A DNA stretch of 64,000 bases. Origin: an uncultured Actinomycetes bacterium (GTDB lineage Bacteria > Actinomycetota > Thermoleophilia > UBA2241). The translations under genes and the position numbers were made by a program. The notes under the pieces were generated by a model. It had not been told where the DNA came from. It did no database searches and saw only the letters and a list, made by a program, of their open reading frames with translations. Positions 1 through 64,000 of this stretch are shown one piece after another. The stretch covers positions 192,001 to 256,000 of the forward strand of contig CAVPVX010000002.1 of the NCBI GenBank assembly GCA_963709345.1. Reading direction: 5' to 3'. Position 1 is the first letter of the stretch; every line of letters starts with the position of its first letter.

Positions 1-295
1 AGGCGCCGGCCATATTGGCGGCCTCGTCCTTGACGAAGATGCGGGCGCCCTTGCCGGGCGCGCTCATGGAGCGCACCACGTCGGTGAGGTTCTTGAGCTC
101 AAGCAGCGGCGTGTTGCCCACGCCGGCCTTGGTCTGGATGGCGACGATGTCCTGCAGGCTGTAGCCGTGCGCCTCCATCATGCCCTCGTAGTCGAAGGCG
201 ATGGGGCTCTGCTCGAACACGCTGTAGTCCATGCCGAGCGCCTTGCCCATGATCTCGCCGCGGCGCGCCATGATGGCGTCGAACCTGGTGGCCAT
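1..295 (-). CDS. ortB: 2-amino-4-ketopentanoate thiolase beta subunit (5' part; runs off window)
   Basis: Own translation MATRFDAIMARRGEIMGKALGMDYSVFEQSPIAFDYEGMM...GVGNTPLLEL...GKGARIFVKDEAAN resembles the OrtB N-terminus; TGATG overlap with ortA. Confidence 0.88.
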   Translation of the reverse strand, partial: MATRFDAIMARRGEIMGKALGMDYSVFEQSPIAFDYEGMMEAHGYSLQDIVAIQTKAGVGNTPLLELKNLTDVVRSMSAPGKGARIFVKDEAANMAGA

Positions 296-636
296 CAGCG
301 CTCACCGCCTTCAGACGCCTGGTACTCCACCAGCCGCGCGCGCAGGTCGATGCCCACACGAGCGAGCTCGGGGATCGGCTTGCCGAACGTATGGAAGTAG
401 CCCGGGTTGATGGCCGAGAGCGAGCCCTCGACCAGGCGCCCCGTCATGGTCTCGATGGTCATGGGATCGCCCAACGCGCCTGCGGCCTGGGCGAACCCCT
501 TGATCCACATGCGCAGCGGCTTCTCCGCCGTCTCCGGCGGGAGGTTCTTGGACCGGTCGGCCGGCTCGAGGAGCACGCGCTCCACCTCGACCCAGTCGCC
601 GGCCTCGCAGCAAGTGGCGTCTGTCAAAGCGGTCAC
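295..636 (-). CDS. ortA: 2-amino-4-ketopentanoate thiolase alpha subunit
   Basis: GDWVEV..LLEPADR..LP.ET..PLRMWIKGF...TGR...G.L..INPGY.HTFG pattern; lies between ord and ortB. Confidence 0.88.
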   Translation of the reverse strand: MTALTDATCCEAGDWVEVERVLLEPADRSKNLPPETAEKPLRMWIKGFAQAAGALGDPMTIETMTGRLVEGSLSAINPGYFHTFGKPIPELARVGIDLRARLVEYQASEGGER

Positions 637-641
637 CCCTC

Positions 642-1652
642 TCAGACGGTGGGAGCCCAGTAGCGCGGGATCGGCAGGTCGACGACGGTCTGCATGCCGG
701 CCGGCGCGCCGGGGAGCAGCGGGATGTAGTTGCCGGCGCTCGCATAGGTGCCCTTGCCCCCGGGTATCTCGGGAGTGTTGGCCATGTTCACGTTGGGGTC
801 GCCGACGAGCTTGATGTAGTCGCCGGTGCCCTGATCGGCCATCTGCGGGTGGATCTGCTGCGGGTGGATCAGGTGGATCTTGAGCTCGCCCTTGCTGTAG
901 CCCTTGCCGACCTGCTTGCAGCCGGCTACGTCACCGGCGGCCACGTGCACGCAGTCGGTGGAGCGCTCGACCTTGGTCACGATGGGCTCGCGCGTCTCGA
1001 CGATCTCGTCGATGTCCCAGCCCAGGGCCCTGGCTATGAGCATGATGCTCTCGGGGAAACCGATGTGACCGACGATCGTGCCGTCGGCGACGCCCTTCTC
1101 GAACTGCTCGACGGTGGTGCCCACGCCCTGGCCGGTCATGACCGTGGGGCCGAAGGGCGAGAGGTCGTTGACGCGCGACGCCTCGATGGAGTCGACACGC
1201 AGGCAGATGCTGCTCCACATGACGATGAGCGCGTCGAGGACGAAGCCGGGGTTGATGCCGGTGCCCAGGATGGTGACGTCGTTCTCCTTGGCGAGCTTGT
1301 CGAACATCTCGGCGCGCTCGGGGTCGCTGGCCCACGGGTAGGCGAGCTTCTCGGCGATGCAGACCACATTGCAGCCGGCCTTCACCGCGGGCACGATCTG
1401 CGGCTCGATCTCGTCCATGTTGCTCTGCGTGTTGATGCAGACCACGTCGGGCTTCTGCGCAAGGACCGCCTCGAAATCGGTGGTCATCTTGACGTCGCAC
1501 GGGCGACCGAGAAGCTCGCCGACCGTCTTGCCCTCTTTGGCGGGATTGGTGACGATGACGCCGCAGAGGTCGATGTCCTTCGGGCGGTCGAGGATGTACC
1601 CCAGGAGACCCTGGCCCATCATGCCCGTGCCCCACTCAGCTACTCTGATCAT
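642..1652 (-). CDS. ord: 2,4-diaminopentanoate dehydrogenase
   Basis: Rossmann WGTGMMG, GTGINPGFVLD, RVNDLSPFG, GHIGFPES, PEIPGG motifs; AAGGAG RBS; ortA/ortB context. Confidence 0.9.
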   Translation of the reverse strand: MIRVAEWGTGMMGQGLLGYILDRPKDIDLCGVIVTNPAKEGKTVGELLGRPCDVKMTTDFEAVLAQKPDVVCINTQSNMDEIEPQIVPAVKAGCNVVCIAEKLAYPWASDPERAEMFDKLAKENDVTILGTGINPGFVLDALIVMWSSICLRVDSIEASRVNDLSPFGPTVMTGQGVGTTVEQFEKGVADGTIVGHIGFPESIMLIARALGWDIDEIVETREPIVTKVERSTDCVHVAAGDVAGCKQVGKGYSKGELKIHLIHPQQIHPQMADQGTGDYIKLVGDPNVNMANTPEIPGGKGTYASAGNYIPLLPGAPAGMQTVVDLPIPRYWAPTV

Positions 1653-1836
1653 GTATCGCTCCTTGTTTCGCGGCTGCAGTCATGCAGATGATCCATGCAA
1701 GGAGAGACGGAGCTCTCCTGTCCAGCAAACAGTGATGATGGCCGGAGCGCCGAGGTGGGCGCTGTGATGCAGGCAGCATCGCGGCCGGCGGCGGGTGAGG
1801 GCGACGGCGCCGGCCGCAAGGCGGGCGACCGCGCGA

Positions 1837-1905
1837 TCAGGAGTGGGGAGCTGGAGGAGGCTGGTCGACCGTGTCGTGCGAGAGGATGGAAAGCTCTTTG
1901 CCCAT
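1837..1905 (-). CDS. putative 22-aa leader peptide (uORF) MGKELSILSHDTVDQPPPAPHS
   Basis: AAGGAG 5 nt before ATG at 1905, TGA at 1837-1839, located between a predicted promoter and ord. Confidence 0.45.
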   Translation of the reverse strand: MGKELSILSHDTVDQPPPAPHS

Positions 1906-1960
1906 CGTCGCTCCTTGGTCGAGAGTGGCGCCGGTCGGCAAGCGCCGAGCGGCGTCCCGC

Positions 1961-1989
1961 ATGCTATGCGGGCGTCACGGGGCAGTCAA
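1961..1989 (-). promoter_or_regulatory. sigma70-type promoter for the ord-ortAB operon
   Basis: TTGACT-17 nt-TAGCAT on the minus strand; inverted repeat CGTCACGG-N9-CCGTGACG (1973-1997) straddles the -35. Confidence 0.55.
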
Positions 1990-2175
1990 CCGTGACGATT
2001 TAGTGACTATCGTGACGACCACTGTATATAGTGTGCGAACAGGCTGGCCGTGAGGCGACAGATGCCTCGCTGCCGATGCCCAAAGGGCCGACCATCCCGG
2101 GAGCGCCCCACGCACACTGCACCAGGGCATCCAGAATCGGGGGACGGGGCAACACGACGCGTGAAGGGGGACCAA

Positions 2176-3210
2176 ATGGCATGCAACTCACCTACCCACG
2201 GGGCGCAGAACAAGCGGAGGGGACATCGGCTCGTGCCGCCGGCCGTTCTCCTGATCCTGAGTGCGGTAGCGCTCCTTGCTGCCCTCGTCCTCGGCGCGTG
2301 CGGCAGCACGACCGAAGAAGGCGACACCGGCGGCGGAGCGACGGCCACGGAGCAGACGTTCGAAATCGGGGCGCCCGACACAGAGAAGGCCAGCATCACG
2401 ATCAAGCTAGACCCCGCGCTCCAGGACATGTTGCCCGACAGCGTGAAGTCAGCCGGCAAGATGAAGGCCGCCACCAACGCACCGTACCCGCCGTGGGAGT
2501 ACTACGAGTCGCCCGGTAGCCCCGTGTTCGTCGGTATCGAACCCGACCTCGCCAAGGCGCTTGGCGCCAAGCTCGGCATCGAGATCGTCCTTCAGCAGAC
2601 CCCGTTCGACAGCATCATTCCCTCGATGCTGTCCGGCAAGGCCGACCTTGGCATATCGACTTTCTACGACACTCCTGATCGCCAGAAGGTCGTGGACATC
2701 GTCGACTACGCCAAGGACGGCTCGGGCATCCTGGTCTTGAAGGGCAATCCGGACGGGATCGTCGGACTGGACAGCCTCGCCGGCAAGGTCGTGTCGGTGC
2801 AGAAGGGGACGACTCAGTACGATTTCCTCGTCAACACCAACAAGGAGTTTGCCGCTGCCGGCAAGGCGGAGATAAAGATCCTCGCGCTGCCCTCCGACAC
2901 CGACGCACAGCTCGCGGTCAAGAGCGGCAAGGCCGAGGCGCAAATGACCGACGGACCGGGTGGCGCCTATGTCGCGAAGACCAGCGGCGGCGGCGACGTC
3001 TTCGAGGCGATCGTCGACCCGGCCTTCCCCGGAGGCTACGACCCAGCGACCATCGCCATCCTGATCACGAAGGGCATTCCCAATCTCCCCGAGGCGTTCC
3101 AGCAGGCGTTTCAGCAACTCGTCGACGAGGGCGTGATGAAGCAGATCCTCGATCTCTACGGCGCAGGCGAAAGCATGCTCGACCCCATCACCATCAACCT
3201 GGGTTCGTGA
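2176..3210 (+). CDS. polar amino-acid ABC transporter substrate-binding lipoprotein
   Basis: Lipobox LGAC, SBP family 3 motifs (YPPWEY, FDSIIPSMLSGKAD, VQKGTTQ). Confidence 0.9.
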   Translation: MACNSPTHGAQNKRRGHRLVPPAVLLILSAVALLAALVLGACGSTTEEGDTGGGATATEQTFEIGAPDTEKASITIKLDPALQDMLPDSVKSAGKMKAATNAPYPPWEYYESPGSPVFVGIEPDLAKALGAKLGIEIVLQQTPFDSIIPSMLSGKADLGISTFYDTPDRQKVVDIVDYAKDGSGILVLKGNPDGIVGLDSLAGKVVSVQKGTTQYDFLVNTNKEFAAAGKAEIKILALPSDTDAQLAVKSGKAEAQMTDGPGGAYVAKTSGGGDVFEAIVDPAFPGGYDPATIAILITKGIPNLPEAFQQAFQQLVDEGVMKQILDLYGAGESMLDPITINLGS

Positions 3211-3214
3211 TCCC

Positions 3215-4189
3215 ATGGCAACGACCGCCGATTCCGGCAAGTCCCCGGTAGCACCGCGCGGCCAACGTCCGCCGGACATTAAGGCGATCCCGGTCCGTCA
3301 CTACGGCACCTGGGCGTTCGCGGCGGTCGTCATCTTCCTCGCTGCCGCGGTAGTCGTCTCGCTGGCCAAGAACCCCAACATGGAGTGGAAGGTCGTCGGG
3401 GAGTACCTGTTCAAGCCCCTGACTCTGCGCGGCGTGGTGGTGACCATCGAGTTGACGATCATCGCGATGGTCATCGGCGGCGTCGGCGGCGTCATACTCG
3501 CCGTCATGAGGTTGTCGAAGAACCCGGTCCTCGGCACCATCGCTTCGTTCTACATCTGGTTCTTCCGTGGCACCCCGGTGCTGGTGCAGATCCTCATCTG
3601 GGGCTTCCTTGGAGCTCTCTATCCGACCATCTTCATGGGCATCCCCTTCGTGGGCATCGTCTTCGGCAGTTGGGAGACGTCCGCCGTGATCGGCGCCTTC
3701 ACCGCCGCCATCCTCGGCCTCGGCCTCAACGAGGCCGCCTACGATGCGGAGCTCGTCCGGGCCGGCATCATATCGGTCAGTCCGGGGCAGTCCGAGGCAG
3801 CCTTCTCGCTCGGGATGCCGTGGGGCATGACCATGACTCGAGTCGTGCTTCCGCAGGCGATGCGCATCATCATCCCGCCCTTCGGCAACAACACCATCTC
3901 GATGCTCAAGACCACGTCGCTGGTCTCGGTGATCGGCGGCAACGAGCTCCTCACGAGGTTGCAGACGGTCTGGGGGCAGACGTTCCAGATCATCCCCCTG
4001 CTCATCGTGGCCTGCATCTGGTACCTCGCCCTCACCACGGTCTTCAGCATCGGGCAGTACTACCTCGAGAAGCACTACGGAAAGGGCCACTCCCGCAAGT
4101 CGGCGGCGCCCAAGAAGCAGAAGGAGCCCGTTGGCCTAGCAACCAAGCTCGAGAACGGGGCGGCGGCAATCCCGGAGGAGCACCGATGA
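3215..4189 (+). CDS. polar amino-acid ABC transporter permease
   Basis: [35 protein letters not shown] motifs. Confidence 0.92.
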
Positions 4190-4950
4190 GTGAACCCATG
4201 GTTCTCGCCGAGAACGTCTGGAAGTCGTTCGGCAGCAACGTCGTCCTGAAGGGCGTTGACATGCGCGTCGAGAAGGGTCAGGTCGTCGTACTCCTGGGGC
4301 CCAGCGGCGGCGGCAAGTCCACGATCCTTCGCTGCATCAACCACCTCGAGAAGATCCAGGGCGGACGCCTTTCCGTCGAAGGCACGCTTGTCGGCTACAA
4401 CGAGCGGAACGGCAAGCTGTACGAGATGACGACCAAGAAGGTCGCGAAGCAACGCGCAACCATCGGCATGGTGTTCCAGGCGTTCAACCTCTTCCCGCAC
4501 ATGACGACGCTCGAGAACGTCACCGTGGCGCCGATCCGTGTGCAGAAGAAGTCACGCGAAGAGGCGCGCGAGCTGGGGCAGAAGATGCTGGACCGTGTCG
4601 GTCTTGCTAATCGAGCCGACTACTACCCCAGTCAGCTCTCGGGCGGACAGCAACAGCGCGTCGCGATCGCTCGTGCTCTGTGCATGAAGCCGAAGCTGAT
4701 GCTCTTCGACGAGCCGACGTCGGCACTCGACCCGGAACTCGTCGGTGAGGTCCTCGACGTGATGAAGGAACTTGCGGAGAGTGGCATGACGATGGTCGTC
4801 GTCACGCACGAGATCGGGTTCGCGCGCGAGGTCGCCGACCTCGTCGCGGTCCTGGACGGCGGGGTGGTCATCGAGTTCGGACCACCATCGCAGGTCTTCG
4901 ACAACCCGCACGACCCCCGCACCGCCGAGTTCCTGTCTGCAGTCCTCTAG
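4186..4950 (+). CDS. polar amino-acid ABC transporter ATP-binding protein
   Basis: Walker [30 protein letters not shown]; ATGA overlap with permease. Confidence 0.93.
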
Positions 4951-4972
4951 CAGGCGGCGGAGAAGGCCACAA

Positions 4973-5016
4973 GAAAAGGCCGCCGGCGTGTCTGTCGACA
5001 CGCCGGCGGCCTTTTC
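4973..5016. terminator. bidirectional intrinsic terminator
   Basis: Perfect hairpin GAAAAGGCCGCCGGCGTGTC-tgtc-GACACGCCGGCGGCCTTTTC between convergent genes. Confidence 0.85.
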
Positions 5017-5065
5017 GCTGCTCTTCTGCTTCAGCCGCGACAGTGCGGGAGGAACAGTTGCTATC

Positions 5066-5188
5066 CTAGCGGCGAGGACGCGTGACGCGCTGCCGCTCAA
5101 GTTCTCCTGACACCTCTGAGACACCCAGCACGACGCTCGAGACTCCTGAGAACACCGTGCCGATGGCGGTAATGGTCCTATCGAACAT
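5066..5188 (-). CDS. unannotated 40-aa small protein MFDRTITAIGTVFSGVSSVVLGVSEVSGELERQRVTRPRR
   Basis: AAGGAGG RBS, near-consensus promoter upstream, terminator downstream. Confidence 0.55.
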   Translation of the reverse strand: MFDRTITAIGTVFSGVSSVVLGVSEVSGELERQRVTRPRR

Positions 5189-5238
5189 GACGTCCCTCCT
5201 TCGATTGAAAAACAAACCGTTTGTGTCTTCCGTCACAA

Positions 5239-5267
5239 AATATATACCCAGTGACGCCTCTTGTCAA
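5239..5267 (-). promoter_or_regulatory. near-consensus sigma70 promoter
   Basis: TTGACA-17 nt-TATATT in an AT-rich island; CGTCAC-N14-GTGACG inverted repeat (5231-5256) flanks the -10. Confidence 0.7.
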
Positions 5268-5299
5268 CCAGTCCCGGCTCCTGCGTGAGCACCGGGGCT

Positions 5300-5785
5300 C
5301 ACGCGAGACGCGCTGGGCGACCACCTGCGTCCCGGCGGTGCCGGCGACGATCTCCCGGATGTCCTTCAAGGCCTGATCGCCGCCTGCTTGCCCGTGTCTA
5401 GGACGAAGTGGCTGGCCGCATCGACCTTGGAGCCCATCGAGACAGCGGGGAGTGCGCGCTGTGCCAGCTCCGCCGGAGTCGCACGGTCGATCAGTCGCTG
5501 GCTTGGCGTACCCCAGTCCAGGTACACGCCATCGGTGTCGGTCGCCATCACGTGGACGCCGGCGACCAGGTCGCGCACCAGAAGCTCGCTGGCTCAATCC
5601 TTGTCGATGACCGCCTCGACGCCTTGAAGGGCATCCCGGCCGCCGGCGGCGACGGCGGCCGGGATGCCGGCCCCACCGGCGCACACCACCACAGTGTTCT
5701 TCTCGACCAGTCTCTTCACCAGTTGGATCTCGAAGATGCGCTTCGGCGCCGGCGAGGCGACCACTCGGCGTCACCTGTCGCCCCT
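5300..5785 (-). pseudogene. arcC: carbamate kinase C-terminal remnant
   Basis: [50 protein letters not shown] motifs, with TGA at 5771 and 5594, frameshifts and missing N-terminus. Confidence 0.8.
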
Positions 5786-5789
5786 CGTG

Positions 5790-6439
5790 GACCGCGACGG
5801 CCAGCACGGCGACGCGTACCGGCTTCATCCGCGCAGCATGGTTCGGAAAGCATTCGAGATGCTCGCGAATGAAACGGACGCGGCCTGCACGGCTGCCTGC
5901 CGCTCCCGATCGTCGCGAGACGGATAGCTGAACCTTCAGCGCCGCACCTGCCCGGAAATGGCGTCCCTGTCGGGGGCGACGCCCGTGGCTGCGCGGATCC
6001 TGCAATCGTAGGTGCGGCAGGCCAGCGGCCGGTCCTCGTAGACGGTACAGCGGGCCTCGACCAGAATGGGGCTACGCCCAGCCTGGTCGTACCCGAGCAC
6101 GAGCGTACTGGGCGGCAGACCCGGAGCCGGGAACAGGAGCTCGCGGGGCAGCCGGGTCCGGGTCCGCTTCTCCTCAGGCGGCACGTGGATGGAATGTGAG
6201 GCACGGCAGCACGCGTTGCACTCCCCGCAGGGCATGTCCGCCGACTCCCCTTCTGCAAGTGCGGCATGTGCGGAACGCAGCCAGGCGGAGAAGTCGCCGG
6301 CGGGCAGCGTCCCTCTGCCACGGTTCTCAGTCACGGCGAAGACGATGCAGTCTGGACCGGCTGTCCGTCGAGTTGAGCCGGCTTGGGCCGCCTTGAGCCC
6401 GACGACATCCAGGTCTTTCAACTGCAGCATCGTCGGCAT
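5790..6439 (-). pseudogene. YkgJ-family CxxCxxCC cysteine-cluster protein, prematurely stopped
   Basis: CGECNACC and C.VYEDRP.ACR.YDC motifs; coding-like sequence (RFSYPSRDD...) continues past the TGA at 5936. Confidence 0.6.
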
Positions 6440-6465
6440 CGTGCGTCCCGCCTTCTCGGAGCCGC

Positions 6466-9400
6466 TCAGCCGGGTGCGAGCTCATCCGGACAGACGGCGC
6501 GACCGGCGTCGACCACCCTGCCGATCTCTCGGCAGGCGAGCGCCCGCAGCTCGGCGTCGACAGGGATGTGGACAGCGAAGCCGCCGCCAGCCGCGGCGAT
6601 GAAGATGACCTCGCGCACGACGCCGCCGGTGGCGGCCTCGACCGCGACCGCATAGGCGGCTCCCTGCGGACGATACCGATCGAGCAGCGCCTCCGGGTCG
6701 GCGGCGCGGTCGGTCTTGTAATCGACGACGACCCATTCCTCGCCGTCGCGGTACAGCAGGTCGACCGCACCACTCACGATCACGTCATCGACGAGCACGC
6801 CGACCGAGAGCTCGCGGTGCACGCCGTCAAGATCGTCGGCGGCCGCGGCGGCGCGGCGAACCGGGTCGGCTCGCCAGCAAACGCGCGCCAGTTCCGCGGC
6901 GCGCTCGGCCAGATCCGGGTGTTCAAGCTCCTGCGCGACCCCCGGAGCATGGCGAGCGATGGACGACTCGTCGTCGAGATCGCAGAGTTCCATGAGGCGG
7001 TGCACGGCCGAGCCCAGGGCCAGCGCCCTGGCTCGGCCGGGCGGCGCCCCGGGGCCACCGCCGCGAACCGTCTCATCCACGTGCTCGAGGCCGCTCGGGC
7101 TGGTGGCGGACACGGGCGTGCGAGCCTCGGCGAGCAGCGCCTCCCGCGCCTCCAGCCAAGCGCCGCGGGCCGCGACCAGGGTCGCGGCGTCTGGCGCCTC
7201 GTCACTGTCCGGGCGCGCAGGCGGATCCCTTGGCGGCAGCACCAGCACACCGCCGTCCTCGTACTCCTCGGCAATTTCGGTGGGCAAGGGGAGAAGGTCG
7301 GCGACCGGCCCGAGCATGACGCCTTTGGCCGTGCCGTCCTTGTTCGTCAGCGTGCCGAACAGGCTCACCACCAGCCGGTCGCGCGCCCGAGTGGCGGCCA
7401 CGTACAGCAGCCGCCGCGTCTCGCTTGCCGCCATGAGCTTCTCGCGCTCCTTGAGTGCCAGATACGCCCGCGGTTCGAGGTCGCGATCCGCGGCCCCGGG
7501 CAGCGCAGCCTTGAGCTTGATCGCCATGCGACGCTCGACACGGTCGACGATGTGCTCGCCCCCTCCCCCGCCGCCAGCAAGCGCCCCACCCACCAGCACG
7601 ACGATCGGGTACTCCAGGCCTTTGGCCTTGTGGATGGTGAGCAGGTGGATCACGTCGCCCTCATCGTCGACCCGTGACTCCTGCTCGTCGGCCGCATCGC
7701 CGGCCTCGGCGGCCCACGTGAGAAACGCGCCGAGACCGCCGCCGCCGGCGCGGGTGAACGCCCGCGCGCGATCCACCAGCTTCTCCAGATTGGCGATCGC
7801 CTGAGCGGCTCCAGCCCCGGTCGCAGCGAGGCACTCCGACGCGCGCGCCAGACGCACCAGCTCCGCGGCCATCTCGTGCGGCTCAGCCTCGACCCGACGC
7901 ACATGCAGCGCGCGCAGCATCGTCAAAGCATCGATGATTCCCGCGTGCTCTTCCGGCTGCGCGGCCGCGAAGAGGTCGAACCGGCCGCCTGCCGCCCAGA
8001 ACAGGAAGAGGTCGTCGTCGCTGAATCCGAAGAACGTCGAGTGCAGGGCGCCGTACAGCGCCGGGCCGTCACTCGGGTCGTCGATGGCCCGCAGGCAGAG
8101 AAGAGCATCATCCACTTCGCGCCGGGCGAAGTAGGCCTTGCCGCCGTCGACGCGATACGGCACGCCGGCCGCGCGCAGCGCCTGTTCGTACGTCTCGAGG
8201 CCGGTGGTCGCGCGAAACAGCAGTGCGACGTCGCCCCAACGCGGCGGGCGCCGGATCTCGGGGCCTCCCGCCGCGTCACGGTCCTGGACCGTCCAGCGCT
8301 CCGCGTCCGGCCCGTGCATAGCAAGGAGCAGCGCCGCGACGGCGGCGGCCTCATCGCGGCGTGCGGCATCCGCCGCCCCGGCCGCACTCCCGTACGGCTG
8401 CCCGAGCACTACCGACACCATGGGGCCATCCGTGAGGGGCCGGTGCGGCTCCACCCACTGGTACCCCGGCTGGCGGCCCTCCTCCTCGTCGGCGTCGAAC
8501 ACGGTGGCGAACACGTTGTTGACCCACCCGACCACAGCAGGCGTCGTACGGAAGTTCTGGCTGATGGCGGTGACGACTCCCGTTCCGCCAGGCTGACCAC
8601 CCACGTGGCGCTTGACCTCGTCGTAGAGCGCGATGTCGGCGCGCCGGAAGCGGTAGATGGACTGTTTTGGATCGCCGACCACGAACAGCTTGCCGGGCTC
8701 GAGCACCACCTCACGCCAGCCGGAGGCGAGTGGCTCGCGCTCGCACAGGAAGAAGACGATCTCGGCCTGCAGAGGGTCGGTGTCCTGGAACTCGTCCACA
8801 AGCAGATAGCGGAACCGGCCCTGCAGGGCGCCGCGCGCAGCACGATTGCCCACCAGCAGATCGCGAAGGCACCCCAGGAGGTCGGTGAAGTCGAGACGAC
8901 CAAGCGCGAGCTGCGTGCGGCCGGCCCAGCGCGAGAACGCATCCGCGACAGCGACCGCCAGGCCGGTGAGGAACTCGGCGTAGAGGTCGACCAGGTCGAT
9001 GACGACGCCGACCGCGGCCTGATACCGCGCCTGAAGCTCTTCCTTGCCGCCCCTGCCCGGATCCCAGTTGCCTTTGGCGCCCCCGGGCGCCGACTTGGTC
9101 GTCTTCGCCGGCAGGTCGAGCAGCGCCGCCGCCAGCAGATCGAGATCGACCGGCGAACCCGCAGGCAGCCGCTCGCCGGCTTCGACCAGCTCCATGGCAG
9201 CGCCGAATCCTCTGTCGCTCTGGTCGCCGCATGCCGAGATGCAGTACTCGCGCAGTTGCGCGAGCTGTGCGGCGAGATTCGACAGACCGGAGGTCAGATC
9301 AGGCTCGCCCGGCGGATCCGGCACGGGGTCGATGTCGTAGCGCTCGCCGAACACGCCCCTCGGGCCCACGGCGAGTTCCCGCACCAGGCCCAACCCGACG

Positions 9401-9930
9401 CCTGCGCGCAGCAGTCGCGAGAGCCACCCCCGCACCTGCGACTCGGGAGCGTCGCCGGCGGCCAGCCCGGTCAGCCACTCCTCCCACAGACGAGCGCGCT
9501 CGATCTCCGAACCAAGTCCGTCGAGCTGCTCGAAGGCGGGGTCGATGCCGGCTTCCACCGGGAACTCGCGCAGCAGCCGCCCGGCAAAGCCGTGGATGGT
9601 GTGGATCGGCGCGTCGTCCAGAGCGCCGAGCGCCTCCGCGATAGCCAAGGCCTCCGGCGAACCATCTGCCGCACGCACGGCTCGCGACTCGAACTCCTCG
9701 CGAATGCGCTGGCGCAGCTCTCCCGCGGCCTTCTCGGTGAACGTGATCGCGGCCACCGTGCGGACGTCGCCGGTGCCTCGCTCCTGATCGAGAACGCAGC
9801 GCACGTAGCGGTCGACCAGCACCCGGGTCTTGCCGGTGCCGGCGCCGGCCTCGAGAAGGAACGTCGTCGCCAGATCGCCCGTGACGCGATCGCGTACGTC
9901 CTGATCGCAGACGATGCGTTCAGGAGCCAT
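6466..9930 (-). CDS. addA: AddA-type UvrD helicase / PD-(D/E)XK nuclease
   Basis: AGAGTGKT, AITFTEKAA, VDEFQDT, VGDPKQSIYRFR, TIHKAKGLE, YVAATRA, C-terminal GAVDL..VVDYKT; likely start MAPERIV at 9930. Confidence 0.88.
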   Translation of the reverse strand: MAPERIVCDQDVRDRVTGDLATTFLLEAGAGTGKTRVLVDRYVRCVLDQERGTGDVRTVAAITFTEKAAGELRQRIREEFESRAVRAADGSPEALAIAEALGALDDAPIHTIHGFAGRLLREFPVEAGIDPAFEQLDGLGSEIERARLWEEWLTGLAAGDAPESQVRGWLSRLLRAGVGLGLVRELAVGPRGVFGERYDIDPVPDPPGEPDLTSGLSNLAAQLAQLREYCISACGDQSDRGFGAAMELVEAGERLPAGSPVDLDLLAAALLDLPAKTTKSAPGGAKGNWDPGRGGKEELQARYQAAVGVVIDLVDLYAEFLTGLAVAVADAFSRWAGRTQLALGRLDFTDLLGCLRDLLVGNRAARGALQGRFRYLLVDEFQDTDPLQAEIVFFLCEREPLASGWREVVLEPGKLFVVGDPKQSIYRFRRADIALYDEVKRHVGGQPGGTGVVTAISQNFRTTPAVVGWVNNVFATVFDADEEEGRQPGYQWVEPHRPLTDGPMVSVVLGQPYGSAAGAADAARRDEAAAVAALLLAMHGPDAERWTVQDRDAAGGPEIRRPPRWGDVALLFRATTGLETYEQALRAAGVPYRVDGGKAYFARREVDDALLCLRAIDDPSDGPALYGALHSTFFGFSDDDLFLFWAAGGRFDLFAAAQPEEHAGIIDALTMLRALHVRRVEAEPHEMAAELVRLARASECLAATGAGAAQAIANLEKLVDRARAFTRAGGGGLGAFLTWAAEAGDAADEQESRVDDEGDVIHLLTIHKAKGLEYPIVVLVGGALAGGGGGGEHIVDRVERRMAIKLKAALPGAADRDLEPRAYLALKEREKLMAASETRRLLYVAATRARDRLVVSLFGTLTNKDGTAKGVMLGPVADLLPLPTEIAEEYEDGGVLVLPPRDPPARPDSDEAPDAATLVAARGAWLEAREALLAEARTPVSATSPSGLEHVDETVRGGGPGAPPGRARALALGSAVHRLMELCDLDDESSIARHAPGVAQELEHPDLAERAAELARVCWRADPVRRAAAAADDLDGVHRELSVGVLVDDVIVSGAVDLLYRDGEEWVVVDYKTDRAADPEALLDRYRPQGAAYAVAVEAATGGVVREVIFIAAAGGGFAVHIPVDAELRALACREIGRVVDAGRAVCPDELAPG

Positions 9931-12900
9931 CGACGGCCCCCTTCTTAGGCGATCCCTGAAGGGCGACGACCGGCTCGAGCAACGGGTGCTCACGCTGGCG
10001 ATCGCGCGTCCAGGCGGAGACCCCACACGCGTAGCGGACGTCGCAGTAGTCACAACGGCCGCGCGTCGTGCGCGGGAACATGCCCTGGTCGACCAGGGAG
10101 ACCGCGCTGGCCACCAAGTCGCGAAGACGCTCGGCGACGGCGGCCTCCCCGTCGCGCAAAGCGAGGTCCTCAAATCCGCCACGACGTGTGACGAGCCGGT
10201 ACGCGCACTCGACAGCCGCCGGCTCCGTGGCGGCACCCGGCCACACACCCTGCCCGGCATCGGACCACAAGCGCTCTCCGGCCTGGCGAACAGCCAGCTG
10301 ATACACCGGTAGCTGCACGCTGAGCCCGTCCTTGATGCGGCTCTTCTCCGCGCCGCCGCGACCTGTCTTGTAGTCGATGACGCGGGCGCCGCCGCAAGTG
10401 ACGTCGATGCGGTCGAGGCGGCCGGCAAAGCGGACGACCCGCGTCTCGGAAAGCTCCAGGACGGTTGGCCTGTCGACAGACTCACCGAAGCTCCACTCCG
10501 CACCTACGGGACGACCGTCGCCGCGAGCGAAGACCGGATCGCGACGGACCGTCTCGAGCAGGTCTTCGCGCAGCATGTCGCGGCGGACCTCCCAGGAGAG
10601 GGTCGCCCCGGTGACTCCGCGGTGCTCGGCCTCGGCGCAACACGTCTCCCACGCGGCGGCGAGCGCGGCGAGCGCATCCGCAAGCTGCAGACCCTCTCCG
10701 ATGACGGTCTGGTAGGCACGCTGCAAGATGGCGTGCGCCAGGTTGCCGAACTCGCGCGGGTCCATCTCGAGGGCATCGTCGGGCTCGATGGGAGCATCGA
10801 GCCCCAGCACATCGCGCAGGAAGAAGGCGAACGGGCAGCTTATGTAGCGCTCGAGGCGCGTGGAATGCATCTCGGCATCGAAGGGATGGCGCGCGGCGAG
10901 CGCAGACCGGGCGTCGCGGCCGAGCAGGCCGTGCCAGGCGCCCGGCTCCAGGCTGCGCGAGGCGCGCCAGGCGCCGAGGCGACGTGCGGCCGCGGCAGGA
11001 TCGCCCAGCACGGCCGTGAGATACGCCTGGGCAGCGGTGCGGCGGCCGCGCTCCGAGAGCGCGAGCAGCGCGGCCGTGTCGCGCTCGCGTTGGTCCACCC
11101 AGACCACGTCGGCACCATGGATCGGTGCGCCACCGGCGTGGCGCCAGACCGGAAACAAGGGCACGCCACTCGAGAACTCGCTCAGCCCGACCGGACGGCC
11201 GAAGCTGAGAGAGGCCAGGCGCAGGAGCAGTCGAGACGGCAGGCGAGGTCGCCCCGTCGCCGAGTCGGTACGCGGCGCAAGCAGCACCAGCCTCTCTCGC
11301 GTCGCCTCACACGCGAACGCGAACAACAGCAAGGACTCGGCGTCCCGTTGTTCGGCGAGCGGAACCCGCATGCCCGTCGTCTCGGCCAGCCGGCGCCTCT
11401 CGCCGTCGCCGAGAATCGGATCGGGCCGGCCACGTGCAGGGAAGCCCCCCTCGGCGAGGCCCGTGAACACCACCGTGTGAAAGCTGAGCCCGCGCATCTG
11501 CAGAGGCGTGAGCACCGCGACCCCGTCGCGCCCCACACGCCCCATGGGGACGCTCTCCCCGGACATGAGCTCGCGGAGCACGACCACCACATCGAGAGCG
11601 TCCACCTCCTCCTCGAGGACGTCCAGTGCGCGCAGCCGCCCGACGGCGTCACGAGCCGCCGCGCCCGCCACGGGCTCGAACAGTTGCTCGAAGAGCCGGG
11701 CAAGAGCCTCGGCCCATGCGCTCCAGGAGTCGCGGACCGGGAGGCCGTCGCAGGCGCGCGCGAGCGCGCCCACCCCGGCCTCCAGGCCGCGCGCCGCGCG
11801 CAGCCGCAGGCGCCTGGTCTCGACCCTCTCAGCTGCCTCCGGATCATCTGACTCCACCTCGGAGGAGCGAGCCTCGAGCTCCATGATCCGGCGCTCCAGC
11901 CCTCGCCGCCGCCGGCCCAGACGATCCGTCCACTGGTCGAGCCCGGCTACGACTCCCGCCTGCCGGGCCTCGTGCACCCAGAGCGCCGCGTCGCACGACT
12001 CCGCCGCCACCTTCCTCAACGGCGCCGCCACCAGCATGTTGACCACGGCACGCCGCGCGAACGACGGGCCCGCGAGAGGCGCCAGGCACTCCGCCAGCGC
12101 GAGCAGAAGGCGCGGACCCGCGGACCGATCCGCAACGCCGGCGGCGACGGGTAGCCCAGCCGCTAGAAGTGCCGAGGCCACACGCTCCACATCGTCGCCA
12201 TGGGGCACCACCACAGCGCACTCCCACAGCGACGCTCCTCCGACCGCCGCAGCAAGGACCTCCCGCACGGCCTCGCGGGTCTCGGCGCGTTCGTCCGATG
12301 CAGACACCACCTGCAGCGTGCCGTCGCCTCCCAGATCCAGGATGGGATCCGTGCCCTGCACAAGAGGGTCGCGCCAGAGGGCCGACACCCGATCGCGATC
12401 GTGTTGCCCCGGCGGTTCACCCAACCGGCGCTCCGAGAGGCCCGCCGAGACCGCTGCGGCGAGCATGGTCGCACTGCTTCTCGCCGCGCCCTGCGGCACC
12501 GGAACGTACACGTGCGCTCCATCAGCCAGAAGCGCCGAGACCAGCGCCTGCTGCGCCTGATTGAGGTCGTAAACACCAAACAGGATCGTCGTCTCGGGGG
12601 CGCGACCGCCCGCGACGGCGCGCGCGGCCACGAGGTGCGCCCCAGCCCCGTCAAGAAGTCCGCGCTCGTCCAGCGTGCGGCAGTAGCCACGGTACAGCCG
12701 ATCGAGATCCGTCGCCTTGGCGCAGACGCCGACCGCGGGACTACCGACGCCGCGTGCCTTTGCGCCGGCCGTGCCGGCCACGGCCTCCGCCCACGCTGAG
12801 CCCGGCTCGATGCAGGCCTCCCGCAGATCGGCGATCGTCGCCGCCACGGCCTGCGCGAAGTGCGGTCGCTCCAGAACTGGGGCGAAGTACTCCAGATGAC

Positions 12901-13225
12901 GGCCCTCGTCCGCGACGAGGCGCCGCACGAACCGCTCGCGGGCGATGCCCGTGAGCACGGCCGGCGGCGCCCCACGCTCGGCGGCCACCAGATCGGCGGC
13001 CAGCCCCGCCAGCGTGACCACGGTGACGTTGGCCACGGCGCCGAGCCGCCGCACCAGGAGGTCGCCGACCCGCGTGCGTGCCGCGCCCGAGCCGACGACG
13101 ATGGTGAGCGGCGCGAGAGGACGGCCGCGCCGGAGCTCGTGCACGTGCTCGCAGAGCGCGTCCTCGAGCTCCCTGAAGCGGCCGCTGATCAGCAGCCCGT
13201 GATGTGCGTCGCCCCCGCCGGTCAT
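9920..13225 (-). CDS. addB: AddB-type subunit with Fe-S nuclease domain
   Basis: Degenerate helicase-like body, LERYISCPF, GRLDRID, IDYKTG, CDYC..RYAC; overlaps addA start. Confidence 0.82.
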   Translation of the reverse strand: MTGGGDAHHGLLISGRFRELEDALCEHVHELRRGRPLAPLTIVVGSGAARTRVGDLLVRRLGAVANVTVVTLAGLAADLVAAERGAPPAVLTGIARERFVRRLVADEGRHLEYFAPVLERPHFAQAVAATIADLREACIEPGSAWAEAVAGTAGAKARGVGSPAVGVCAKATDLDRLYRGYCRTLDERGLLDGAGAHLVAARAVAGGRAPETTILFGVYDLNQAQQALVSALLADGAHVYVPVPQGAARSSATMLAAAVSAGLSERRLGEPPGQHDRDRVSALWRDPLVQGTDPILDLGGDGTLQVVSASDERAETREAVREVLAAAVGGASLWECAVVVPHGDDVERVASALLAAGLPVAAGVADRSAGPRLLLALAECLAPLAGPSFARRAVVNMLVAAPLRKVAAESCDAALWVHEARQAGVVAGLDQWTDRLGRRRRGLERRIMELEARSSEVESDDPEAAERVETRRLRLRAARGLEAGVGALARACDGLPVRDSWSAWAEALARLFEQLFEPVAGAAARDAVGRLRALDVLEEEVDALDVVVVLRELMSGESVPMGRVGRDGVAVLTPLQMRGLSFHTVVFTGLAEGGFPARGRPDPILGDGERRRLAETTGMRVPLAEQRDAESLLLFAFACEATRERLVLLAPRTDSATGRPRLPSRLLLRLASLSFGRPVGLSEFSSGVPLFPVWRHAGGAPIHGADVVWVDQRERDTAALLALSERGRRTAAQAYLTAVLGDPAAAARRLGAWRASRSLEPGAWHGLLGRDARSALAARHPFDAEMHSTRLERYISCPFAFFLRDVLGLDAPIEPDDALEMDPREFGNLAHAILQRAYQTVIGEGLQLADALAALAAAWETCCAEAEHRGVTGATLSWEVRRDMLREDLLETVRRDPVFARGDGRPVGAEWSFGESVDRPTVLELSETRVVRFAGRLDRIDVTCGGARVIDYKTGRGGAEKSRIKDGLSVQLPVYQLAVRQAGERLWSDAGQGVWPGAATEPAAVECAYRLVTRRGGFEDLALRDGEAAVAERLRDLVASAVSLVDQGMFPRTTRGRCDYCDVRYACGVSAWTRDRQREHPLLEPVVALQGSPKKGAVDGS

Positions 13226-13321
13226 GGTCGTGGCGAGAGTATCACGCGGCTCAGACGGAGCGCCCGGCCGCTCGGCGGCCCTGCGGCGTCGGCTCGCTGC
13301 CGCCGCCTCCGGCACTCTCGC

Positions 13322-13837
13322 TCAGGTGAGATCAACCACGAGATCCGCGTGCTCGGGGTACGTCGCCAGGAGCGCTTCGCGCTCGCCCAACTCGAAGTCG
13401 TCGTAGAGGAAGCCCGGGCTCACGATGCACGTAACGAGTGCCCAGGCGCGAGAGGCCGGCAGGTGCGGGCCGCCCGCAAGGCGGGCGCCCTGCCAACTGC
13501 CGGCCGGCACCAGCACCTGCGGGGACCATGCCTCGTCGCCCAGTCCCGGCTCTTCCACCCCGCCGAGGACGTGTCGCTTCGCCGCGCCGGCCTGATCCAG
13601 GGTGACCAACTCCAGAGGCAGACCGGCCTGGAACACCCACAGCTCGTCGCTGCACAGCCTGTGCAGCCGGCTCACTGCCGAGCCCGTGACCATGAACAGG
13701 ATCGCGGTACTCGCGGGTCGCTCGCCGCGCGCCGCGTCGACCTTGTGCCCGGCGCGATAGGTCTCGCGGAAGAAGCCGCCCTCCGGGTGCGGAGCGAGGC
13801 GCAGAGCTGCGGCGATCTCGGTGGCGGACGGTCTCAC
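13322..13837 (-). CDS. cupin domain protein (DUF985/Cupin_5-like)
   Basis: L.PHPEGGFFRETY, STAI.F, HRL.SDELW, VPAG.WQ, C.VSPGF..DFEL. Confidence 0.8.
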   Translation of the reverse strand: MRPSATEIAAALRLAPHPEGGFFRETYRAGHKVDAARGERPASTAILFMVTGSAVSRLHRLCSDELWVFQAGLPLELVTLDQAGAAKRHVLGGVEEPGLGDEAWSPQVLVPAGSWQGARLAGGPHLPASRAWALVTCIVSPGFLYDDFELGEREALLATYPEHADLVVDLT

Positions 13838-13961
13838 GAGGTGAGCATACCCGCCCGAGCCGGCCCCGCCGAGGCCGAAGACCATCGGCGGGGCCGGCGC
13901 ACCCGTGCGTGACAGCATGGATCGTGCGCCGCACCGCTCACCGGGCGGCCCATCTTCTCCC

Positions 13962-14981
13962 ATGACGACTCCCGCCTCGACTCCCCACACACCCGCTCCC
14001 GCCCGCACCGCGAGACGCCGCGGGACGGTCGCCCTCGGCCTGCTCTGTCTCGTACTGGTCGGCGTCGTCGCGGTGGTGCTGGTCAATCGCGGCAGCGACT
14101 CACCCGCCGCGGCCAAGCCGCCCTTCGTGCGCACCGACCGCGCCGTCAAGGCGGAGATGCTCGAGAACCTCGAGAAGCCGCCTCGTCTGCTCCTCTTCGG
14201 CGGCTCCCGCGCCACGCGGTTCGAACCCTCCTACCTCGAGCGGCTCACCGGCCTCCGCGGCTTCAATCTTGCCCTGCAGAACGGCCGCCCCGAGGACGCC
14301 TGGGCCTTCACCAACTTCATCCGCACGCTCGACCCCGACGCCAGATTGCGGGTCGTGTGGTTCGAGCACGTCGAGGCGTTCCGCGAGCAGGGCCTCTCCG
14401 CCGGGCTGGTGCAAGACCCCGATCTGGCACGCTGGTTCCCGCCCGACCTCGTCGCCCGAGAGCGCCGCAAGTTGCCCAGGACGGCCGCGGAGGCTCCCAA
14501 GGGCCGTGACCTGGCTCTCACGGAGTACAGCCCCGACGGCGCCGTCACGCGCAACCGGTACGACCTTGCCATGGAACGGGGTCGCACACTCAAGCGTGGA
14601 GTCGATCTTTCCATCGCCCAGGCGCTGGAGCGCTACGGCACGACGACTCCGGCGCTCTTCCCCCGGTCGCAGCGCTACTTCGAGAAGACGGTCCGGCTGT
14701 TCAACGACATGGGAGCGACTCCCGTCATCGTGTTCATGCCGCTCCACCCTCGCCTGCTGGCCGCGGTGCACCCCGCAGGTTTCGACGAGCGCCGCCGCAC
14801 GGTGATGGCCTACCTGCGTCGCCTGCAGAAGTCCCTCGACTTCACGGTACTGGACCTCACCGAGCTCTCGACCTTCGGCGGCGACCCCAGAGGCTTCTAC
14901 GACGGCTTTCACATCCGGCGGGCCAACGCGAGGCTGATGCTGGACGAGATCGTGAAGCGGGCGCCCGGCGCCTTCAAGTAG
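13962..14981 (+). CDS. membrane-anchored SGNH-like (DltD/AlgJ-like) protein
   Basis: N-terminal TM helix, block I FGGSRA, C-terminal FYDGFH (DxxH). Confidence 0.6.
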   Translation: MTTPASTPHTPAPARTARRRGTVALGLLCLVLVGVVAVVLVNRGSDSPAAAKPPFVRTDRAVKAEMLENLEKPPRLLLFGGSRATRFEPSYLERLTGLRGFNLALQNGRPEDAWAFTNFIRTLDPDARLRVVWFEHVEAFREQGLSAGLVQDPDLARWFPPDLVARERRKLPRTAAEAPKGRDLALTEYSPDGAVTRNRYDLAMERGRTLKRGVDLSIAQALERYGTTTPALFPRSQRYFEKTVRLFNDMGATPVIVFMPLHPRLLAAVHPAGFDERRRTVMAYLRRLQKSLDFTVLDLTELSTFGGDPRGFYDGFHIRRANARLMLDEIVKRAPGAFK

Positions 14982-15012
14982 AGGCGGGGCGCAGCGCGGA
15001 CGCCAGGCAATG

Positions 15013-15049
15013 GAAAGGCCCCTCCTCCAGCTGGAAAGAGGGGCCTTTC
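15013..15049. terminator. bidirectional terminator downstream of rnpB
   Basis: GAAAGGCCCCTC...GAGGGGCCTTTC hairpin. Confidence 0.75.
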
Positions 15050-15438
15050 GGTAGCAAGCCGTAAGCCGGATCCTGTCGTGGGTGACCATCCATCTGGGAC
15101 TGCCCGTTGCCGGCGCCTCGTGCGACCGAAACCCGGGAGCCTCGGGCGAGCAACCCTCAAGCGCTCCCCTATTTGGTCTTGCACCGGGCGGGGCTTGCCG
15201 AGCCGGCCTGTCACCAGGACCGCTGGTGAGCTCTTACCTCACCGTTTCACCCTTACCCGCACCCCTCGAAAGGGGCCGCTGGCGGTCTGCTCTCTGTTGC
15301 GCTTTCCCTCGGGTTTCCCCGGCTGGCCGTTGAGCCAGCGCCCTGCTCTGCGGTGTCCGGACTTTCCTCGACGGGGAGCCTCACGCGCTGCGAACAGACA
15401 CGCGACGCGACCCCACCGCGGCCACCTGGCTTGCCTCC
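15050..15438 (-). ncRNA. rnpB: RNase P RNA (bacterial type A)
   Basis: Minus strand has GAGGAAAGTCCGG, GGAAAGCGCAACAGA, GGTGAAACGGTG, GCAAGACCAAATAGGG, AGATGGATGGTCACC, ACAGGATCCGGCTTA; P1 GGAGGCAAGCC/GGCTTGCTACC. Confidence 0.95.
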
Positions 15439-15680
15439 TGAGTGTACCATCCGGGCGCGTGTGCCAGACGTCAGCCTCGAAGAGCACGACACCCGACAGA
15501 CCGCGGAGGTCCGCGTCCGCAGTGACGGGCTCGCACGGCCGCAGGCGAGCCGTTGCGTAGATCATCGCGTGCGCCATGAGGGGACCTCCTGTTCGATCTC
15601 CTCGATCACACGAGACCGCTATCGATGCTTCAACGGCATGACGCCAGTGAGTTCGATTGATGGTCTCGGGCCGCTGCGAG

Positions 15681-16430
15681 CTACCCCCGCACGTCCGCGC
15701 TGAGCTCCGACGCCGCGGCCTCGTCGAGCAGCCATGTGAGCGCGCCGTGCACCGGCGAGACGCCCTGGGCCGGCACGGCCGTCGGCACACGCAGGCCCTC
15801 CAGCACTTCGGCCACCATGCCGGACTTCTCGGGGCCGGTCACCAGGAACCAGACCCGGCGCGCCGCGTTGATGACCGGCGCAGTCACGGTGAGCCGCGGC
15901 GAGCCGTCCGGAGCTTCCGTGGCGACACAGAACCGCTCCTCTTCAGCCAGCGCGTCGCTGTGCGGGAAGAGCGAGGCAGTGTGTCCCTCTCTCCCCAAGC
16001 CGAGCACCACGAGGTCGAACACCGGCACCTCGGCGCGCGGCCGCTCCTGGGCGGCGAGGCCGCGCAGCTCGGCGTCGTACGCCTCCGCGGCCACATCGGG
16101 CGCGTCCTCACCGCGCATCCGATGCACGTTGGCCTCGGCGATAGGAACGTGCTTGATGAAGGCGTCGCGCGCCATCGCATAGTTGCTCGCAGGGTCATCC
16201 GACGGCACGCAGCGCTCGTCACCCCAGTAGAGCTGCACGCGCCGCCACGGGATCTTCTGGCTGAACTGCTGGCGCGCCAGCAGGCGGTAGAGGGCGCGCG
16301 GCGTCTCACCCCCGCTGAGCGCGACGGCGAAGCGGCCGCGTGCCGCCGCAGCCTCCTGCGCCGCTGAGGCGAGCAGGTCGGCGGCCCGCAGCGCCACCGC
16401 TTCGGCGTCGGGAAGGATCTCAAGGCTCAT
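15681..16430 (-). CDS. pgl: 6-phosphogluconolactonase
   Basis: ALSGGETP, WGDERCVP..SNY, LGLG.EGHTASLFP. Confidence 0.92.
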   Translation of the reverse strand: MSLEILPDAEAVALRAADLLASAAQEAAAARGRFAVALSGGETPRALYRLLARQQFSQKIPWRRVQLYWGDERCVPSDDPASNYAMARDAFIKHVPIAEANVHRMRGEDAPDVAAEAYDAELRGLAAQERPRAEVPVFDLVVLGLGREGHTASLFPHSDALAEEERFCVATEAPDGSPRLTVTAPVINAARRVWFLVTGPEKSGMVAEVLEGLRVPTAVPAQGVSPVHGALTWLLDEAAASELSADVRG

Positions 16431-16494
16431 GTCGACCTCCTGGTCGTGTCGTCAGCTGATGGCAGGGACCGCCGGCGCCGGCGCTCACCGGCCG

Positions 16495-18150
16495 TCACGG
16501 CCGCCGCCAGGTGTGACCGTCGGCGGCGATCAACGCGTCCGCGGCCTCCGGTCCCCACGTGCCGGCGTCGTAGATGGGCAGCGGGCGGGACGGCGTCGGC
16601 CCCCAGGCATCGAGTACGGGCTGCATGATGCCCCAAGCCTGCTCGACCTGGTCGCCGCGCGTGAACAGCGTCATGTCGCCTTCCATCGCGTCGACCAGTA
16701 CCGTCTCGTACGCGCTGAAGGGCAGTTCGTTCAAGGCGCTCCCGTACGAGAAGTCCATGGCCACAGGCTGCAACGCAACCGCGTGGCCGGGGACCTTCGA
16801 CTCGATGCGGAGGCTGAAGCCCTCGCGCGGCTGCACGCGCAGCACGAGGGCGTTCGGCACCAGCCCGACGCCGGCACCGCCGCTGTCGCGGAACATCGTG
16901 ACCGGCGGTCGCTTGAACTGGATCGCGATCTCGCTGACCTTGCGCGCCATCCGCTTGCCGGTGCGCAAGTAGAACGGCACGCCGTGCCAGCGCCAGTTCT
17001 CCACCAGCAGCTTGATCGCGGCGTAGGTCTCCGTGTGAGAGCCGGGCGAGACACGTTCCTCTGAGCGAAAGGCCGGAACCGCTTCACCGTCGACGAGACC
17101 CTGGACGTACTGGCCGCGGACGGCGAAAGCCTCGACCTGATCGGAAGGGATCGGTCGCACGGAGCGCAGCAGCTTCATCTTCTCGTCGCGCACCGAGTCG
17201 GCCGCGAACGTCACCGGCGGCTCCATCGCCACCATCGTGAACAGCTGGATGAGGTGCGGCGTGATCATGTCGCGCAGCGCGCCGGCCTCCTCGTAGTAAG
17301 GACCTCGGTGCTCCACGCCGAGCGTCTCCGCCGCAGTGATCTGGACGTGGTCGACGAACTCGCGGTTCCAGATCGGCTCGAAGATGGCGTTGGCGAAGCG
17401 CAGCACGAGGAGGTTCTGCACGGTCTCCTTAGCCAGATAGTGGTCGATGCGGCACACCTGGCTCTCGTCGAACACCCCGGCGATGATGCGGTTGAGCTCG
17501 CCCGCCGTCGCGAGGTCGTGGCCGAACGGCTTCTCCACGACGAGGCGGGTCCACCCGGCGACGGGTTCGCCGCCGGCGTGGTCCGCGTCGGCGGCGCCGC
17601 GCCGCGCGAGACCCGCCGCGCCCAGCTGCCGGACGATCACCGGGAACTGGCTCGGCGGCGTCGCGAGGTAGAACATGCGATTGCCCTCGGTGCCCTGCTC
17701 CAGATCGAGACCGTCGAGCGTCTCGCCGAGACGGCGGAAGCCATCCGCATCGTCGAACCCGCCCTGGATGTAGCGCGGGGCGCGGAGCACCATGCTGCAG
17801 GCGGCGTCGGCGGCCTCCCGCTCCCCGTAGAACGCGTCGATGGAGTCGGTGACGAGCTGCGTGAATCCCTCGTCGCCCAGCGGCTTGCGCCCGTAGCCCA
17901 CCAGCGCCAGACGGCGCGGCAGCACGCCGTGACACGCGAGATCGTAGAGCGCGGGGATCAGCTTGCGATGCGCGAGATCCCCCGTCGCGCCGAAGATCAC
18001 GAGGCTGCAGGGCGGCAGCTCTCCGACGCCGCAGAAGGGCGACGCGGGCTCGGCGTCCGGCTGTCTGCCCGTCACGAGCAGGCCGTCGTCGTCGCCCCAG
18101 CCGCCGGCATCCTCGTAGCTCAGGTGGCCGGTGTCGCGGCTCACGCTCAC
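16495..18150 (-). CDS. zwf: glucose-6-phosphate 1-dehydrogenase
   Basis: IFGATGDLA, VEKPFG, RIDHYLAKE, GVPFYLRTGK. Confidence 0.95.
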   Translation of the reverse strand: MSVSRDTGHLSYEDAGGWGDDDGLLVTGRQPDAEPASPFCGVGELPPCSLVIFGATGDLAHRKLIPALYDLACHGVLPRRLALVGYGRKPLGDEGFTQLVTDSIDAFYGEREAADAACSMVLRAPRYIQGGFDDADGFRRLGETLDGLDLEQGTEGNRMFYLATPPSQFPVIVRQLGAAGLARRGAADADHAGGEPVAGWTRLVVEKPFGHDLATAGELNRIIAGVFDESQVCRIDHYLAKETVQNLLVLRFANAIFEPIWNREFVDHVQITAAETLGVEHRGPYYEEAGALRDMITPHLIQLFTMVAMEPPVTFAADSVRDEKMKLLRSVRPIPSDQVEAFAVRGQYVQGLVDGEAVPAFRSEERVSPGSHTETYAAIKLLVENWRWHGVPFYLRTGKRMARKVSEIAIQFKRPPVTMFRDSGGAGVGLVPNALVLRVQPREGFSLRIESKVPGHAVALQPVAMDFSYGSALNELPFSAYETVLVDAMEGDMTLFTRGDQVEQAWGIMQPVLDAWGPTPSRPLPIYDAGTWGPEAADALIAADGHTWRRP

Positions 18151-19052
18151 TCCTTCTCCTGCACAGCGTGCCCTCCGAACTCGTTGCGCAGGGCCGCGAG
18201 CACCTTGCCGCTGAACGTGTCGGGCTGGCGGGAGCGGAAGCGCGCGAAAAGGGCCGCGCTGATGGCAGGCATGGGCACGGAGTGAGCGATCGCCTGCTCG
18301 ACGGTCCAGCGTCCCTCTCCGGTATCCTCCACGTACCCCGTGATGTGCTCGAGGCCCGGGTCCTTCTTCAGAGCGCCCGCGGCGAGTTCGAGGAGCCAGC
18401 TGCGGACGACGCTGCCCTGGTTCCAGAGGTCGGCGATGGAGGCGAGGTCCAGATCCCAGTCGGTCGCCTCGAGCAGCTCGAAGCCTTCGGCGTACACCTG
18501 CATCATGCCGTACTCGATACCGTTGTGGACCATCTTGACGAAGTGGCCGGATCCGTGGCCGCCAGTGTACTCGTAGCCGTGACCGGGCGGGGCCAGGGTC
18601 TTCAGGACGGGCTCGACATGATCGAAGGCTGAGCGCTCGCCCCCGACCATGAGGCAGTACCCTACCTCAAGCCCCCACACTCCGCCGCTCGTTCCCGCGT
18701 CGAGGTAGCGGATACCTTGCACGCTCAGGGCGGCGCCGCGCTCGATGTCGTGCTGGAAGGGGGAGTTGCCCCCGTCCACGAGGATGTCTCCCTCGGCGAG
18801 CAGCGGCGCCAGCTGGTCGATCGCCGCCTGGGTCGCGTCGCCGTAAGGGAGCATCAGCCAGATCACGCGCGGCGCGGGCAGCGCCGCGACGACGCCGACG
18901 AGATCGCGGATCGGCTCGGCGCCCTCCGCCCCCAGCTCTTCGGCTTTCGCGAACGTGCGGTTCCAAACGACCACCCGATGGCCGCCGCGCAGCAGGCGCC
19001 GCGCCATGTTGCCGCCCATGCGACCCAGCCCGACCATGGCAACGTCCATCAC
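18147..19052 (-). CDS. gnd: 6-phosphogluconate dehydrogenase (decarboxylating, short type)
   Basis: GLGRMG, DGGNS, DAGTSGG, GHFVKMVHNGIEY, ALRNEFGGH. Confidence 0.95.
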   Translation of the reverse strand: MMDVAMVGLGRMGGNMARRLLRGGHRVVVWNRTFAKAEELGAEGAEPIRDLVGVVAALPAPRVIWLMLPYGDATQAAIDQLAPLLAEGDILVDGGNSPFQHDIERGAALSVQGIRYLDAGTSGGVWGLEVGYCLMVGGERSAFDHVEPVLKTLAPPGHGYEYTGGHGSGHFVKMVHNGIEYGMMQVYAEGFELLEATDWDLDLASIADLWNQGSVVRSWLLELAAGALKKDPGLEHITGYVEDTGEGRWTVEQAIAHSVPMPAISAALFARFRSRQPDTFSGKVLAALRNEFGGHAVQEKE

Positions 19053-19091
19053 GACCTCCTCGTCCGGCCGGGCCCACCCGGCGCCGCGGAC

Positions 19092-20783
19092 CTACCGCGT
19101 GAGCGCGACGGCGACGAGCTCCGTGAGGCGCTTGACCCCCGCGGGAACGTCGTCCCCCAGGCAGACGCGCAACGCGCGGCAGCCGTGCGCCCGCAGGGCG
19201 CCGAGGTCGCCGCGCGCCTGGGCGCGCTTGAGCACGCTGAAGCCGAACGGCTGGCCCGGGATGCTGACATCGTCCGGGTCGTGCCCCACGAGCTGGAGGA
19301 ACAAACCCCTGGTGGGGCCTCCCTTGTGGAACTGCCCCGTGGAATGCAGGTAGCGTGGACCGTAGCCGAGCGTGGTAGCGAGCCGCAGCCGCTCCCGGAG
19401 CTCGAGGCGAAGGGTCTGCAGGCAGCCCCAGGTCTCGTCGCCCGGGGCCACGTAGGCCTGCAGGGCGACGTACTCCCCCGGGCTCGCCTGCGCGAAGAAG
19501 CCGGCGAGCGCCGCAGGCAGCTCGCCGTCGGCAACCGGGAAGGCGAGCCGCCCGTCGCCCGCCGGCAGATCCTCGAGCAACTCGCCGGCGGCGATGTACC
19601 CGGCAAGCAGCCGCTTGGTGTTGTCCTTGCTCTCCTGCACGTTCGGCTGGTCGAAGGGATCGATGCCGAGCACGTGACCGGCGGTGGCGACGGCGATCTC
19701 CCAGCGCAGGAACTCGCCGCCCAGGTCGTAGACGTCGGCCAGTTCGTGCATGAGCACGGGGTGCCCGGCGGCCGCGAGGTCGAGCAGCCGTTGCGCAGCC
19801 GCCGCGGCGGCGACGCTCGCGAGGCCTACCGCGACGAACAGCCGGTCGTCCCCGTTCAGTTCCGGCTCGCCCAGCGCCTCCTGGTCGATCGGGAGAATGC
19901 CCGTCCCCTCCTTGCCGGTGCTCTCGGCGACGAGCTGCTCGACCCAGGCCCCGAGAGCGCGAAGCGGCGGCTCGAAGACGAGCGTGAGCTTGTCTCTGCC
20001 GGCCAGAGCAGCCTCGCCGAGGGCGGCGCCGAGAAACAGCGCCGGGTTCTCGGCCGCCGGCACATCGGGACCGCAGGCCACCGCCATCGCCCGCGCGCCG
20101 TCGAGGAGTCGCGTCAGGTCGACGCCGATCAGCGCCGCGGGGACCATACCGAAGAAGCTGAGCGCCGAGTACCGGCCGCCGATGTCGGCAGGGTTCATGA
20201 AGACGGCGCGAAAGCCCTGCTCCACGGCCTGTCGCTGCAGGGACGTGCCCTCGTCGGTGATCGCCACGAAGTGCCGCCCCGCGAGGTCGCCGCCCAGCTC
20301 CCGAAGGCGTTCGTAGAAGTAGGCGTGGAAGCACGCCGTCTCGGTCGTGCCGCCGGACTTGCTGGCGACGACGAAGAGCGTCGACTCGAGGTCCACGGCC
20401 GCCTCGACGGCGAGCACGGCGGCCGGGTCGGTCGAGTCGAGCACGTGCAGGTCGAGATAGCCGGCGCGCCGCCCCAGGACCGCGTGCAGCACCTCAGGTG
20501 CAAGGCTTGAGCCGCCCATGCCGAGCAGCACCGCGGAGCGGTACCCCTCGGCGAGCAGCTCGTCGACGAACTCGGTGAGCGCGTCGACCTCGCCGCGCAC
20601 GCCCTCGAAGACGCTCAGCCAGCCGAGGGCGTTCGCGATGACCGTCTGGTGCGACACGTCGTCGGCCTTCCACAGCGTGGGGTCGGCCTCCCAGAGGCGC
20701 TCCGCGACACGCTCGGCCGTCAGCTTCTCGAGCCGCCGGGAGACGGCCTCGCCGAGCCCCGCCGGAAGTGTGGAGCCGGCCAC
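19092..20783 (-). CDS. pgi: glucose-6-phosphate isomerase (Tal-Pgi type)
   Basis: GMGGSSL, SKSGGT.E, GGRYS, EQLVAESTGK, PFDQPNVQESK, LHSTGQFHKGG. Confidence 0.9.
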   Translation of the reverse strand: MAGSTLPAGLGEAVSRRLEKLTAERVAERLWEADPTLWKADDVSHQTVIANALGWLSVFEGVRGEVDALTEFVDELLAEGYRSAVLLGMGGSSLAPEVLHAVLGRRAGYLDLHVLDSTDPAAVLAVEAAVDLESTLFVVASKSGGTTETACFHAYFYERLRELGGDLAGRHFVAITDEGTSLQRQAVEQGFRAVFMNPADIGGRYSALSFFGMVPAALIGVDLTRLLDGARAMAVACGPDVPAAENPALFLGAALGEAALAGRDKLTLVFEPPLRALGAWVEQLVAESTGKEGTGILPIDQEALGEPELNGDDRLFVAVGLASVAAAAAAQRLLDLAAAGHPVLMHELADVYDLGGEFLRWEIAVATAGHVLGIDPFDQPNVQESKDNTKRLLAGYIAAGELLEDLPAGDGRLAFPVADGELPAALAGFFAQASPGEYVALQAYVAPGDETWGCLQTLRLELRERLRLATTLGYGPRYLHSTGQFHKGGPTRGLFLQLVGHDPDDVSIPGQPFGFSVLKRAQARGDLGALRAHGCRALRVCLGDDVPAGVKRLTELVAVALTR

Positions 20784-20784
20784 G

Positions 20785-21945
20785 TCAGCTCCCCTCTCCC
20801 TCGAGCAGCGCCCGGCGCTTCTCCTCGACGATGGCGACGTCGGCGTCGAACGCCGCGACGAAGAGGTCGACGCCTTCCCGCCGCAGCCGCGCGCCCACGT
20901 CCTCCATGTCGATGCCCAGGTGGCTCAGCTCGCGCAGCACGCGATGCGCCTCGTCCAGGTGACGATCGACGGTGGGCGCGACTGTCCCGTGGTCCTTGAA
21001 CGCCTTCCACGTGGCCTCGGGCAGCGTGTTCACGGTGTACTCGCCGATCAGCTCGTCCACGTACAGGGTGTCGGGGTACGACGGATCCTTGACGCCGGTG
21101 CTCGCCCACAGCACGCGCTGGATCTTGGCGCCCGACGCCGCGATCAGCTGCCATTCGCGGCCGTTGAGGTAGCTGCGAAAGCGCTCGTAGACGACCTTGG
21201 CGTTGGCGACGCCCGCTCGGCGCTTGAGCCCCTGGATGCGCCGCCGCTCCGCCACGTCGGCGGCGGCCTCCGCCCGCTCGTCGAGCAGCTTGTCGACGAG
21301 CACGTCCACACGCGAGACGAACAGGCTCGCGACAGACGACGTGGCGCGGATCGTGAGGTCGTGCGAGAGCCGATACTCAAGCGCCTCCAGATAGACGTCG
21401 GCGACGGCCTCGTACTGGGTCAGCGAGAAAAGCAGGGTGATGTTGATGTTCAGCCCGTCCTGCAGGCAACGGAGCACGGCGGGCACGCCTTCGCGCGTCC
21501 CGGGGATCTTGATCAGGACGTTGGGCCTGTCGACGGCGGCGAACAGGCGCTGCGCCTCGGCGACGGTCTTCGCCGTGTCGTACGCGAGATGGGGGGAGAC
21601 TTCGATGCTCACGAACCCATCCGCGCCCCCGCTCCCCAGATAGACCGGTGCCAACACGTCGCAGGCGGCGCGGACGTCGTCAATGGCGAGCCTGTCGAGG
21701 ATATCCGCGGCGTCCAGGCCCTGATGAGCCAGACTCAGGATCTCCTCGTCGTACGCGTTCCCGCCGCCGATGGCCCGCTCGAAGATCGCGGGGTTCGTGG
21801 TGACACCGCCAAGGCCGTCGCGCTCCACCATCTTCCGGAGCCCGCCGCGGGCGATGAGCGCCCGGCTGATGTAGTCGAACCAGGGGCTTTGACCCAGACG
21901 GTTCAGTTCGGCGAGCCGGCTCTCGGCAGGCGGCACGGCGATCAC
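20785..21945 (-). CDS. tal: transaldolase
   Basis: GQSPWFD, GVTTNPAIF, VSIEVSP, IKIPGT, NITLLFS, SLFVSRVD, LWASTGVK. Confidence 0.93.
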   Translation of the reverse strand: MIAVPPAESRLAELNRLGQSPWFDYISRALIARGGLRKMVERDGLGGVTTNPAIFERAIGGGNAYDEEILSLAHQGLDAADILDRLAIDDVRAACDVLAPVYLGSGGADGFVSIEVSPHLAYDTAKTVAEAQRLFAAVDRPNVLIKIPGTREGVPAVLRCLQDGLNINITLLFSLTQYEAVADVYLEALEYRLSHDLTIRATSSVASLFVSRVDVLVDKLLDERAEAAADVAERRRIQGLKRRAGVANAKVVYERFRSYLNGREWQLIAASGAKIQRVLWASTGVKDPSYPDTLYVDELIGEYTVNTLPEATWKAFKDHGTVAPTVDRHLDEAHRVLRELSHLGIDMEDVGARLRREGVDLFVAAFDADVAIVEEKRRALLEGEGS

Positions 21946-22194
21946 GCTCCTTTCGCCGGCGCGGTACCGGCGCCGGCGTCATCGTTGTCCTGAGCGTCAC
22001 GAGGGTCGCGCGGCGCCACGGGCGCGCGGCGCCGAACCTCGACACAGCATCGGACTAGTCAATTCCCATCGGGCCGGGTTTTCAAGGCCCGGAGGCGGAT
22101 GGGCCGGCGGGCGCGACCCTCCGGGGTCCGGCCCGCCCCTCCCGGGACTGTGGGTCGGGAGATCATCCGGCCCCGACCTCGCCCGCTCGCCGCC

Positions 22195-22554
22195 TCAGTA
22201 GTCACCGGCCTCCGGCACGATGCAGATGAAGGAGAGTGACTCATCGTCCGCGGCGCGGAACTGGTGCTCGTGGCCGGCCGGCACGTAAGCGTACGCGCCC
22301 GCCTCGAGCGGCTTGTCCTCGCCGTCGAGAAAGAGGACCCCACGTCCGGCGGCGACGAAGTTGATGTGCGGCCAGTCGTGGGTGTGCTTGGGCGTGTGCC
22401 CGCCTGGCTCGACGTCGAACAGCCGCATCACCCAGCCGTCCCAGCCCTCCTCGGGCGAGACCAGCACTCGCTTCACAACGCCCTCGATGCCCTCTCCGGC
22501 CATCGGCGTCGCCGTCACGTCGCCCTTCGTGCCCACCACCATGCGGTCGCTCAT
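22195..22554 (-). CDS. cupin 2 domain protein
   Basis: MR.F.V.PGG.TP.H.H.W.H, VP....HQF, FIC.VP. Confidence 0.8.
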   Translation of the reverse strand: MSDRMVVGTKGDVTATPMAGEGIEGVVKRVLVSPEEGWDGWVMRLFDVEPGGHTPKHTHDWPHINFVAAGRGVLFLDGEDKPLEAGAYAYVPAGHEHQFRAADDESLSFICIVPEAGDY

Positions 22555-22663
22555 GCGCGCTCCTCGTCGTCGTCGCCGCCGCCTCGTGCTCGCAGGGACT
22601 CTACCCGTTCCGGGACCGCCCGCAAGCGCGCCGGCCTCGCCGCGGCGCAGGCGCTCGCGCCGC

Positions 22664-23323
22664 TCACGGCGCCCCGGCCCGCCTCCCGGCGCCTTCGTCC
22701 CTGCTCGCCAGATACACCCTGGCGGGGAGGACGCGCGTCCGGCCGCGGTCCATCGGTACGCTGAAGGCGAGGTCTCGGGCCGCCGTGAAGCCGTTGTCTT
22801 CGAGCCACCCACGCACCTGCCCGGCGCTGTGGCGGTACATCGTCACCGGCCCGTCCTCTCCCGTGTGCTCGGCCCCCACGACGACCTCCGCTGCTTCATC
22901 CTCCCGCCGGTCACCGACCACGAAGACGAACCGGCCGCCCCCGCGAAGGATGCGGGCGGCCTCCGAGAACACCGGCGACAGGTCGCCGATGAAGTCGAGC
23001 ACCCCGACGCACACGATGTGGTCGAAGGTCCCCGTCCCGAACGGATACGGCGGGCTGGTCAGGTCGTGCCGCTCGAGATGCGTGAACTCCTTGGCGCGGC
23101 ACACGTCGAGCATCTCCTGCGCGGCGTCCATCCCTGCCGCTCTCAGCCCGGCCCTGCGGAAGAGGGCGGCCGCCCGTCCGGTGCCTATCCCCAGATCGAG
23201 GATCGATTCGTCCGGCCGGATGGAATCGAAGGCCAGGCCGAACGCGACCTCCGGACCGAAACAGCCGGTCGCCTACGCCTCCTCGTCGTAGGTGTCGGCG
23301 ACGGCGCGCTGCTGATCGTCCAT
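22664..23323 (-). pseudogene. class I SAM methyltransferase with in-frame TAG at codon 17
   Basis: GGAGGGAG RBS, ATG 23323; motif I ILDLGIGTG lies upstream of the ORF-track start; single TAG at 23273-23275. Confidence 0.7.
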
Positions 23324-23371
23324 CGTTCTCCCTCCGTCGCTGTCAGGCGAGGGAATCGTCGAGGCGCCGCT

Positions 23372-23700
23372 TCAGCGGGGTGCGGCGGCGCTCTCCCGGA
23401 CCCTGAACTCGACCATCCGCCGGATCAGATCCTCGGGCATCGGCCTGTCGAGATGGAACCGCACCGAGCCTTCTGCGCTCTTGTACGGTTTGAGTTCCTC
23501 CTGGAAGGCCGCGATCCCGCTCGGCCCGGGATAGAACCCGACGTGCCGATCGTGCCCGGCGAAGTGCACGAGGTGCCTGCCGATGATGGCAGCCGAGAAC
23601 TCCTCGCGAGCGGAACGCTCGAAGGCAGCATCGTAGCCGCCGAAGTAGTACGGCAGAACACTCCACCGAGCGTCCACTTCAGCCCCCCCGCACAGGGATA
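23372..23700 (-). pseudogene. DUF1801/YdhG-like C-terminal half behind an unrelated N-terminus (chimeric cassette)
   Basis: LVHFA...HVGFYPG..GI.AF.EELK.YK...GSVRF.LD.PMP.DLI. Confidence 0.55.
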
Positions 23701-23712
23701 GAGTCGGGCGCC

Positions 23713-23797
23713 CCCTAACGCCTCGCGCATGACCTGCGCGCTGAGAGCTCGGAGTATACCGCAAGGCTCGGGCGCCTCAGGTTGATGCGCTGTTTCG
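23713..23797 (-). repeat. attC-like site A (one end degenerate)
   Basis: Plus strand CCCTAAC...GCGCATGACCTG...CAGGTTGATGCGC-TGTTTCG, with an extra G in the right arm. Confidence 0.65.
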
Positions 23798-23854
23798 CTG
23801 AGCGACCGCCAATTCGGTCTGTCGTGAGACTCCCGCTGCATCCGGCAGGCAGAC

Positions 23855-24322
23855 CTAGATCCCACAGGCCAGCCCCTCCAGAGCTTGCCTCAGGGTGGCC
23901 GTCTGTTCTGCATCGGCGGCGCCCGTACCTCGCCAGACGATCGTCCCGTCGGGATCGAGCAGCATCAGGTGGATGGTCTCCCGCGACGGCAGTCCCAGCT
24001 GGCGCGCTAGTGACCCGAGGTCCGTGTATGCGGTCAGAGTGTGCCTACGGGCGTCCGGATCGCCGATACCGGCGCGCATACCGCCGTCGATGAACCCGCG
24101 TACGGGCAGGTACAGTCGCGACAGAGCCGGGACCTCCCAGACCGAGAGCTCGTGGCAGCGCGCCTCGAGCGCCTTGAGTTCCGGCTCCCACGTCTCGATG
24201 AGATCCTGGTGCCACCGTTGGAAGGCGAGCATGACGATGCGGGGCCCTGGCGGCAGATCCCCCGGGAGCCGGACTTCGCGGCCCTCAAGGTCGTGAGCGG
24301 TGATGGACGGAAACTGGGACAC
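23855..24322 (-). CDS. thioredoxin-fold / ATP10-like hypothetical cassette protein
   Basis: FP......L.G....LP.DL, AFQRW.Q..I.TW, FIDGGMR.GI. Confidence 0.6.
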   Translation of the reverse strand: MSQFPSITAHDLEGREVRLPGDLPPGPRIVMLAFQRWHQDLIETWEPELKALEARCHELSVWEVPALSRLYLPVRGFIDGGMRAGIGDPDARRHTLTAYTDLGSLARQLGLPSRETIHLMLLDPDGTIVWRGTGAADAEQTATLRQALEGLACGI

Positions 24323-24375
24323 CGGATCTCCTTCGCTAGCGCTGCATACCCAGTTCGAACAGTTCCGACTGTCTC

Positions 24376-24461
24376 ACCGAACGCACCGCGGAAAGCTGCG
24401 AGCGCCGCGGCCCCATCTTGCCGCGACGCATCGGCGAGCCAGCTTGATCCGCTTGTTCGCC
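24376..24461 (-). repeat. attC-like site B
   Basis: Minus strand: yoeB TGA immediately followed by GGCGAAC-AAGCGGATCAAGCTG...CAGCTTTCCGC...GTTCGGT. Confidence 0.75.
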
Positions 24462-24725
24462 TCACCCGTAATGGGTCCACATCCTGAGCACTTTGACGAT
24501 GCGCTCGTCGGCGAGCACCTGATACACGAGGCGGTGCTGGATGTTGATGCGGCGCGAGTAGGCGCCGCTGAGGTCGCCGACGAGCTTCTCGAACGGCGGC
24601 GGCGACTGGAACGGGTCGGCCTCGAGGACCACGAGCAGTTCCTGCGCCTTCGGCTTGAGGCCGGCCGCGGCGAGCTTCTTCGCGTCCTTGCGCGCCTGCT
24701 TCGTGAAGAGCAGCCGCCAGCTCAC
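24462..24725 (-). CDS. Txe/YoeB family toxin
   Basis: PF..PPPFEKLVGDL.G.YSRRINIQHRLVY.V....VKVLRMWTHY. Confidence 0.92.
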   Translation of the reverse strand: MSWRLLFTKQARKDAKKLAAAGLKPKAQELLVVLEADPFQSPPPFEKLVGDLSGAYSRRINIQHRLVYQVLADERIVKVLRMWTHYG

Positions 24726-24964
24726 CAGTCGATCTCGCCCTCGAGCTCATCGACGGGAACCGCCATGCCCTCCAGGATGGACTCGCGCATGCCGGGGATC
24801 GAGACGAGGTAGAGCGTCTCCTGCACGGCGCGCCAGTCGTCCTCCGAGACGAGCACGGCGTTGCTGCGCTTGCCGGTGATCTGCACCGGCTCGTGCGAAC
24901 GTGCGACGTCGTCGAGGAGCTGGTAGAGCTGCTTGCGCGCTTCAGTGGCGCTCATGGTCGTCAT
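24722..24964 (-). CDS. Phd/YefM family antitoxin
   Basis: ATEAR..LY.LLD.V..SHEPV.ITGKR.NAVL.SE.DW...QETLYL. Confidence 0.92.
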   Translation of the reverse strand: MTTMSATEARKQLYQLLDDVARSHEPVQITGKRSNAVLVSEDDWRAVQETLYLVSIPGMRESILEGMAVPVDELEGEIDW

Positions 24965-24980
24965 CGCGGACCTCCCGTTA

Positions 24981-25019
24981 CGTACGGGAAAGCGTACGGT
25001 AAAGGACGCTGGATGTCAA
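24981..25019 (-). promoter_or_regulatory. yefM-yoeB promoter with operator repeats
   Basis: TTGACA-17 nt-TACGCT overlapped by two CGTACG palindromes. Confidence 0.65.
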
Positions 25020-25033
25020 GTGCACAGGGTTGT

Positions 25034-25119
25034 GGCGAACGTGTTTGCGCTTCACTCGCGATCTTGCGCTCCCATTATGCGTCAACCATGCACGAGTCGA
25101 GTGGAAGCGCGGGTTGGGC
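25034..25119 (-). repeat. attC-like site C
   Basis: Minus strand GCCCAAC-CC-GCGCTTCCACTCG...CGAGTGAAGCGC...GTTCGCC; extra C in the L'' arm. Confidence 0.8.
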
Positions 25120-25168
25120 AGTGGGATCCGACAAACTCGAGTTGGCGCAGATGCAACAATTCGGAGTC

Positions 25169-25540
25169 CTAGACGTGCTGGTCAATCAGAATCGGGTTTC
25201 CGTCTGGATCCAGGATCATCAAGCTGGTAGGCCCTTCACTAGACTCGTCAGCCTCGCTTGCGAGTTCGAGCCCCCGTGCTCTCAGCTGTGACTGGATCTC
25301 ACGGACATCCGTGAACGAGTCGAGAGGTTTCGCGTCAGTGCTCCATCCCGGATTGAAGGTCAGGGTGTTGCGCTCGAACATGCCCTCGAACAGACCGATC
25401 ACCGTGCTTCCGTTCCTCATGATCAGCCACTTGTCTGCGGCATCGCCGCCGAAGGCGGTGAATCCTAGCTTCTCGTAGAACTCCCGAGAAGTGTCGATAT
25501 CGCTCACAGACAGACTGACGGAGAACGCACCGAGCTCCAT
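25169..25540 (-). CDS. VOC/glyoxalase family protein
   Basis: MELGAFSVSL.V.DI..S..FYEKLGF, IGLF.GMFE.N.LTFNPGW, DPDGNPILIDQH. Confidence 0.88.
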   Translation of the reverse strand: MELGAFSVSLSVSDIDTSREFYEKLGFTAFGGDAADKWLIMRNGSTVIGLFEGMFERNTLTFNPGWSTDAKPLDSFTDVREIQSQLRARGLELASEADESSEGPTSLMILDPDGNPILIDQHV

Positions 25541-25636
25541 GTGCTGCTCCTCTCGTTCCGACGACCGGCAGGGGCGCGACCTGGGGCATGATACTGCCCG
25601 CTCATGGTCTGCGTGTCTCAGAGAATCTTCCCATCT

Positions 25637-25722
25637 GCCCAACGCACCGCGGATAGGCTGCGAGCGCCGCGGCTTCGTCTTGCCGCGACGCTTTGGCGAG
25701 CCAGCTGATCCGCTTGTTGGAC
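25637..25722 (-). repeat. attC-like site D
   Basis: Minus strand GTCCAAC-AAGCGGATCAGCTG...GTTGGGC, fits RYYYAAC / GTTRRRY. Confidence 0.82.
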
Positions 25723-25735
25723 AGACCCACCACCC

Positions 25736-26039
25736 TCAGGCAGCGGTCCCTGACCACGGCTTGATGCGTGCGAGCTGATCGGTCAGCGCCTCCTCGGCGA
25801 CCTCGGTGTCGTGGGCCGCCTGGGCGCGCAGCCAGTAGCCGTTGGAGAGGCCGAAGAAGCGGCACAGGCGCAGGTCGGTATCGGCCGTGATCGCGCGCCG
25901 GCCGGCGACGATCTCACCGATGCGCTGCGCCGGCACGCCGATCTCCTTGGCGAGCCGGTACTGGGTGATGCCCATGGGCAGCGAGGAACTCCTCGAGCAG
26001 CAGCTCGCCGGGTGTCACGGGCTTGAGCTTCTCGTCCAT
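25736..26039 (-). pseudogene. higA: HigA antitoxin with an apparent +1 frameshift near codon 20
   Basis: MDEKLKPVTPGELLLEEFL then PMGITQYRLAKEIGVPAQRI in another frame; ATG-to-stop length is 304 nt. Confidence 0.75.
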
Positions 26040-26050
26040 CGCTCGCGCTC

Positions 26051-26329
26051 CTAGTGGTAGTCCACGATCTCGACGTCTTCGGCGCCGCCGGCGGTCCAGC
26101 GGAAGCAGACGCGGTACTGGTCGTTGATGCGGATGCTGTGCTGGCCGGCGCGGTCGCCTCTGAGCGCCTCGAGCCGGTTGCCCGGCGGCACCCGCAAGTC
26201 GTCCAGCCGCCCGGCGATCTCGAGCTGGCGCAGCTTGCGCCGCGCGACCGTCTCGATGCTCGCGAACCGCTTCACGCGCCGGCCGCCGGCCAGCTTCTCG
26301 GTGTCGCCGTCCTTGAACGAGACGATCAT
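26051..26329 (-). CDS. higB: HigB (RelE-like) toxin
   Basis: MI.SF....TE.L, DLRVPPGNRLEAL.GDR.GQHSIRINDQYRVCFRW, VEIVDYH. Confidence 0.92.
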   Translation of the reverse strand: MIVSFKDGDTEKLAGGRRVKRFASIETVARRKLRQLEIAGRLDDLRVPPGNRLEALRGDRAGQHSIRINDQYRVCFRWTAGGAEDVEIVDYH

Positions 26330-26334
26330 GCCGA

Positions 26335-26363
26335 ATAGTAACGTTACGCGTTAGTAACGTCAA
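26335..26363 (-). promoter_or_regulatory. higBA promoter, probably leaderless
   Basis: TTGACG-17 nt-TACTAT ending 5 nt before ATG; TAGTAACGT repeats as likely operator. Confidence 0.65.
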
Positions 26364-26401
26364 GCATGATTACCGGTGATCGACCGCCACGCCTTGGTTC
26401 T

Positions 26402-26491
26402 GTCCAACGCACGCACCGCGCATGAGCAGACGCGGACGACCTGCCGCCGTGCGGCAGGCCTGCTGGCGTTCTGCTCTTGCGCTTGTCAGAT
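26402..26491 (-). repeat. attC-like site E
   Basis: Plus strand GTCCAAC...GCGCATGAGCAGA...TCTGCTCTTGCGC-TTGTCAGAT, 5 nt from the toxin stop. Confidence 0.7.
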
Positions 26492-26496
26492 CCCAC

Positions 26497-26793
26497 CTAC
26501 GGTGCGATCTCGCCTTCGTCGAAGTCCCTTGCAGCGTGCCGAACAGCGGCGATCTCGGCCACATCGACGCTGCGACGATACATCACGCGGTAGGGCTCCA
26601 CGATGATCTCGCGAATCTCCTCACGCTGCAGCTCCGGCACGATGCGGCCCGAGTCCGGATAGTCGGCCAGGGACTTGACCCGCTCGAGCAGGCGCTCAAG
26701 CCAACGATGCGCGGCGGCGGGATCGTCGGCGGCGATGTAGGCCAGCGCGTCGTCGACCTGTCCATCGGCCAGCGGAGACCAAGTGAGCCTCAC
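26497..26793 (-). CDS. RelE/ParE family toxin
   Basis: W...A......YIA.D.P.AA, L..YP.SGR.VPE....IRE.I..PYRV.Y, I.AV.H.AR. Confidence 0.88.
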   Translation of the reverse strand: MRLTWSPLADGQVDDALAYIAADDPAAAHRWLERLLERVKSLADYPDSGRIVPELQREEIREIIVEPYRVMYRRSVDVAEIAAVRHAARDFDEGEIAP

Positions 26794-27074
26794 TTCAGGT
26801 GGCGCTCACGCAGGCGCCGCTCGACGGCCTCGTGGGGGATGCCCATGCCGGCGTCGAGTTGGGCCTCGGCAGTGCGGATGTCACGGATCACCGCGACCTC
26901 GTCGACCAAGGCCTCGTAGGCCTCGACGTCGAGCAGCACCGCTGCGCTGCGGCCGTGCTGGGTGAGGATCACGGGACGCTTGGTCTTGTGGACCTGCTCG
27001 AGTACGGCCGAGGTGTGGGAGCGGAATTCGGTCACGGCACGCACATCGACTGAGGGGCGCAATACTGCCATCAT
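26790..27074 (-). CDS. Phd/YefM family antitoxin
   Basis: DVR.VTEFR......L.QV..TKRPVILTQHGRSAAVLLDV..YE. Confidence 0.88.
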   Translation of the reverse strand: MMAVLRPSVDVRAVTEFRSHTSAVLEQVHKTKRPVILTQHGRSAAVLLDVEAYEALVDEVAVIRDIRTAEAQLDAGMGIPHEAVERRLRERHLK

Positions 27075-27141
27075 GGCCTCCGGTTAGGTACGCAATGACG
27101 TGCAGTATAGCGTATCGAACCCCTCGGCGCTACGGGGTTGG

Positions 27142-27228
27142 GTCCAACGTATCAGGCATAAGTCGCACCGCACGCGCTTCTCTTCCGCAGTCTACCTGCG
27201 GGGAGTCAGGTTGATGCCTTTGTTGGAC
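27142..27228 (-). repeat. attC-like site F
   Basis: Minus strand GTCCAAC-AAAGGCATCAACCTGAC...TTATGCCT...GTTGGAC, fully complementary end boxes. Confidence 0.82.
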
Positions 27229-27261
27229 GGACCCGACGAGCTGCGGATTCGTGCTCGCGCC

Positions 27262-27478
27262 CTAACCCGGCGCGATGTCGAGTGCAAGACATCCTCACGG
27301 ACGCCGCGTTTCGAGTAGAGCGCGATAGCAGGCTCGTCGCCGAGATCGGCCGGAACGAATACGACCCAGCGCCGCGCTCCGCTGCGATGTGCCGAAGCTG
27401 CTCGATCAGCGACGTCGCTATGCCGCGCCGCCGGTGTGACGCGATGTACGCCAGGTCGTCGATGTAGATCTCGCGCGC
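27262..27478 (-). pseudogene. AAC(3)-I-like GNAT acetyltransferase C-terminal remnant
   Basis: With two frameshifts reads REIYIDDLA..SHRRRGIATSLI..L..IAAERGA/VVFV.ADLGDEPAIALYSKRGVREDVLH/DI. Confidence 0.7.
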
Positions 27479-27778
27479 GGAGCGCGTGAAGAGGACCCTG
27501 CGGCTCACGGCCTGCCGAGCAGCTCGTCGGCCTCGGCGAGCACGTCGGCGAGCGCGTGACCCGTGCCGGCTCGATCTCGGCCTCGCCGCGGGCGAGCAGG
27601 CGCAGGATCTCAAGTTCATGCTGCGTGCGCTCGTAGGCCCTCGCGCTGACGACGACGGCGGCCGCGCGCCGCGCTGCGTGATGAAGACCGGCTGCTGCGA
27701 GTCGGATGCGCGCCTGATGATGCCCGAGGCGTCCTGACGCAAATCAGTGATGGGGACGATGTCTGGTACTGATGCCAT
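27479..27778 (-). pseudogene. frameshifted Phd/YefM antitoxin plus first ~11 codons of a ParE-like toxin
   Basis: PDIVPITDLRQDA...PVFITQRG, then LRLLARGEAEI in another frame; VSRRVLFTRSA joined to the GNAT remnant. Confidence 0.65.
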
Positions 27779-27846
27779 TTACGATACCTCCTCTGCTACT
27801 GGCAACGGTACCACCAACGCACCCTCGCGAACAGTGAGACGGCTGT

Positions 27847-27943
27847 GACTAACGCGATTGCGCATCAGCTGCGAGGCGCGGCGATCCGCTTCGGCCCGAG
27901 TCTTCCGCTCGAGCGCCGAGTCTGCTGGATGCGCTGGTCAGGC
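27847..27943 (-). repeat. attC-like site G
   Basis: Plus strand GACTAAC...GCGCATCAGC...GCTGGATGCGC-TGGTCAGGC. Confidence 0.72.
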
Positions 27944-28000
27944 GTGCGCCTATTGTGTGGTAGCATTCATGTGCTACTGCGATTCTAGGGAAGGAGAGCG

Positions 28001-28228
28001 ATGACTCGCGGACTGAAGCTCCGCCAGGCCGGCGGTTCGATCAGCGCCACGCTCCCGAAGGATATGGCCGAGCGCCTGCACCTCGAGGCTGGCGACACGG
28101 TGCTTGCCGTGGAGACCGAGCGCGGCATCCTGCTCACGCCCTACGACCCTGAGGTCGAGGAGACAATCGCCATCGCCGGCAAGGTGGCCAGGCGCTACCG
28201 CAACGCACTCCGCGAGCTGGCCAAGTAG
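28001..28228 (+). CDS. AbrB/MazE-family antitoxin (partner of Doc)
   Basis: KLRQ.GGS...TLPK.M..RL.L..GD.V, GILLTPYDP, RYRNALRELAK; AAGGAG RBS. Confidence 0.85.
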   Translation: MTRGLKLRQAGGSISATLPKDMAERLHLEAGDTVLAVETERGILLTPYDPEVEETIAIAGKVARRYRNALRELAK

Positions 28229-28231
28229 CCG

Positions 28232-28648
28232 GTGGCAAGGCGCACGGGGGAGCCACGCTGGGTCGACCGCCTGGTCGTCGAGGCCGTGCAGTTCGACCTC
28301 ATCCGCGAGCACGGCGGCATGCCCGGCCTGCGCGACGAGCACGGGCTCGAGGCGGCTCTCGCCCGACCGCAGCAGTGGCGCGCCTATCGCCCCGACGCAG
28401 ACCTCGCCGAGCTGGCGGCGGCCTACGGACACGGCCTCGCGACCGGGCACCCGTTCCACGACGGCAACAAGCGCATCGCCTTCGTCACCACGGCAGTCTT
28501 CCTCGAGCTCAACGGAGTCACGCTCGAGGCGGACGAAGCAGAGGTCGTCACGGTGATACTCAGCCTGGCTGCCGGTGAGACGACGGAAGACCAGCTTGCC
28601 TCCTGGGTGAGGACGAGGACCGCAACGGCTGGGCAAGCGTCCGGCTAA
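28232..28648 (+). CDS. Doc/Fic family toxin
   Basis: HPFHDGNKR Doc motif, GLRD..LE.ALARP; TAA stop lies inside attC H. Confidence 0.9.
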   Translation: MARRTGEPRWVDRLVVEAVQFDLIREHGGMPGLRDEHGLEAALARPQQWRAYRPDADLAELAAAYGHGLATGHPFHDGNKRIAFVTTAVFLELNGVTLEADEAEVVTVILSLAAGETTEDQLASWVRTRTATAGQASG

Positions 28649-28740
28649 CGTTGAGCGGGGGAGCTGCCGGGCGCAGCGCTCCGCCTGCAATCTACTCTAC
28701 CGTTGCGAGCGCCCGGGTCTGCTCAATCCGCTGGCTAGCC
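28643..28740 (-). repeat. attC-like site H
   Basis: Minus strand GGCTAGC-CAGCGGATTGAGCAGAC...GTTAGCC. Confidence 0.68.
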
Positions 28741-28749
28741 AGGCGGCCT

Positions 28750-29208
28750 CTAGGGCTTCGAAGCCCTTTCCTCAAGACTGGCCTTGTGCGACTGCAGGAA
28801 CGCTCGCCCGATGTTCGAACTGCCGAAGGTCCTGTAGAAGAAGCCCAGCAAGCCTGGGGCTTCGACATCGCTGATGGTGACGCGGTGATCGACTCCGCCG
28901 GCGCTCGCCGTGAACTCGTCGAGGAAGTGCGACCGTGCCTTGACCTTCGATCCGGCCTGGTAATCCTCATCGAGCTCGACCGTCACGCTCTCGGGCTCGA
29001 CACGTACGGTGATCCCCGAGCGCCGCATCAGCCCCTCGTTGGTCCGTATGACCACGAAGTCAGAGCCCTGCTCCACTAGCTCTACACTCGTCATGCCCGG
29101 CATGCGGCTGACGACGTCGACGTAGAACTCGCCGAGGTTCTCGAACGCCTGCTTCACTTGCTGGATGCTGCACTCGATCTGGTTGGAGTCCTCAAACCAA
29201 GCTGACAT
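28750..29208 (-). CDS. SRPBCC/START-like hypothetical cassette protein
   Basis: GGAGG RBS, ~152 aa with helix-grip-like pattern; flanked by attC-like sites. Confidence 0.55.
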   Translation of the reverse strand: MSAWFEDSNQIECSIQQVKQAFENLGEFYVDVVSRMPGMTSVELVEQGSDFVVIRTNEGLMRRSGITVRVEPESVTVELDEDYQAGSKVKARSHFLDEFTASAGGVDHRVTISDVEAPGLLGFFYRTFGSSNIGRAFLQSHKASLEERASKP

Positions 29209-29264
29209 GACTCGTCCTCCCACACTGTAGGAAGTGCCGTTTCAAGACCGCCGTGCCTCGCCCT

Positions 29265-29340
29265 GGCTAACGTTCTTGCGCATCAGCTGGGAGGCGCAGC
29301 GATGCTTCCCTGCCTGATTCTACCTGTCGAGCGCCGAGGA
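29265..29340 (-). repeat. partial attC-like site I (one arm deleted)
   Basis: GGCTAAC...GCGCATCAGCTG.GAGGCGC...GAGCGCCGAG resembles site G but lacks the second arm. Confidence 0.55.
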
Positions 29341-29378
29341 CTCACGCTCCGCGGCGGCGTCGAAGCGCAGGACGCGGC

Positions 29379-29600
29379 TCATCCGCGGCGGGCACGCGCC
29401 CTGGCGAGGACCTCGTCGGCGGGAGAGGTGGCAGCGCCGGCGTCGATCTCGGCGTCGCGGCGCGCCGCCTCAGCGAGCCAGAGCTGTTCGACCTCGGCCT
29501 CGGAGAGTTCGTCGAGGCTGTCGAGCAGCCGGTGGGCGAGATGGGCCCGGCCTTGGGGGTCGAGGGTGAGCGCCTCGCGCATGAGTTCGTCGATGGTCAC
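29379..29600 (-). CDS. addiction-module antitoxin; partner toxin truncated after ~14 codons (MSRVLRFDAAAERE)
   Basis: AL.L....RA.LA..LL.SL......E..W..EA.RR..EI..G......EV...R pattern; ATGA-coupled toxin start runs into attC I. Confidence 0.75.
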   Translation of the reverse strand: MTIDELMREALTLDPQGRAHLAHRLLDSLDELSEAEVEQLWLAEAARRDAEIDAGAATSPADEVLARARARRG

Positions 29601-29686
29601 GCCTGCCACCTCGCTTCCGCACTGCGCCGACACCTGCATTGTACCGCCGCGCCCAGACGGCTGACAGATGACGATGGGGGTGTTGC

Positions 29687-29770
29687 GGCTAACGTTCGGA
29701 GCATGACCCGCGAACCGCGGCCCGCACGCGCCTTCATTTTCATGGTACTACGTGCCCGCTGCCGGTCGTG
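29687..29770 (-). repeat. partial attC-like site J (right end of array)
   Basis: GGCTAACGTTCGGAGCATGACCCGCG matches the left-arm pattern of the other sites; distal arm poor. Confidence 0.45.
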
Positions 29771-29906
29771 ACCTGCACGCCCCCGGGCGGGCCGTGCGGT
29801 CCTGCGCCGCGAATCACCCGTTCCGGGTGAGGCGACGGCGGCAGGGCCGCGCTACGTTCAGTGGGACGCATCACCGCGCCGGGAAGGCACGCGAAAGGAG
29901 AGACCC

Positions 29907-30275
29907 ATGCAACGCAGGTCCGTCATCGCGACCGTTGCCCTCATCCTGCTACTGGCGGGACTCGCGGCGGCCGGGTCGTCCATCGGGTCGGCGCCCTCCC
30001 CCTCGGAGGCGACCGGCCTCCCGCGGCCGGCGTCGGCCCTCATGCCCGAGCAGCTGCAGACGAGTTCAGCGCTCCCGGGCAGCGAGGCCGTTGCGTTCGC
30101 CCCCGGCGGCATGAGCGGCGACTTCGCCGCGCGTCGGCTCGCCGACGCCGGCGCGCTCCGGGCGCCGTCGATCTACATCCCGTCGGACAGATGGCGGTTC
30201 CGGCTGCCCGGCGCCCGCGCGCACCGTCTTCTGACACCCGCCACCAGGATGGCCGCGGCAAGGTACGCCGCGTGA
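29907..30275 (+). CDS. hypothetical exported protein
   Basis: AAAGGAG RBS, signal-peptide-like N-terminus. Confidence 0.5.
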   Translation: MQRRSVIATVALILLLAGLAAAGSSIGSAPSPSEATGLPRPASALMPEQLQTSSALPGSEAVAFAPGGMSGDFAARRLADAGALRAPSIYIPSDRWRFRLPGARAHRLLTPATRMAAARYAA

Positions 30276-30285
30276 GCAGGAGTCG

Positions 30286-31671
30286 CTAGACCTTCTTCAC
30301 GCCGGCGATCAGCTTGCCGACCACGTCCTGGGCGTCGCCGTAGACCATGCGCGTGTTGTCCGCGTAGAACAGCTTGTTCTCGATGCCGGCGAACCCGGCG
30401 CCGCGGCCGCGCTTGATCACGAACGCTTGTTGGGCCTTGTCGACGTCGAGGATCGGCATGCCGTAGATGGGGCTGCCGGGATCGTCGCGGGCGGCGGGGT
30501 TGACGACGTCGTTGGCGCCGATGACGATGGCCGCGTCGGCCGTGGGGAACTCGCCGTTGATCTCGTCCAGGTCGTAGATCATGTCGTAGGGCACGCCGGC
30601 CTCGGCGAGCAGGACGTTCATGTGCCCGGGCATGCGGCCGGCGACCGGGTGAATGGCGAACTTCACCTGGATGCCGCGCTCTCCGAGCAGCTTGGCCAGC
30701 TCCCAGACCTTGTGCTGCGCCTGGGCGACGGCCATGCCGTAGCCGGGCACGATGATCACCTTCTGCGCGAACGCGAGAGTGACGGCGGCGTCGTCCGGGC
30801 TCGACTCCTTCATCGCGCCCTCGATGGCCTCCAGTTCCTGCCCACCCTTGGCGCCGAAGCCTGCGAAGAGGACGTTGCCGATGGAGCGGTTCATGGCCTT
30901 GGCCATCATCTGCGTGAGCAGGGTGCCGGCGGCGCCGACTACGATACCGGCGATGATCAACGCGCCGTTGCCGAGCACGTAGCCCTCGAGGCCGACGGCC
31001 AGACCCGTGAGGGCGTTGTAGAGGCTGATGACCACCGGCATGTCGGCGCCGCCGATGGGCAGCGTCATGAGCACGCCGTAGAGCAGCGCGAGCGCGAAGA
31101 AGAGCGCCAGCACGAGGCCCTCGTTGCCGCCCATGTTGCCGGTGTGTTGCAGGGCCGCGATGACGGCCAGCGCGACCGCGGCCGCCAGGACCAGCAGGTT
31201 GAGGACGTTCTGGCCCGGGAAGAGGAACGACTTCTTGATGATCCCCTGCAGCTTGGCGAAGGCGATCATGCTGCCGCTGAAGCTGACGGAGCCGATGAGG
31301 GCGCCGATGATGCCGAGCACGGCGAAGCTCGCCGGCATGGTCTCCGGCTTCATGAACTCGACGGCGGCGATCAGCGCTGCCGCGCCGCCGCCCATGCCGT
31401 TGTAGATCGCGACCATCTGCGGCATGTCGGTCATCGCGACCTTGCGCGCCGCGACGTAGGCGATCGCGGCGCCGATGGCAATCGCTATCGTCATCAGCAG
31501 GTAGTTGCTCATCTCCGGCGTCGCGAAGGTGATCGCCGTGGCGACCAGCATGCCGACGCCGGCCCAGATGATGCCGCGCCGCGCCGTGCGCGGCGAGCTC
31601 ATGCTCTTGAGGCCGAGGATGAAGAGAACGGCGGCGGCGATGTAGGCGATCTGGATCAGGTCAGCGCGCAT
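30286..31671 (-). CDS. pntB: NAD(P) transhydrogenase beta subunit
   Basis: MPQMVA.YNG.GG, PIGGADMPVVIS, PGYGMAVAQAQ, HPVAGRMPGHMNVLLAEA. Confidence 0.95.
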   Translation of the reverse strand: MRADLIQIAYIAAAVLFILGLKSMSSPRTARRGIIWAGVGMLVATAITFATPEMSNYLLMTIAIAIGAAIAYVAARKVAMTDMPQMVAIYNGMGGGAAALIAAVEFMKPETMPASFAVLGIIGALIGSVSFSGSMIAFAKLQGIIKKSFLFPGQNVLNLLVLAAAVALAVIAALQHTGNMGGNEGLVLALFFALALLYGVLMTLPIGGADMPVVISLYNALTGLAVGLEGYVLGNGALIIAGIVVGAAGTLLTQMMAKAMNRSIGNVLFAGFGAKGGQELEAIEGAMKESSPDDAAVTLAFAQKVIIVPGYGMAVAQAQHKVWELAKLLGERGIQVKFAIHPVAGRMPGHMNVLLAEAGVPYDMIYDLDEINGEFPTADAAIVIGANDVVNPAARDDPGSPIYGMPILDVDKAQQAFVIKRGRGAGFAGIENKLFYADNTRMVYGDAQDVVGKLIAGVKKV

Positions 31672-31972
31672 CGCCGCCCGCTTCTCCGCGGTCGCCGCTG
31701 CTCTTGAACATGTCGAGCATGCGTTCCGTCACGACGTAGCCGCCGACGGCGTTGGCAGTGCCGAGCAGCACGGCGAGGAAGCCGATGATGCGGGTGGCCG
31801 TGGTGTCGGCGCCGCCGAGTACGACCATCGCGCCGACGACGACGATGCCGTGGACGAAGTTCGAGCCGCTCATCAGCGGCGTGTGCAGGATCACCGGCAC
31901 GCGAGAGATGACCTCGTAGCCGACGAACGCGGCGAGGATGAAGATGTAGACCGCAGCGAGGCCGGTGATCAT
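31661..31972 (-). CDS. pntAb: NAD(P) transhydrogenase alpha subunit, membrane part
   Basis: VP..LHTPLMSGSN.VHG, N.VGGY.VT.RML.MF. Confidence 0.92.
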   Translation of the reverse strand: MITGLAAVYIFILAAFVGYEVISRVPVILHTPLMSGSNFVHGIVVVGAMVVLGGADTTATRIIGFLAVLLGTANAVGGYVVTERMLDMFKSSGDRGEAGGDAR

Positions 31973-33174
31973 GACGCGCCTCCTGCCTCGTCCGCCCCGT
32001 CCGCTGCCGGCTCGGCCGAAGCTTCAGGCGCCGGATCGGCCGGCGCATCCGGCCCCTCGATCCGCTCCCGCACCTGCCGGTTCACGATCGCGCCGTCGCG
32101 AGTGAGCACGCTGCCGGCCAGGACCTCGTCGTCCCAATCCAGCAGGAGCTCACCGTCCTTGATGAACGGCGTGAGGAAGTGCATGAGGTTACGCGCATAC
32201 TGGTCGCTCGCGTGCACCGGCAGCATGCCCGGGATGTTGAGCGGGCCGTAGATGAACACACCGTTGGGATGGTTGTACTGCTCGCCGGGCCGGGTGAGCT
32301 CGCAATTGCCGCCGCCCTCGGCGGCCATGTCGATGATCACCGCTCCCGGCTTCATCTTCTCGACCACATCGGCCGTGATCAGCTTCGGCGACGGCCGACC
32401 CGGGATGGCCGCCGTGGTGATGACGGCATCGGCCTCGATGATGTGGCTGTCGACGACCCCCTTTGTTTTGGCCTTCTCCTCGTCGGTCAGTTCCCGCGCG
32501 TAGCCGTCTTTCACCTCGGCGTCGATCCCGGTGTCGATGAAGCGGCCGCCTAGGGACTGCACCTGCTCGCGTGTCACGGCGCGCACGTCGTAGGCCTCCA
32601 CGACCGCGCCGAGGCGCCGCGCGGTGGCGATGGCCTGGAGCCCGGCCACGCCGACGCCCAGCACGAGGACCTTGGCCGGGCGCAACGTGCCGGCAGGCGT
32701 CGTGAGCATCGGGAAGTATCGGCCGGCCATGCACGCCGACATCAGCACCGCCTTGTAGCCGGCGATGGACGCCTGCGACGTCAGCGCGTCCATCGACTGC
32801 GCCCGCGAGATGCGCGGCAGCAGCTCGAGAGCGAAGCTCGTTATGCCGCGGTCGCGCAGGGCCTTGATCGCGTCGTCCGCCTTGTAGGGCTGCAGGAGGC
32901 CGATGACGACGGCGTCCCCGCGCATCATCTGCGTCTCGTCGGGTGACGGAGCGTCGACCTTCAGCACCACGTCGGCGGCGAAGACCTCCGCGGCCGAGTC
33001 GACGAGCATGGCCGCGCCGAACTCTTCGTCGCGGATGTGACTGAGCCGGCCGGCAGAGCGCTCGACGAGCACCTCCGCGCCCAGCATCACGTACTTCTCG
33101 GCGACCGCCGGAACGAGCGCTATGCGCGTCTCTCCGGTCGCCGTCTCTCTGGGCACGCCGATGCGAACGGCCAT
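31969..33174 (-). CDS. pntAa: NAD(P) transhydrogenase alpha subunit, NAD-binding part
   Basis: IGVPRET..GE.R.AL.P, PRISRAQSMD.L.S, GVGVAGLQAIATA, GGNCELT. Confidence 0.93.
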   Translation of the reverse strand: MAVRIGVPRETATGETRIALVPAVAEKYVMLGAEVLVERSAGRLSHIRDEEFGAAMLVDSAAEVFAADVVLKVDAPSPDETQMMRGDAVVIGLLQPYKADDAIKALRDRGITSFALELLPRISRAQSMDALTSQASIAGYKAVLMSACMAGRYFPMLTTPAGTLRPAKVLVLGVGVAGLQAIATARRLGAVVEAYDVRAVTREQVQSLGGRFIDTGIDAEVKDGYARELTDEEKAKTKGVVDSHIIEADAVITTAAIPGRPSPKLITADVVEKMKPGAVIIDMAAEGGGNCELTRPGEQYNHPNGVFIYGPLNIPGMLPVHASDQYARNLMHFLTPFIKDGELLLDWDDEVLAGSVLTRDGAIVNRQVRERIEGPDAPADPAPEASAEPAADGADEAGGAS

Positions 33175-33366
33175 CTATCCTCCCCCTCGGAGCGAGCCCC
33201 GTCAGGGGGCTCGTGCGATGCGTTCCCGCGGGCCTGCCGAAGAAAACCTCGTGCCGCCAGTAGAAACACGGCGACCGGGACGCTGGACCGGGGGCAGGCC
33301 GGAGCGTGGCACGGGGAAGCAAGGCCGGCGGCCGGCGGCGCAACCGCTCAGGCGAGGCCGAACGTC

Positions 33367-35169
33367 CTAGGAGCGAAGCCTGCGGACGGCGATCGACACC
33401 GAGCCGAGCCCCACATGCGTCGTGAGTACGGCGCCGGCGCGCACGACGGGCACGTCGCCACCGAGGTACTTGCGCAGACGGGCAGCCACGAACTCCGCGC
33501 CGGCCTCGTCGCCGCTGTGCACGACCATGGCGCGCGCGGGAGCGCCGGCGGCGTAGCGGACGGTGCGCTTGACGATGGCGTTCAGGGCGCGGTCGAATCC
33601 CAGCGCTGCGCCCCCCTTGCCTGCTTTGCCCGTCTCGTCGAACACGATGATCGGCGCCAGTTTCAGCCGCCCGAGCGTGCGCGCCAGACGCGGGCTCACG
33701 CGGCCGCCACGAACGGCGAAATCAAGCGACGCGACGGTGCCGAAGATGCGGATGTCGCGCTTGACGCGCTCGGCGACCGCCTCGACCTCGTCCAGGCTCT
33801 CGCCGGCGGCGATGGCTTCGCCGATCGCCTCAACGAGCAGTCCCGCACCGACGGAGACGCCACACGAGTCGATCACGCGGACGCGCTGCGGGTCGACCTC
33901 ACGCATTGCGGCTCGGGCGGACTGGACCGTGCCCGACATCGCGCCGGCGATGTGCACCGAGACGACGCCTTCACGGTACTCCAGCAGCCGGCGGTAGGTG
34001 CCGACGAAGTCGGCGACCGCCGGCTGGGACGACCGCGGGACTCCCGTACCGGCGACGATACGCTGGATGAACCCGTCGAGAGTGATGTCGACGCCGTCGA
34101 GGTACTCCTCGTCGCCGAGCGACAGCGTGAGCGGTACGGCGACGACGCCAAGCGCGAAGGCCGTCTCTTCCGGCAGGTCCGTGGTCGAGTCGGTGACGAT
34201 CGCGAGCGCCGACTCGCGCCCGGCAAGCTGCTGAAGCACCATATCGTCGATCTTGCTCCGCTCGATGGCCCCGAGCTCGGCAACCGACGCCAGGAAGTGC
34301 TGGGGCTCGTTCGTGTGGATGTGGACGCGGAGCCTGGTTTCGCCGCCGGCGACCACCAGCGAGTCGCCCAGACCCAGCACGCGAGCCATGACGGCGTCGC
34401 GCGAGAGAGTCGCCCCGTCACGCGGCGTCAGGAGCGCCTCGGTGCAGAAGCGGTAGGTGTCGTCGATCTCGACGTGATCGGCCGAGAACGGCGGCAGCCC
34501 ATGCGGCGAGGCCTCCGTCGGCACCCAGGCGGCCTCGTGGCCGCCGCGCAGGGAATCCATGAATCCCTCGAGGAAGTACACGAATCCCTGGCCGCCGGCG
34601 TCGACGACGCGGCTACGGGCGAGCACCTCGAGCTGCCGGGGCGTGGCGGCAAGGGCTTCGCGCGCCGCCACCAGCCCGCTGTGCATCAGGTCGGTGAAGT
34701 CCTCCTCGTGAGCCCGGCGGCCGAGCTCGTGCGACCACGCCTTGAGCACCGAGAGGATCGTCCCCTCGCGAGGATCCTGCAGGGCCGAGTAGGCCGACTC
34801 CGTGCCCCTCAGCGCAGCGTCGGCGAACTGTGGCCCGTCGACGCGTTGCAGGCGCTCCAGAGAGCCGGCGAGGCCGTGGAGGAACTGGGCGAAGATCGCG
34901 CCGGAGTTGCCGCGCGCGCCGTCGAGAGCGCCGTCGGCGGCGGCTCTTGCCGCGGCGCCCACCGCGTCGGGAGCGGCGCTCCCGAGGCGAGAGGCCGCCG
35001 CTTTGAGGGTCGCCGCGAGATTGGCGCCGGTGTCGGCGTCACGGACCGGGAAGACGTTGATGCGGTTGAGCGACTCCTGCTCGCGGACCACGGCGAGCGC
35101 GCCGGCACGCATCACACGCGAGAACACCGGGCCGTTCATCGTGCCGGCATCGTCGAGCACTCGAGCCAT
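33367..35169 (-). CDS. DAK2-DegV fusion (fatty acid kinase FakA/FakB-like)
   Basis: N-terminal LN.INVFPV.D.DTG.N, GARGNSG, VDAGG.G; C-terminal IVTDST.DLP, SSQP, MSGT..SA, THVG. Confidence 0.85.
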   Translation of the reverse strand: MARVLDDAGTMNGPVFSRVMRAGALAVVREQESLNRINVFPVRDADTGANLAATLKAAASRLGSAAPDAVGAAARAAADGALDGARGNSGAIFAQFLHGLAGSLERLQRVDGPQFADAALRGTESAYSALQDPREGTILSVLKAWSHELGRRAHEEDFTDLMHSGLVAAREALAATPRQLEVLARSRVVDAGGQGFVYFLEGFMDSLRGGHEAAWVPTEASPHGLPPFSADHVEIDDTYRFCTEALLTPRDGATLSRDAVMARVLGLGDSLVVAGGETRLRVHIHTNEPQHFLASVAELGAIERSKIDDMVLQQLAGRESALAIVTDSTTDLPEETAFALGVVAVPLTLSLGDEEYLDGVDITLDGFIQRIVAGTGVPRSSQPAVADFVGTYRRLLEYREGVVSVHIAGAMSGTVQSARAAMREVDPQRVRVIDSCGVSVGAGLLVEAIGEAIAAGESLDEVEAVAERVKRDIRIFGTVASLDFAVRGGRVSPRLARTLGRLKLAPIIVFDETGKAGKGGAALGFDRALNAIVKRTVRYAAGAPARAMVVHSGDEAGAEFVAARLRKYLGGDVPVVRAGAVLTTHVGLGSVSIAVRRLRS

Positions 35170-35268
35170 CGTCGCCCCTCACTCCCCTGGTCGTCTGTCT
35201 CGCTGAGCCTTTGCCAGTCTACCCGGACGAGCGGCGCTAGACACGAGCTCCGCCGACCCGGGCCGCGG

Positions 35269-35775
35269 TCAGCCCACCGGAGGCGCTCCGATGGCCTTCA
35301 GCGCCTTGCGCGCCTCCGCGGCGACGTGAGCGTCAGGGTCGCCGAGCGCACGCCGCAGCGTGTCGGCGGCCGCCGGGTCGCCGATGCCGCCGAGGGCCTG
35401 GACGCAGAGCAGTCGCAGCAACGCATCGGGGTTGTGCATGGCGACGCACAGCGGCTTGACGGCGACAGGGTCACCCATCTTGCCGAGAACGTAGGCGGCG
35501 TCCTGGCGACGATGAAGGTGTCCTTCCTTGAGAACGAAGATCAGACGATCGCGAGCCGGCGGCCCGATGAGGATGAGCGCCTCGCGCGACGTGTTGAGTT
35601 GGACCATGTTCTTGGTCTGCAGGCGCTGGATGATCTTGTCCAGATAGCTCTCAAGAGACTGGAGCGCAGCCTCGCGAATGGCAGGGTCCTTCTTGTACTT
35701 GGCGGCGCGCACGAGGCCGTCGATCTTGCCGGCGGCGTCGAGCTTGGCCACGTTCGGTGGGCCGAACAACCCCAC
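35269..35775 (-). CDS. HEAT/PBS-lyase repeat protein
   Basis: GLFGPPNV.KL, R..AA..LG.MGD..AV..L, ALG.IGD..A..L..AL.D.D..V. Confidence 0.75.
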   Translation of the reverse strand: MGLFGPPNVAKLDAAGKIDGLVRAAKYKKDPAIREAALQSLESYLDKIIQRLQTKNMVQLNTSREALILIGPPARDRLIFVLKEGHLHRRQDAAYVLGKMGDPVAVKPLCVAMHNPDALLRLLCVQALGGIGDPAAADTLRRALGDPDAHVAAEARKALKAIGAPPVG

Positions 35776-35847
35776 GTGCGTCTCCTTTTTCACGGACCGG
35801 CGCCGCGACGGCACCCGAGGTGACAGTCTACCTCAGCCGGGCGTGGC

Positions 35848-36779
35848 CTACCGCAGGATCCGGTTGGCCACATCCAGGAGTCGTGCCGGGAGATCGCGGT
35901 AGGTCCGCACCGGGAAGACGTCGCCGTGCCCCGCATCGGCGAGCCGCCGGCACAGCCCCGGGTTCATCTTGTAGTCCTCGGTGAGCAGGACGAACAGCTT
36001 CGGGAAGCGATGGGCGAGCGGCAGCGGGTCGCCGCCGGCCGTGACGACGCCGTCGCTGATGAGCAGGCCGCTGCGCCGCGGGCTGCGGCCGCGCTCCAGT
36101 TCTGCTGCGCCGAGTTCCAGCGCGGCCGCGATGTTCGTGTAGCCGCGCACCGGCTGGTCGAGCATGCGTCGCACGACCTCCGTCGCGGGGTCGGGCACGT
36201 CGAGATGCGTCACGGCCGTCGCCTTGTCTTCGAACACGACCACCGACAGGTCCTCGGGGTGCAGCTTGAGCGCCAAGACCGCCGCGGCGACCGCGGCGAT
36301 GGCCATGTTCTCCCCCGACATGCTCAGCGACGTGTCGACCATGAGCACGACCTGGTGGCGGCGGTCGACCCGCCGCCGGACCACCCAGTCGCCCGGCTCC
36401 GGGTACGGCTTTCCGAGCAGGTTGTCGACCGTCGCCTCGACGTCGAGTTCGCCGGCGTACGGCTCGCGCAGCGGCTCGCGAATCGTGTGCGTGGCGCCCT
36501 TCAGCGGACCGACGAGGCGGGTGGCGCGCTGCAGCACAGCCCGCGCCGCCAGCCGCTCGGCGTAGAAGCGCAGGCCCGGGTCGCCGATGCGACAGCCGCT
36601 ACGCGTCAGGTTGATGGCGATCGTCCAGCCGTCGAGGTCGGGTACGTCGACGCGATAGCGATCGGCGAGCGCCGCGAGCGGTGCGTCGCCCGGAGGCGGC
36701 TCCGGCGCGCACGCCGGCAGCCCCCGGACCTCGACGCGCCCCTGGTGCCGCAGGCGCGCCCCGGAGAGGGCGCTCAGGC
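35848..36779 (-). CDS. VWA-domain module (CoxE-like), open in the -1 frame relative to the upstream AAA ATPase
   Basis: MIDAS DTSLSM; frame is open back through the AAA stop with no ATG/GTG/TTG upstream of 36537; that stretch is homologous to the linker of the fused paralog. Confidence 0.75.
36308..36537. repeat. 230-bp direct repeat, copy 1 (copy 2 at 38277-38506)
   Basis: Appears identical base-for-base by eye; flanks diverge. Confidence 0.85.
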
Positions 36780-36786
36780 TTTTGGG
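36756..36786 (-). promoter_or_regulatory. candidate programmed -1 ribosomal frameshift signal
   Basis: C CCA AAA heptamer in the correct phase, 6-nt spacer, then stem-loop GCGCCCU-CUCC-GGGGCGC. Confidence 0.6.
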
Positions 36787-37703
36787 GAGCCCGCGTCCGG
36801 CGCCAGCGCCACGTCCGGGTCTTCACCTCGCTCCAGAACCAGATCGAGGAGCTCGTCGAGGGCGGTGCCGAAGTCGGCGTCGATGTCGTCGCGCAGATCC
36901 ACGCGCGTCGTCAGAGCGGCTTCAGCCGCGCGGCGCAGCGTCTCGCGGCTCACCGGTCCGCAGGCGTCACGGTTCTCGGCCGAGAGCCGCTCGGCGATCG
37001 CCACCGTGGCGATGGCGCCCCGGACGGAGGCGCCTTTGCGAAAGCGCGGGTGCAGCCGCGTCGCCCGCGTGAGACGCACCGCGGTCTGCACCAGCGCCGC
37101 GTCACTCGAGCCCGTCTCGGCGACCACGATCGCCTGCTCCTCTTCGGCGCCCTGGTAGAGCAGGGCGAGGTGCTCGAAGCGATCGCGCAGCGCCTCCGAG
37201 AGGTGGCCGGTGGCGACGTACTCGACCGGGTTCTGCGTCGCCACCACCTGGAAGCCGTCGGCGGCACGCACCTCGCCGATGTGCGGCACCTGGACGAGGT
37301 GCTCGTCGAGCGCCGGCAACAGCACGTTCTGCACGGATTCGGGCATGCGGTTGAGCTCGTTGATGAAGAGCACGCGGCCGTCGCGCATCGCCTCGACCAA
37401 GGGGCCGGCGAAGAACGAGTCCTCACCGTACCCCTGCTTGAGCACCAGCGGTGGGTCGAACCAGCCGGTGAGCTTGCTCTCCGAATAGCGGTCGTCCCCG
37501 TCGACGCGCACCGTCTCGCGGCCGAGGTGGCTGCAGACGGCCAGAGCGACGGTCGTCTTGCCGACGCCCACTGGCCCCTCGAGCAGAAGGTGTCTGCCGG
37601 TCCCGAGCACGGCAAGGGCCGTCGCCAGTTCGCTCTCGCGCCCGACGATGCCGTGCTGCCGCTGGATGCTCTCGATGGGGGTCACGCGCTCCTCCTCGTC
37701 CAC
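36774..37703 (-). CDS. MoxR-family AAA+ ATPase
   Basis: HLLLEGPVGVGKT, F.INELNR, QN.LL.ALDE, VVATQNP.E, LSEAL.DRF. Confidence 0.88.
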   Translation of the reverse strand: MDEEERVTPIESIQRQHGIVGRESELATALAVLGTGRHLLLEGPVGVGKTTVALAVCSHLGRETVRVDGDDRYSESKLTGWFDPPLVLKQGYGEDSFFAGPLVEAMRDGRVLFINELNRMPESVQNVLLPALDEHLVQVPHIGEVRAADGFQVVATQNPVEYVATGHLSEALRDRFEHLALLYQGAEEEQAIVVAETGSSDAALVQTAVRLTRATRLHPRFRKGASVRGAIATVAIAERLSAENRDACGPVSRETLRRAAEAALTTRVDLRDDIDADFGTALDELLDLVLERGEDPDVALAPDAGSPKA

Positions 37704-37789
37704 TGCCGTCCCGGCTGCGCTCGCCCACAGCGGGGACGACCGCCCTGCCAGTCTACCAACGCCCGGGGCCCGTCACAGCCCGCGGGCGG

Positions 37790-39664
37790 CTACCGCAAGA
37801 CCGCGTCGGCCACCTCGAGCATACGTCGCGGCAGCGCGGCAAAGCCGCTCACCCGCACCACCCCCCCGTCGCTCGCCCGCGCGACGGCCTCCCCGACCGC
37901 ACGTCGCGGCGAGATCCACACGCCTTCTCCGCTCGAGAGAGGCTCGTCCACGAGCAGGACGTGCAGCGCCCCGAACGACGCCGCCGCGGCACGGGGATCG
38001 GGACCGACCGTGTACACGCAGTCACTGACGAGCAGGCCGCTGCGACGCGGATCGCGGCCACGCCGCAACTCGGCGTGGCCGCGCTCGAGCGCGGCGGCGA
38101 TATGCGTCCCGCCACCGCACGGCGACGACAGCATGCGCCGCACGAATTCCGTGGGCGCCACGGACTCCCCGAAGCGGGAGATCGTACGCGCCTCGCCGGC
38201 GAAGAGCACGACGGAGAGATCGCCCGCATGCAGCTTGAGCGCCAGCACGGTCGCCGCCACCGTCGCCAGCGCCATCTTCTCCCCCGACATGCTCAGCGAC
38301 GTGTCGACCATGAGCACGACCTGGTGGCGGCGGTCGACCCGCCGCCGGACCACCCAGTCGCCCGGCTCCGGGTACGGCTTTCCGAGCAGGTTGTCGACCG
38401 TCGCCTCGACGTCGAGTTCGCCGGCGTACGGCTCGCGCAGCGGCTCGCGAATCGTGTGCGTGGCGCCCTTCAGCGGACCGACGAGGCGGGTGGCGCGCTG
38501 CAGCACGGCTCCGGCCGCGAGACGCTGGGCGCAGGCTTCCACGCGTGCGCCGGCCCCGCTCACCTCGCCGGCGCTGAGGGCGCCGGCCAGCCACCAGCCG
38601 TCGAGCTCTTCCACCGGCAGGCGCAGATGATCGGCCAGAGATCGCCGGTCGTCCAGCGCGTACGCGGGGGCGGCGTCGGCGGTCGTCGACCTGGATGCGG
38701 GCACTGGCGGCGCCCCCTGCGCCTCCCGGCGTACCTCCGCTCCTCCGTCCCGGCCCTCCGGGGGGGCGGCAGCCACGACGGCGTCCGGGTCTTCGCCGCG
38801 GTCGACGACCTTCGCCAGGACGTCGTCGAGCACGCCGGCGACGTCGAGGACGGCGCCGTCACGCACCTCGACGCGAGTCGTGAGGGCGGTGTGGACCGCG
38901 CGGCGCAGCATCTCGCGGCCGGTCCCGGCCTTGACGCGCTCCCCCTCGAGCCTCTCGGCGACGGCCACGGTGGCCGACGCGCCGCGCACCGAGGCTCCGC
39001 TATGAAGTTCGGGGTGCACACGCGTCGCCCGCGTGAGCCGCACGGCCGTGCGCACGAGCGCCGCGTTCGCGGAGCCGGTGTCCGCAGCCACGATGGCCGC
39101 CTCCTCGCCGGCGCTCTGATAGCCGAGGGCGAGGTGCTCGAAGCGGTCACGAAGCGCCTCCGAGAGCCCCCCTGTGGCCACGCGCTCCCCGGGATTCGCC
39201 GTCGCCACCACGAGAAAGCCCTGCGCAGCCCGCACATCGCCAAGACCCGGGACCTGTACCAGGCCCTCGTCGAGCGCGGGCAGGAGCACGTTCTGCACCG
39301 GCTCGGGCATGCGGTCGAGATCGTTGACGAGCAGAACGCCTCCGCTGCGCATCGCAGCCACCAGAGGGCCGGGCGAGAAGGAGTGCTCCCCGTAGCCGCG
39401 CACGAGCACGAGCGGCGGCTCGAACCAGCCGACGAGCCTGCTCACGGAGTAGCCGCCGTCGCCGTCGACGCGCAGCGTCGCGCGACCGAGGCCGTCGCAG
39501 ACGGCCAGCGCCACCGTCGTCTTGCCCACGCCGACCGGACCCTCGAGGAGCAGATGCCGCTCCCCGGCCAGAACCGCGCGGGCGATCGCAAGCTCCCTGT
39601 TACGCCCCACGATCACGCGCGGCGGCGGGACGGCCGCTCCCGCGCTCAGAACGTCGGCGTTCAC
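37790..39664 (-). CDS. in-frame MoxR AAA+ - VWA fusion protein
   Basis: EGPVGVGKT, LLVNDLDR, LSEALRDRF, linker, DTSLSM MIDAS, GGTHIAAAL. Confidence 0.85.
   Translation of the reverse strand: MNADVLSAGAAVPPPRVIVGRNRELAIARAVLAGERHLLLEGPVGVGKTTVALAVCDGLGRATLRVDGDGGYSVSRLVGWFEPPLVLVRGYGEHSFSPGPLVAAMRSGGVLLVNDLDRMPEPVQNVLLPALDEGLVQVPGLGDVRAAQGFLVVATANPGERVATGGLSEALRDRFEHLALGYQSAGEEAAIVAADTGSANAALVRTAVRLTRATRVHPELHSGASVRGASATVAVAERLEGERVKAGTGREMLRRAVHTALTTRVEVRDGAVLDVAGVLDDVLAKVVDRGEDPDAVVAAAPPEGRDGGAEVRREAQGAPPVPASRSTTADAAPAYALDDRRSLADHLRLPVEELDGWWLAGALSAGEVSGAGARVEACAQRLAAGAVLQRATRLVGPLKGATHTIREPLREPYAGELDVEATVDNLLGKPYPEPGDWVVRRRVDRRHQVVLMVDTSLSMSGEKMALATVAATVLALKLHAGDLSVVLFAGEARTISRFGESVAPTEFVRRMLSSPCGGGTHIAAALERGHAELRRGRDPRRSGLLVSDCVYTVGPDPRAAAASFGALHVLLVDEPLSSGEGVWISPRRAVGEAVARASDGGVVRVSGFAALPRRMLEVADAVLR
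38277..38506. repeat. 230-bp direct repeat, copy 2
   Basis: Matches 36308-36537. Confidence 0.85.
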
Positions 39665-39932
39665 GTCACGCCCCTCGCGCGAGGCACGGCGAGATCACGG
39701 CGGTGTGTCGCGTTCTGTCCGCACCCGTTCTCATGAGGCGCCTCCGTGAAGATGGTCGCAGAGTCGCACAGGTTCCCTCAGTATCGTGCGCAATCACACA
39801 CACAGTCAACGATGGCCCGCTCCCACGCCGCCCACCCCGCCGCCGCGCGCCCGAGCCGCGCGATCGTGCGACGATCGGCTACTGCGACGTCGGGTATCGC
39901 CGCACACCCGCCTGCCGTACACTTCTGGGGTG

Positions 39933-40703
39933 ATGCTGCCGCCCGACATCGGCCTGCCGACCGACGCCTGGTACCGGCGTCCTCTGGGCGAAGCGCTCGA
40001 GCGGGTCGCCCTCCGCGCCGAACTGGCGGAGATCTACTCGGCCGACGACCACAGCCTCCTCGCCGCCGACAACCGCCGCGCCGCGGCCGGGAGCGGCCTG
40101 CGGCTCACGGTGCACGGCCCCTTCGACGATGTCGAGACGGGTGCCACACGCGAGCGCGACCGAAGGTTCGCCATGCGTACGCACCGCCGCCACCTCGAAG
40201 CTGCGGCCGAGATCGGGGCGCTCACTTACGTGGTGCACCCCGACTATCGCGGCTGCAGCCTGCCCCGCGACCGAGAGGTGGTCGCGGCCCTGCAGAGGTC
40301 GATCGCCGAGTTCGAGGAGTGGCAGCGCGAGCTGGGCGTGCGCATCGTCATCGAGAACATGCCGGGCATCGGCTACTCGCACTTCGGCGCCCCCGGAGAC
40401 CTCGACCTCGGCGAGCTGGGGCTCGTCCTCGACACCGGTCACGCGGCGATCTGCGGCACCCTGCACGACTTCCTGAGCGAGCCTCGGGCGCGGTTGGCCC
40501 ACGTGCACCTGCACGACAACCGTGGCCCCGCCGACGCCGGCGACCCGCACCTGCCGCTCGGCAGGGGCATCGTCGATGTCGACGCCGTCATGCGCGCGGC
40601 GCGCGCCAGCGGCGCCACGGTGATCCTGGAAGTGCTCAGCGAGGAGAGCATCGCCGAGAGCGTGGCCTACATGGAGCACCGCGGTCTGCTCGCCGCCGGC
40701 TGA
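39933..40703 (+). CDS. sugar phosphate isomerase/epimerase (AP endonuclease 2 TIM barrel)
   Basis: TVHGPF, VVHP, IENMP, LDTGHA, HVHLHDN, D.HLPLG.G..D. Confidence 0.82.
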   Translation: MLPPDIGLPTDAWYRRPLGEALERVALRAELAEIYSADDHSLLAADNRRAAAGSGLRLTVHGPFDDVETGATRERDRRFAMRTHRRHLEAAAEIGALTYVVHPDYRGCSLPRDREVVAALQRSIAEFEEWQRELGVRIVIENMPGIGYSHFGAPGDLDLGELGLVLDTGHAAICGTLHDFLSEPRARLAHVHLHDNRGPADAGDPHLPLGRGIVDVDAVMRAARASGATVILEVLSEESIAESVAYMEHRGLLAAG

Positions 40704-40758
40704 GCGGCGCCCCACGCGACACCCATGGCAACGTCACGGGTGGCGTCCCGCGCGTTCC

Positions 40759-42414
40759 TCAGCCTGTCAGCCCCTCGAACGGGCCGGCGGCGTATATCGG
40801 CCGCCCCGCGAACAGGGTGAGCTCCACGCTCGCGTCGGCGATCTCCTGCGGCGAGACGGCCAGGATGTCGCGGTCCATCACGATGAGGTCGGCGGCCTTG
40901 CCGGCCTCGATGGTCCCGGTCTCGTCCTCGATGCCGAGCGCGTAGGCGCCGTGAGCGGTCCAGCTCCGGACCATCTGGGCGACGGTGACGCTCTCCTCCG
41001 GCCACAGTGGCCCTTCCTGTGTCGCGTCGGCGGGGTCCCTGCGCATGACGCCGCGCTGGATCGCCTGCAATGGATCCGGCGGCGGCGGCACCGGGTAGTC
41101 GCTGGCCGAGGCGGCAACGATGCTGTGGTCCCAGAAGCTCCGCATGGGGTACTCCCGGTCGGCGCGCTCACGGCCCAGATACGGCACCTGGCGCTCGCGG
41201 TACAGTTCGTCCTTCTGGAACCAGTACGGCTGCGGCACCGCCACCACACCAAGCGCGGCGAAGCGCGGCAGGTCAGCGGGGTCGAGAAGCTGCATGTGCG
41301 TTATGAGCGGACGCTCGACGCGGCCGCCCGTGGCGCGGGCCGCGGCCTCGACGGCGTCCAGACAGAGCGCGACCGCGCCGTCGCCGATCGCGTGGTAGTG
41401 CAGCCGGAACCCGGCCAGGGCGGCGGCGACCGACGCCGCCTCGAGACCGCCGGCCGGCCACATGGGATCACCGCGAAAGCCCGGGCGGTCGGCGTACGGC
41501 TCCTTGAGGACCGCGGTGTGGCCCTCCACGATGCCGTCGGCGAAGAGCTTGGCCCAGGCAGCCGTGACCAGCGGGCCCGTGTGGCGGGCCCGTTCCACGA
41601 CGGCGGCGCGAACCTGCTCCTCGACGGGCGCGTCCTCACGGATCCAGAGCGACAAACAGTAGCGGGCCGTGAGCGAGTCCTCGGCCTGAAGGACCTCGTA
41701 GGCGTCGAGCGCGGCGTCCCTCCCCACCTCGAGCACGGCGTCCTGGACGGTGGTGAGCCCGAACGGAGCGGCCACCGTGCGCTGGAAGTGCAGGATGCCG
41801 GCGCGAGCTTCGTCCAACGTCGGCGCCGGCATCGCGCGGACAACGAGCGCGGCCGGTCCCTCACGTAGCGTCCCCGAGGGGGTCCCGTCGCCCAGACGCT
41901 CGATCACCCCGCTGGGCGGATCGGGCGTGTCCGTGTCGATGCCGGCCAGCCGCAGGGCGCGCGTGTTGGCCCAGACGGAGTGGTAGCTGTCGTCGTGGAG
42001 CATCACCGGCCGGTCCGGGACGAGCGCATCGAGCCCCGACGCGAGCGGGCCGCCGGGTGGCATGACGGCGTCGCTCCAGCCGAATCCACGGATCGCCGGC
42101 AGCTCAGGATGCTCCCGCGCGAACGCCGCCACGGCGTCCAGACAGGCGTTCATCGACTCGAGCCCGCCGAGCGCCAGGTCGGTGAGCTCCTCGGCGGCGG
42201 ACGAGGCGTGCATGTGCGAGTCGATGAAGCCCGGCAGCACGAGCCGGCCGCCGAGGTCGACGACCACGGCCCCGGGCCCTGCCAGGTCGGCGACGACGTC
42301 GTTCGTCCCCGTGGCCAGGATCCGGCCTCCGGCAAGGGCCACGGCCTCGCAGCGGGAGCCCGCGGCGTCCGCCACGTGCACGACACCGTTCGTCAGGATC
42401 ATGTCGACAGCCAT
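40759..42414 (-). CDS. amidohydrolase 3 (YtcJ-like)
   Basis: DLGG..VLPGFIDSH.H, H..WAN..AL, K.FADG, HAIGD, SD.PV, G.IE.GK.AD. Confidence 0.88.
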   Translation of the reverse strand: MAVDMILTNGVVHVADAAGSRCEAVALAGGRILATGTNDVVADLAGPGAVVVDLGGRLVLPGFIDSHMHASSAAEELTDLALGGLESMNACLDAVAAFAREHPELPAIRGFGWSDAVMPPGGPLASGLDALVPDRPVMLHDDSYHSVWANTRALRLAGIDTDTPDPPSGVIERLGDGTPSGTLREGPAALVVRAMPAPTLDEARAGILHFQRTVAAPFGLTTVQDAVLEVGRDAALDAYEVLQAEDSLTARYCLSLWIREDAPVEEQVRAAVVERARHTGPLVTAAWAKLFADGIVEGHTAVLKEPYADRPGFRGDPMWPAGGLEAASVAAALAGFRLHYHAIGDGAVALCLDAVEAAARATGGRVERPLITHMQLLDPADLPRFAALGVVAVPQPYWFQKDELYRERQVPYLGRERADREYPMRSFWDHSIVAASASDYPVPPPPDPLQAIQRGVMRRDPADATQEGPLWPEESVTVAQMVRSWTAHGAYALGIEDETGTIEAGKAADLIVMDRDILAVSPQEIADASVELTLFAGRPIYAAGPFEGLTG

Positions 42415-42524
42415 CTCGCCTCCCGGGAAGCCTCGCGAAGTCTGCCGGTGACGATACAGGGTTGCGGCGCAGCACGTACAGCCCGTCGTGCCCGGAGCGG
42501 CCGCGCCGCCGTCCGGAGCGCGCG

Positions 42525-43616
42525 TCAGCGGCTGAAGCCGAACCCGAAGCCCGGGGGCTGCTCGAGCGGGAGCAGAGGGCTCAAAGGCACTCCCGCCCGA
42601 GCCTCGCCGTGGAAGTCCCGGGGGGCGACGTCGTTGGGTCCGCCGGCGTACAGCAGGCTGGCCAGCGCCTGGATCTGATCGCGCCCGACGCCGAGCTCGA
42701 ACTGACCGCCCCCGTAGAGGGTCACGCCGGCCGCCCGGGCGCGCGCGACGCAGTCGAACAGCGCGCTCAGGCTCCCGAACCGTGACGGCTTGATGTTGAG
42801 GTAACGCGGAGCGGCGGCGGCCGCGACCCGTACCGCGAGAGCTTCCACGTCGGCCCACGAGTGCACCGGCGCGTCAAAGCTGAAGCGCGCCTCCTCGCCG
42901 CGCAGCGCCTCGCGCGCCGGACCGTCGACGGCAGGGTCCTCGAGGATCGCGTCCGGGAACGCCGCCGCCACGAGGCGGTACTGCACCGGGTCCGGCGGGT
43001 TGTCGACCGGCGAGCCCTCGTAGAACGCCTTGAAGTCGAGCGCCCGCACGCGTCCCGTGGCCGCGATCTCGGCCATCAGACGGGCGTCCCACTCGGGTGT
43101 CGGGTCGAGCTTGAATTCGAGGCCCGGGTCCACGGCCAGCCACGGCTTGATGTCCAGCCGCGTGCTGAGGACGAAGCGGACGGGCGAGTAGGGAAGCCCG
43201 AGCGCCTCGCCCAGGCTGAGCTTCGCCTGCCGCAGGGCGAGGTCGAGCGCGGCGCTCTCGAAGCCCCAGCGCCGGTAGTGGCGAAAGAACTCCTGCTGCG
43301 GCGACCCGCCCGGGAACAGGTCGACGCCGCCCACATGCCGCGAGAAGCCGTCGAGCGACCACGAGCCGGCCAGCGAGAGAGCCGCCGGATAGTCGTCGTG
43401 GTCCTCGGCCGCGTAGGTCACGTCCTCGCCGCGGCCCTCCAGCCCGCCGCCGCTCAGGACGACCTCCGTCGTCACACGGCGGAAGCCGCTCGAGACGTCC
43501 AGCTCGCGACGCTCGACTCTGTAGCCGTCGACCTCCAAGCCGAGCCCCGCGAGATGCTCGTACAGGCCGGCGATCCCCGGCACGCGTTCCCTGCGATCAT
43601 GGCGCGAGATGTCCAT
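42525..43616 (-). CDS. enolase-superfamily (MLE/OSBS-like) protein
   Basis: G.GEDVTY, ESAALDLAL, FKLD, ILEDP, FDAP, NIKPSRFG, YGGGQFELG. Confidence 0.7.
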   Translation of the reverse strand: MDISRHDRRERVPGIAGLYEHLAGLGLEVDGYRVERRELDVSSGFRRVTTEVVLSGGGLEGRGEDVTYAAEDHDDYPAALSLAGSWSLDGFSRHVGGVDLFPGGSPQQEFFRHYRRWGFESAALDLALRQAKLSLGEALGLPYSPVRFVLSTRLDIKPWLAVDPGLEFKLDPTPEWDARLMAEIAATGRVRALDFKAFYEGSPVDNPPDPVQYRLVAAAFPDAILEDPAVDGPAREALRGEEARFSFDAPVHSWADVEALAVRVAAAAAPRYLNIKPSRFGSLSALFDCVARARAAGVTLYGGGQFELGVGRDQIQALASLLYAGGPNDVAPRDFHGEARAGVPLSPLLPLEQPPGFGFGFSR

Positions 43617-43683
43617 GCAGCCCTTGTACCCTCCCGGCGCGAATCACAGCCGCGCCCGGCGGCGTCTGGCATACTTGCGAGAC

Positions 43684-44448
43684 ATGCCTCCCCTCCCCGA
43701 CATCGGCATCTCGACCAGCGCCTGGTCGACGCACTCGCTGCCGTTCGCGCTCGAGCGCATCGCGAAACTCGCGCCGGCGGCCGAGATCCGCTCCTTCGAT
43801 ATGCACACGCTGCTCAGCAAGCGCAACCGCGTCGCCGCCCTGGCCGCCGGGCTCTCCTACACGGTCCACGGGCCGTTCGGCTACCGCGGACTGGGCGACG
43901 CGTCGGAGACCGCGAGACGCGCGGCGCTGGACGAGCACGCGCGGCATCTCGAGGCGGCGGCCGCCGTGAGCGCCCGCCTCTACATCGTCCACCCCGACTG
44001 GCATCCGGAGGTCACGCCGCGCGACTCCGTGGTGGTCGCCGCGCTGGAGCGCTCTTACGCGGAGCTCTACGACATGCAGGACGGGCTCGGGCTCGAAGTC
44101 GTGGTCGAGAACATGCCCGGCGCGGGCCACTCGCATTTCACGCAGCCCGGCGACCTCGACCTGCAGGGCCTCGGGCTGATCCTCGACGTCGGGCACGCAA
44201 GCATCAGCGGCTGTCTCGACGACTGGCTCACGGACCCGCGAGCCACACTGCGTCACCTCCACGTGCACGACAACGCCGGCGTCGGCGACGACGACGATCC
44301 ACACCTGCCGCTCGGCGCCGGCGTCGTGGACGCCGCAGCCGTGATACGCGCGGCGCGCGCGGCCGGGGCGTCCGTCGTCCTCGAGCACTACGACGAGTGG
44401 GCGGTGCTCGCCAGCCTCGCCCGCCTCCAGACGCTCGATCTGCTCTGA
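43684..44448 (+). CDS. sugar phosphate isomerase/epimerase TIM barrel, paralog of 39933-40703
   Basis: PDIG.ST.AW, TVHGPF, ENMPG.G.SHF..PGDLDL..LGL.LD.GHA shared with the first copy. Confidence 0.82.
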   Translation: MPPLPDIGISTSAWSTHSLPFALERIAKLAPAAEIRSFDMHTLLSKRNRVAALAAGLSYTVHGPFGYRGLGDASETARRAALDEHARHLEAAAAVSARLYIVHPDWHPEVTPRDSVVVAALERSYAELYDMQDGLGLEVVVENMPGAGHSHFTQPGDLDLQGLGLILDVGHASISGCLDDWLTDPRATLRHLHVHDNAGVGDDDDPHLPLGAGVVDAAAVIRAARAAGASVVLEHYDEWAVLASLARLQTLDLL

Positions 44449-44642
44449 CCCCAGCCCTCCGTCGGATCTCGCCGGCGCCGGCGCCGAGGCCGCCGCTCAA
44501 TCTGCGAGCAGTTCGATCAGCTCTCCTTTGATGTCATGCAGCCGCTCCGGGATCACGCCGGCCGACGCCGCCCGTTTGATAGACTCGCCCTGCGCCGCTC
44601 CCGGCGCTCCACCGCACACGCCAACGACCGAAGGCGCACGCC

Positions 44643-45479
44643 ATGAGCCAGTCCTTCACGTACACGGGCACCAGCGACTACATCGCCGCGCCCGACCTCA
44701 TGCAGACCGTCAACGTCGCCGTGCAGCTCAGCCGCCCGCTGCTCATCAAGGGCGAGCCCGGCACCGGCAAGACCATGCTCGCCCAGAGCATCGCCCGCGG
44801 CCTCGAGATGCCCCTGCTCGTCTGGAACGTGAAGTCCACGACCAAGGCGCAGGACGGGCTCTACGTCTACGATACCGTGCAGCGCCTCTACGACGGCCAG
44901 TTCGGCGACCGCGACGTGAGCGACATCGCCCAGTACATCAAGCCCGGCAAGCTGGGCGAGGCCTTCGCCGGCGAGGAGCGCGTGGTGCTCCTCATCGACG
45001 AGATCGACAAGGCCGACCTCGAGTTCCCCAACGACCTCCTGTGGGAGCTCGACCAGATGGAGTTCCACATCCCCGAGACCCACGAGACGATCAAGGCGAA
45101 GCAGCGGCCGATCGTCCTCATCACCTCCAACGCTGAGAAGGAACTGCCGGACGCGTTCCTGCGCCGCTGCGTGTTCCACTACATCGAGTTCCCGGACGAG
45201 GAGATGATGGAGCGCATCGTGCGCGTGCACGTGCCGGAACTGGACAAGCGTCTGCTCGACCTCGCGATACAGGCCTTCTACTGGCTGCGCGACGTGCCCG
45301 GCCTGCAGAAGAAGCCCAGCACCAGCGAGCTCATCGACTGGGTGCAGGCGCTGGCGCGCGGCGGAGTCGACCCCAAGCAGATCGCCGCGCGCCTGCCCTT
45401 CATGGGCGTGCTTCTCAAGAAGGATCACGACGTCGACGTGGCCAACCGGGCGCTCGCGAGCGGCCGCGGCCGCAGGTAG
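44643..45479 (+). CDS. MoxR-family AAA+ ATPase (CoxD-like)
   Basis: PLLIKGEPGTGKT, LLIDEIDKAD.EFPNDLL, ELPDAFLRRC, KKPSTSELIDW. Confidence 0.92.
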   Translation: MSQSFTYTGTSDYIAAPDLMQTVNVAVQLSRPLLIKGEPGTGKTMLAQSIARGLEMPLLVWNVKSTTKAQDGLYVYDTVQRLYDGQFGDRDVSDIAQYIKPGKLGEAFAGEERVVLLIDEIDKADLEFPNDLLWELDQMEFHIPETHETIKAKQRPIVLITSNAEKELPDAFLRRCVFHYIEFPDEEMMERIVRVHVPELDKRLLDLAIQAFYWLRDVPGLQKKPSTSELIDWVQALARGGVDPKQIAARLPFMGVLLKKDHDVDVANRALASGRGRR

Positions 45480-45510
45480 AGCGGGCCGGCCGCCGGACAA
45501 AGGGGAACGC

Positions 45511-45603
45511 ATGAGCGTGGGAGGCCTCGAGCTCTTCATCATCATCGTGGTCGCGATCGTCGTGGCCGTGCTCGTCCTGCGAGAGATCATGACGAAGCGC
45601 TGA
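45511..45603 (+). CDS. 30-aa single-TM peptide MSVGGLELFIIIVVAIVVAVLVLREIMTKR
   Basis: AAGGGG RBS-like site; fills the gap between the AAA and VWA genes. Confidence 0.5.
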   Translation: MSVGGLELFIIIVVAIVVAVLVLREIMTKR

Positions 45604-45617
45604 AACGCGGCGCGCTC

Positions 45618-46827
45618 TTGTTCACCGACTTCTTCTTCCTGCTGCGCTCCTACGGGGTGCCGGTCACGGTCACCGAGTGGCTCGCGCTCATGCGAGGACT
45701 CGCCATGGGCCTGGTGCCGACCGGCCTCGACCAGTTCTACGCCGTGGCGCGCAGCATCCTCGTCAAGAGCGAGACGTACTTCGATCAGTACGACCAGGCG
45801 TTCGCCCACATGTTCAAGGGCATCGAGACGCCCTTTGAGATCGAGGACGAGGTCTGGGACTGGCTCGCCAGCCCGCTCACCATGCCCGGGCTGACCGACG
45901 AGGAGCGCCGGCTACTGGCCGCCGCGCTCGACGACCTCGACCTGGAGGCGCTCCAGAGGTTGTTCGAGGAGCGCCTCAAGGAGCAGGACGAGGCCCACCA
46001 CGGCGGCAGCAAGTGGGTGGGCACCGGCGGTACCAGCCCCTTCGGCCACTCCGGCTATCACCCCGGCGGCATCCGTGTGGGCGGCGAGAGCCGCAACCGC
46101 TCCGCCGTCAAGGTGGCCGGCGAGCGCCGCTACCGCGGCTACCGCACCGACCAGGAGGTCGGCGTGCGGCAGTTCGAGCTCGCCCTGCGGCGCCTGCGTC
46201 AGCTGAGCTCGCGCAACGAGGGCGTACCCGACGAGCTCGACCTCGACGAGACCGTGGAAGAGACGGCGAGCAACGCCGGCCGCCTCAGCCTCGTCTGGCG
46301 CAAGAGCCGCAAGAACGCCGTCAAGGTGCTGCTGCTCATGGACGTCGGCGGCTCCATGCACGCGTATCTCCGCCTCTGCAGCCAGCTCTTCAGCGCCGTC
46401 GACCGCAGCACCCACTTCAAGGACCTGCGCACCTACTACTTCCACAATTGCGTCTACGACTGGCTCTACACGAGCACGCGTATGACGTCGTCGCGAGTCG
46501 ATCTCCACCCGACGCGTGCTCCAGGAGCTCCCCGGCGACTACAAGCTCATCATCGTCGGCGACGCGGCCATGGCCCCGAGCGAGCTGATGGCCAGCAACG
46601 GCATCATCTGGTGGGGTCACCTCAACGACGAGCCCGGAATCGAGTGGCTCAGGCGGCTGCGCACCCACTTCGACCACTCCGTGTGGCTCAACACCATCCC
46701 CGAGAGCGACTGGGACCACGCCTACGGAAGCGTCACGCTGCGCAAGGTTCGCGAGGTCTTCCCCATGTTCGAGCTCACGGTGGACGGGCTGACGGCGGCG
46801 ACGCGCAAGCTGATGGTCCGCTACTGA
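45618..46827 (+). CDS. CoxE-like VWA protein, frameshifted near 46490-46510
   Basis: F...LR..G.PV...EW, H.GG.KW.GTGGTSPFG, LMDVGGSM, YYFHNC.Y; C-terminus (VGDA.MAP.EL, VWLN) in another frame. Confidence 0.8.
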
Positions 46828-46928
46828 GGCGCGGCCGTGGCGGGCCGGCTCCGGACCTGCAGGCCGCCCCTGGCCGAACGTTCCATTGAGTACGGCGGCC
46901 GGGCGGCCGATACTTGCAGTGGCGAGCA

Positions 46929-48563
46929 ATGGCAGACCAGCGAAACGACATCGTGGCCGACGGATCCTCTTACGCGCTCGTCTGCAGTGACGGCGGGCCG
47001 GACGACGTCGTCCTCAGCGAGACCCTGGTGGCGCTCGCCGAGCAGATCGCCCGCGCGCTCGACTCCTTCGAATGCTGCATCTACGAGTACCTGCCGGAGC
47101 GCGAAGCGCTGCGCGCCCAGGCGATCTGGTCGCGGCGGCTCACGCAGCGCGACCGTGAGTGGATCGGCGAGGTGCACGCGCTCGACGAGATCCCCGACTT
47201 CGCGCGCGTCGTCGGCCGCCGCGAGGTCCTCGTGGCGTACCCCTACGACGACGTCGACGCCGCCACCTCGAGCTTCGACAGCATGGCCTACTGGGGCGAG
47301 CTGGCCGCGATCCGGGCGCCCATCGTGCACGGTGACGAGGTACTCGGCATCCTGGAGCTCACCGAGAAGACACGCGCGCGCACGTTCGACGAGCGGGACG
47401 AAAGGCTCATGCGCCAGATGGCGTCGCTCGCCGGGGTGGCGCTGCGCAATGCGCGCGTATCACGCGCGGCGGAGCAGCGTAACCGCCAGCTGACGGCCCT
47501 CATCGATTCATCGCGGGCGATGATCTCCACCCTCGACCTCGACGAGGTGCTCGACATCGTGTCACGCCAGGCGGCGCTGGCCCTGGACGCGGGCTCGAGC
47601 TACATCTACGGCTACGACGCCGAGGCCGAGGCCATGATATGGCTCGCCGAGTACCAGCGTGACCCCAGCCACGGCTTCGAGGAGCCTCTCGGCACCGTCT
47701 ACCCGCTCGCCGATCTGCCTCAGGACCTCGCCGTCGTCCGCACGCGGCGGCCGGTGGAGGTCCGCATCGACGACCCCGAGCTCGACGCAGTGACCCGGGA
47801 GCAGCTCGAGGACTGGGAGGAGCAGTCGTCGCTCATGGTGCCGCTTCTGGTGGGCGACGCCGTGGTCGGCGCCCTCGAGGTGAGCGAGGCCGACTACCCT
47901 CGTCGCTACACTGAGGAGGAGGTCGCCCTCTGCGTCGCCCTCGGGGAGCAGGCCGCCGCCGCAATCCACAACGCCCAGCTCTACAGCACGCTCCAGCAAC
48001 AGAAGGCCATCATCGAGCAGCAGGCGACGACCGACGGCCTGACAGGGCTCGCCAACCACCGCTACTTCTGGAAGCGGTTGCGCGAGGAGGCCGCTCGCGC
48101 TCGGCGGTACGACCACCCGCTGTCGCTCCTCATGCTCGACCTCGACGACTTCAAGGGCGTCAACGACCGCTTCGGCCATCCCGCGGGCGACCAGGTACTA
48201 CAGGCGGTCGGGGTCGTGCTGCGCGATCAGGTCCGCCAAGGCATCGACATCCCGGCTCGGTACGGCGGCGAGGAGTTCGCCGTCGTGCTCCCCTGCACCG
48301 AGTCCGTCATGGACGACGGCGCCACCCTCGACGGCGCGGTGACGACGGCGACGCGCATCCATCAGGCCATCGCCGATCTGCGCTCGCCGCTCGACGACGC
48401 CGCCTGGCCGGGGATCACCGCGAGCATCGGCGTCGCGACACTCCCGGTGCACGCCACCGACGCCGAAGACCTGGTCAGCAAGGCCGACCAGGCGCTCTAC
48501 CGGGCCAAGCGCCTGGGCAAGGACCGCATCGCCGTCTACGCGCCCGAGGACGAGCCCGGCTGA
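46929..48563 (+). CDS. GAF-GAF-GGDEF diguanylate cyclase
   Basis: TDGLTGLAN, DLDDFK.VNDRFGH..GD, RYGGEEF, SIGVA, ADQALY.AK. Confidence 0.9.
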   Translation: MADQRNDIVADGSSYALVCSDGGPDDVVLSETLVALAEQIARALDSFECCIYEYLPEREALRAQAIWSRRLTQRDREWIGEVHALDEIPDFARVVGRREVLVAYPYDDVDAATSSFDSMAYWGELAAIRAPIVHGDEVLGILELTEKTRARTFDERDERLMRQMASLAGVALRNARVSRAAEQRNRQLTALIDSSRAMISTLDLDEVLDIVSRQAALALDAGSSYIYGYDAEAEAMIWLAEYQRDPSHGFEEPLGTVYPLADLPQDLAVVRTRRPVEVRIDDPELDAVTREQLEDWEEQSSLMVPLLVGDAVVGALEVSEADYPRRYTEEEVALCVALGEQAAAAIHNAQLYSTLQQQKAIIEQQATTDGLTGLANHRYFWKRLREEAARARRYDHPLSLLMLDLDDFKGVNDRFGHPAGDQVLQAVGVVLRDQVRQGIDIPARYGGEEFAVVLPCTESVMDDGATLDGAVTTATRIHQAIADLRSPLDDAAWPGITASIGVATLPVHATDAEDLVSKADQALYRAKRLGKDRIAVYAPEDEPG

Positions 48564-48570
48564 CGCGCCC

Positions 48571-50196
48571 TCAGGGCTTCGCGCCGAGACAGTAGAACCA
48601 GCCGTCGCGGCAGCCGATGTAGATGCGGCCGTCCCAGATGACCGGCGTCGACTCGAAGGCGCCTTCGGCGAAGAACTGGTCGCGCTCGCTGAGGCTCACC
48701 GTCCAGTACATGCCGTCGCCGTTGGCGCTGGGGAGCGCGCCGGCGTCGCCCTTCTCGGCCGGCGCGTACTCGAGGTCGAAGAGGTGGACGCGCTGGTCGT
48801 AGCTGGCGGCCACCAGCGCGTCCTCTACGATGATCGGCGTCGAGATCGCGCCGCCGTTCCAGATCTTCGCCACCTGCACCGGCGTCTTGAGGCCGCGTTC
48901 GCGGTTCGGGCCCCGCACGGTGGCTTCGGCCATCGTGTCCTGCGACACCACGTAGAGGTACCCGTCGACGGCGCTGAAGGCGCAGAGGGCCGGGTACTGC
49001 CCGCCGGGGTTGTACTCGTCGTTGACCGCGGCCGAACCGACGATGCCGCCGTCCCAGTCCCCGATCTTGCGGTCGCCGGTCGGGAAGTACCACACGGCGG
49101 CCTCCGCCGCGGACTTCGCCGGATCGAGACACAGCATCCCGCCCTTGCCCTTGATGTACTCCTTCTCGACCGATTGCAGCAGCAGCCCGCGCTTCGTCGG
49201 CACCGGCGTCCCGTCGAGGTCCGAGCCGATGAAATAGTCCCAGACGACCTTGAGATCGGAGCGCCGGAGGCCGTACACGTGCCCGGCGCCGGAGGCGATG
49301 TACAGGTTCTCGCCGAGCGCCGAGGCCGACGACTCCAGAACAAGGTTGCGGCCGTGGCTCGCGGCGCGCTCGTCACCGAGGAGCAGTCGCTCGGCGAGGA
49401 CGACCGGCTTCTTGCCTTCCGCCCACTCCTCGGTCGCCAGCGGGTCGAGGGTGGTGAACCACCCGCTCTCGAGCCCGATGTAGAAGCGGCCGTCGTGGAA
49501 GAAGCCGCTGCCGTCGCAGTCACGGCTGTAGCAGCGCGTCTGCGGCACCGGCAGCCGCCACAACTCCTTGCCGCTCCCGAAGGTCATCGCCCGCAGCGGT
49601 GCGACGCTCTCATCGGCGAGCTTCAGCGGGTAGCCGCGGCGCGAGCCGGCGATCACGACGTACTTGTCGTCGGGGCCCGTCGGCGAGGGATTCCGGAAGA
49701 CCGACGGGCTGCTCTTGATGATGTCATCGAACTCGTACGTCCACACGACCTTGCCGGTCGTCGCGTCGATGCGCCGCAGCCGGTAGTCGTAGCCGCTCGC
49801 GATCACATAGGGCTTGCCGCCGTCGACGACGACGTTCGCCTGGCCCGTCCAGCCGCTTCCCGCCCACTTGCTGGGGGGATCGTCGTCGAGCTTGCCCGAG
49901 CTCCAGCCGCTCCCGAGCTTCACCTTCCAGAGCACGTCGAGACGCTTCGGCGCCGGTCCCAGCCCGTAGAACCGGCGCCCGTAGTTGCCGAGAAACGTGC
50001 CGACCTTGACGCCGTCTCCGGCGAGCTCCGGACGCGGCGGCGGCGAGATCGGGCCGGCCACGACCTGCGGCTGCTCGTCACCGCCGCAGCCGCAGCCGCC
50101 GCAGGCGGCGGCGCGCCAGACGACCAGCGCGAGCACGGCGACGAGGACGACGAGGGCGCCGCAGCGGCGGCGGCGCAGCTGGCACTGGCGCTGCAT
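48571..50196 (-). CDS. exported PQQ-like beta-propeller repeat protein
   Basis: N-terminal TM/signal, repeated G...W motifs (TGKVVW, GKELW), STP.I..G.IY.G..DG..YCL. Confidence 0.7.
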   Translation of the reverse strand: MQRQCQLRRRRCGALVVLVAVLALVVWRAAACGGCGCGGDEQPQVVAGPISPPPRPELAGDGVKVGTFLGNYGRRFYGLGPAPKRLDVLWKVKLGSGWSSGKLDDDPPSKWAGSGWTGQANVVVDGGKPYVIASGYDYRLRRIDATTGKVVWTYEFDDIIKSSPSVFRNPSPTGPDDKYVVIAGSRRGYPLKLADESVAPLRAMTFGSGKELWRLPVPQTRCYSRDCDGSGFFHDGRFYIGLESGWFTTLDPLATEEWAEGKKPVVLAERLLLGDERAASHGRNLVLESSASALGENLYIASGAGHVYGLRRSDLKVVWDYFIGSDLDGTPVPTKRGLLLQSVEKEYIKGKGGMLCLDPAKSAAEAAVWYFPTGDRKIGDWDGGIVGSAAVNDEYNPGGQYPALCAFSAVDGYLYVVSQDTMAEATVRGPNRERGLKTPVQVAKIWNGGAISTPIIVEDALVAASYDQRVHLFDLEYAPAEKGDAGALPSANGDGMYWTVSLSERDQFFAEGAFESTPVIWDGRIYIGCRDGWFYCLGAKP

Positions 50197-50359
50197 GGAG
50201 CGGCGGCGCGGGGGCCGCCCGTGATTTCCGGCCGTGGTCTCGATGCGGCAACGATACTACGCGTGGATGCCGGCCGCCCGCGGAGCGGATAGGATGCGGG
50301 GGCTGGCCGGCGCAGCCGCACCGGCCGCACGACGACACACCATGACCGCGGAGGCACCC

Positions 50360-51427
50360 ATGGCGACCGACCTCGACCTGCTGCGCGAGCTCTGCGCGGC
50401 CCCGGCTCCCACAGGCTTCGAAGCACCGGCCCAAGAGGTCGTCCGGCGGCGCCTCGCTCCTCTCTGTGAGCCCCAGGGTGACCCGCTCGGCAACGTCTGG
50501 GGGTCCGTGGTGGCCGATGGCGCACCCGGCGTCGTCGTCACCGCGCACAACGACCAGATCGGCCTCATCGTCACCTACGTAGACGAGCACGGCTTCGTGT
50601 CGTTCGACAAGATCGGCGGCGTCGACCCCCAGCTCATGCCCGGCCGCAATCTCGTCGTGCACGCGGCCACTGGCCCCGTCCACGGCGTCGTCGGCCGCAA
50701 GCCTTCGCACAAGATGACCAAGGAAGAGCGCGCCAAGGCTCCCGACCTCAGCGACCAGTGGCTCGACATCGGCGCCTCGACGCGTGACGAGGCGCTGGGG
50801 CTCGTCCAGATCGGTGACCCCATCACCTTTCCCGCGCACTTCCTGCCACTCGCCGGCGGTCGCTACGCCTCGCCGGCCGTGGACAACCGCGCCGGCGTGT
50901 ACGTCTGTCTGCGCGCGCTCGAGCACTACGCGAAGGCGCCGGCGGCCGCCGCCCTCACCGCCCTCACCACCGTGCACGAAGAGACGACCTTCATGGGAGC
51001 CAAGGCGATGGCGATGCGCTGGCAGCCGGACGTGATCGTGGTCGTCGACGTCGACTTCGCCAGCGACGACCCGGGGATGGACGCCAAGAAGCTCGGCGGC
51101 GAGGTCAAGCTGGGCGCCGGCCCGGTGATCCACCGCGGCGCCGGCAGCAACCTCGCCCTCGTCGATCTCGCCGTCCAGGTCGCCCAAGCCGAGGGCATCC
51201 CGGTGCAGATCAAGGCGATGCCCGGCAGCACCTCCACCGATGCCGAGGAGTTCATGGCGTCGGGCCGGGCGGCGACGCTGTCGTTCAGCATCCCCGTGCG
51301 CAACATGCACTCAGCGTTCGAGGTCTTCCAGCCGGACGATGCCGAGGCGGGCGCCCTGCTGGCGGCCGCCGTCGCGCGGCGTCTTGCCGACGGCTGGGAT
51401 CGCGAGAAGCTGGTGCCGCGCGCCTAA
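50360..51427 (+). CDS. M42-family metallopeptidase
   Basis: GFE, AHNDQIG, IGG.D, DIGA, DNRAG, VHEE, DVD, TDA, MHS. Confidence 0.85.
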   Translation: MATDLDLLRELCAAPAPTGFEAPAQEVVRRRLAPLCEPQGDPLGNVWGSVVADGAPGVVVTAHNDQIGLIVTYVDEHGFVSFDKIGGVDPQLMPGRNLVVHAATGPVHGVVGRKPSHKMTKEERAKAPDLSDQWLDIGASTRDEALGLVQIGDPITFPAHFLPLAGGRYASPAVDNRAGVYVCLRALEHYAKAPAAAALTALTTVHEETTFMGAKAMAMRWQPDVIVVVDVDFASDDPGMDAKKLGGEVKLGAGPVIHRGAGSNLALVDLAVQVAQAEGIPVQIKAMPGSTSTDAEEFMASGRAATLSFSIPVRNMHSAFEVFQPDDAEAGALLAAAVARRLADGWDREKLVPRA

Positions 51428-51514
51428 GCCCTTCGCGGCGCTCGTCGAGCAACGGGCCGCGCGCTCGTCGACCGGCGAGTCCGGCCAGGTGCGCCGGTCC
51501 ATCGCCCGCCGGCG

Positions 51515-51955
51515 CTACCGGGCAGACGCCCGGAATCCGGCGATCAGCTGCTGCTTCTGCGTGTCTGAGAGGCGGGCGGCGCTGTGGGCGAGCCTGTACT
51601 GTAGCGGGGGCATCTCGCCGTCACTCACCATCTCTGCGGCCTGAGCCATGAGCCCGCCGCCGCCGACCGCCGGCCACTCCGAGAAGTTGAGGTGGTCGCG
51701 ACCCTCTGCGACGTCCCGGTAGACGAGCCACGACGCCGGGGCGATGTTCGCGTACCAGGGCCACACCGTCTCGTTGCTGTGGCAGTCAAAGCAGGCGCCG
51801 GCGGCCAGCGCCTCGGTCTGCGGGCTGTCCCACCGCGGCTCGCCGGTCACCGGCGGGCTGGTGTGGTCGCGGCCGTACGGGACCAGCTGGATAGCGCCGA
51901 AGCCCACGACGAGGACCGCGGCGACCCACACCAGGGTCTTCTTGCGTGGCAACAT
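51515..51955 (-). CDS. heme-binding (c-type cytochrome) domain protein
   Basis: CFDCHSNET.WPWY, APASWL..DV..GR..LNFSEW, MPP..Y..H. Confidence 0.85.
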   Translation of the reverse strand: MLPRKKTLVWVAAVLVVGFGAIQLVPYGRDHTSPPVTGEPRWDSPQTEALAAGACFDCHSNETVWPWYANIAPASWLVYRDVAEGRDHLNFSEWPAVGGGGLMAQAAEMVSDGEMPPLQYRLAHSAARLSDTQKQQLIAGFRASAR

Positions 51956-51957
51956 GG

Positions 51958-52560
51958 TCAGCCTCCCGGCTCGCTGCTCCCGGCGCGCGACAGCACGCCG
52001 CCGATGAAGTCTATCTCCGCCGGCGCGACACGGCTCCAGTAGGCGTCGTTGTGGCCGCCGGCCTCGAACCCGCCCGCCGGAGGCTCCGGCAACGACTCCG
52101 CGAACGCCGTGGCGGCGGCTTGGAAGGGATCCTTCGTGCCGCAGTCGATGCGCACCGGCAGGCCGCGCAGACGCTCCACGTCCGCGAACACGCCGTGGGC
52201 CGCGTAGTCTGCGGCGCCGTCGAACGCGTCGCCGACACCGGCGTCGTGCAACTGCCAGAGCGCCGGGCTGAGCGCGCCGACGCCGCGGGAGTCAGCGGGG
52301 CGCAACTCGGCGGCGCGAAGGGCGCCGTAGCCCCCTTGGACCAGCCCATGATCGCGATCGGCCCGCCTGACCCGAAGTCGCCGCGGAGCAGCGGGATGAA
52401 CTCGTCGAGCAGCATCGCCATGGCGTCGTCGCCGGCCTCACGGCCGTGCCAGTACGTGTCGCTCGCCTGCAGTGCCGCCACGGCGAACGGCGAGACCGGC
52501 TACCGTCACGCCGCCGCCGATCAGGAACTGGCGCCGAGTGACACCAGCCTCGGGAGCGAG
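51958..52560 (-). pseudogene. Tat-exported alpha/beta-hydrolase (esterase) remnant
   Basis: RRQFL Tat motif, YWH, GWS.G, ALSPALW, DCG..DPF, GGH...YW spread over different frames. Confidence 0.6.
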
Positions 52561-52583
52561 CAGCGCGCCGGTCCGGTCCGGGC

Positions 52584-53724
52584 TCATTCGCAGGCGGGCG
52601 CCGCCGTCCGTGCCGCCGGACCGGCCGCCAGCGGCCCGCTCTGCGGGGAGCGCAGCGCCGCGGCCAGCTGGCGCGCCATCTCCGGCTGCCACTTGGCGCG
52701 CCCGTGCGCCAGCAGGTGGAAGAGGTCGGCGAAGTCGTCGTCGTGCAGGTCCACCGCCCGCTCGATATGCAGGTACGGGACCCCGTAACGGGAGGCGAGC
52801 TCGCCCGCCCGGGCCCGGTACGCCGGCACGACGCCGGCCCAGTCGGGGCCGGCGGCCGAGGAGTTCAGGGGCTGGTCGTACAGCACGACGGCGAAGCCGC
52901 GCTCACGAGCCAGCTTCAGGACCTCCTCGAGCACGGCGAAGTTGTAGTCCGCGTACTTGCGGTACAGCTGCACGTCCTTCTCCAGCACGTAGAGGACGTT
53001 GCGCCGCTTGCCGAGGGGGAGGTGGCCCTTCGCCCCCGCCGGGTAGTAGTGCTTCTCGTACTCGAGCCGGAACCCCCACGGCACGCCGCTCGACGGGCGC
53101 TCGCGCAGGTACGAGCCGAGGAAGCTGAAGACGCCGGGCAACTCCCCGGTCGCCGGCGCTTCCTTGCCGTACAGCCGCGGCGAGAGCTCCGCCAGCCGCG
53201 GGCTTCGAAGGAGGAGCGGCTGGCCGGACAGCAGCCTCTGGTCACGCTCCGGCGTGCCGGTGACCCGGATGGGGGCGAGCCCGAGAGCCACGACCGCCGG
53301 CCCGGGCGGGAGATTGTCGATGAGCGTCAGCGACATGGCCATGCTCTGCTGGTGCGCGGCGAGACTCACCACCCGCAGCGGCTCGCCCGAGCCGCGCGAG
53401 ACCGCCGCCGCGAGAGTCTCCTCACTGATGATGCACTCCATCGTCCCCGAGCCGCCGAAGAGGTAGATCGTGCGCGTCTCCGGCGGATCCTCGCGGAGCT
53501 CCGCGATGCGGTACGAGAGGTGCAGGTAGTCGTCGTGGGTGATGCGCAGGAGGCGTCCCTTGTCGACCGCGGTTATGCCGCCGCCGAGCACCGCGGACTG
53601 GAAGGCGAGCAGGACGCCGACGGCGAGGGCCGCCGCCGCAACGAGCACCAGCGGGTTGCGCTGGCGAAAGCCACGGCCGAACCAGCGCCGCCTTCGCGTC
53701 TTCTGTGCTGCGGGTGGGACTCAC
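52584..53724 (-). CDS. SGNH/DltD-like protein, paralog 4 (possible frameshift near the start)
   Basis: RGF..RNPLVL N-terminus like its paralogs, YLFGGSG, FADLFHL; the RBS-preceded GTG at 53724 is out of frame by 1. Confidence 0.7.
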
Positions 53725-53755
53725 CCTTCGCTCCTCGTCTGCAGGCGCTATCGTC

Positions 53756-55003
53756 TCACCACGTATGACCAGTAAGCCACGCGAGCGGCAGACGCACAAC
53801 GTAGTACAGCACCTTCAGCGCCTGACGGAAGTCCGGCGTCGCCACGAAGGCGTACCCCAGGGCGACGTACAGGAAGGTCACGGGATAGCCGAGCCAGCGG
53901 ATGAACGGCTCGAACGCGGCAGCCCGCGGCAGCCCCGCCTTCTTACGCGCCTTGCGGCGCTTCTTCTTCCAGCGCTGGAAGGCGGCGACGACCACGAGGC
54001 CGGTGCCGTGATACAGACCCCACACCGTCCAGTTGAGGTCGACGTAGTGCCAGAGGCCCATGGTCAGCATGCTCGCGTACAGACCGAGCCAGGGCTTGCG
54101 GGTGAGCCCGAAGACCGGGAAGTAGACGTTGTTGCGCACCCAGCTGGAGAGGGAGATGTGCCAGCTGTGCCAGAAGTCGCTGAGGTTCTTCTGCAGGAAC
54201 GGCAGGTGGAAGTTCTCCATGATCCTGAAGCCGAACAGCGACGAGAAGCCGATGGCGAGGTCGGTGTAGGCGGAGAGGTCGAAGTACGCGCGCACGAAGA
54301 CGATGATGCAGAAGGCGAGCGGCCACCACGTCCCCACCTCGCCCGGGTTGAAATCGGTGCGCCCGATGGTCGTCGTGATCTTGCCGAAGAACATGACGAA
54401 GAGGAAGTCGACGACGAAGACCTTCTTGAAGTACCCGAGCGCGATGCGCCTGAGCCCCGTGTAGAAGAGCTGCCGGTCGAACTCGAAGCTGCGCTTGCCG
54501 TAGAACCCCTGGTACGTCTCGAGCGGGCCGGCCGGGAAGGTCGGGATGAACATCATGAACGCGCCGAGGCGCAGCAGCGAGTTGTCCTGAATCACGCCGC
54601 GCATGCAGTCGAAGACGTACTGCAGCAGGCGGAAGACGAAGTAGCTGATGCCGAGAGGCATCAGCAGATGAGAGACGACCCAGTCGCCCTCTCCCCACAC
54701 GGCGATCACCCCGCGCTGGCCGTACTTGCCGATCGCAAGGGTGATGAGAGCGATGAGGATCGCGATGAGCACGGCGCGGCTCCCGCGCAGGCGCTCGTGC
54801 CGATGCAACTCGACGAGCTGGTGGACGACCAGCACCAGCCCCACGGCCACGGCCGCGAATATCGGGTGGAGGACCGCCAGGATGCCGACGCTGAGGAGCA
54901 GCGTGAAGAGCAGGCGGTGCTTGTCGTTGCGCAGCGCCAGCCAGAAGACGACCAGGGCCACCGCGACGACCGGGATCAGGTACAACGTGAAGTAGATCTT
55001 CAC
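53756..55003 (-). CDS. MBOAT O-acyltransferase (DltB/AlgI-like)
   Basis: PLGISYF.FR, AGP, YFD.SAY.D.AIG, ENF..PF, FW..WHISLSSW.R..VY.P, MGLWH catalytic His. Confidence 0.92.
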   Translation of the reverse strand: MKIYFTLYLIPVVAVALVVFWLALRNDKHRLLFTLLLSVGILAVLHPIFAAVAVGLVLVVHQLVELHRHERLRGSRAVLIAILIALITLAIGKYGQRGVIAVWGEGDWVVSHLLMPLGISYFVFRLLQYVFDCMRGVIQDNSLLRLGAFMMFIPTFPAGPLETYQGFYGKRSFEFDRQLFYTGLRRIALGYFKKVFVVDFLFVMFFGKITTTIGRTDFNPGEVGTWWPLAFCIIVFVRAYFDLSAYTDLAIGFSSLFGFRIMENFHLPFLQKNLSDFWHSWHISLSSWVRNNVYFPVFGLTRKPWLGLYASMLTMGLWHYVDLNWTVWGLYHGTGLVVVAAFQRWKKKRRKARKKAGLPRAAAFEPFIRWLGYPVTFLYVALGYAFVATPDFRQALKVLYYVVRLPLAWLTGHTW

Positions 55004-56070
55004 CCGCTCTTCCCCTCCGTTCCCTCATCGTTCATGAGCCTCATGAGCGCGGCCGCCAGCGCACTCTGCCAGATGACGCGCCCCGGTTCCACCAGATGCG
55101 AGAGATCCTGGAAGTACGCGTCGGGGATCGCGACCGTCTCGTTCAGGTCGAGATACGGCGCGTCGTACTCTCGCGCGAGCCGCGCCACCGGCGCGCGATA
55201 CGCCCGCTGCGCGCGCTCGAAGCGGCCGCGGACGACGTCGGTGTTGAGCGGCAACTCGAGAAGGACGATGCGCACACCGCGATCGCGGGCCCGCCGGAGC
55301 AACTCCTCGAGCATGGCGAGATTGCTCGCGCGATTCTCCTTGAAGACCGGGTACCGGCGCGTGTTCCACACGCCGACGAGGCGCTCCTTGTAGCGCGTCG
55401 AGCGCGCCGAGTCCTCCGAGTAGCGATGCAGCTCGTACGGCGTGCTCGGCGGCTCGCCCTCGAGCAGCGCCGCACCGTGCGTTCGCGTCCAGTCGGTGAT
55501 ATACGACCAGATCCCCGGGAGGATCGTGTACTGATACCTCTGCAGGTCCCACTCGGCGGCGACGAACCGGCGCAGAGCGGGACTGCGCAGCAGAAACTCG
55601 CGTCCCTCCACCTGCTGCGCATTCTGCTCCCGGGTGGGAGTGAAACGTCCCAGATTGACGCCGACGAGCAGCCAGGCAGGCGTGTCGGGGACGGCCTCGA
55701 TCACGGCCATGGTCTGCGCGAAGTTCTGGTTCATGGAACCCAGGTCGTACGCGGCGACGCGAGGCCCGCCGAGCTCCTCTATCTCGGCGGCGAGACTCTC
55801 GCCGCTCACGATGGACTCGCGCGCGCTCGAGCCGCCGAGCAGGTACACGGCGGGCGTGCCCGGCGGGTCCCGCCGTGCCCTTCCCACCATCCATGAGACG
55901 TAGGTGAACGAATCCCTGGGATTCCGCAGGCAGCGGTCCAGCGGGACGCTGGTCCAGGACCCGCTCGTGAACAGCCATTGGAATCCGAGCAGCGCCGGGA
56001 CGAGCAGGATGGCGGCGACCAGCAGCACCAGGGGGCTGCGATTGAGGAAGCCGCGACGGAAGCTGCCCAT
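55000..56070 (-). CDS. SGNH/DltD-like protein, paralog 3
   Basis: N-terminal TM, YLLGGSSARE, FQDLSHL. Confidence 0.75.
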   Translation of the reverse strand: MGSFRRGFLNRSPLVLLVAAILLVPALLGFQWLFTSGSWTSVPLDRCLRNPRDSFTYVSWMVGRARRDPPGTPAVYLLGGSSARESIVSGESLAAEIEELGGPRVAAYDLGSMNQNFAQTMAVIEAVPDTPAWLLVGVNLGRFTPTREQNAQQVEGREFLLRSPALRRFVAAEWDLQRYQYTILPGIWSYITDWTRTHGAALLEGEPPSTPYELHRYSEDSARSTRYKERLVGVWNTRRYPVFKENRASNLAMLEELLRRARDRGVRIVLLELPLNTDVVRGRFERAQRAYRAPVARLAREYDAPYLDLNETVAIPDAYFQDLSHLVEPGRVIWQSALAAALMRLMNDEGTEGKSG

Positions 56071-57140
56071 CAGAGGGCCTCCCGCAGGGTCCCGTCGTCG
56101 TACAGGCGCGCGAGCTGCCGGGCGAGCTCGGCCTGCCAGACGACGCGCCCGTCGGGAAGGAGGTGCGAGAGGTCGAGGAAGTCCTCGCTCGGGATGTCGA
56201 CCTGCTCGTTGAAGTCCAGGTACGGCACCCCGTACTCGGCGGCGATCTCTCGCGTCGGCGTGCGGTAGGCGGTGAACGCCTCATCGAACGAGTCACCGAT
56301 GACCTCACGGTTGTAGGGCAGCTCCAGGAGCACCACGTCGAGCCCCTTCCGCTGCCCTTCAAGCACCAGGTCCCCGAGCATCGCCACGTTGAAGTCGAGG
56401 ACCCGCCGGAACGCCGGGTAGTACCGGCTCAGCCACTTCTGCACCAGGGCATCCTTGCGCTCCGATGACAGTGCTTTGCGGCCGTCGAACGCGTGCGGCC
56501 TGTACGGCCGCGGGCTCAGCCGGCCCTTGAACAGAAGGTCGTTCTCGCGCTGCTGTGCGTACGACGCCAGCGCCGAGAAGATGCCCGGGAGGATGGTGTA
56601 CGAGCGCCGGTGCTCGCCGGAGCGGGCGACCACCCAGTCCCGCAGCGAGTCGCTCTTGAGCAGGAGCTCCCGGCCGACGACCTGGTTGTAGTTGCTCTTG
56701 GGACTCGTGGTGAAGCGGCCGAGGTTCACGCCGATGAGGACGGTCGTCGGCGTGTCCGGCAGGTTGTCGACGATGGCCCAGCTCTGGGCGTAGCGCTGCA
56801 TCCGCGAACTGAGGTTGCGGGCGGCGATGGTGGGGCCTCCCGCGGCGCGCACGTCGCCGGCGAGGGAGGGACCGCTGACAATGGCCTCCCGGCCGCTGGA
56901 GCCGCCCAGCAGCGTCACGAGCGGCCGCTCCGGCGGCCGGCGCTTGAGCTCGCCGACCGTCCACGACACGTACATGTAGTCGTCCGTGGCGTTGCGCATC
57001 CAGCGCTGCACCGGCACGGCGCTCCAGGCGCCGCTGGTGAAGAACGCCTGGATGCCGAGGAGCGCCGGCACCAGCAGCGCGAGCGCCACGACGAGCACGA
57101 GGGGGCTCCGGTTGCCCAGCCCGCGACAGAAGCTTCTCAC
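56070..57140 (-). CDS. SGNH/DltD-like protein, paralog 2
   Basis: N-terminal TM, LLGGSSGRE, FLDLSHL. Confidence 0.75.
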   Translation of the reverse strand: MRSFCRGLGNRSPLVLVVALALLVPALLGIQAFFTSGAWSAVPVQRWMRNATDDYMYVSWTVGELKRRPPERPLVTLLGGSSGREAIVSGPSLAGDVRAAGGPTIAARNLSSRMQRYAQSWAIVDNLPDTPTTVLIGVNLGRFTTSPKSNYNQVVGRELLLKSDSLRDWVVARSGEHRRSYTILPGIFSALASYAQQRENDLLFKGRLSPRPYRPHAFDGRKALSSERKDALVQKWLSRYYPAFRRVLDFNVAMLGDLVLEGQRKGLDVVLLELPYNREVIGDSFDEAFTAYRTPTREIAAEYGVPYLDFNEQVDIPSEDFLDLSHLLPDGRVVWQAELARQLARLYDDGTLREAL

Positions 57141-58210
57141 TGCGGGACGCCGCCGTGCCCGGACGTCTCGCCCATGATCTCCACGACTTCCCGCGCGAGG
57201 CGGCGCTGCCAGACCGTGCGGCCCGACTCGACCAGGTGCGAGAGGTCGTGGAAGTCGCGGCTCGCGATGTCGAGCTCCTCGTTGAAGTCGACGTAGGGTA
57301 CCTCGTACTCGTCGGCCAGAGCCTCGACCGGCTCCCGGTACTCCTCGAGGGCGTAATCGAACCGATCGCCGACCACCTCGCGGTTCAGCGGGAGCTCGAC
57401 GAGCACGACATGCAGGCCGCGCTGCTCCGCGCGCACAAGGAGCTGCTCGAGCATGTCGACGTGAAAGGCCAAGTTACGCCTGAACCTGGGGTACCGCCTC
57501 GTGTTCCACACCTTGACCATGCGCTCCTTCTCGGCCACGGTGTGGTTGCCCTTCAGGTTGTACCGGTGCTGGCCGTAGGTCCTCCGCGGTATCCGGCCCA
57601 GGAGGAGCTCGCCGCCCTGCTCCTGGACGTGACTCGTGAGCTGGGAGAACACGCCCGGCAGGATCGTCGTCGTGTACTTGTACTTGCCGTACGTCTCCGC
57701 CACGTACTGCTGCAGAAAGCGACTCGGCAGCAGGAGCTCGCGGCCCTCCGACTGCTTGAAGCTGGCGCCACGGTCGGAGGTGAACCGCCCGAGCCCCAAA
57801 CCGACGATCAGATAGGTCGGCGTCGCCGGCACGTTGTCGGCCACCGCGAGACTCTGCGCGAAGTTCTGGTTCATGGACCCGAGATCCCACGCGGCGACGT
57901 CGGGACCGCCCGCCTCCCTGACGTCGGCGGCCAGGCTCGGGCCGCTGACCACGGCCTCTCGCGCCGCGGACCCGCCGAGCAGGTACACCGACGGCTTGTC
58001 CGGCGGATCGCGCTTGACCTTGCCGACGACCCAGGAAACGTACACGTAGTCGTCGCTGGACTTGCGCAGCCAGTACTCGAGCGGCACGGCCGTCCAGCGG
58101 CCGCTCGAGAAGCACTCCTCGACGGAGTAGAGCACGGGGACGAGAAACAGCAGCGCCGCAAGAAGGACCAGCGGGCTGCGATTGAAGAGACCCCGTCTGA
58201 AGCTGCTCAC
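57137..58210 (-). CDS. SGNH/DltD-like protein, paralog 1
   Basis: N-terminal TM, YLLGGSAARE, FHDLSHL. Confidence 0.75.
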   Translation of the reverse strand: MSSFRRGLFNRSPLVLLAALLFLVPVLYSVEECFSSGRWTAVPLEYWLRKSSDDYVYVSWVVGKVKRDPPDKPSVYLLGGSAAREAVVSGPSLAADVREAGGPDVAAWDLGSMNQNFAQSLAVADNVPATPTYLIVGLGLGRFTSDRGASFKQSEGRELLLPSRFLQQYVAETYGKYKYTTTILPGVFSQLTSHVQEQGGELLLGRIPRRTYGQHRYNLKGNHTVAEKERMVKVWNTRRYPRFRRNLAFHVDMLEQLLVRAEQRGLHVVLVELPLNREVVGDRFDYALEEYREPVEALADEYEVPYVDFNEELDIASRDFHDLSHLVESGRTVWQRRLAREVVEIMGETSGHGGVPQ

Positions 58211-59745
58211 CCCAGCTCCTCCGCGAGCAACGCGCGGAGCTCGGCACGGATGGCCTTGCCCGACCCCGTGCGAGGGATAGCCGGGACGGCGATCACGCGA
58301 CTCGGCAGCGATGCCGGCGGCAGGACGCCGCGAAGCTCGCGCAGCAGCCTCGAGGCCTTGAAGCCCTCGGGCTCGAGCGGGACGACGAAGGCCACGGGGA
58401 CGTGCCCGAGTATCTCGTCGGGCGCCGCCAGCACGGCGACGTCGGCGAAGCGGCCCAGACCCTGCAGCGCCTGCTGCACGTGCACGATGCTGACCTTCTC
58501 GCCGCCGCGCTTGATGATGTCGTCCTTGCGCCCGGCGATCCAGACGGCGCCACTCTCGTCGACGTGCCCGAAGTCGCCGGTCCTCAGCCCGTGCCCGGTG
58601 AGCGCAGCCGCGGTGATCTCGGGCTCGTCCAGATACCCCTGCATCAGCAGCGAGCCGGTGACGAAGAGCTCGCCGGTCTCGCCAGGCGCGGCCTCGGCGC
58701 CGTCCCCGCGCCGTGCCACGACGCGCATGTCGCCGATCGGCCGACCGACGGAGCCGACGCGCACGTCCAGGTCGGCCGGCGGCAGGATGCAGAGCCGGCC
58801 GCTCACCTCAGTGAGCCCGTACATGTTGAAGAGGCCGACGCCCGGGAGCACGCGGCGGAGCTTCTCGATGACGGGCAGCGGCAGGTGATCGCCGCTGCTC
58901 ACCCAGAAGCGGAACCCGTGCTCCCGCGGCTCGTCGAGCGGCTCCACGACGCGCACGAGGTGCGCCGGTGCGCCGCCGAAGCCGGTGCAGCCTTGCGCCT
59001 CCATCTCGTCGAGGAGCGCGGCGCCGAAGAAGAAGCCGAGCTGCCCGGCCACACCGCCGCCGTTCGCCAGCAGCGTGAGAAAGTGACAGATGCCGCTGGT
59101 GAAGTACGGCGGCGTGTTGATGAAGATGCGGTCGTCGGCCCGCAGCCCCAGCGTGAGCGCCACGTGACCGGCGTTGCTCGAGACCGCCCGGAGCGTCTGG
59201 CACACGCCTTTTGGCAGGCCGGTGGTGCCCGACGTGAACATGATCATCGCGAGTTCGTCCTCGCGCACCGCCTCGAGATCCGCCGGCGCGGCAGCCGGAC
59301 ACCCCGCCTCGCCACCGGGAGCGCGGACGCCCTCCACAAGCCCGTCGGCGCCGGCTACGACGACCAACTGAGCGGGCCCATTCGAGGTTATGGGGCAGGC
59401 GTCGTCGTCGGCGACCACGATCACGTCCGGCCGCGACTTCTCGATCAGCCAGTCGACGTCGGCTTGGGGAAGGCTCGTGTTCAGCGGCACCACGACCTGC
59501 CCCGCAAGCCAGGCGCCGAGCATGCCGATGAAGAAGTGGTCGTACTCCTCGAGCACGAGCGCGACGCGCGCCCCGCGCCCGCCCGCGGCCGCGCGCAGCG
59601 AAGTCGCGACCAGCGTGGCCCGCCGCACGGCCTCACCGTAGGTGTACGTGCGACCCCGAGTGCGGAGCAACGTATCGCCGGGCCGCTCGGCGGCCCAGCG
59701 GCGCAGACGCGCTACGGCATCGGTCATCAAGGAGGCTTGGGTCAT
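58207..59745 (-). CDS. ANL-superfamily adenylate-forming enzyme
   Basis: FTSGTTGLPKG, YGLTE, TGD, GRKDD.IKRGG, PRT.SGK. Confidence 0.9.
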   Translation of the reverse strand: MTQASLMTDAVARLRRWAAERPGDTLLRTRGRTYTYGEAVRRATLVATSLRAAAGGRGARVALVLEEYDHFFIGMLGAWLAGQVVVPLNTSLPQADVDWLIEKSRPDVIVVADDDACPITSNGPAQLVVVAGADGLVEGVRAPGGEAGCPAAAPADLEAVREDELAMIMFTSGTTGLPKGVCQTLRAVSSNAGHVALTLGLRADDRIFINTPPYFTSGICHFLTLLANGGGVAGQLGFFFGAALLDEMEAQGCTGFGGAPAHLVRVVEPLDEPREHGFRFWVSSGDHLPLPVIEKLRRVLPGVGLFNMYGLTEVSGRLCILPPADLDVRVGSVGRPIGDMRVVARRGDGAEAAPGETGELFVTGSLLMQGYLDEPEITAAALTGHGLRTGDFGHVDESGAVWIAGRKDDIIKRGGEKVSIVHVQQALQGLGRFADVAVLAAPDEILGHVPVAFVVPLEPEGFKASRLLRELRGVLPPASLPSRVIAVPAIPRTGSGKAIRAELRALLAEELG

Positions 59746-59762
59746 GCGCGGAGGTCCCGCCG

Positions 59763-60107
59763 TCAGAAGCCGACGTACCGGAACTCGGTCAGCTTGTTGC
59801 CCACGAGAACGGCGATCGTGATCGCCAGGAAGAGGAGGAACCAGAGCAGGGTCTGCAGACTCAGCCCGAGGCCGTAGAAGACCCAGCGCGTGCGTGGCTC
59901 GGCCGGTTCGTCGGCCGGCTCCTCGTCCCGGGCTTCCATTGCGTTCGGCTCGTCTGAGTCGGCGTCGTGAGCGCCGTCGGGAGCGGCGGGAACGTCGCCC
60001 TCGGCGCCGGGCTCGCGACCCTCGAGGTCGGAGGCGCCATCCGCGGCAGGAGGCGCGCCGTTCGCGACGACCTCGCCGGGAGCCTGTTCCTCGCTCGGCT
60101 CAGGCAT
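59763..60107 (-). CDS. DltX-like acyl-shuttle membrane protein with acidic N-terminal extension
   Basis: Single TM helix followed by C-terminal FRYVGF, resembling DltX FIYxEF. Confidence 0.7.
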   Translation of the reverse strand: MPEPSEEQAPGEVVANGAPPAADGASDLEGREPGAEGDVPAAPDGAHDADSDEPNAMEARDEEPADEPAEPRTRWVFYGLGLSLQTLLWFLLFLAITIAVLVGNKLTEFRYVGF

Positions 60108-60348
60108 CGCCCGCCTTCTTGCGCGCCACGTAAGCTAGCATGTGGCTGACCGTGTCGAGATTCTCGTAGATGATATCCATGGGCTTCACCTTGATCGCGA
60201 ACGTCTCTTCGAGAAACGCGATCAGCGCCGTGAGGTTCATCGAATCGAGAAGCTGGTCGCGGAACAGAGACGTATCCGCGGTCACTTCTTCGTCGTCGAG
60301 TTCGGCCTCTTCGCGGATGAACTCCAGGATGGTGTCGGCGTCGGTCAT
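60100..60348 (-). CDS. acyl carrier protein (DltC-like)
   Basis: LF...LLDSM phosphopantetheine Ser, FLEE.F.I.V, ENLDTV. Confidence 0.88.
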   Translation of the reverse strand: MTDADTILEFIREEAELDDEEVTADTSLFRDQLLDSMNLTALIAFLEETFAIKVKPMDIIYENLDTVSHMLAYVARKKAGDA

Positions 60349-60387
60349 GTGGGGTCCTTCACTGGTCGGGAGGCTGAGGGACCGCCT

Positions 60388-61074
60388 TCAGGTGCGCGTC
60401 CCCTGGCTGTACGAGAACCTCATGGGGCTGACGAAGCCGGTCGCCTCGACCCCGGCCTTGAACACCTTGGCCAGGGTGAACACGCGCTCCGCGGTCTGGA
60501 AGCCCTGCTCGAGGCCCCACTCGTCGCTGCGGATGTGGCCGCGGCCGCCGGCCCAGCCGTAAGCGCCGAACTGGCAGGTGCCGTCGCCGTTGCCGACGAC
60601 GAGGCAGCCGTTGCGCACGAAGGGCAGCCACGTGGCGATGATCGCCGTCTCGGCGCCGCCGGAGCGCCGCCCGGCGGTGGCCATGACGCCGACCGGCTTG
60701 TCGGCAAGCTTGAAGTCCTGGTGGCGCGGCACGCGCGTGCGCATGATGAACTTCGTGAACAGGTCCGAGGGAAGGCCGAAGTAGACCGGGGTGGCGACGA
60801 GCAGGCCGTCGGCGGCGATCATCTTCTCGAGCACGCCCTGGACGTCGTCCTCCTCGGCACGCACGCAGGGGATGAACTCCCCGGTGTCCTTCCTCTGGCC
60901 GCAGACGTTGCAGGCCTTGCAGGGCTCGACGTGGAGCGCGCGCAGGTGGACCACCTCGTGCTCGGCCTCGCCGGGGTAGGTGGCGTCGAGCTTCTCGAAC
61001 GCCGTCTCGAGCATGATCCCGCTGTTGCTGTTGTCTCGGGGGCTGCAGTCGAGCCCTATCAGTCGCACGGTCAT
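60388..61074 (-). CDS. flavodoxin-like iron-sulfur flavoprotein
   Basis: SPR..NS, PC.ACNVC....C, DD, ATPVYFG, RSGGAE. Confidence 0.8.
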   Translation of the reverse strand: MTVRLIGLDCSPRDNSNSGIMLETAFEKLDATYPGEAEHEVVHLRALHVEPCKACNVCGQRKDTGEFIPCVRAEEDDVQGVLEKMIAADGLLVATPVYFGLPSDLFTKFIMRTRVPRHQDFKLADKPVGVMATAGRRSGGAETAIIATWLPFVRNGCLVVGNGDGTCQFGAYGWAGGRGHIRSDEWGLEQGFQTAERVFTLAKVFKAGVEATGFVSPMRFSYSQGTRT

Positions 61075-61270
61075 GCGTCGCGCTCCTCTCCGTGCACGTC
61101 CGCCCCGTCTGAGTTGAGGCGAATGGGATGGTCAGGCCCGCAGTCGCGTACGGGAGAGTGATTCTACCAGACGAACGCGGCCCTCGCGCCCGCCCGCGAG
61201 GTCGTGATGGCCCAGCGCTCCAAGGTGGCGGGCGAGGGAACGCCCAGGACCCGTAGGCTGGAGCGAGGGA

Positions 61271-61357
61271 TGGTGCCGGAGGTGGGATTTGAACCCACAC
61301 GCCCTTTCGGGCACCCGATTTTGAGTCGAGCGCGTCTACCAGTTCCGCCACACCGGC
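61271..61357 (-). tRNA. tRNA-Leu(CAA)
   Basis: GCCGGTGTGGCGGAACTGGTAGACGCG-CTCGA CTCAAAA TCGGG-long variable arm-GGTTCAAATCC-CTCCGGCACCA. Confidence 0.95.
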
Positions 61358-61488
61358 ACGGTGAGCCGTGCGGGGATTCTATCCTGCATGCTCGCCCGGC
61401 GCGACGACCGCCGGGCCGAAGGTCGGGTGAGGAGACGGCGTGCCTGACATAGGATGAGCACGTCCGGTCGGCGACGTAGGAGGGTTTC

Positions 61489-61956
61489 ATGCGCAGGGCT
61501 CTGTTCGTCTTGGCCGCGATCGCGATCGCGGCGCTCGTCATCGTCGGATGCGGCGGTTCCGAAGAGCCCGCGGCGAACGAGACGCCCGCCGCCCAGTCCC
61601 CGGCCGGCGACACCTGGACCACTGTCACCACGCTGCACTCGGACGACCCGCAGGAGATCAAGGGGCTCGACATCAGCGAACCGTTCACCGCCTCCGGCGA
61701 CGTCCGCTTCGTGGTCGATATGCCGGACGCCGGCGACGTGGACGGCGTGCTCGCCTTCGTGATGGCAGAAGACCAGGCCGGCGACGCCGCGTCCATCATG
61801 GAGGCCTTACGGGCCCTCCCGGACGCGCAGCAGCTGACGCTCATGCCGTCGCTCGGGGGCGAGGCTGTCGTGCCCGGCCTCGACGGCAGCTACGTGCTGG
61901 TCAGCTCGGTACCCAACGAGAAAGCCTGGTCCGTGGAGATCCAGACGCAGCAGTGA
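61489..61956 (+). CDS. hypothetical lipoprotein
   Basis: AGGAGG RBS, lipobox IVGC. Confidence 0.7.
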   Translation: MRRALFVLAAIAIAALVIVGCGGSEEPAANETPAAQSPAGDTWTTVTTLHSDDPQEIKGLDISEPFTASGDVRFVVDMPDAGDVDGVLAFVMAEDQAGDAASIMEALRALPDAQQLTLMPSLGGEAVVPGLDGSYVLVSSVPNEKAWSVEIQTQQ

Positions 61957-61982
61957 CGGCCGAGCACGATCGGCCGGCTCCA

Positions 61983-62029
61983 CACGAACGACCGGGGCGG
62001 CGCACTCTGCGCCGCCCCGGTCGTTCGTG
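61983..62029. terminator. long perfect hairpin between convergent genes
   Basis: CACGAACGACCGGGGCGGCGCA-ctc-TGCGCCGCCCCGGTCGTTCGTG. Confidence 0.75.
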
Positions 62030-62047
62030 CGTACGAGCTCGGTCGGA

Positions 62048-62743
62048 TCAGTACTGGGAGGCGAACGTCGTCGTCCACATCTGCGGACCCATGCCACGGC
62101 TCACGGCGTAGCAGGTCGCATAGATCTGCGAGCTGCCGTCGTAGATGCTGTCGTGGCGCCAGGGGTTCCAGCTCGCGGACCAGGTGCCGGTCCAGTACTG
62201 GAAGAGGCCCTTGAACGCAGTGGAGGAGCCGGCGAACCGCCGGCCGCCGGACTCGCGCATCATCATGCGATAGATGCCTGCGGCGTTCACGTGGTACTTG
62301 GCCGCCGCGATCTTGATGATCGGCAGCCAATTGCCACGCCGCTCCCACTCCGCGAGCCGCTGCTGCTGACGATACCGCTTCGCGAGCCGTTGCACCCGCT
62401 GCTTCCAGCGCTTCACGGCGCGGCGCTTGGCGACGACTTTCGCGCGAAGCTCCTCCAGCGACGGGGCGACCGTGGGGACGGGGTTCGGCGTGACGGGGTC
62501 GGCCGTCGCGCCGGCGCCGGCGGTCGCGGTGGTGGTGGCCGGGGTCTCGGCGACCAGCGCCGCCGCCAAGGCGGCCTGGGCACGGGCGAGGCGCTGGCGC
62601 GACTCGCGGAGGGAGTGCTTGGCGGCGCGGAGCTTGCCGCGCAGAGTGGCCGCTTCCGCCCGCTCGGGCAGCGCGGCGGCCACGAGAGCAGTGGCGATTA
62701 TGAGGAGTGCGGCGAGCGCGATCCAGCTCTTGAATCCTCTCAC
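62048..62743 (-). CDS. secreted coiled-coil protein with lysozyme-like (SLT/Rpf-like) C-terminal domain
   Basis: GTG start with AAAGGA RBS, signal peptide ending AEA, RESGG catalytic Glu, GLFQY...TW. Confidence 0.75.
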   Translation of the reverse strand: MRGFKSWIALAALLIIATALVAAALPERAEAATLRGKLRAAKHSLRESRQRLARAQAALAAALVAETPATTTATAGAGATADPVTPNPVPTVAPSLEELRAKVVAKRRAVKRWKQRVQRLAKRYRQQQRLAEWERRGNWLPIIKIAAAKYHVNAAGIYRMMMRESGGRRFAGSSTAFKGLFQYWTGTWSASWNPWRHDSIYDGSSQIYATCYAVSRGMGPQMWTTTFASQY

Positions 62744-62931
62744 AAGGTCCTTTCGACGCGATTTCCCGCGCGGGCAGCGGCAGAGCCTGTGCCCGGGGGC
62801 AGCCGGCGTCGGGCCGCGCGAGGCCCCGCACGCGAACGCCGCAAGAGGGAGAAAGGGAGAAAGCAGAGGGCGAACGGATGTGGGGGCGCGACAGACGCCT
62901 CGTTGTTCGTTCGATCGTGGAGTAAAGCAGG

Positions 62932-63573
62932 TCAGTCGCGCGGACGCAACCTGAGCGGGCTGCGCGCAGAGACTTCGACGATCCAGCCGAACACGTGGGA
63001 GCAGCTCCGCAGGACGATGAAGCCTGCCTCTTCCGCGAACCTCACCGTATCTCTGTCGAGCCGGCAGCCGCCGGCGAACGCCGCCCACGACGCCGCCGCC
63101 CGGGTCTGCAGACTGCGCGCCGGCTCCCAGGGCAGGTGCACGTGCTCGAGGAGAAGCAGCGAGCCGCCCGGCACGAGGACCCGGCGCAGCTCGGAGAGCG
63201 CCGCCGCCGGGTCGGTGACCGTGCAGAGACTGAAGACGCTCACGGCCGTGTCGAACGACGCCGCGCCGAACGGCAGTTCTTCGGCGCGGCCCTCCACGAA
63301 CGTGATGGGCGCGGCGGCGCCCGCCGCCCGCCGCCGCGCGCGCGCGACCATGCCGGCGTCGGGCTCCAGCGCCGTCACCGCGGCGCCGGGAGCGTACCAG
63401 CGCAGCTGGCTGCCCGTCCCGGCGCCGATCTCGAGCACGCGGCCGCGCGCCCGGGTTGCCAGGCGCCGCCGCCAGCCGCCGACAGCAGCGCGCTCGAAGG
63501 GCCACATGAACGCGTCGTACACGGCGGCGTGGCCGCCGGGCGGGGTTGAGATTCTCGTGTCTGTAGCCGACAC
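62932..63573 (-). CDS. class I SAM methyltransferase (Methyltransf_11)
   Basis: GRVLEIGAGTG, AEELPF...SFD, LCTV.DP..AL.E..RVL.PGG, LEHV. Confidence 0.88.
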   Translation of the reverse strand: MSATDTRISTPPGGHAAVYDAFMWPFERAAVGGWRRRLATRARGRVLEIGAGTGSQLRWYAPGAAVTALEPDAGMVARARRRAAGAAAPITFVEGRAEELPFGAASFDTAVSVFSLCTVTDPAAALSELRRVLVPGGSLLLLEHVHLPWEPARSLQTRAAASWAAFAGGCRLDRDTVRFAEEAGFIVLRSCSHVFGWIVEVSARSPLRLRPRD

Positions 63574-63650
63574 TAACGCCGTCCTTTCGCGTCCTCCGGT
63601 ACATGCCCCGCCGCCGGGCGCCACATGCATCGGGGCCCCGACGGGTGGCC

Positions 63651-64000
63651 ATGTCTCGTCTGTTCGATTTCACCAAGTACGATAAGGACGCGCCCGGAGC
63701 GCCGGTCGACCCGGAGCAGGCCGTCGAGCTCCGCCGCCTTGCCAATCTGTTCCTCGTCTCCGGCCTCACCCTCGTGCTGTTCATGATGCGCGCTCTCGCC
63801 GAAGGACTGGCGGTGACGTTCATCCCGGCCGGCGTCTACGCGGTCTGGGGCATCGTCCTGCTCACCGGCTGGGCCATGACGCTGGTGTACGGCGTCTACG
63901 TGACGTTCACGGCGCGACGCTGGGGCTGGTTCGCGCTGTGCGCCATCCCCTTCACGTGCGTGCCGTGCGCGGCGGCGTACGCGTGGGTCCGTCGCCAGGA
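63651..64000 (+). CDS. hypothetical membrane protein (runs off window)
   Basis: Open frame from ATG 63651 with three hydrophobic segments. Confidence 0.6.
   Translation, partial: MSRLFDFTKYDKDAPGAPVDPEQAVELRRLANLFLVSGLTLVLFMMRALAEGLAVTFIPAGVYAVWGIVLLTGWAMTLVYGVYVTFTARRWGWFALCAIPFTCVPCAAAYAWVRRQ

Follow-up and report, generated by a model that had tools for sequence, protein, structure and literature searches.

Clusters of attC sites that lack an integron integrase are defined as CALINs (Cury et al. 2016, PMC4889954), and that survey also names an inverted-integrase group of sedentary chromosomal integrons, of the Treponema denticola type. For Actinobacteria, it gives only In0 elements, and a 2022 update of the survey lists 'a few CALIN' and one In0 without any complete integron.

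We analysed a 64-kb stretch of DNA, here called the window, which is part of contig C2 in a genome of 11 contigs. Sequence reading and arm alignment place ten small cassettes at 23.3-29.7 kb of the window, together with eight full attC sites and two half sites (Table 1). As an initial reading of the sequence alone had proposed, Pfam matches place this array between pentose-phosphate (tal) and pnt (pntB) genes.

Table 1. Features of the cassette array and its flanks, from pntB to tal; attC sites S1-S7 and S10 are given from R'' start to R' end
Feature	Position	Strand	Description
pntB	30286..31671	minus	conserved flank; Pfam PNTB, E 3e-176
pntB-to-intI spacer	29755..30285		conserved; plus-strand ORF 29907-30275, function unassigned
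Predicted deletion junction and half attC S9	29687..29754	minus	
Half site S9	29693-29687	minus	core GTTAGCC; L'-R' arm only
Cassette c1	29271..29692	minus	Unstab_antitox antitoxin gene 29379-29639, Pfam PF09720
Half site S8	G at 29271	minus	core GTTAGCC; 3' arm only
Cassette c2	28649..29270	minus	157-aa ORF 28750-29223; attC S7
attC S7	28740-28643	minus	model R1 score 64.8 bits
Cassette c3	27853..28648	minus	MazE 28001-28228 and Doc/Fic 28232-28648 (Pfam); attC S6
attC S6	27943-27847	minus	
Cassette c4	27148..27852	minus	broken Phd-like N-terminus/GNAT fragment fusion 27206-27778 (partial Pfam); attC S5
attC S5	27228-27142	minus	
Cassette c5	26408..27147	minus	Phd antitoxin 26790-27074 and ParE toxin 26497-26793 (Pfam); attC S4
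attC S4	26491-26402	minus	
Cassette c6	25643..26407	minus	HigB toxin 26051-26329 and HTH antitoxin 25736-25975 (Pfam); attC S3
attC S3	25722-25637	minus	
Cassette c7	25040..25642	minus	glyoxalase/VOC-family gene 25169-25542 (Pfam); attC S10
attC S10	25119-25034	minus	
Cassette c8	24382..25039	minus	YefM antitoxin 24722-24964 and YoeB/ParE-like toxin 24462-24725 (Pfam); attC S2
attC S2	24461-24376	minus	
Cassette c9	23719..24381	minus	155-aa ORF 23855-24322; attC S1
attC S1	23798-23713	minus	model R1 score 70.2 bits
Cassette c10	23342..23718	minus	DUF1801-like gene, stop codon 23372, then truncated R''-like remnant; array end
Possible third remnant, R''-like only	~23348-23342	minus	by eye, weak
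Broken class-I methyltransferase gene	22664..23341	minus	between array and conserved cupin gene
Cupin gene and tal	20785..22812	minus	conserved far flank; cupin 22195-22812 (Pfam), tal 20785-21945

Core boxes and folding of the attC sites

All eight full sites were imperfect palindromes of 86-98 nt on the minus strand, with centres that varied in both length and sequence. Every full site ended at its 3' side in cGTT[A/G/C]G (8/8), and R' started with GTT in these eight sites and in both half sites, while the 5' box (R'') ended in AAC in five sites (S1, S2, S10, S3 and S5), in GAC in S4 and S6, and in AGC in S7. The inverted core boxes by which attC sites are recognised (R'' RYYYAAC, R' GTTRRRY) were present, their R/Y positions being loosely followed, as in GTTCGCC. 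Core-to-core spacing across the array was 422-796 nt, and cassettes of 603-796 nt carried one site each at the 3' end, all co-oriented. The sequence-only reading had counted about ten palindromes, eight full and two half, with AAC...GTT end boxes, all placed just after minus-strand stop codons and pointing the same way; the count, the boxes and the common orientation stood, and the placement held for six of the eight full sites, where a minus-strand stop codon precedes the site start by 1-57 nt.

The RNAalifold consensus of the eight sites contained an R box of 5 bp and an L box of 5+6 bp, with compensatory changes in 9 of 16 pairs. Its R-L spacer was asymmetric, with 2 nt on the 5' side versus 6 nt on the 3' side, and the bulge measured 2 nt in the L'' (5') arm versus 1 nt in the L' (3') arm. 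When bottom strands were folded singly, the L'' arm carried the extra base or bases in five of the eight sites (S1, S2, S10, S6 and S7), with S3 and S4 symmetric and S5 unclear. Together with the consensus bulge, this bears out the earlier remark that the inner arms mostly carry their extra base on one side, and extrahelical bases on the L'' arm are a mark of attC sites. Such bases, which are G and T in canonical attC sites, set the polarity of the folded bottom strand. The folding energy of single bottom strands was only modestly better than that of shuffles (z -3.0, -2.8, -2.2, -2.1, -1.7, -1.5, -0.1 and +0.2).

A covariance model (R1), trained solely on the eight window sites, was used in place of the curated attC model of IntegronFinder. 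With 150 of 4214 first-look candidates in the genome scored, the search gave 22 matches at E<=1. Besides the 8 sites used for training, 12 matches at E<=0.002 clustered in 5 places and 2 were weak; elsewhere in the 64-kb window, no match fell below E=0.1. Scores were 56-89 bits for the window sites versus 33-64 bits for the attC sites on contig C7. We also fetched 80 IntI loci from public genomes and searched 24 of them with the model, obtaining 119 matches in 14 of the 24. All 119 lay downstream of intI and shared its strand, in loci labelled Thermoleophilia or Actinomycetota, and the 10-kb upstream flanks of the searched loci had zero matches.

Pairing was compared in 150 non-training sites from relatives, the best 150 of 183 matches. 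In these, 96.4% of cells paired, versus 18-43% with the partner slid, and cells changed on both sides numbered 232, versus 83 in shuffles (0/500 shuffles reached the observed number), counts that lean towards the model because the alignment was fitted to it. The AAC and GTT positions were kept in 146-150 of the 150 sites, and 8 of 11 L-helix pairs had changed on both sides; the L''/L' inverted repeat is conserved as structure over sequence, as in attC sites. The attC architecture suggested earlier is upheld by structure, covariation and the exclusive, co-oriented association with IntI elsewhere, and the covariance-model check proposed with it turned up further sites in the genome and in IntI loci.

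Cassettes and their counterparts in other genomes

The cargo consisted mostly of toxin-antitoxin pairs. Six of the ten cassettes recurred at different ranks in arrays of other genomes with 77-95% identity, and the homology began at nt 1-7, i.e. at the GTT core. Judged by these boundaries, the window cassettes are mobile units. The whole of c6 (nt 1-765) was present with 87-90% identity in loci L094, L102, L093 and L027, and c8 was matched from nt 1 with 86% identity in L030 and, as the cassette that directly follows intI, in L016, which also has a cassette 78% identical to c5. The MazE and Doc/Fic genes of c3 are encoded on the plus strand and are therefore inverted within the cassette, of which nt 1-734 were 90% identical to the intI-proximal cassette of L022, and a copy with 87% identity is present in the C7 array. 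For c4, only nt 1-413 matched cassettes of other loci (85-90% identity). The bin of c7 had a GC content of 0.57, versus 0.64-0.71 in the remaining array bins (23500-29999), and soil-metagenome contigs align to 25036/25045-25646 and diverge beyond. No Pfam or PADLOC match was found for the c2 ORF, and no family match, Pfam included, for that of c9.

The nearest relative, with a Tal 96% identical, has c6 and c10 in common with the window and lacks c7-c9. Among the loci compared, c10 was common only to that relative's locus, L102 (89% identity), and its Pfam DUF1801 score was 25.1 bits, below the cut-off of 27.2. A counterpart of c1 with 95% identity is found in L025, together with a ParE-like toxin gene and a full attC. 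The identity stops about 40 nt inside the toxin gene, and c1 would have lost both that gene and, from its attC, the R''-L'' half, so that half site S8 is, from this alignment, a deletion scar.

The pntB-tal site in relatives

In blastn alignments, the homology of relatives spans pntB to window position 29755-29810 and ends 60-85 nt short of their intI start; relatives carry intI where the window has the junction. Neither intI nor attI was found in the window between pntB and the first core, arm alignment found no 5' arm for S9, and the S9 stretch showed no resemblance to the conserved attI of the lineage. By comparison with these relatives, intI, attI and an unspecified number of cassettes are missing at the junction. 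At the opposite end of the array, the methyltransferase gene matched Pfam Methyltransf_11 only from profile position 24, with its N-terminal part in another frame, and was found solely in L102 among the loci compared. Relatives share the conserved cupin-gene flank (approximately nt 520-960 of the query, the reverse complement of 23131-21946), even where their site is empty.

Within the same genus, 12 genomes carry intI 94-2182 nt downstream of pntB, and their arrays from intI to tal span 5-37 kb; 20-kb stretches of L089 and L095 gave 26 and 32 model matches, respectively. In four genomes the site is empty, with a pntB-tal gap of 0.6-1.3 kb and 0 model matches, and genus members G034, G026 and G033 combine an empty pntB-tal site with an IntI away from pntB. 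By this comparison, the window holds the genus's resident integron site. The lineage's element has the fixed site, the more than 19 attC sites and the similarity among them that characterise a sedentary chromosomal integron. A comparison of the locus across relatives, which had been proposed as a check, showed it to be variable (occupied, empty or with differing cassettes), and the initial idea of an array inserted between core genes gives way to that of a remnant of the resident integron.

In an IntI tree of 56 rows, the neighbours of the lineage were Spirochaetota, Cyanobacteriota and Thermodesulfobacteriota, and 17 of 18 Actinomycetota-labelled rows grouped with the IntI of the window genome (SH-aLRT 92, not strong). 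The nearest IntI relatives (88-89% identity) were MAG records labelled Thermoleophilia, and records with pntAB 84-94% identical to those of the window carried the label Thermoleophilia or Actinomycetota; the class Thermoleophilia, represented here by soil actinobacteria, belongs to the phylum Actinomycetota. The actinobacterial host assumed at the outset agrees with these labels, which come from the titles of related MAG records, and the assignment rests on them because the genome showed no WhiB-family gene.

The integrase on contig C7

A TIGR02249 scan, which picks up Xer-like recombinases too, gave no match in the window's stretch of contig C2, consistent with the claim of a CALIN in a window lacking a recombinase; the nearest IntI, and the sole one in the genome, is on contig C7. 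It scored 464 bits with TIGR02249, versus a cut-off of 265 bits, and aligned with VchIntIA (2a3v) over residues 3-312 of 328 (E 2e-92), without a long gap and through the integron-specific segment ...ALARKYPKAPWEWRWQWVFP..., with the catalytic-motif stretches ...GLRLME..., HTLRHS, LGHKD and MIYAHV present. By this score and alignment, the C7 gene is a true integron integrase. An attI and a short array accompany the gene, so the suggested whole-genome search for an IntI with that segment yielded a complete one. It is situated on a 777-kb contig, with tRNA-Ser and a thioredoxin-like gene upstream and, downstream, five cassettes followed by core genes; four sites directly downstream of it were detected by the window-trained model. 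The C7 IntI is 68-72% identical to the pntB-linked IntI type of the closest relatives (PntB 93-94% identical) and 89% identical to the IntI type of a more distant relative (PntB 84%). Because of its low identity to the closest relatives' pntB-linked type, it may not be the native partner of the window array.

Origin and present state of the array

We consider the 6.4-kb stretch, with a probability of roughly 90%, to be a CALIN remnant of a sedentary integron that was resident at the pntB-tal site and lost intI and attI by deletion. Given that deletion, the array is a CALIN by definition, having eight full clustered attC sites, where at least two are required, and no intI within 4 kb; an intI and attI adjoining the array, as in a complete integron, are absent at the window and present at C7 and at the same locus in 12 relatives. 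The ancestral layout would have been of the 'inverted' type, with pntB, intI, attI and cassettes on one strand. One deletion would have taken intI, attI and probably some cassettes, leaving half site S9 at the array head, and a second would have produced S8. As in other integrons, the single bottom strand of each of the eight intact sites (the window's plus strand) is predicted to fold into the R-box/L-box hairpin with its extra L'' bases, and the C7 IntI could act on them in trans, with cassettes excised by attC x attC recombination and reinserted at the C7 attI. Toxin-antitoxin cassettes have a stabilising role in arrays, and the five toxin-antitoxin cassettes or remnants here probably help prevent array loss. 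With intI absent and two of its cassettes broken, the array may be in decay.

A stronger form of decay, in which true attC sites are no longer recombined by any integrase in the cell and the cassettes are decaying chromosomal genes, appears unlikely, if worth keeping in mind. It accords with the deletion of intI and attI, with the broken c1 and c4 and the methyltransferase pseudogene at the array end, and with a sole IntI that comes from another subclade than the pntB-linked type. However, both arms and the consensus pairs are retained in 8 of 10 sites, whose scores fall inside the range of sites in relatives' intact integrons, both IntI subclades adjoin sites detected by the same model, and the MazE-Doc cassette is common to the C7 array and the window. 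A very improbable explanation is that the array is truly contiguous with the C7 intI and that repeats broke or mis-joined the contigs, as could happen in an 11-contig genome, given that attC repeats assemble poorly. Yet the junction falls outside repeats, with unique spacer shared with relatives up to about 29755 and then the half site; the C7 intI has its own context on both sides, and three other genus members likewise have IntI away from pntB, with an empty pntB-tal site.

A reading of the palindromes as common intergenic repeats unrelated to integrons (REP-like elements, MITEs or transcription terminators) can practically be dismissed. GC-rich hairpins after genes and modest folding z-scores would suit such repeats, but T-tracts were absent, terminator-like sites numbered one versus 2.3 expected, and an Rfam search was empty (best E-value 0.45). 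Nor would such repeats account for matches that were invariably downstream of intI and co-oriented with it, or for between-genome homology starting at the GTT core.

Comparison with known systems

The remnant of the resident integron that we favour is an orphan array located where Thermoleophilia relatives have large, complete integrons; according to published surveys, their phylum is nearly devoid of integrons and has no complete ones, in keeping with the rarity noted from the start. Like other CALINs, it has at least two attC sites and no neighbouring intI, carries mostly toxin-antitoxin genes or genes without an assigned function and none for antibiotic resistance, and comes from a genome with an IntI elsewhere, as do about half of the CALINs in the survey (PMC4889954). 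It differs in its host phylum, Actinomycetota, and in that its probable origin by deletion from a resident integron is directly readable, with no intI pseudogene left.

The intI genes of the relatives and of C7 are co-directional with the cassettes and have attI after the intI 3' end, and the relatives have long arrays, similar attC sites and a genus-fixed chromosomal position, all as in the inverted-integrase group, a grouping reportedly made by Boucher in 2007. Unlike that group, the host is of the Actinomycetota/Thermoleophilia, the IntI forms an Actinomycetota group of its own, and the window copy has no integrase. With the Vibrio cholerae superintegron (VchIntIA, VCR sites), the system shares an alignable IntI, including the integron-specific segment, a homogeneous attC family and many toxin-antitoxin cassettes, whereas the Vibrio intI is divergent from its array and the attC sites belong to another sequence family, those here being 86-98 nt long with an R-L spacer of 2 nt versus 6 nt.

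An attC array between pentose-phosphate genes and pntAB

A run of small, mostly minus-strand genes lies between pentose-phosphate genes and pntAB, and nearly every cassette unit in it is followed, on the minus strand, by an imperfect palindrome of 86-98 nt with a terminal cGTT[A/G/C]G. Both arms are present in eight sites (S1, S2, S10, S3, S4, S5, S6 and S7), two further sites have the 3′ arm alone, and neighbouring cores are 422-796 nt apart. The consensus fold consists of a 5-bp R box in which ..AAC pairs with GTT.., an unpaired spacer, and an 11-bp L box broken by a 2-nt bulge in the 5′ arm, with compensatory changes at 9 of 16 pairs among the eight full sites. When sites were folded singly as bottom strands (the plus strand of the window), five of the eight had extra bases on the L″ arm, and folding energies were modestly better than those of shuffles (z from -3.0 to +0.2 for the 8 sites).

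The sequence-only reading had described about ten attC-like sites, with the extra base mostly on the same side, in an array placed between pentose-phosphate and pnt genes. All of this was borne out: eight full and two half sites belong to a covarying, IntI-linked family, the consensus bulge is on the L″ arm in agreement with the five single-site folds, and tal and pntB flank the array.

Transcription terminators, another possible account of the palindromes, were ruled out, as the count of terminator-like sites was 1 against an expected 2.3 and T-tracts were lacking. An Rfam scan of 22000-30500 (E≤1) gave no family match to the attC sites, its sole match being a chance miRNA (E 0.45).

Features of the array, its flanks and related loci (window positions unless a contig is named; c, cassette; S, attC site; R1, covariance model built from the eight full window sites)
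Feature	Position	Description
pgi-like gene		Left flank
tal	20785-21945	Left flank
Cupin gene		Left flank
Methyltransferase gene		Broken; next after c10
c10		DUF1801-like gene
c9		ORF, 155 aa, unknown
c8		YefM-YoeB
c7	25040-25642	Glyoxalase-family gene; low-GC patch
c6		HigB-HTH
c5		Phd-ParE
c4		Phd/GNAT fusion, broken
c3		MazE-Doc pair, opposite strand
Complement of S7 core	28643-28649	Core GTTAGCC
TAA stop of Doc gene	28646-28648	
c2		ORF, 157 aa, unknown
c1		First from pntB side; lone Unstab_antitox antitoxin
S8	29271 (core G)	3′ arm alone
S9	29693	3′ arm alone
Antisense ORF	29907-30275 (+)	122 aa
pntB	30286-31671	Right flank
Complete integron	C7:427692-432640	Loci L001, L108
intI of complete integron	C7:428003-429067	
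attC sites of complete integron	C7:429769-432000	4 R1 matches
R1 cluster	C7:764920-772525	Locus L008
R1 cluster	C5:11716-13154	
R1 cluster	C11:246070-246793	
Single R1 match	C6:78436-78541	
Damaged pntB-linked intI	G021:C4:258598-259551	
Damaged pntB-linked intI	G001:C8:231492-232444	
Damaged pntB-linked intI	G019:C14	
Damaged pntB-linked intI	G012:C3	
Damaged pntB-linked intI	G018:C128	

The attC family accompanies integrases in related genomes

A search of one-genome-per-species contigs for IntI returned 204 relatives, of which 80 were kept; the nearest (88-89% identity) were in records titled 'uncultured Thermoleophilia bacterium', and many more were labelled Thermoleophilia or Actinomycetota. 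A search with an attC covariance model had been called for by the sequence-only reading, and the window-built R1 found matches both in the source genome and beside IntI. Across 24 of the 80 IntI loci (387 kb, E≤0.01), it gave 119 matches in 14 loci, all Actinomycetota-labelled, and 119 of 119 were on the intI strand, downstream of intI. Seven of the 10 loci without a match came from other phyla, and the other three were Actinomycetota loci with less than 1.4 kb of downstream sequence. Pairing was assessed in the best 150 of 183 R1 matches (E≤1e-6), taken from relatives and from elsewhere in the source genome; in this alignment, which was fitted to the model, the proposed pairs were kept in 96.4% of cells compared with 18-43% when slid, and double-sided changes numbered 232 compared with 83 in shuffles. 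The R1 matches beside intI and the pairing in the relatives' sites thus place the window palindromes in the attC family that belongs to this lineage's integrons.

A complete integron on another contig

The source genome comprises 3.11 Mb in 11 contigs with 69-70% GC. The genome-wide IntI search, also proposed from the sequence, found one protein above the curated integron-integrase cut-off (464 bits vs 265), encoded on contig C7 (C7:428081-429022), which aligned with VchIntIA (2a3v) over residues 3-312 (E 2e-92), integron-specific segment included. R1 was scored on 150 of 4214 first-look candidates in this genome and returned its eight training sites and 12 others at E≤0.002, four of them directly downstream of the C7 intI on the same strand and the remainder in small clusters or single (table). 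In the second cluster on C7 both strands carry sites, and a tRNA-Arg and a weak tyrosine-recombinase match are nearby.

The C7 locus is a complete integron with intI, an attI-like site, four R1-detected attC sites and five cassettes, which carry a dienelactone hydrolase (DLH), a HicA-type pair, two unknowns and MazE-Doc. Its attI-like stretch, 3′ of the intI stop, has a terminal GTTAGCC and an architecture conserved in relatives. In L089, L091-L095, L104, L010, L022 and L025, and at L001:2488-2560, two copies of a TTAC(G/A)CAGA-like motif about 35 nt apart follow the intI stop and precede ...GAAA.GCA and a GTTRG core. These copies look like putative integrase-binding repeats.

The integron is positioned directly after tRNA-Ser(cga). 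In eight relatives with both flanks on one contig the interval after this tRNA gene was 1.1-18.7 kb, and in the seven of them that were also searched for IntI it was elsewhere or not found. A search for a direct repeat of the tRNA-Ser 3′ end, as the border of a possible island at the C7 integron, gave no match of at least 13 nt within 52 kb. C7 IntI is 89% identical to that of locus L009, whose PntB is 84% identical to the window's, and 68-72% identical to those of L041, L026, L030 and L033, where PntB is 93-94% identical to the window's. This incongruence suggests, without proving it, that the C7 platform was acquired rather than relocated from pntB.

The pntB-tal locus in relatives

Comparison across relatives, a further check named in the sequence-only reading, showed a variable locus, from long arrays to an empty site. 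Its layout was obtained from combined IntI, PntB and Tal positions. In 12 same-genus genomes intI, whole or broken, was located 94-2182 nt downstream of pntB on the same strand and 5-37 kb from tal. R1 matches numbered 26 in L089, 32 in L095 and 174 over 16 loci, co-oriented except for one weak opposite-strand overlap. The pntB-tal gap was 0.6-1.3 kb with zero R1 matches in four genomes, and 2.6-7 kb with 0 or 1 match in others. Also, pntAB (84-94% identical to the window's) was directly upstream of intI in MAG loci labelled Thermoleophilia or Actinomycetota. Judging from this pntB-intI-array-tal layout, the window locus is the resident integron site of the genus. The pntB-linked intI was damaged in several relatives, by an in-frame stop, as two pieces or as a C-terminal fragment, which indicates recurrent integrase loss in the genus.

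Loss of intI and attI from the window

Homology between the window and its relatives starts at pntB, crosses a conserved spacer and reaches about 29755-29810, ending 60-85 nt before the relatives' intI start. Next in the window is S9, the L′-R′ arm of an attC with nothing of the conserved attI. The end of homology before intI, together with this attI-less half site, shows that a deletion took away intI and attI, probably along with some cassettes, and that it stopped within an attC. The alternative that S9 is a decayed attI was rejected, as the GTTAGCC core alone is common to it and the conserved attI of 10 relatives' loci and C7.

S8 is a second deletion scar. L025 has the c1 cassette at 95% identity, there with its whole attC and a ParE-like toxin gene, and the identity of c1 to it stops about 40 nt into the toxin gene and restarts mid-attC.

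The array is a CALIN, an attC cluster without integron integrase. It derives from an inverted-type sedentary chromosomal integron, resident in a Thermoleophilia genus, that lost intI and attI by deletion. The sequence-only reading was therefore right to call it integrase-less: intI and attI are gone from the locus, and the complete integron is elsewhere in the genome.

Of the words sampled from the stretch, a fraction of only 0.20 occurs in the best public sequencing run. Contigs of four runs at 90% likeness were short single-cassette pieces, probably of other organisms, and none of the contig pieces listed for these runs spanned the pntB-S9 junction; 'joints' in run contigs (short sides 20-27 nt) were left out of the analysis. 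The antisense ORF between pntB and the array head has high GC3 and a hydrophobic N-terminus; its DNA is kept in relatives between pntB and intI, and it had no Pfam match.

Cassette mobility and cargo

Arrays in other genomes contain six of the ten window cassettes, at different ranks and with 77-95% nt identity, and their homology starts at cassette nt 1-7 (TT of the core). The first cassette after intI is c3 in L022 and c8 in L016, c1 was found 7-15 kb from intI in L025, L030 and L090, and the source genome has a second MazE-Doc cassette, 87% identical, in its C7 array. The nearest relative (Tal 96% identical) has c6, c10 and the methyltransferase remnant in common with the window, but not c7-c9. 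The array may still be mobilised. Locus L027, on a contig titled 'Deltaproteobacteria bacterium', encodes an IntI 72% identical to that of the source genome and has a c6 copy at 90% identity, which would fit either an actinobacterial contig that was binned wrongly or a transfer of the cassette.

The GC of c7 (0.57) is much below that of other array bins (0.64-0.71) and of the genome contigs (about 0.69-0.70). This cassette had no match in the relatives' loci. It was matched at 90-99% likeness by soil-metagenome contigs (runs X2 and X3) from 25036 or 25045 to 25646, essentially core to core, followed by divergence, and these matches weakly support cassette mobility. A PADLOC scan of the ten cassette proteins gave Doc as the sole match, to candidate families only, with no sign of known defence systems. 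The stop codon of the inverted Doc gene is inside the complement of the S7 core, so that the first three bases of the cassette supply the stop of a gene on the other strand.

Distribution and significance

Of 401 genomes sampled from the class, the window's genome included, 46 have IntI (E≤1e-60), 43 of them over the cut-off. With the window's genome left out, genomes with IntI numbered 33 of 62 in the window's own family, 11 of 47 in a second and 1 of 21 in a third, and there was no match in the other nine sampled families (0 of 90 and 0 of 86, for example). IntI is accompanied by arrays that contain dozens of cassettes and occupy a fixed position in the chromosome. In a quick tree of 56 of 81 IntI rows (the 25 omitted were short or had stops), 17 of 18 Actinomycetota-labelled rows grouped with the IntI of the source genome at an SH-aLRT of 92, which is not strong, with Thermodesulfobacteriota, Spirochaetota and Cyanobacteriota as neighbours. 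No WhiB-family (PF02467) gene was found in the source genome at E≤1e-5, despite 98% completeness and Actinomycetota-labelled relatives; the phylum label thus rests on record titles.

In published work, one paper reports Actinobacteria without complete integrons and describes the inverted-integrase group and routes of CALIN origin (PMC4889954), a second includes Actinobacteriota among phyla with detected integrons and gives no detail (PMC8618304), and a third notes a 'virtual absence' of integrons in Actinomycetota of a permafrost site (PMC13323075). We found no description of native Thermoleophilia integrons in openly available full texts, and MAG surveys or their supplementary tables may already list them.

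A more far-reaching reading, with a probability of roughly 0.5, would be that Thermoleophilia possess a separate, ancient clade of sedentary chromosomal integrons with inverted integrases, inherited mostly vertically and tied to pntB-tal in this genus. It would be the first lineage of native integrons in Actinomycetota, for which surveys have reported none. The source genome would then record a platform swap, with loss of the resident intI-attI by deletion, gain of a second platform, from a different IntI subclade, at a hot spot beside tRNA-Ser, and present service in trans of the array left behind. The supposed integron barrier in Actinomycetota is not phylum-wide, and these soil actinobacteria offer a natural system in which to ask which factors allow or block integrons in high-GC Gram-positive lineages. 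The window also shows, at the base-pair level, the origin of a CALIN through deletion of intI and attI. The array itself is of a known kind, a CALIN derived from a sedentary chromosomal integron, and what makes it of interest is the phylum of its host and how clearly it records the formation of a CALIN.

What the first reader, a model, noticed from the sequence alone, without database searches (positions are those of the whole stretch)
35848..39664. Candidate programmed -1 frameshift joining a MoxR AAA+ ATPase to its VWA partner, beside an in-frame fused paralog
Seen: the AAA ORF ends TCC CCA AAA GCC TGA. The heptamer C CCA AAA (X XXY YYZ, correct phase) is followed after 6 nt by a 7-bp GC-rich stem-loop. 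The -1 frame opens only ~14 codons earlier, has no ATG/GTG/TTG for ~80 codons after the site, and encodes LADRYRVDVPDLDGW...AERLAARAVLQR, homologous to LADHLRLPVEELDGW...AQRLAAGAVLQR in the neighbouring 624-aa in-frame AAA-VWA fusion. The shifted product would be ~618 aa. Known: -1 frameshifting that yields both a short AAA+ and a long AAA+-VWA subunit has been described for chlD-type chelatase genes. Inference: a MoxR/CoxE-like chaperone sets hexamer:adaptor stoichiometry by recoding.
Basis: partly seen in the sequence, partly recalled or inferred. Interest (0 to 1): 0.8.

Follow-up and report, generated by a model that had tools for sequence, protein, structure and literature searches.

The report
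Conserved -1 frameshift joining ATPase to VWA
A MoxR-type ATPase gene in an uncultured Thermoleophilia bacterium ends in a slippery site, conserved across many related genomes, that most likely lets some ribosomes slip back one base and add a VWA adaptor domain, so one gene yields a short and a long subunit.

Summary
On the minus strand, a 309-aa AAA_5 (MoxR-class) ORF ends TCC CCA AAA GCC TGA. The in-phase heptamer C_CCA_AAA lies at 36780-36786. A 7-bp hairpin starts 6 nt after it. The -1 frame runs 312 codons, encodes a VWA/MIDAS domain, and has no start codon for 83 codons.

Comparative evidence strongly favours programmed -1 frameshifting. Of 146 distinct AAA-end junctions collected, 116 have the VWA in the -1 frame. 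Of those, 107 carry an in-phase slippery heptamer just before the 0-frame stop: C_CCA_AAA 46, A_AAA_AAA 31, G_GGA_AAA 23, T_TTT_TTC 6, A_AAT_TTT 1. Inside the ORF bodies such heptamers occur 12 times in 21,110 codons.

Among 33 same-genus junctions the octamer CCCAAAAG is invariant although it uses rare codons. The -1 frame shows purifying selection from the slip site onward (dN/dS 0.4, against about 1.5 in the other frames). No start codon is conserved.

A hairpin is common but differs between lineages. The efficiency and the proposed hexamer:adaptor role are inferred, not measured.

The closest precedent is frameshifted chlD. This family is NorQ/NorD-like, not ChlI/ChlD-like.

The parts
36774..37703 (-). 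0-frame ORF: MoxR-class AAA+ ATPase (AAA_5), 309 aa. An alternative in-frame GTG at 37685, preceded by GAGGAGGAG, would give 303 aa.
   Evidence: Pfam AAA_5 E 2e-23, 83 bits against cut-off 22. Nearest solved sequences for the paralog P0002: midasin AAA modules, NorQ, CbbQ.
37554..37577 (-). Walker A / P-loop (GPVGVGKT).
   Evidence: Read. G43, G46, K49 and T51 are invariant in the 11-sequence alignment A2.
36780..36786 (-). Slippery heptamer C_CCA_AAA in X_XXY_YYZ phase: the proposed -1 shift site.
   Evidence: CCCAAAAG is invariant in 33 of 33 motif-bearing same-genus junctions. It is the only CCCAAAA in the window, and it uses rare codons.
36774..36776 (-). 0-frame stop (TGA), one codon after the heptamer. 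It ends the short product.
   Evidence: The same spacing holds in the 33 same-genus junctions.
36756..36773 (-). Hairpin with a 7-bp stem (6 G-C plus 1 G-U) and a 4-nt loop, starting 6 nt after the heptamer: candidate frameshift stimulator.
   Evidence: The window's value is -16.6 kcal/mol, at the 4% tail of the gene's own background.
35848..36786 (-). -1 frame reading: 312 codons plus stop, made of a linker followed by a VWA/MIDAS domain. It would be translated as the C-terminal half of a roughly 618-aa product.
   Evidence: AlphaFold2 model mean pLDDT 88.9. Best fold matches are the NorD VWA chains of NorQD complexes.
36718..36779 (-). Start of the -1-frame linker, predicted disordered (residues 1-23 of the -1 product have pLDDT below 50), yet under purifying selection in the -1 frame.
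   Evidence: dN/dS 0.41 for codons +2..+13 against 1.4-1.5 in the other two frames.
36322..36336 (-). MIDAS motif DxSxS (D151, S153, S155 of the -1 product).
   Evidence: D151, S153, S155, T217 and D245 are invariant in 32 diverse -1-frame products.
37790..39664 (-). Upstream tandem paralog: an in-frame AAA-VWA fusion of 624 aa with no slippery site.
   Evidence: Its relatives form one clade nested among frameshift-type genes (FastTree).
36308..36537 (-). 230-nt tract 100% identical to 38277-38506 in the paralog, where the rest of the two genes is about 70-74% identical. Probable gene conversion.
39780..39809 (-). Only sigma-70-like promoter match in 35700-39900, upstream of the fused paralog. 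No promoter-like or terminator-like site lies at the AAA/VWA junction.
   Evidence: consensus scan only.

Best explanation
The AAA gene and the VWA reading frame are one recoded gene.

Most ribosomes read CCA AAA GCC and stop at TGA, releasing a 309-aa MoxR-class ATPase. A fraction slip back one base on C_CCA_AAA, so that the P- and A-site tRNAs re-pair on CCC AAA. A GC-rich hairpin 6 nt downstream probably helps. These ribosomes continue in the -1 frame through a flexible linker into a VWA/MIDAS domain and make a protein of about 618 aa.

Shown here: the site, its phase, its deep conservation, and coding constraint in the -1 frame from the slip site onward.

Inferred: that slippage actually occurs, at what rate, and that the purpose is to supply a ring of short subunits with a minority of VWA-bearing subunits. 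The last point rests on analogy with one NorD per NorQ hexamer and with ChlI/ChlD.
For: (1) Site and frame. Of 146 distinct AAA-end junctions gathered from the genus, the family, the class and a species-wide genome collection, 116 have the VWA in the -1 frame. Of those, 107 carry an in-phase slippery heptamer within 60 nt of the 0-frame stop and inside the stretch where the -1 frame is open. In the AAA ORF bodies such in-phase heptamers occur 12 times in 21,110 codons.

(2) Heptamer identity. The heptamers seen are C_CCA_AAA 46, A_AAA_AAA 31, G_GGA_AAA 23, T_TTT_TTC 6 and A_AAT_TTT 1. These fall in the classes V_VVA_AAR and H_HHU_UUY, reported as the most efficient in E. coli (PMC4066793, passages).

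(3) Synonymous-site conservation. CCCAAAAG is invariant in 33 of 33 same-genus junctions, while flanking columns are 40-90% conserved and the preceding amino acid varies. By the window's codon usage, CCA AAA has about 0.5% expectation for Pro-Lys.

(4) Coding constraint. In 21 orthologs chosen by AAA identity of at least 85%, dN/dS in the -1 frame is 0.41 for codons +2..+13 and 0.38 for +14..+38. The other frames give 1.3-1.7.

(5) No conserved start. GTG at codon 17 is present in 14 of 21 orthologs and absent in the window. The CTG over the stop is lost where the stop is TAG or TAA.

(6) Heptamer far from the stop. In Pseudonocardia-type genes the heptamer T_TTT_TTC lies 36 nt before the stop. 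The -1 reading across those 36 nt restores a peptide that other taxa encode in the 0 frame.

(7) Hairpin. A perfect stem of at least 6 bp starts 4-9 nt (mostly 6) after the heptamer in 60 of 109 junctions. It follows the heptamer, not the stop. Stem sequences differ between genera while pairing is kept.

(8) Sequence accuracy. No indel appears at the site in two independent metagenome contigs.

(9) Plausible long product. In-frame fusions of the same family exist, including the neighbouring paralog. The MIDAS residues are invariant.
Against: - No protein, ribosome-profiling or RNA evidence exists. The organism is an uncultured MAG and no sequencing run holds the window.
- RNAalifold on 25 orthologs found no common structure: 5 pairs and 0 compensatory changes.
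- In about a third of same-genus junctions the strong hairpin begins 14 nt after the heptamer, not 5-9 nt.
- 49 of 109 junctions lack a 6-bp stem at the standard spacing, and the median background rank is only 0.17.
- 9 of 116 -1 junctions have no recognised heptamer.
- A few relatives break the pattern. In L060 the VWA is in the 0 frame behind TGA. The G003 copy has a second frame change. Both are MAGs.
- GTG at codon 17 could give independent initiation in 14 of 21 orthologs.
- As a tetramer, A_AAA was the weakest of the six shift-prone ones in E. coli (PMC4066793).
- The genomes are kin, so the counts overstate independence.
Confidence: 0.85

Rival explanations
1. Two ordinary genes. The VWA protein starts on its own by translational coupling or termination-reinitiation near the AAA stop, at a non-canonical codon such as the CTG overlapping TGA or at a downstream GTG. 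The -1 phase would then be the common 4-nt overlap arrangement.
For: The CTGA overlap is present in 21 of 21 close orthologs, and GTG at -1 codon 17 in 14 of 21. A -1 phase is what ATGA/GTGA-type overlaps give in general (established knowledge).
Against: - CTG becomes CTA or GTA where the stop is TAG or TAA, while the heptamer stays.
- The window itself has GTC at codon 17 and no start for 83 codons.
- There is purifying selection in the -1 frame directly after the heptamer.
- Conservation of rare codons CCA AAA is unexplained by coupling.
- In other taxa the heptamer sits up to 36-45 nt upstream of the stop, with homologous peptide encoded in the -1 frame across that stretch.
- In family f4 the -1 frame is closed by a TAA at the very start of the A-run.
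Confidence: 0.07
2. RNA polymerase slippage rather than ribosome slippage. A base is dropped or added in the A-run of the transcript, and this puts the VWA in frame.
For: Relatives in Bdellovibrionota, Armatimonadia and family f4 carry runs of 9-10 A at the junction. That length is known to support transcriptional slippage, for example in Thermus dnaX (PMC3711429, passages).
Against: The window and 46 junctions have only four A's, and G_GGA_AAA likewise. That is far below the lengths cited for slippage (n above 7). The strict X_XXY_YYZ phase and the hairpin 6 nt downstream are features of ribosomal, not transcriptional, slippage. The single RNA run laid (X20) placed one contig that did not reach the junction, so it gave no information about it.
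Confidence: 0.04
3. Artefact or decay: a homopolymer sequencing error in CCCC/AAAA, or a recent frameshift mutation that has broken a once-fused gene.
For: Homopolymer indels are common in long-read MAGs. Several relatives (G010, G015, G003, G400) show extra frame changes elsewhere in these genes.
Against: The identical junction appears in 33 same-genus junctions and in other genera. Short-read contigs from two other samples show no indel. The stop lies one codon after the heptamer throughout. Both halves are under purifying selection, and the MIDAS and Walker A motifs are intact.
Confidence: 0.01

Closest known systems
Frameshifted chlD (fs-chlD) of Mg/Co chelatase (Antonov et al. 2013, PMC3711429, passages; Kuznetsov/Antonov 2022, PMC9227772, Results and Methods read; Antonov 2020 MBE, not held, known from the reference list and recall)
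   Same: One gene gives a short AAA+ subunit by normal termination and a long AAA+-linker-VWA subunit by -1 frameshifting. Fused versions exist in other genomes. Slippery site plus downstream structure. Some carriers lack the large chelatase subunit.
   Different: - The AAA module here is AAA_5/NorQ-like, not ChlI-like. TIGR02031 BchD-ChlD scores 17 bits against a cut-off of 499, and no BchI/ChlI/BchD chain appears among PDB sequence hits.
- No CobN/ChlH was found in this 98%-complete genome.
- The heptamer is C_CCA_AAA with a GC hairpin rather than the poly-A runs described.
NorQ/NorD and CbbQ/CbbO (MoxR AAA+ hexamer with one VWA adaptor)
   Same: Nearest solved relatives. NorQ matches at E 1e-14 by sequence. 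NorD VWA chains are the top fold matches, E about 1e-9. The MIDAS motif is complete. One NorD per NorQ hexamer is reported (PMC9976466, passages).
   Different: There the ATPase and the adaptor are separate genes with their own starts. No nor, cbb or cox client genes lie near this locus. Here the adaptor would be covalently tied to one ATPase subunit. The Walker B position reads N-E (N-D in the fused paralog) instead of the usual D-E (the usual form is recalled).
dnaX tau/gamma
   Same: A chromosomal -1 frameshift on a V_VVA_AAR-type heptamer with a downstream hairpin yields two subunits of one AAA+ assembly from one gene. Some lineages use A-runs instead (PMC3711429, passages).
   Different: In E. 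coli dnaX the shifted product is the short one. Here, as in the alternative dnaX organisation noted in that paper, the shift makes the long one. The protein family is unrelated apart from the AAA+ fold.
Midasin/Rea1
   Same: AAA_5 modules and a MIDAS/VWA domain in a single polypeptide. Best sequence hit of the AAA part (E 4e-27).
   Different: A eukaryotic giant with six AAA modules in one chain. No recoding.

Membership tests
Programmed -1 ribosomal frameshift site (bacterial type) | In-phase X_XXY_YYZ heptamer allowing re-pairing of both tRNAs | tested here: met
   C_CCA_AAA at 36786..36780 with 0-frame codons CCA AAA. The heptamer class is reported as efficient in E. coli (PMC4066793).
Programmed -1 ribosomal frameshift site (bacterial type) | -1 frame open across the site and continuing into a long, homologous coding region without its own conserved start | tested here: met
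   116 of 146 junctions have the VWA in -1.
Programmed -1 ribosomal frameshift site (bacterial type) | Conservation of the heptamer beyond what the protein requires | tested here: met
   33 of 33 invariant with rare codons. 107 of 116 have a heptamer, against 12 per 21,110 codons in the background.
Programmed -1 ribosomal frameshift site (bacterial type) | Stimulatory structure 5-9 nt downstream (or an upstream SD-like element) | tested here: inconclusive
   The window has a 7-bp stem at +6. 60 of 109 junctions have a stem of at least 6 bp at +4..+9, but there is no alignment-wide consensus. SD-like tetramers lie upstream in 24 of 69 sites against 16% background, and not in the window.
Programmed -1 ribosomal frameshift site (bacterial type) | Trans-frame protein actually made | not testable with these tools
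   No proteomic or ribosome-profiling data. No run holds the window.
MoxR-class AAA+ (AAA_5; NorQ/CbbQ-like) | AAA_5 domain above the Pfam cut-off, with a P-loop | tested here: met
   83.4 bits against cut-off 22. GPVGVGKT. NorQ and CbbQ are among the PDB hits for the paralog.
MoxR-class AAA+ (AAA_5; NorQ/CbbQ-like) | Canonical Walker B hhhhDE | tested here: inconclusive
   The sequence reads ..FINE.. (N-E). E116 is invariant in A2. The fused paralog reads ..VND... The consequence for ATPase activity is unknown.
MoxR-associated VWA adaptor (NorD/CbbO/CoxE-like) | VWA fold with a complete MIDAS motif (DxSxS...T...D) | tested here: met
   VWA_CoxE 44 bits against cut-off 26.4. D151, S153, S155, T217 and D245 are invariant in 32 sequences. 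Fold matches to NorD VWA.
MoxR-associated VWA adaptor (NorD/CbbO/CoxE-like) | Genomic association with a client enzyme (cNOR, Rubisco, CO dehydrogenase) | tested here: not met
   Neighbours are DegV/Dak2, AlaDH/PNT, a xylose-isomerase-like TIM barrel and an amidohydrolase. One other genus has a similar set, and another has a different set: TauE, DUF1634, Band 7.
fs-chlD / chelatase medium subunit | N-terminal module of ChlI/BchI type (PF01078, TIGR02031) | tested here: not met
   PF01078 scores 22 bits with no stretch passing. TIGR02031 scores 17 bits against 499, and TIGR02442 19-22 bits against 779. No ChlI/BchI/BchD appears in the PDB hits.
fs-chlD / chelatase medium subunit | Large subunit CobN/ChlH in the genome | tested here: not met
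   PF02514 was not found in the own genome (98% complete). The positive controls matched in 5 of 14 genomes.
fs-chlD / chelatase medium subunit | AAA+ and VWA halves joined by a frameshift site | tested here: met

The most novel reading that the evidence does not exclude
The AAA/VWA boundary of a whole NorQ/NorD-like protein family is a recoding hot-spot. The family spans Thermoleophilia, Acidimicrobiia, Actinomycetes, Bdellovibrionota and others.

In this reading the family must make both a short ATPase and a long ATPase-VWA chain from one message. Lineages have repeatedly swapped the device that does this: -1 frameshifting on C_CCA_AAA, G_GGA_AAA, A_AAA_AAA or T_TTT_TTC, each with its own hairpin; an in-frame UGA that would need readthrough; or outright fusion plus duplication.

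The recoding efficiency would then set how many VWA 'arms' each AAA+ ring carries. This would be a general principle for MoxR machines, distinct from the chelatase case.
Probability: 0.5. Interest if true: 0.8.

Novelty: new member of a known kind. Interest (0 to 1): 0.66.

Why it matters
- Conserved chromosomal -1 frameshifts outside mobile elements are few. Recalled examples are dnaX, chlD, copA and csoS2. This would add a deeply conserved, taxonomically broad one in a different AAA+ clade.

- It offers a natural series of interchangeable slippery sites and hairpins for studying how recoding signals evolve.

- Practically, gene callers split these genes and must invent starts for the VWA half. 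In the window the first possible start lies 83 codons into the frame. Annotations and protein databases therefore probably hold truncated VWA proteins and miss the long product.

- Biologically, it suggests that a MoxR ring can carry a covalently attached MIDAS adaptor in sub-stoichiometric amount. This bears on how NorQD/CbbQO-type remodellers engage clients.

Tried and rejected
- A single conserved hairpin: RNAalifold on 25 of the 32 unique same-genus junction sequences found only 5 weak pairs and no compensatory change. I left out 7 sequences that do not align without gaps: L040, L041, L030, L046, L037, L015, L053. I replaced this analysis with per-sequence tests.

- First dN/dS run: it chose 20 of 33 sequences by identity of the -1 peptide, which is circular. 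Its upstream control was meaningless because the ungapped alignment breaks in the variable AAA tail. I repeated it with 21 sequences chosen by AAA identity.

- Trees: one search held duplicate rows and is void. In one search the distant clade was mislabelled 'fused_long', so only its Thermoleophilia part is used. One search has corrected labels. All are FastTree with midpoint root, so no direction of change is claimed beyond nesting.

- Reads: no run holds half or more of the window's words (the best share is 0.24), and the single RNA run laid one unrelated-looking piece. There is therefore nothing on expression, habitat or transcript heterogeneity.

- Complex prediction of the AAA protein with the VWA part (residues 30-312): no verdict, score 0.07 against a mark of 0.32. 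This is not evidence either way.

- PDB sequence search with the VWA part: no hit at E up to 1. The fold search was used instead.

- PADLOC: only weak sub-threshold-looking hits (mad8 at 21 bits), so no defence-system assignment.

- Function from neighbours: no shared client gene in three neighbourhoods annotated. L175 was only partly scanned and L176 was not scanned.

- Literature searches for a prior report: frameshift, MoxR, VWA, recoding: 6 papers, none relevant; ribosomal frameshifting, von Willebrand, AAA+, bacteria: 3 papers, none relevant; preprint 10.1101/2025.10.02.679949 has no VWA, chelatase or ATPase term; review PMC5009743 has chelatase only. This covers only the held library. 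GeneTack and Chelatase DB tables and all supplements were closed.

Full report
1. THE OBSERVATION

The genes lie on the minus strand.

- AAA ORF: 36774..37703 encodes a 309-aa protein ending S-P-K-A, read from TCC CCA AAA GCC TGA.
- Phase: C_CCA_AAA (36786..36780) is in X_XXY_YYZ phase.
- -1 frame: it opens 12 codons before the heptamer, has no ATG/GTG/TTG until 239 nt after the stop, and runs 312 codons to the stop at 35848.
- Domains: Pfam gives AAA_5 (83 bits, cut-off 22) for the first ORF. It gives VWA_CoxE (44 bits, cut-off 26.4) and VWA_2 for the -1 reading. The upstream 624-aa protein (37790..39664) has both in one frame.
- Paralogy: the AAA ORF is 69% identical to the first half of that paralog. 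The -1 product is 60% identical to the second half, from its residue 39 onward.
- Hairpin: a 7-bp stem starts 6 nt after the heptamer (36773..36756). The 32-nt window folds to -16.6 kcal/mol, a value reached by 4% of windows in the same gene.

2. IS IT MORE THAN CHANCE OR ERROR?

- CCCAAAA occurs once in the 64-kb window on both strands.
- CCA is 4.7% of Pro codons and AAA is 10.9% of Lys codons in eight Pfam-supported ORFs of this 69.5% G+C window.
- No public run holds the window. Contigs of close relatives from two other samples cross the site with no gap: X1 record 5 and X2 record 11.
- The window is G000:C2:192001-256000 of a 3.1-Mb, 98%-complete assembly. Close relatives in the species-wide genome collection carry titles naming uncultured Thermoleophilia MAGs.

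3. SAME GENUS

A six-frame search of 61 genomes found the family in 59, including 35 of the 36 other genomes of the genus. The tandem layout (fused paralog, then split gene) recurs, for example in G029, G012, G034, G002 and G033.

I fetched the junctions and anchored them on the AAA stop. Of 39 junctions with a -1 ORF of at least 100 aa after the stop, 33 have CCCAAAAG at exactly -10..-3 from the stop. The other six were:
- the end of a fused paralog (L006);
- four loci where the AAA reading ran on because of other frame changes (L042, L048, L016, L024);
- a distant relative with an A-run (L049).

In the 33, the octamer is invariant while flanking columns are 40-90% conserved. The codon before it encodes S, A, V, P or R but always ends in C. 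The stop is TGA, TAG or TAA.

The -1 peptide is conserved from the slip site onward. In 21 orthologs chosen by AAA identity of at least 85%:

| Segment | -1 frame dN/dS | Other frames dN/dS |
|---|---|---|
| Codons +2..+13 | 0.41 | 1.3-1.7 |
| Codons +14..+38 | 0.38 | 1.3-1.7 |

Start codons in the -1 frame are not conserved. GTG at codon 17 occurs in 14 of 21, and the window has GTC there. The CTG that overlaps TGA is present in 21 of 21, but it becomes CTA or GTA in orthologs with TAG or TAA stops that keep the heptamer.

4. OTHER GENERA AND FAMILIES

A search of 401 genomes of the class with the -1 product found it as follows:

| Group | Genomes with a match |
|---|---|
| Family f1 | 73 of 79 |
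| Family f4 | 9 of 61 |
| Family f5 | 3 of 28 |
| Nine other families sampled | 0 |

Forty more junction regions gave these patterns:

- Other f1 genera carry either C_CCA_AAA or A_AAA_AAA at the same place.
- Each has a hairpin that starts right after the stop, and the stem sequence differs by genus while pairing is kept. Examples are GCCCCCC/GGGGGGC, GGGACGC/GCGTCCC, a 9-bp CGGCCGCCG/CGGCGGCCG stem whose loop varies, and a 12-bp stem in g23.
- In family f4 (35% AAA identity) the site is a run of nine A's, and the -1 frame is closed by a TAA at the very start of the run.

Exceptions:
- L071 (G202) is a true in-frame fusion.
- L060 (G400, a 64%-complete MAG) has the VWA in the 0 frame behind the TGA, owing to one extra base downstream.
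- L081 has an interrupted A-run.

5. BEYOND THE CLASS

A scan of one genome per species gave 79 loci.

- Acidimicrobiia and many Actinomycetes carry G_GGA_AAA, 3 to 45 nt before the stop. A hairpin starts about 6 nt after the heptamer wherever the stop lies.
- Bdellovibrionota, Oligoflexia and Armatimonadia carry runs of 9-10 A.
- A Pseudonocardia group carries T_TTT_TTC 36 nt before the stop. Reading those 36 nt in the -1 frame restores a motif (H-F-[F/I/L]-L-x-P..A-A-P-G) that other Actinomycetes encode in the 0 frame.
- A further group has the VWA in the same frame behind a conserved TGA and no conserved start. It includes Microbacterium, Leucobacter, Kribbella, Modestobacter, Geodermatophilus, Rhodococcus and Citricoccus, several of them cultured isolates.

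Pooled tally:

| Class of junction | Count |
|---|---|
| Distinct junctions | 146 |
| VWA in the -1 frame | 116 |
| ...of which with an in-phase heptamer | 107 |
| VWA in the 0 frame behind a stop | 24 (23 TGA) |
| Other | 6 |

The heptamers among the 107 are CCCAAAA 46, AAAAAAA 31, GGGAAAA 23, TTTTTTC 6 and AAATTTT 1. In the AAA ORF bodies of the 76 loci of the wide set that had a stop, in-phase XXXYYYN heptamers with Y = A/T number 12 in 21,110 codons. These genomes are kin, so the counts describe the pattern and are not a test.

The heptamers found belong to the classes reported as the most efficient in E. coli, V_VVA_AAR and H_HHU_UUY (PMC4066793, passages).

6. THE HAIRPIN

No single structure is shared. 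RNAalifold on 25 orthologs gave 5 pairs and no compensatory change.

Per sequence, the 32 nt after the heptamer are more stable than the gene background: median rank 0.08, with 21 of 33 at or below 0.10.

Two hairpin types occur within the genus. One starts 6 nt after the heptamer (the window's type). The other starts 14 nt after it.

Over 109 heptamer-bearing junctions, a perfect stem of at least 6 bp begins 4-9 nt downstream in 60, and of at least 7 bp in 45. The median background rank is 0.17, and A-run sites mostly lack a stem. I regard a stimulatory hairpin as likely for the window but not established for the family.

SD-like tetramers upstream are about twice as frequent as background (24 of 69 against 16%) and are absent in the window.

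7. WHAT THE PROTEINS ARE

- AAA half: the nearest solved sequences to the AAA half of the paralog are midasin AAA modules (E 4e-27), NorQ (1e-14) and CbbQ (3e-6). No ChlI, BchI or BchD chain appears.
- NCBIfam: only sub-threshold GvpN, MadB and chelatase hits.
- VWA half: the -1 product folds confidently (AlphaFold2 with 32 sequences, mean pLDDT 88.9, pTM 0.83). The first 23 residues are disordered, as expected of a linker. Its best fold matches are the NorD VWA chains of NorQD complexes (E about 1e-9).
- MIDAS: D151, S153, S155, T217 and D245 are invariant in 32 diverse sequences.
- Large chelatase subunit: the genome has no CobN/ChlH.
- Neighbours: they give no client. The window has DegV/Dak2, AlaDH/PNT, PntB, a xylose-isomerase-like barrel and an amidohydrolase. 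A g22 genome has the same set. A g25 genome has TauE, DUF1634 and Band 7.
- Transcription signals: the only promoter-like match lies upstream of the fused paralog. No terminator-like site lies at the junction.

8. MECHANISM

Shown:
- a phase-correct, highly conserved slippery site one codon before the stop;
- an open -1 frame under purifying selection from that site;
- no conserved start;
- interchange of efficient heptamers between lineages;
- in-frame fusions in relatives.

Inferred:
- ribosomes shift at some rate, giving a 309-aa ATPase and a protein of about 618 aa that combines ATPase, linker and VWA;
- the two co-assemble, so that a ring of mostly short subunits carries few VWA arms.

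One NorD per NorQ hexamer is reported (PMC9976466, passages). Antonov and colleagues make the same argument for ChlI/ChlD (PMC9227772, Results read).

A FastTree of AAA domains places the clade of in-frame fused paralogs (9 rows, support 99) inside the Thermoleophilia clade that otherwise carries C_CCA_AAA. With corrected labels, at least 33 changes among eight junction states are needed on 152 rows. Both results are provisional.

9. COMPARISON AND NOVELTY

The kind is known: a -1 frameshift that adds a VWA half to an AAA+ half.

- It was found for 'magnesium chelatase' genes with A-rich sites and verified in E. coli reporters at 10-63% (PMC3711429, passages; review PMC5009743).
- It was later interpreted as making small and medium chelatase subunits from one chlD gene (PMC9227772; the 2020 MBE paper is not held).
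- That work states that fs-chlD occurs in actinobacteria and in genomes without the large subunit. It defined chlD by tBLASTn at E 1e-6. Some overlap with the present family therefore cannot be excluded without the supplements.

By the tests run here, this family is not ChlI/ChlD but NorQ/NorD-like. My searches of the held library found no report of frameshifting in MoxR-VWA genes.

I file it as a new member of a known kind. The unexcluded bolder reading is that the whole family's domain boundary is a recoding hot-spot with several interchangeable devices.

10. VERDICT

My confidence that this is a functional -1 frameshift site is 0.85. Interest is 0.66.

Noticed in passing
L122, L127, L128, L130, L131, L138, L140, L145, L153, L160-L164, L167, L168, L170 (junction about 2350-2400 in each locus); also L088 (G263): In Microbacterium, Leucobacter, Kribbella, Modestobacter, Geodermatophilus, Rhodococcus, Citricoccus and others, the homologous VWA lies in the SAME frame as the AAA gene behind a conserved TGA (..A-A-P-G TGA R-A-V-E-A-D-S-P..). 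About 325-333 codons follow, and the first start codon falls anywhere from codon 3 to codon 89. This looks like programmed UGA readthrough or an unusual re-start. It is a second recoding device in the same family.
   Followed up: partly
L115-L120 (Pseudonocardia group), about 36 nt before the AAA stop: T_TTT_TTC heptamer followed by a 7-bp hairpin 5-7 nt downstream. The -1 reading restores a peptide motif that the TGA-type relatives encode in the 0 frame. This is an internal check that the shift happens at the heptamer rather than at the stop.
   Followed up: partly
window 36308-36537 and 38277-38506: A 230-nt tract is 100% identical between the two tandem paralogs, which are otherwise about 70-74% identical. 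It encodes the stretch just before and including the MIDAS DxSxS. Probably recent gene conversion; an assembly artefact is not excluded.
   Followed up: partly
window 37350-37370 (AAA ORF) and the matching place in 37790-39664: The Walker B position reads N-E in the frameshift gene (E116 invariant in 11 relatives) and N-D in the fused paralog, instead of the usual D-E (the usual form is recalled). The fused paralog may be a degenerate ATPase, as is said of ChlD/BchD (recalled).
   Followed up: no
L049, L082-L087 (family f4; other families of the class): The junction is a run of nine A's. The -1 frame is closed by a TAA formed at the first bases of the run, so the -1 ORF opens exactly at the slip site. 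One genome (L081) has the run interrupted by a G.
   Followed up: partly
L014/L041 (G003), L048/L016 (G010), L025/L052 (G015), L060 (G400): Several MAGs show additional frame changes inside these genes. G003, for example, returns to the AAA frame about 82 codons after the slip site. These are probably homopolymer indel errors of long-read assemblies. They are a caution for any automated count of frameshifts in such genomes.
   Followed up: no
window 37683-37703: Two in-frame GTGs could start the AAA gene. The second (37685) is preceded by GAGGAGGAG, so the short product may be 303 rather than 309 aa.
   Followed up: no
window 33367-35169 (-): A 600-aa ORF combines Dak2, FakA-like middle and DegV domains: a fatty-acid kinase A-B type fusion. 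It lies directly downstream of the VWA reading frame. A g22 genome has a DegV ORF at the corresponding side (L174).
   Followed up: no

Follow-up and report, generated by a model that had tools for sequence, protein, structure and literature searches.

In the Dlt pathway of Firmicutes, DltA loads the carrier protein DltC, the MBOAT protein DltB transfers the acyl group to a tyrosine in DltX's C-terminal motif, and a single SGNH protein, DltD, passes it on to teichoic acid. This mechanism, given in a first-pass annotation of the DNA studied here, agrees with the excerpted text of PMC12148441, which defines FxYxxF as the acyl-shuttle motif of DltX. According to the same excerpt, PatA/PatB (peptidoglycan), AlgI/AlgJ/AlgX (alginate) and WssH/WssI (cellulose) follow the same logic, in which the acyl group travels from an MBOAT protein via a shuttle tyrosine to an SGNH protein.

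Here, we analyzed an operon from an uncultured actinobacterium of soil and water that probably encodes a carrier-protein-dependent Dlt-type pathway, acylating a target at the outward side of the membrane by means of an SGNH array in two classes. The analysis shows which genes are present, their motifs, fold, synteny and distribution, and it predicts the docking; the acyl group, the acceptor and the chemistry of each step are inferred. In the cytoplasm, a ligase would adenylate a carboxylic acid other than an alpha-amino acid and load it onto an acyl carrier protein (ACP), and a DltB-like MBOAT would move the acyl group across the membrane to Tyr111 in the FRYVGF motif of a microprotein called X. 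X would pass it to Ser81 of a membrane-anchored SGNH transferase, which would esterify an extracytoplasmic acceptor. The SGNH array most likely provides for several acceptor sites or polymers. If this reading is true, a tiny membrane shuttle serves many outward-facing transferases and not one.

Layout and distribution of the operon

The full unit lies on the minus strand at 51.5-61.1 kb of the window (the whole 64-kb stretch of DNA that was analyzed) and comprises the following features, given from its first gene to its last:

60388..61074, minus strand: FMN_red-family flavoprotein (PF03358, E 6.2e-21; CxxCxxCx11C motif)
60100..60348, minus strand: ACP, in the role of DltC (PP-binding, E 3.7e-10)
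59763..60107, minus strand: microprotein X, 114 aa (one TM helix, C-terminus LTEFRYVGF)
58207..59745, minus strand: adenylate-forming (AMP-binding) ligase (PF00501, 3.8e-63, and PF13193)
57137..58210, minus strand: SGNH protein S1, upstream class (alignment, tree)
56070..57140, minus strand: SGNH protein S2, upstream class (alignment, tree; own orthogroup)
55000..56070, minus strand: SGNH protein S3, upstream class (orthogroup, AF2 model, co-fold)
53756..55003, minus strand: DltB-like MBOAT, 415 aa (PF03062, 4.8e-14)
52584..53724, minus strand: SGNH protein S4, downstream class (52584-53648 as first listed; frameshifted near its GTG start)
51958..52587, minus strand: remnant of a Tat-signal PF00756-type esterase (three reading-frame pieces; DNA alignment to locus L010)
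51515..51955, minus strand: membrane-anchored haem-binding-domain protein (PF14376, E 1.1e-34; CFDCH motif)

The eight genes for ACP, X, ligase, S1-S3, MBOAT and S4 sit at the positions given by the first-pass annotation, which had ended the unit at these core genes; it runs further on both sides. Its first gene, encoding the flavoprotein, lies 39 nt upstream of the ACP gene. The unit is bounded upstream by a tRNA-Leu (61271-61357) and downstream by a convergent M42 peptidase gene on the plus strand (50234-51427), and its surroundings are genes of housekeeping metabolism. ACP and X genes overlap by 8 nt, 17 nt separate X from the ligase gene, the pairs ligase/S1, S1/S2 and S3/MBOAT overlap by 4 nt and S2/S3 by 1 nt, and 31 nt lie between MBOAT and S4.

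The system is present in 82 of the 89 genomes of one Thermoleophilia family and is close to absent from the remainder of the phylum sample. The order ACP-X-ligase-(SGNH)-MBOAT-(SGNH) recurs in loci L010-L077 with MBOATs 54-97% identical; SGNH copies number 0 to 5 per locus, and some loci, e.g. L065 and L066, have no SGNH gene beside MBOAT. The X gene follows the ACP gene in 55 of 58 loci. In 54 of the 56 related loci whose flank is long enough, the flavoprotein gene stands upstream of the ACP gene, and in the rearranged loci L036, L070 and L071 it lies within the cluster; this conserved gene belongs to the unit.

The anchor of S4 (RGFRQRNPLVL) is in frame with the body of the protein, upstream of the listed start. 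One extra C in the run 53716-53718 puts the true GTG start (53724-53722) out of frame with the body. Five relatives have no such C: L010, L027 and three metagenome contigs, one each from runs X2, X3 and X5, that omit one base at 53716-53720. S4 orthologs begin 15-20 codons before the anchor. The esterase ATG overlaps the S4 stop (ATGA), and alignment to L010 shows the gene broken by two gaps, one of about 330 nt and one of 1 nt; it is intact in L011 as a 353-aa ORF (10311-11372; PF00756, 2.9e-10), and a search of 70 loci (L010-L079) matched pieces of it in 23. The haem-binding gene, which starts 2 nt after the esterase stop, was matched in 15 of these 70 loci, and its membership of the unit is uncertain. 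The S4 frameshift and the broken esterase may mean that this copy of the operon is in decay or that indel errors entered the assembly.

Proposed acyl loading and transfer to the shuttle

The ACP scores below the cut-offs of DltC models (NF003464, 30.9 bits vs 68), and 59 of 62 tblastn hits retain its serine motif LLDSM, in the forms LLDSMNL, LLDSMSL or LLDSMGL. The ligase presumably loads it. The flavoprotein resembles iron-sulfur-flavoproteins, with the Cys motif CxxCxxCx11C kept in 56 of 57 tblastn hits, and might make or tailor the acyl group. For the ligase, the top-scoring NCBIfam models, none of which reaches its cut-off, are of the fatty-acyl-CoA ligase type, and the PDB matches are FadD5 (1.8e-47), FadD13 (6.6e-45), LgrA (2.3e-44) and DltA (1.6e-28). 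It has a Thr in the motif PPYFTSG (kept in 60 of 64 hits) where NRPS A-domains carry the amino-binding Asp (Asp235-equivalent), and the lysine of PRTGSGK is kept. Judged by sequence, the ligase is not DltA-like, given this Thr and its best matches to fatty-acyl ligases, and the acyl group loaded seems to be different from D-alanine and no amino acid.

X has an N-terminus that is acidic and variable, followed by one TM helix, and ends with LTEFRYVGF, which holds the putative shuttle residue Tyr111. The tail EFRYVGF fits the FxYxxF motif, and among 61 tblastn hits it reads FRYVGF in 57 and FRYVRF in 3, each followed by a stop, the remaining hit being spurious. The Pfam DltX model matched neither X nor anything else in the operon. 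The MBOAT hits the dltB model TIGR04091 with E 6e-46 (157 bits vs a cut-off of 375), and its only PDB matches with E up to 0.01 are DltB entries 6bug (2.4e-28) and 8jem (3.2e-28); its MGLWH aligns to MGFWH of DltB, His included. The protein ends with WLTGHTW and lacks a fused FxYxxF tail, whereas the three other MBOATs of the host genome (471-517 aa), which serve as internal control, have the fused tails FIYFGF, FLYFKF and FLYVQF.

Two readings of the acyl-loading side were weighed against a Dlt-type pathway with another acyl group. Ordinary teichoic-acid D-alanylation by a true dlt operon in an actinobacterium would explain the one-for-one match of gene roles and an MBOAT nearest to DltB. It is most improbable in view of the Thr at the alpha-amino-binding Asp position, a ligase nearer to fatty-acyl ligases than to DltA (1.8e-47 vs 1.6e-28), family models for DltB, DltC, DltD and DltX that stay below cut-off or without match, and the presence of a flavoprotein gene and an SGNH array, both foreign to Dlt. 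In addition, no TagF-type gene (PF04464) was found in the host genome, which is 98% complete. In the sense of D-alanine, the label 'dlt-like' of the first-pass annotation is not supported, as the alpha-amino-binding Asp is missing from the ligase and a TagF-type gene from the genome.

We consider it very unlikely that ligase, ACP and flavoprotein serve a small-molecule pathway (secondary metabolite or lipid) and merely lie beside an acyl-CoA-using MBOAT/SGNH polymer-acetylation system. Natural-product clusters often contain a stand-alone ligase paired with an ACP, and NRPS A-domains (LgrA, see above) resemble the ligase to an equal degree; the genes from ACP to MBOAT, however, are tightly coupled (overlaps of 1-8 nt), their order is kept across loci with the MBOAT identities given above, and the MBOAT has no fused tail while the ACP and ligase genes flank a free shuttle gene. 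Further biosynthetic genes were not seen near the operon.

The SGNH paralogs

As the first-pass annotation had described, all four paralogs keep GGS (Ser81) and D322-x-x-H325 in the alignment and share an N-terminal anchor (consensus F-x-R-G-F/L-R-x-R-x-P-L-V-L). The remaining three are 50, 52 and 32% identical to S1, and all 126 family members from the loci retain Ser81, Asp322 and His325. For this family every Pfam model stayed under its cut-off (all Lipase_GDSL_2 matches were below the gathering score), the Pfam DltD model had no match in the operon, and comparison of the family profile with solved structures by sequence found none; the SGNH assignment is based on fold and not on Pfam.

The AF2 model of S3 (pLDDT 90.6, pTM 0.87) adopts the SGNH fold that had been anticipated. 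Its best Foldseek match is DltD (6o93, E 9.6e-6), with low TM-scores to DltD of 0.40 and 0.37. In VIA-align, DltD entries gave Z values of 13.2 (6pfx_B, rmsd 4.8) and 12.9 over 263 aligned residues, while other SGNH entries align over about 150-220; by Z, DltD is level with a sialic acid esterase (13.2 vs 13.8), and PatB (7tjb; Z 11.7, 183 aligned) is also a fold neighbor. By the longest matched stretch, the modeled fold is closest to DltD.

Esterases form the majority of the structural neighbors of S3, which raises the alternative that some paralogs are, in place of transferases, esterases that take off or edit the acyl group, or inactive regulators. The Asn of block III (position 139) is missing in S1 (Gly) and S4 (Ala), and accessory esterases of Dlt systems are described in the excerpts of PMC12505958 (FmtA) and PMC13653941 (DltE). 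Nevertheless, this alternative appears improbable, as the triad is invariant throughout the family, the docking anchor is kept in all paralogs, and relatives already have a separate exported PF00756 esterase gene after S4.

According to the tree, the SGNHs form two old, retained classes, upstream and downstream of MBOAT, that are separated by a deep split. S2 and S3 each have an orthogroup (21 rows, SH-aLRT 97, and 26 rows, SH-aLRT 100, respectively). At position 139, Asn occupies 72 of the 78 upstream-type rows, whereas Ala prevails in the downstream-type ones (41 of 47). Among 60 entries (59 loci and the window), 40 have at least one full-length copy on each side of MBOAT, 12 have upstream-type and 6 downstream-type copies only, per-side counts that are blurred by truncated contigs and frameshifts. 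The deep split, the 40 entries with both sides occupied and the class-specific residue would suit a relay in which the two classes act in series, one taking the acyl group from X and handing it to the other, which modifies the acceptor, with additional upstream-class copies as specializations of one step; AlgJ and AlgX, with 'separate and distinct roles' in alginate acetylation in the excerpt of PMC4148444, offer a precedent. We regard such a relay as rather unlikely: the entries with one class only speak against it, and both classes keep the same anchor, predicted to dock on X, which suits equal access to the shuttle.

This docking was predicted by co-folding MBOAT, X(68-114) and S3, which scored 0.68 compared to 0.04 for the best of three controls, with at least 93% of contacts shared between runs and a partner pLDDT of at least 82. 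Of 157 solved complexes, 116 reached the mark, as did 2 of 215 mismatched pairs, counts that calibrate only roughly because own alignments and three chains were used here. The interface joins residues 1-27 and 184-196 of S3 with 74-103 of X and 177-188 and 204 of MBOAT, placing the N-terminal anchor on the X helix and suggesting that the SGNH anchor is a docking element for X and MBOAT; likeness to Dlt complexes may partly account for the pass. The X tail (residues 104-114) is absent from the confident contacts of this co-fold, which gave it no confident place in the S3 active site, so the model does not extend to delivery to Ser81. The earlier proposal that one shuttle feeds several transferases is only partly supported, by a passing co-fold for one of the four paralogs, S3, through an anchor common to all of them.

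Comparison with known systems

No match to a characterised pathway was found in the literature searched, and the proposal of an uncharacterised Dlt-type pathway stands, with a carrier and ligase, a DltB-like MBOAT without tail, a separate shuttle and anchored DltD-like SGNHs. The exosortase-A-associated ligase family TIGR03098 accompanies a carrier protein in exopolysaccharide loci. It is the second-best NCBIfam row of the operon ligase (223.7 bits), far below the cut-off of 592; the likeness is confined to the ligase, and no exosortase context was found within the 64-kb window. In the relatives, the exported esterase gene coupled to the last SGNH gene recalls FmtA of S. aureus and DltE of L. 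plantarum as they appear in the excerpts cited above, an analogy by role only: the operon esterase is a PF00756 alpha/beta hydrolase with Tat signal, thus of another family, broken in the window and with pieces in about a third of the loci.

The PatA/PatB, Alg and Wss systems differ from the operon in using acyl-CoA, with no carrier protein or ligase, and in carrying FxYxxF on two extra C-terminal MBOAT helices, whereas the operon has the motif in trans; three MBOATs of this fused-shuttle type are encoded elsewhere in the host genome. Alginate acetylation shares the use of two SGNH-like proteins. Dlt (DltX, DltA, DltB, DltC, DltD) has the same five roles as the operon, and both have an MBOAT without fused tail, a free FxYxxF microprotein and an SGNH protein anchored by an N-terminal TM segment; the predicted docking of the operon's SGNH anchor on X parallels DltD-DltX binding in the excerpts of PMC12148441 and PMC13653941. 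The operon differs from Dlt in its ligase, which is not DltA-like (Thr for the amino-binding Asp), in its gene order and added Fe-S/FMN flavoprotein gene, in its X and SGNH proteins, which go undetected by Pfam DltX and DltD, in the long, variable acidic N-terminus of X and in its host, a Thermoleophilia lineage with no TagF-type gene found. Finally, where Dlt has one DltD, the operon family has two SGNH classes and 0-5 copies per locus.

Gene content and boundaries of the operon

The window corresponds to G000:C2:192001-256000 of a 3.1 Mb genome with approximately 70% G+C; names such as 'Thermoleophilia bacterium' MAG occur among its close homologs. The genes of the operon overlap or almost abut on the minus strand and are listed here with their flanks, from the upstream end.

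61271-61357: tRNA-Leu, bounding the unit upstream
60388-61074, minus strand: FMN_red-family flavoprotein (PF03358, E 6.2e-21)
60100-60348, minus strand: acyl carrier protein, ACP (PP-binding, E 3.7e-10)
59763-60107, minus strand: microprotein X (C-terminal FxYxxF motif)
58207-59745, minus strand: ligase (AMP-binding, E 3.8e-63)
57137-58210, minus strand: SGNH paralog S1 (GGS and D322-x-x-H325)
56070-57140, minus strand: SGNH paralog S2 (GGS and D322-x-x-H325)
55000-56070, minus strand: SGNH paralog S3 (GGS and D322-x-x-H325)
53756-55003, minus strand: MBOAT (PF03062, E 4.8e-14)
Listed end 52584, GTG candidate start 53724-53722, minus strand: SGNH paralog S4 (GGS and D322-x-x-H325)
51958-52587, minus strand: esterase remnant with a Tat signal (PF00756)
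51515-51955, minus strand: haem-binding-domain gene (PF14376), 2 nt after the esterase gene
Plus strand, convergent: M42 peptidase gene, closing the unit downstream

The first-pass annotation had described a coupled run of ACP, shuttle, ligase, MBOAT and four SGNH genes between 52584 and 60348. Gene calls, Pfam and NCBIfam searches and an alignment of the SGNH paralogs gave gene coordinates, domain matches and paralog motifs which confirm this observation. The flavoprotein gene belongs to the unit as well: it precedes the ACP gene in 54 of the 56 related loci with sufficient flank, is still found within the cluster in three rearranged loci (L036, L070 and L071), and its CxxCxxCx11C motif is kept in 56/57 matches. 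At the downstream end, the ATG of the esterase gene overlaps the S4 stop codon (translational coupling). The esterase gene is intact in the related locus L011 (10311-11372) and broken in the window by a gap of approximately 330 nt and a further gap of 1 nt relative to the related locus L010. A promoter and terminator scan of 51400-61500 returned no promoter-like and two terminator-like sites, which did not exceed shuffled sequences. A search of sequencing runs yielded no strong carrier (best word share 0.20), with no RNA run among the matches listed.

Two minus-strand ORFs were rejected as conserved flanks. Both are antisense artefacts, 'd410' (50078-51310) over the M42 peptidase gene on the plus strand and 'up226' (61164-61844) over tRNA-Leu; the tblastn rows for both in relatives are meaningless. 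Translations of such antisense ORFs still yield 'conserved' tblastn matches in relatives, a trap at 70% G+C. Elsewhere, the window opens with two ornithine-degradation genes at 295-1652, encoding the AKP thiolase subunit OrtA and 2,4-diaminopentanoate dehydrogenase, and has a pentose-phosphate gene block at 15681-21945.

The start of S4 required closer inspection. Its anchor sequence RGFRQRNPLVL is found ahead of the listed start in the same frame, and no start codon precedes the anchor. Because the GTG at 53724-53722, located downstream of a GAGGAG, is in a different frame from the S4 body, because the window reads CCC at 53716-53718 where L010 (S4 98% identical) and a second related locus, L027, read CC, and because S4 orthologs begin 15-20 codons ahead of the anchor, the assembly carries a frameshift at the third codon of S4, either by a real mutation or by a homopolymer error. 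Contigs of four sequencing runs were compared for the extra C only, and one base is absent at 53716-53720 in one contig each from three metagenome runs.

Single-base indels relative to close relatives occur in two adjoining genes of the window (53716-53718 and approximately 52335), and split tblastn matches are also seen in many related MAG loci. Taken together, these may point to homopolymer errors of long-read assemblies rather than gene decay.

Proposed acyl activation, shuttle and MBOAT

The best solved relatives of the ligase are FadD5 (E 1.8e-47), FadD13 (6.6e-45) and an A-domain of LgrA (2.3e-44), with DltA at 1.6e-28, and its best 25 NCBIfam matches include no DltA model. The FD motif of NRPS A-domains contains the Asp that binds the alpha-amino group. 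Both alignments with LgrA A-domains place a Thr at the Asp235-equivalent position of the ligase, i.e. the FD-motif Asp is matched by the Thr in PPYFTSG, a stretch kept in 60/64 ligase matches. From this Thr in place of the amino-binding Asp and from the likeness to fatty-acyl ligases, we infer that the substrate is a carboxylic acid lacking an alpha-amino group. On its sequence the ligase is not DltA-like and probably lacks the defining property of DltA, which is a D-alanine-specific ligase with an amino-acid-activating adenylation domain. The ACP has a conserved LLDSM motif in addition to its PP-binding domain, and two DltC models score it below their cut-offs (NF003464, 30.9 against 68 bits; TIGR01688, 18.7 against 52.35 bits). 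Judged from synteny alone, the flavoprotein may make or tailor the acyl group.

Microprotein X (114 residues) consists of an acidic variable N-terminus, one transmembrane helix and the C-terminus LTEFRYVGF. Its last six residues read FRYVGF in 57 and FRYVRF in 3 of 61 tblastn matches from related loci, the remaining match being spurious and located inside an ACP gene. According to PMC12148441, DltX has an FXYXXF 'acyl shuttle' in which DltB acylates the Tyr, and the Tyr then offloads to DltD; the C-terminus of X agrees with this shuttle. X shares the features of DltX, being a membrane microprotein that ends in FxYxxF and in which the Tyr (Tyr111) is invariant, but stands outside the DltX sequence family, as the Pfam model PF12459 did not match X in searches of the operon proteins and the whole genome. 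A protein language-model search returned, at 0.87, an Atlas cluster with PF12459 in 31% of its members, to be taken as a lead only.

The MBOAT of the operon (415 residues) ends in WLTGHTW and carries no fused shuttle motif. Its PDB matches at E up to 0.01 are DltB only (6bug, 2.4e-28; 8jem, 3.2e-28), and its MGLWH aligns with MGFWH of DltB. As in DltB, the catalytic His is present and a fused shuttle absent, and the protein can be classed as DltB-like and not as a DltB equivalog, the equivalog model TIGR04091 giving 157 bits against a cut-off of 375. Three further MBOAT genes are present in the genome, in loci L081 and L082 (contigs C4 and C1):

L081, 3377-4930: MBOAT gene
L081, 6122-7561: MBOAT gene
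L082, 2805-4220: MBOAT gene

Their products (471-517 residues) end in the fused motifs FIYFGF, FLYFKF and FLYVQF, whereas the operon MBOAT lacks such a tail, which provides an internal control for the reading of X as a free shuttle. Each of the two MBOAT genes of L081 is followed by a gene for 360-405 residues. The small genome thus seems to hold four MBOAT-based acylation systems.

The SGNH paralogs and their shared anchor

Identity to S1 is 50% for S2, 52% for S3 and 32% for S4, and all four have the GGS motif (with Ser81) and D322-x-x-H325 in common. Matches to Lipase_GDSL_2 fell below the gathering cut-off for all four proteins, hmmscan against Pfam and NCBIfam provided no sequence route to DltD or DltX, and a whole-genome search with the Pfam DltD model (PF04914) found nothing in the operon. 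The profile of the SGNH family searched against PDB sequences retrieved no solved structure, its sole match being by chance (E 0.39). In a large library (1.84 billion), 1821 cluster representatives matched the same profile with E no higher than 0.001, and 222 did so with E no higher than 1e-30. Twenty family members sampled from this library comprised 15 with no Pfam match, three with sub-threshold Lipase_GDSL_2 and two with partner domains only; the fused partners are a pectate-lyase-like beta-helix in P0165 (766 residues) and RCC1 repeats in P0193 (569 residues). By these profile searches the SGNH family stands apart.

The fold was addressed with an AlphaFold2 model of S3, built from 52 sequences (pLDDT 90.6, pTM 0.87). 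Foldseek placed E. faecalis DltD first (6o93, E 9.6e-6, TM 0.40 and 0.37), with further DltD entries (6pfx, 3bma and 7dxm) below it. VIA-align gave Z 10-13.8 to 50 SGNH entries, headed by a sialic acid esterase (Z 13.8, rmsd 3.7, 186 residues aligned) and including DltD (6pfx_B, Z 13.2, rmsd 4.8; 7dxm, Z 12.9, rmsd 5.0; 263 residues aligned in each) and PatB (Z 11.7, 183 aligned). DltD ties with the esterase by Z and has far more residues aligned. The comparison with DltD and PatB that the first-pass annotation had called for thus bears out an SGNH fold for the S3 model, with DltD as the longest match. The superfamily features (flavodoxin-like fold, block I Ser, block III Asn and block V Asp-x-x-His) are present, with Ala in place of the Asn in the downstream class described below. 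A fold, an N-terminal anchor and a Ser-Asp-His triad of the kind seen in DltD are also present, next to the negative sequence searches for DltD; the operon holds four copies in two classes, compared to one DltD.

In a tree built with 126 members of the family, taken from the compared loci, a downstream class, encoded after the MBOAT gene (S4 type; core of 47 rows, SH-aLRT 100), was separate from an upstream class, encoded between ligase and MBOAT, in which S2 (21 rows, SH-aLRT 97) and S3 (26 rows, SH-aLRT 100) form orthogroups; the tree is a quick search with SH-aLRT supports only, midpoint-rooted and with several long branches flagged. Ser81, Asp322 and His325 are invariant (126/126). Position 139 is Asn in 72/78 upstream-type rows and Ala in 41/47 downstream-type rows; from its place after strand 132-138 in the S3 model, it probably represents the block III Asn. 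The N-terminal motif F-x-R-G-F/L-R-x-R-x-P-L-V-L is found in all SGNH groups, and the anchors of S3 and S4 are identical at 13/22 positions against 32% overall.

Full-length SGNH copies (upstream plus downstream) were counted in 60 entries, where frameshifted copies and contig ends lower the counts: 2+1 in 20, 1+1 in 19, 1+0 in nine, 0+1 in six, 2+0 in three, one copy on the opposite strand in two, and 3+1 in the window only. A same-genus genome (1.8 Mb in two contigs; L080, G355:C1:1533000-1551000) has one SGNH gene before and four after the MBOAT gene, in the order flavoprotein-ACP-X-ligase-SGNH-MBOAT-SGNH-SGNH-SGNH-S4, i.e. three SGNH genes are inserted 3' and not 5' of MBOAT. Outside the operon, the window's genome holds an orphan fifth full-length paralog next to NUDIX and dUTPase genes (L008 9924-11036; G000:C2:23941-24990) and, on contig C4, a partial split match at the C-terminal end of an 810-residue ORF with no Pfam match (L009 9542-11974).

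Co-folding of MBOAT, X (residues 68-114) and S3, with S3 scored, reached 0.68 (runs 0.73, 0.54 and 0.68), compared to 0.04 for the best of three controls; the runs shared at least 93% of contacts, with a partner pLDDT of at least 82. The mark applied is reached by 116/157 solved complexes and 2/215 mismatched pairs and is a rough guide here, given three chains and custom alignments, and the pass may in part reflect likeness to Dlt complexes. To the confident interface S3 contributes its shared anchor (residues 1-27) and residues 184-196, X contributes residues 74-103, and MBOAT residues 177-188 and 204. Residues 104-114, which form the tail of X, lie outside the confident contacts, and hence the hand-over to Ser81 is outside the model. 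Of the MBOAT-peptide-SGNH assembly proposed for co-folding in the first-pass annotation, the docking of the S3 anchor was predicted, whereas the X tail was not confidently placed at Ser81. According to PMC13653941, DltD has one N-terminal transmembrane helix and binds DltX, to which the predicted docking of the S3 anchor is parallel.

Distribution and relation to known acylation systems

At E up to 1e-20, the SGNH profile matched 82/89 genomes of the window's GTDB family, including 29/32 high-quality genomes and 11/11 genera. Among 401 genomes sampled evenly across the phylum and searched at E up to 1e-8, four had a match: the genome of the window, a second from the same genus and two with weak partial matches in another family. 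In relatives, where the first-pass annotation had proposed a cluster search, the order flavoprotein-ACP-X-ligase-[SGNH]-MBOAT-[SGNH] is kept in the 68 actinobacterial loci found with the MBOAT (54-97% identity). Two proteobacterial MBOATs (L078 and L079, 34-35% identity) belong to another kind of locus. That of L079 (3591-8355, from a Gammaproteobacteria MAG) is Dlt-like, with a 609-residue ligase, a 379-residue MBOAT 35% identical to that of the window and two proteins with a TM anchor (305 and 295 residues); no ORF with an FxYxxF end was seen in the locus.

Concerning the acceptor, a TagF-type gene (PF04464) was not found in the genome (98% complete), and a scan of the surrounding 50 kb for polymer-synthesis genes showed housekeeping genes (pentose-phosphate, transhydrogenase, helicase and transport) and nothing that points to an acceptor. 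The beta-helix fusion of one distant SGNH family member is a faint hint of a polysaccharide acceptor. A literature search on Thermoleophilia envelope polymers returned no reports.

The acyl-transport mechanism of MBOAT-SGNH pairs has been resolved only recently. Extending the earlier proposal that one shuttle feeds several transferases, it is possible, if rather doubtful, that the operon encodes a lineage-wide multi-outlet machine in which one MBOAT and one free shuttle serve an evolving array of two to five interchangeable SGNH proteins via their common anchor, decorating several envelope acceptors with one and the same acyl group, which would not be an amino acid and might be tailored by the Fe-S flavoprotein. 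If true, a Dlt-type pathway, with free shuttle and carrier protein, would for the first time be seen with another acyl chemistry, beyond D-alanylation, and would offer a natural test bed for shuttle choice among transferases. The operon raises the questions of what sets the pairing of shuttle and transferase, whether Dlt-type machines can carry acyl groups besides D-alanine, and which groups decorate the Thermoleophilia envelope. That the flavoprotein is conserved hints at an acyl-group chemistry absent from known systems.

A system of this type was not described in the literature searched on dlt-like MBOAT, DltB/DltD in Actinobacteria, the acyl shuttle and the Thermoleophilia envelope. According to PMC12148441, one of the papers which resolved the mechanism, other MBOAT pathways have neither a DltX-like microprotein nor a carrier protein. 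The PatA/AlgI type fuses the shuttle to MBOAT and takes acyl-CoA, whereas the operon has a putative free shuttle, an ACP and a ligase; it lacks the FxYxxF on extra C-terminal MBOAT helices of a fused-shuttle MBOAT-SGNH system and encodes the carrier that such a system, fed by acyl-CoA, does without. With Dlt the operon shares, by prediction, the same set of roles, namely a ligase, a carrier protein, an MBOAT lacking the tail, a free Tyr shuttle and an anchored SGNH. In its predicted components it is nevertheless not a dlt operon, since its ligase is not DltA-like, Pfam DltX and DltD do not recognise X and the SGNH proteins, and MBOAT and ACP score below the equivalog cut-offs. It would represent a second, independent kind of free-shuttle pathway, distinguished by a ligase of other specificity, an SGNH family below every Pfam cut-off and a variable number of putative transferases that share one predicted docking anchor.
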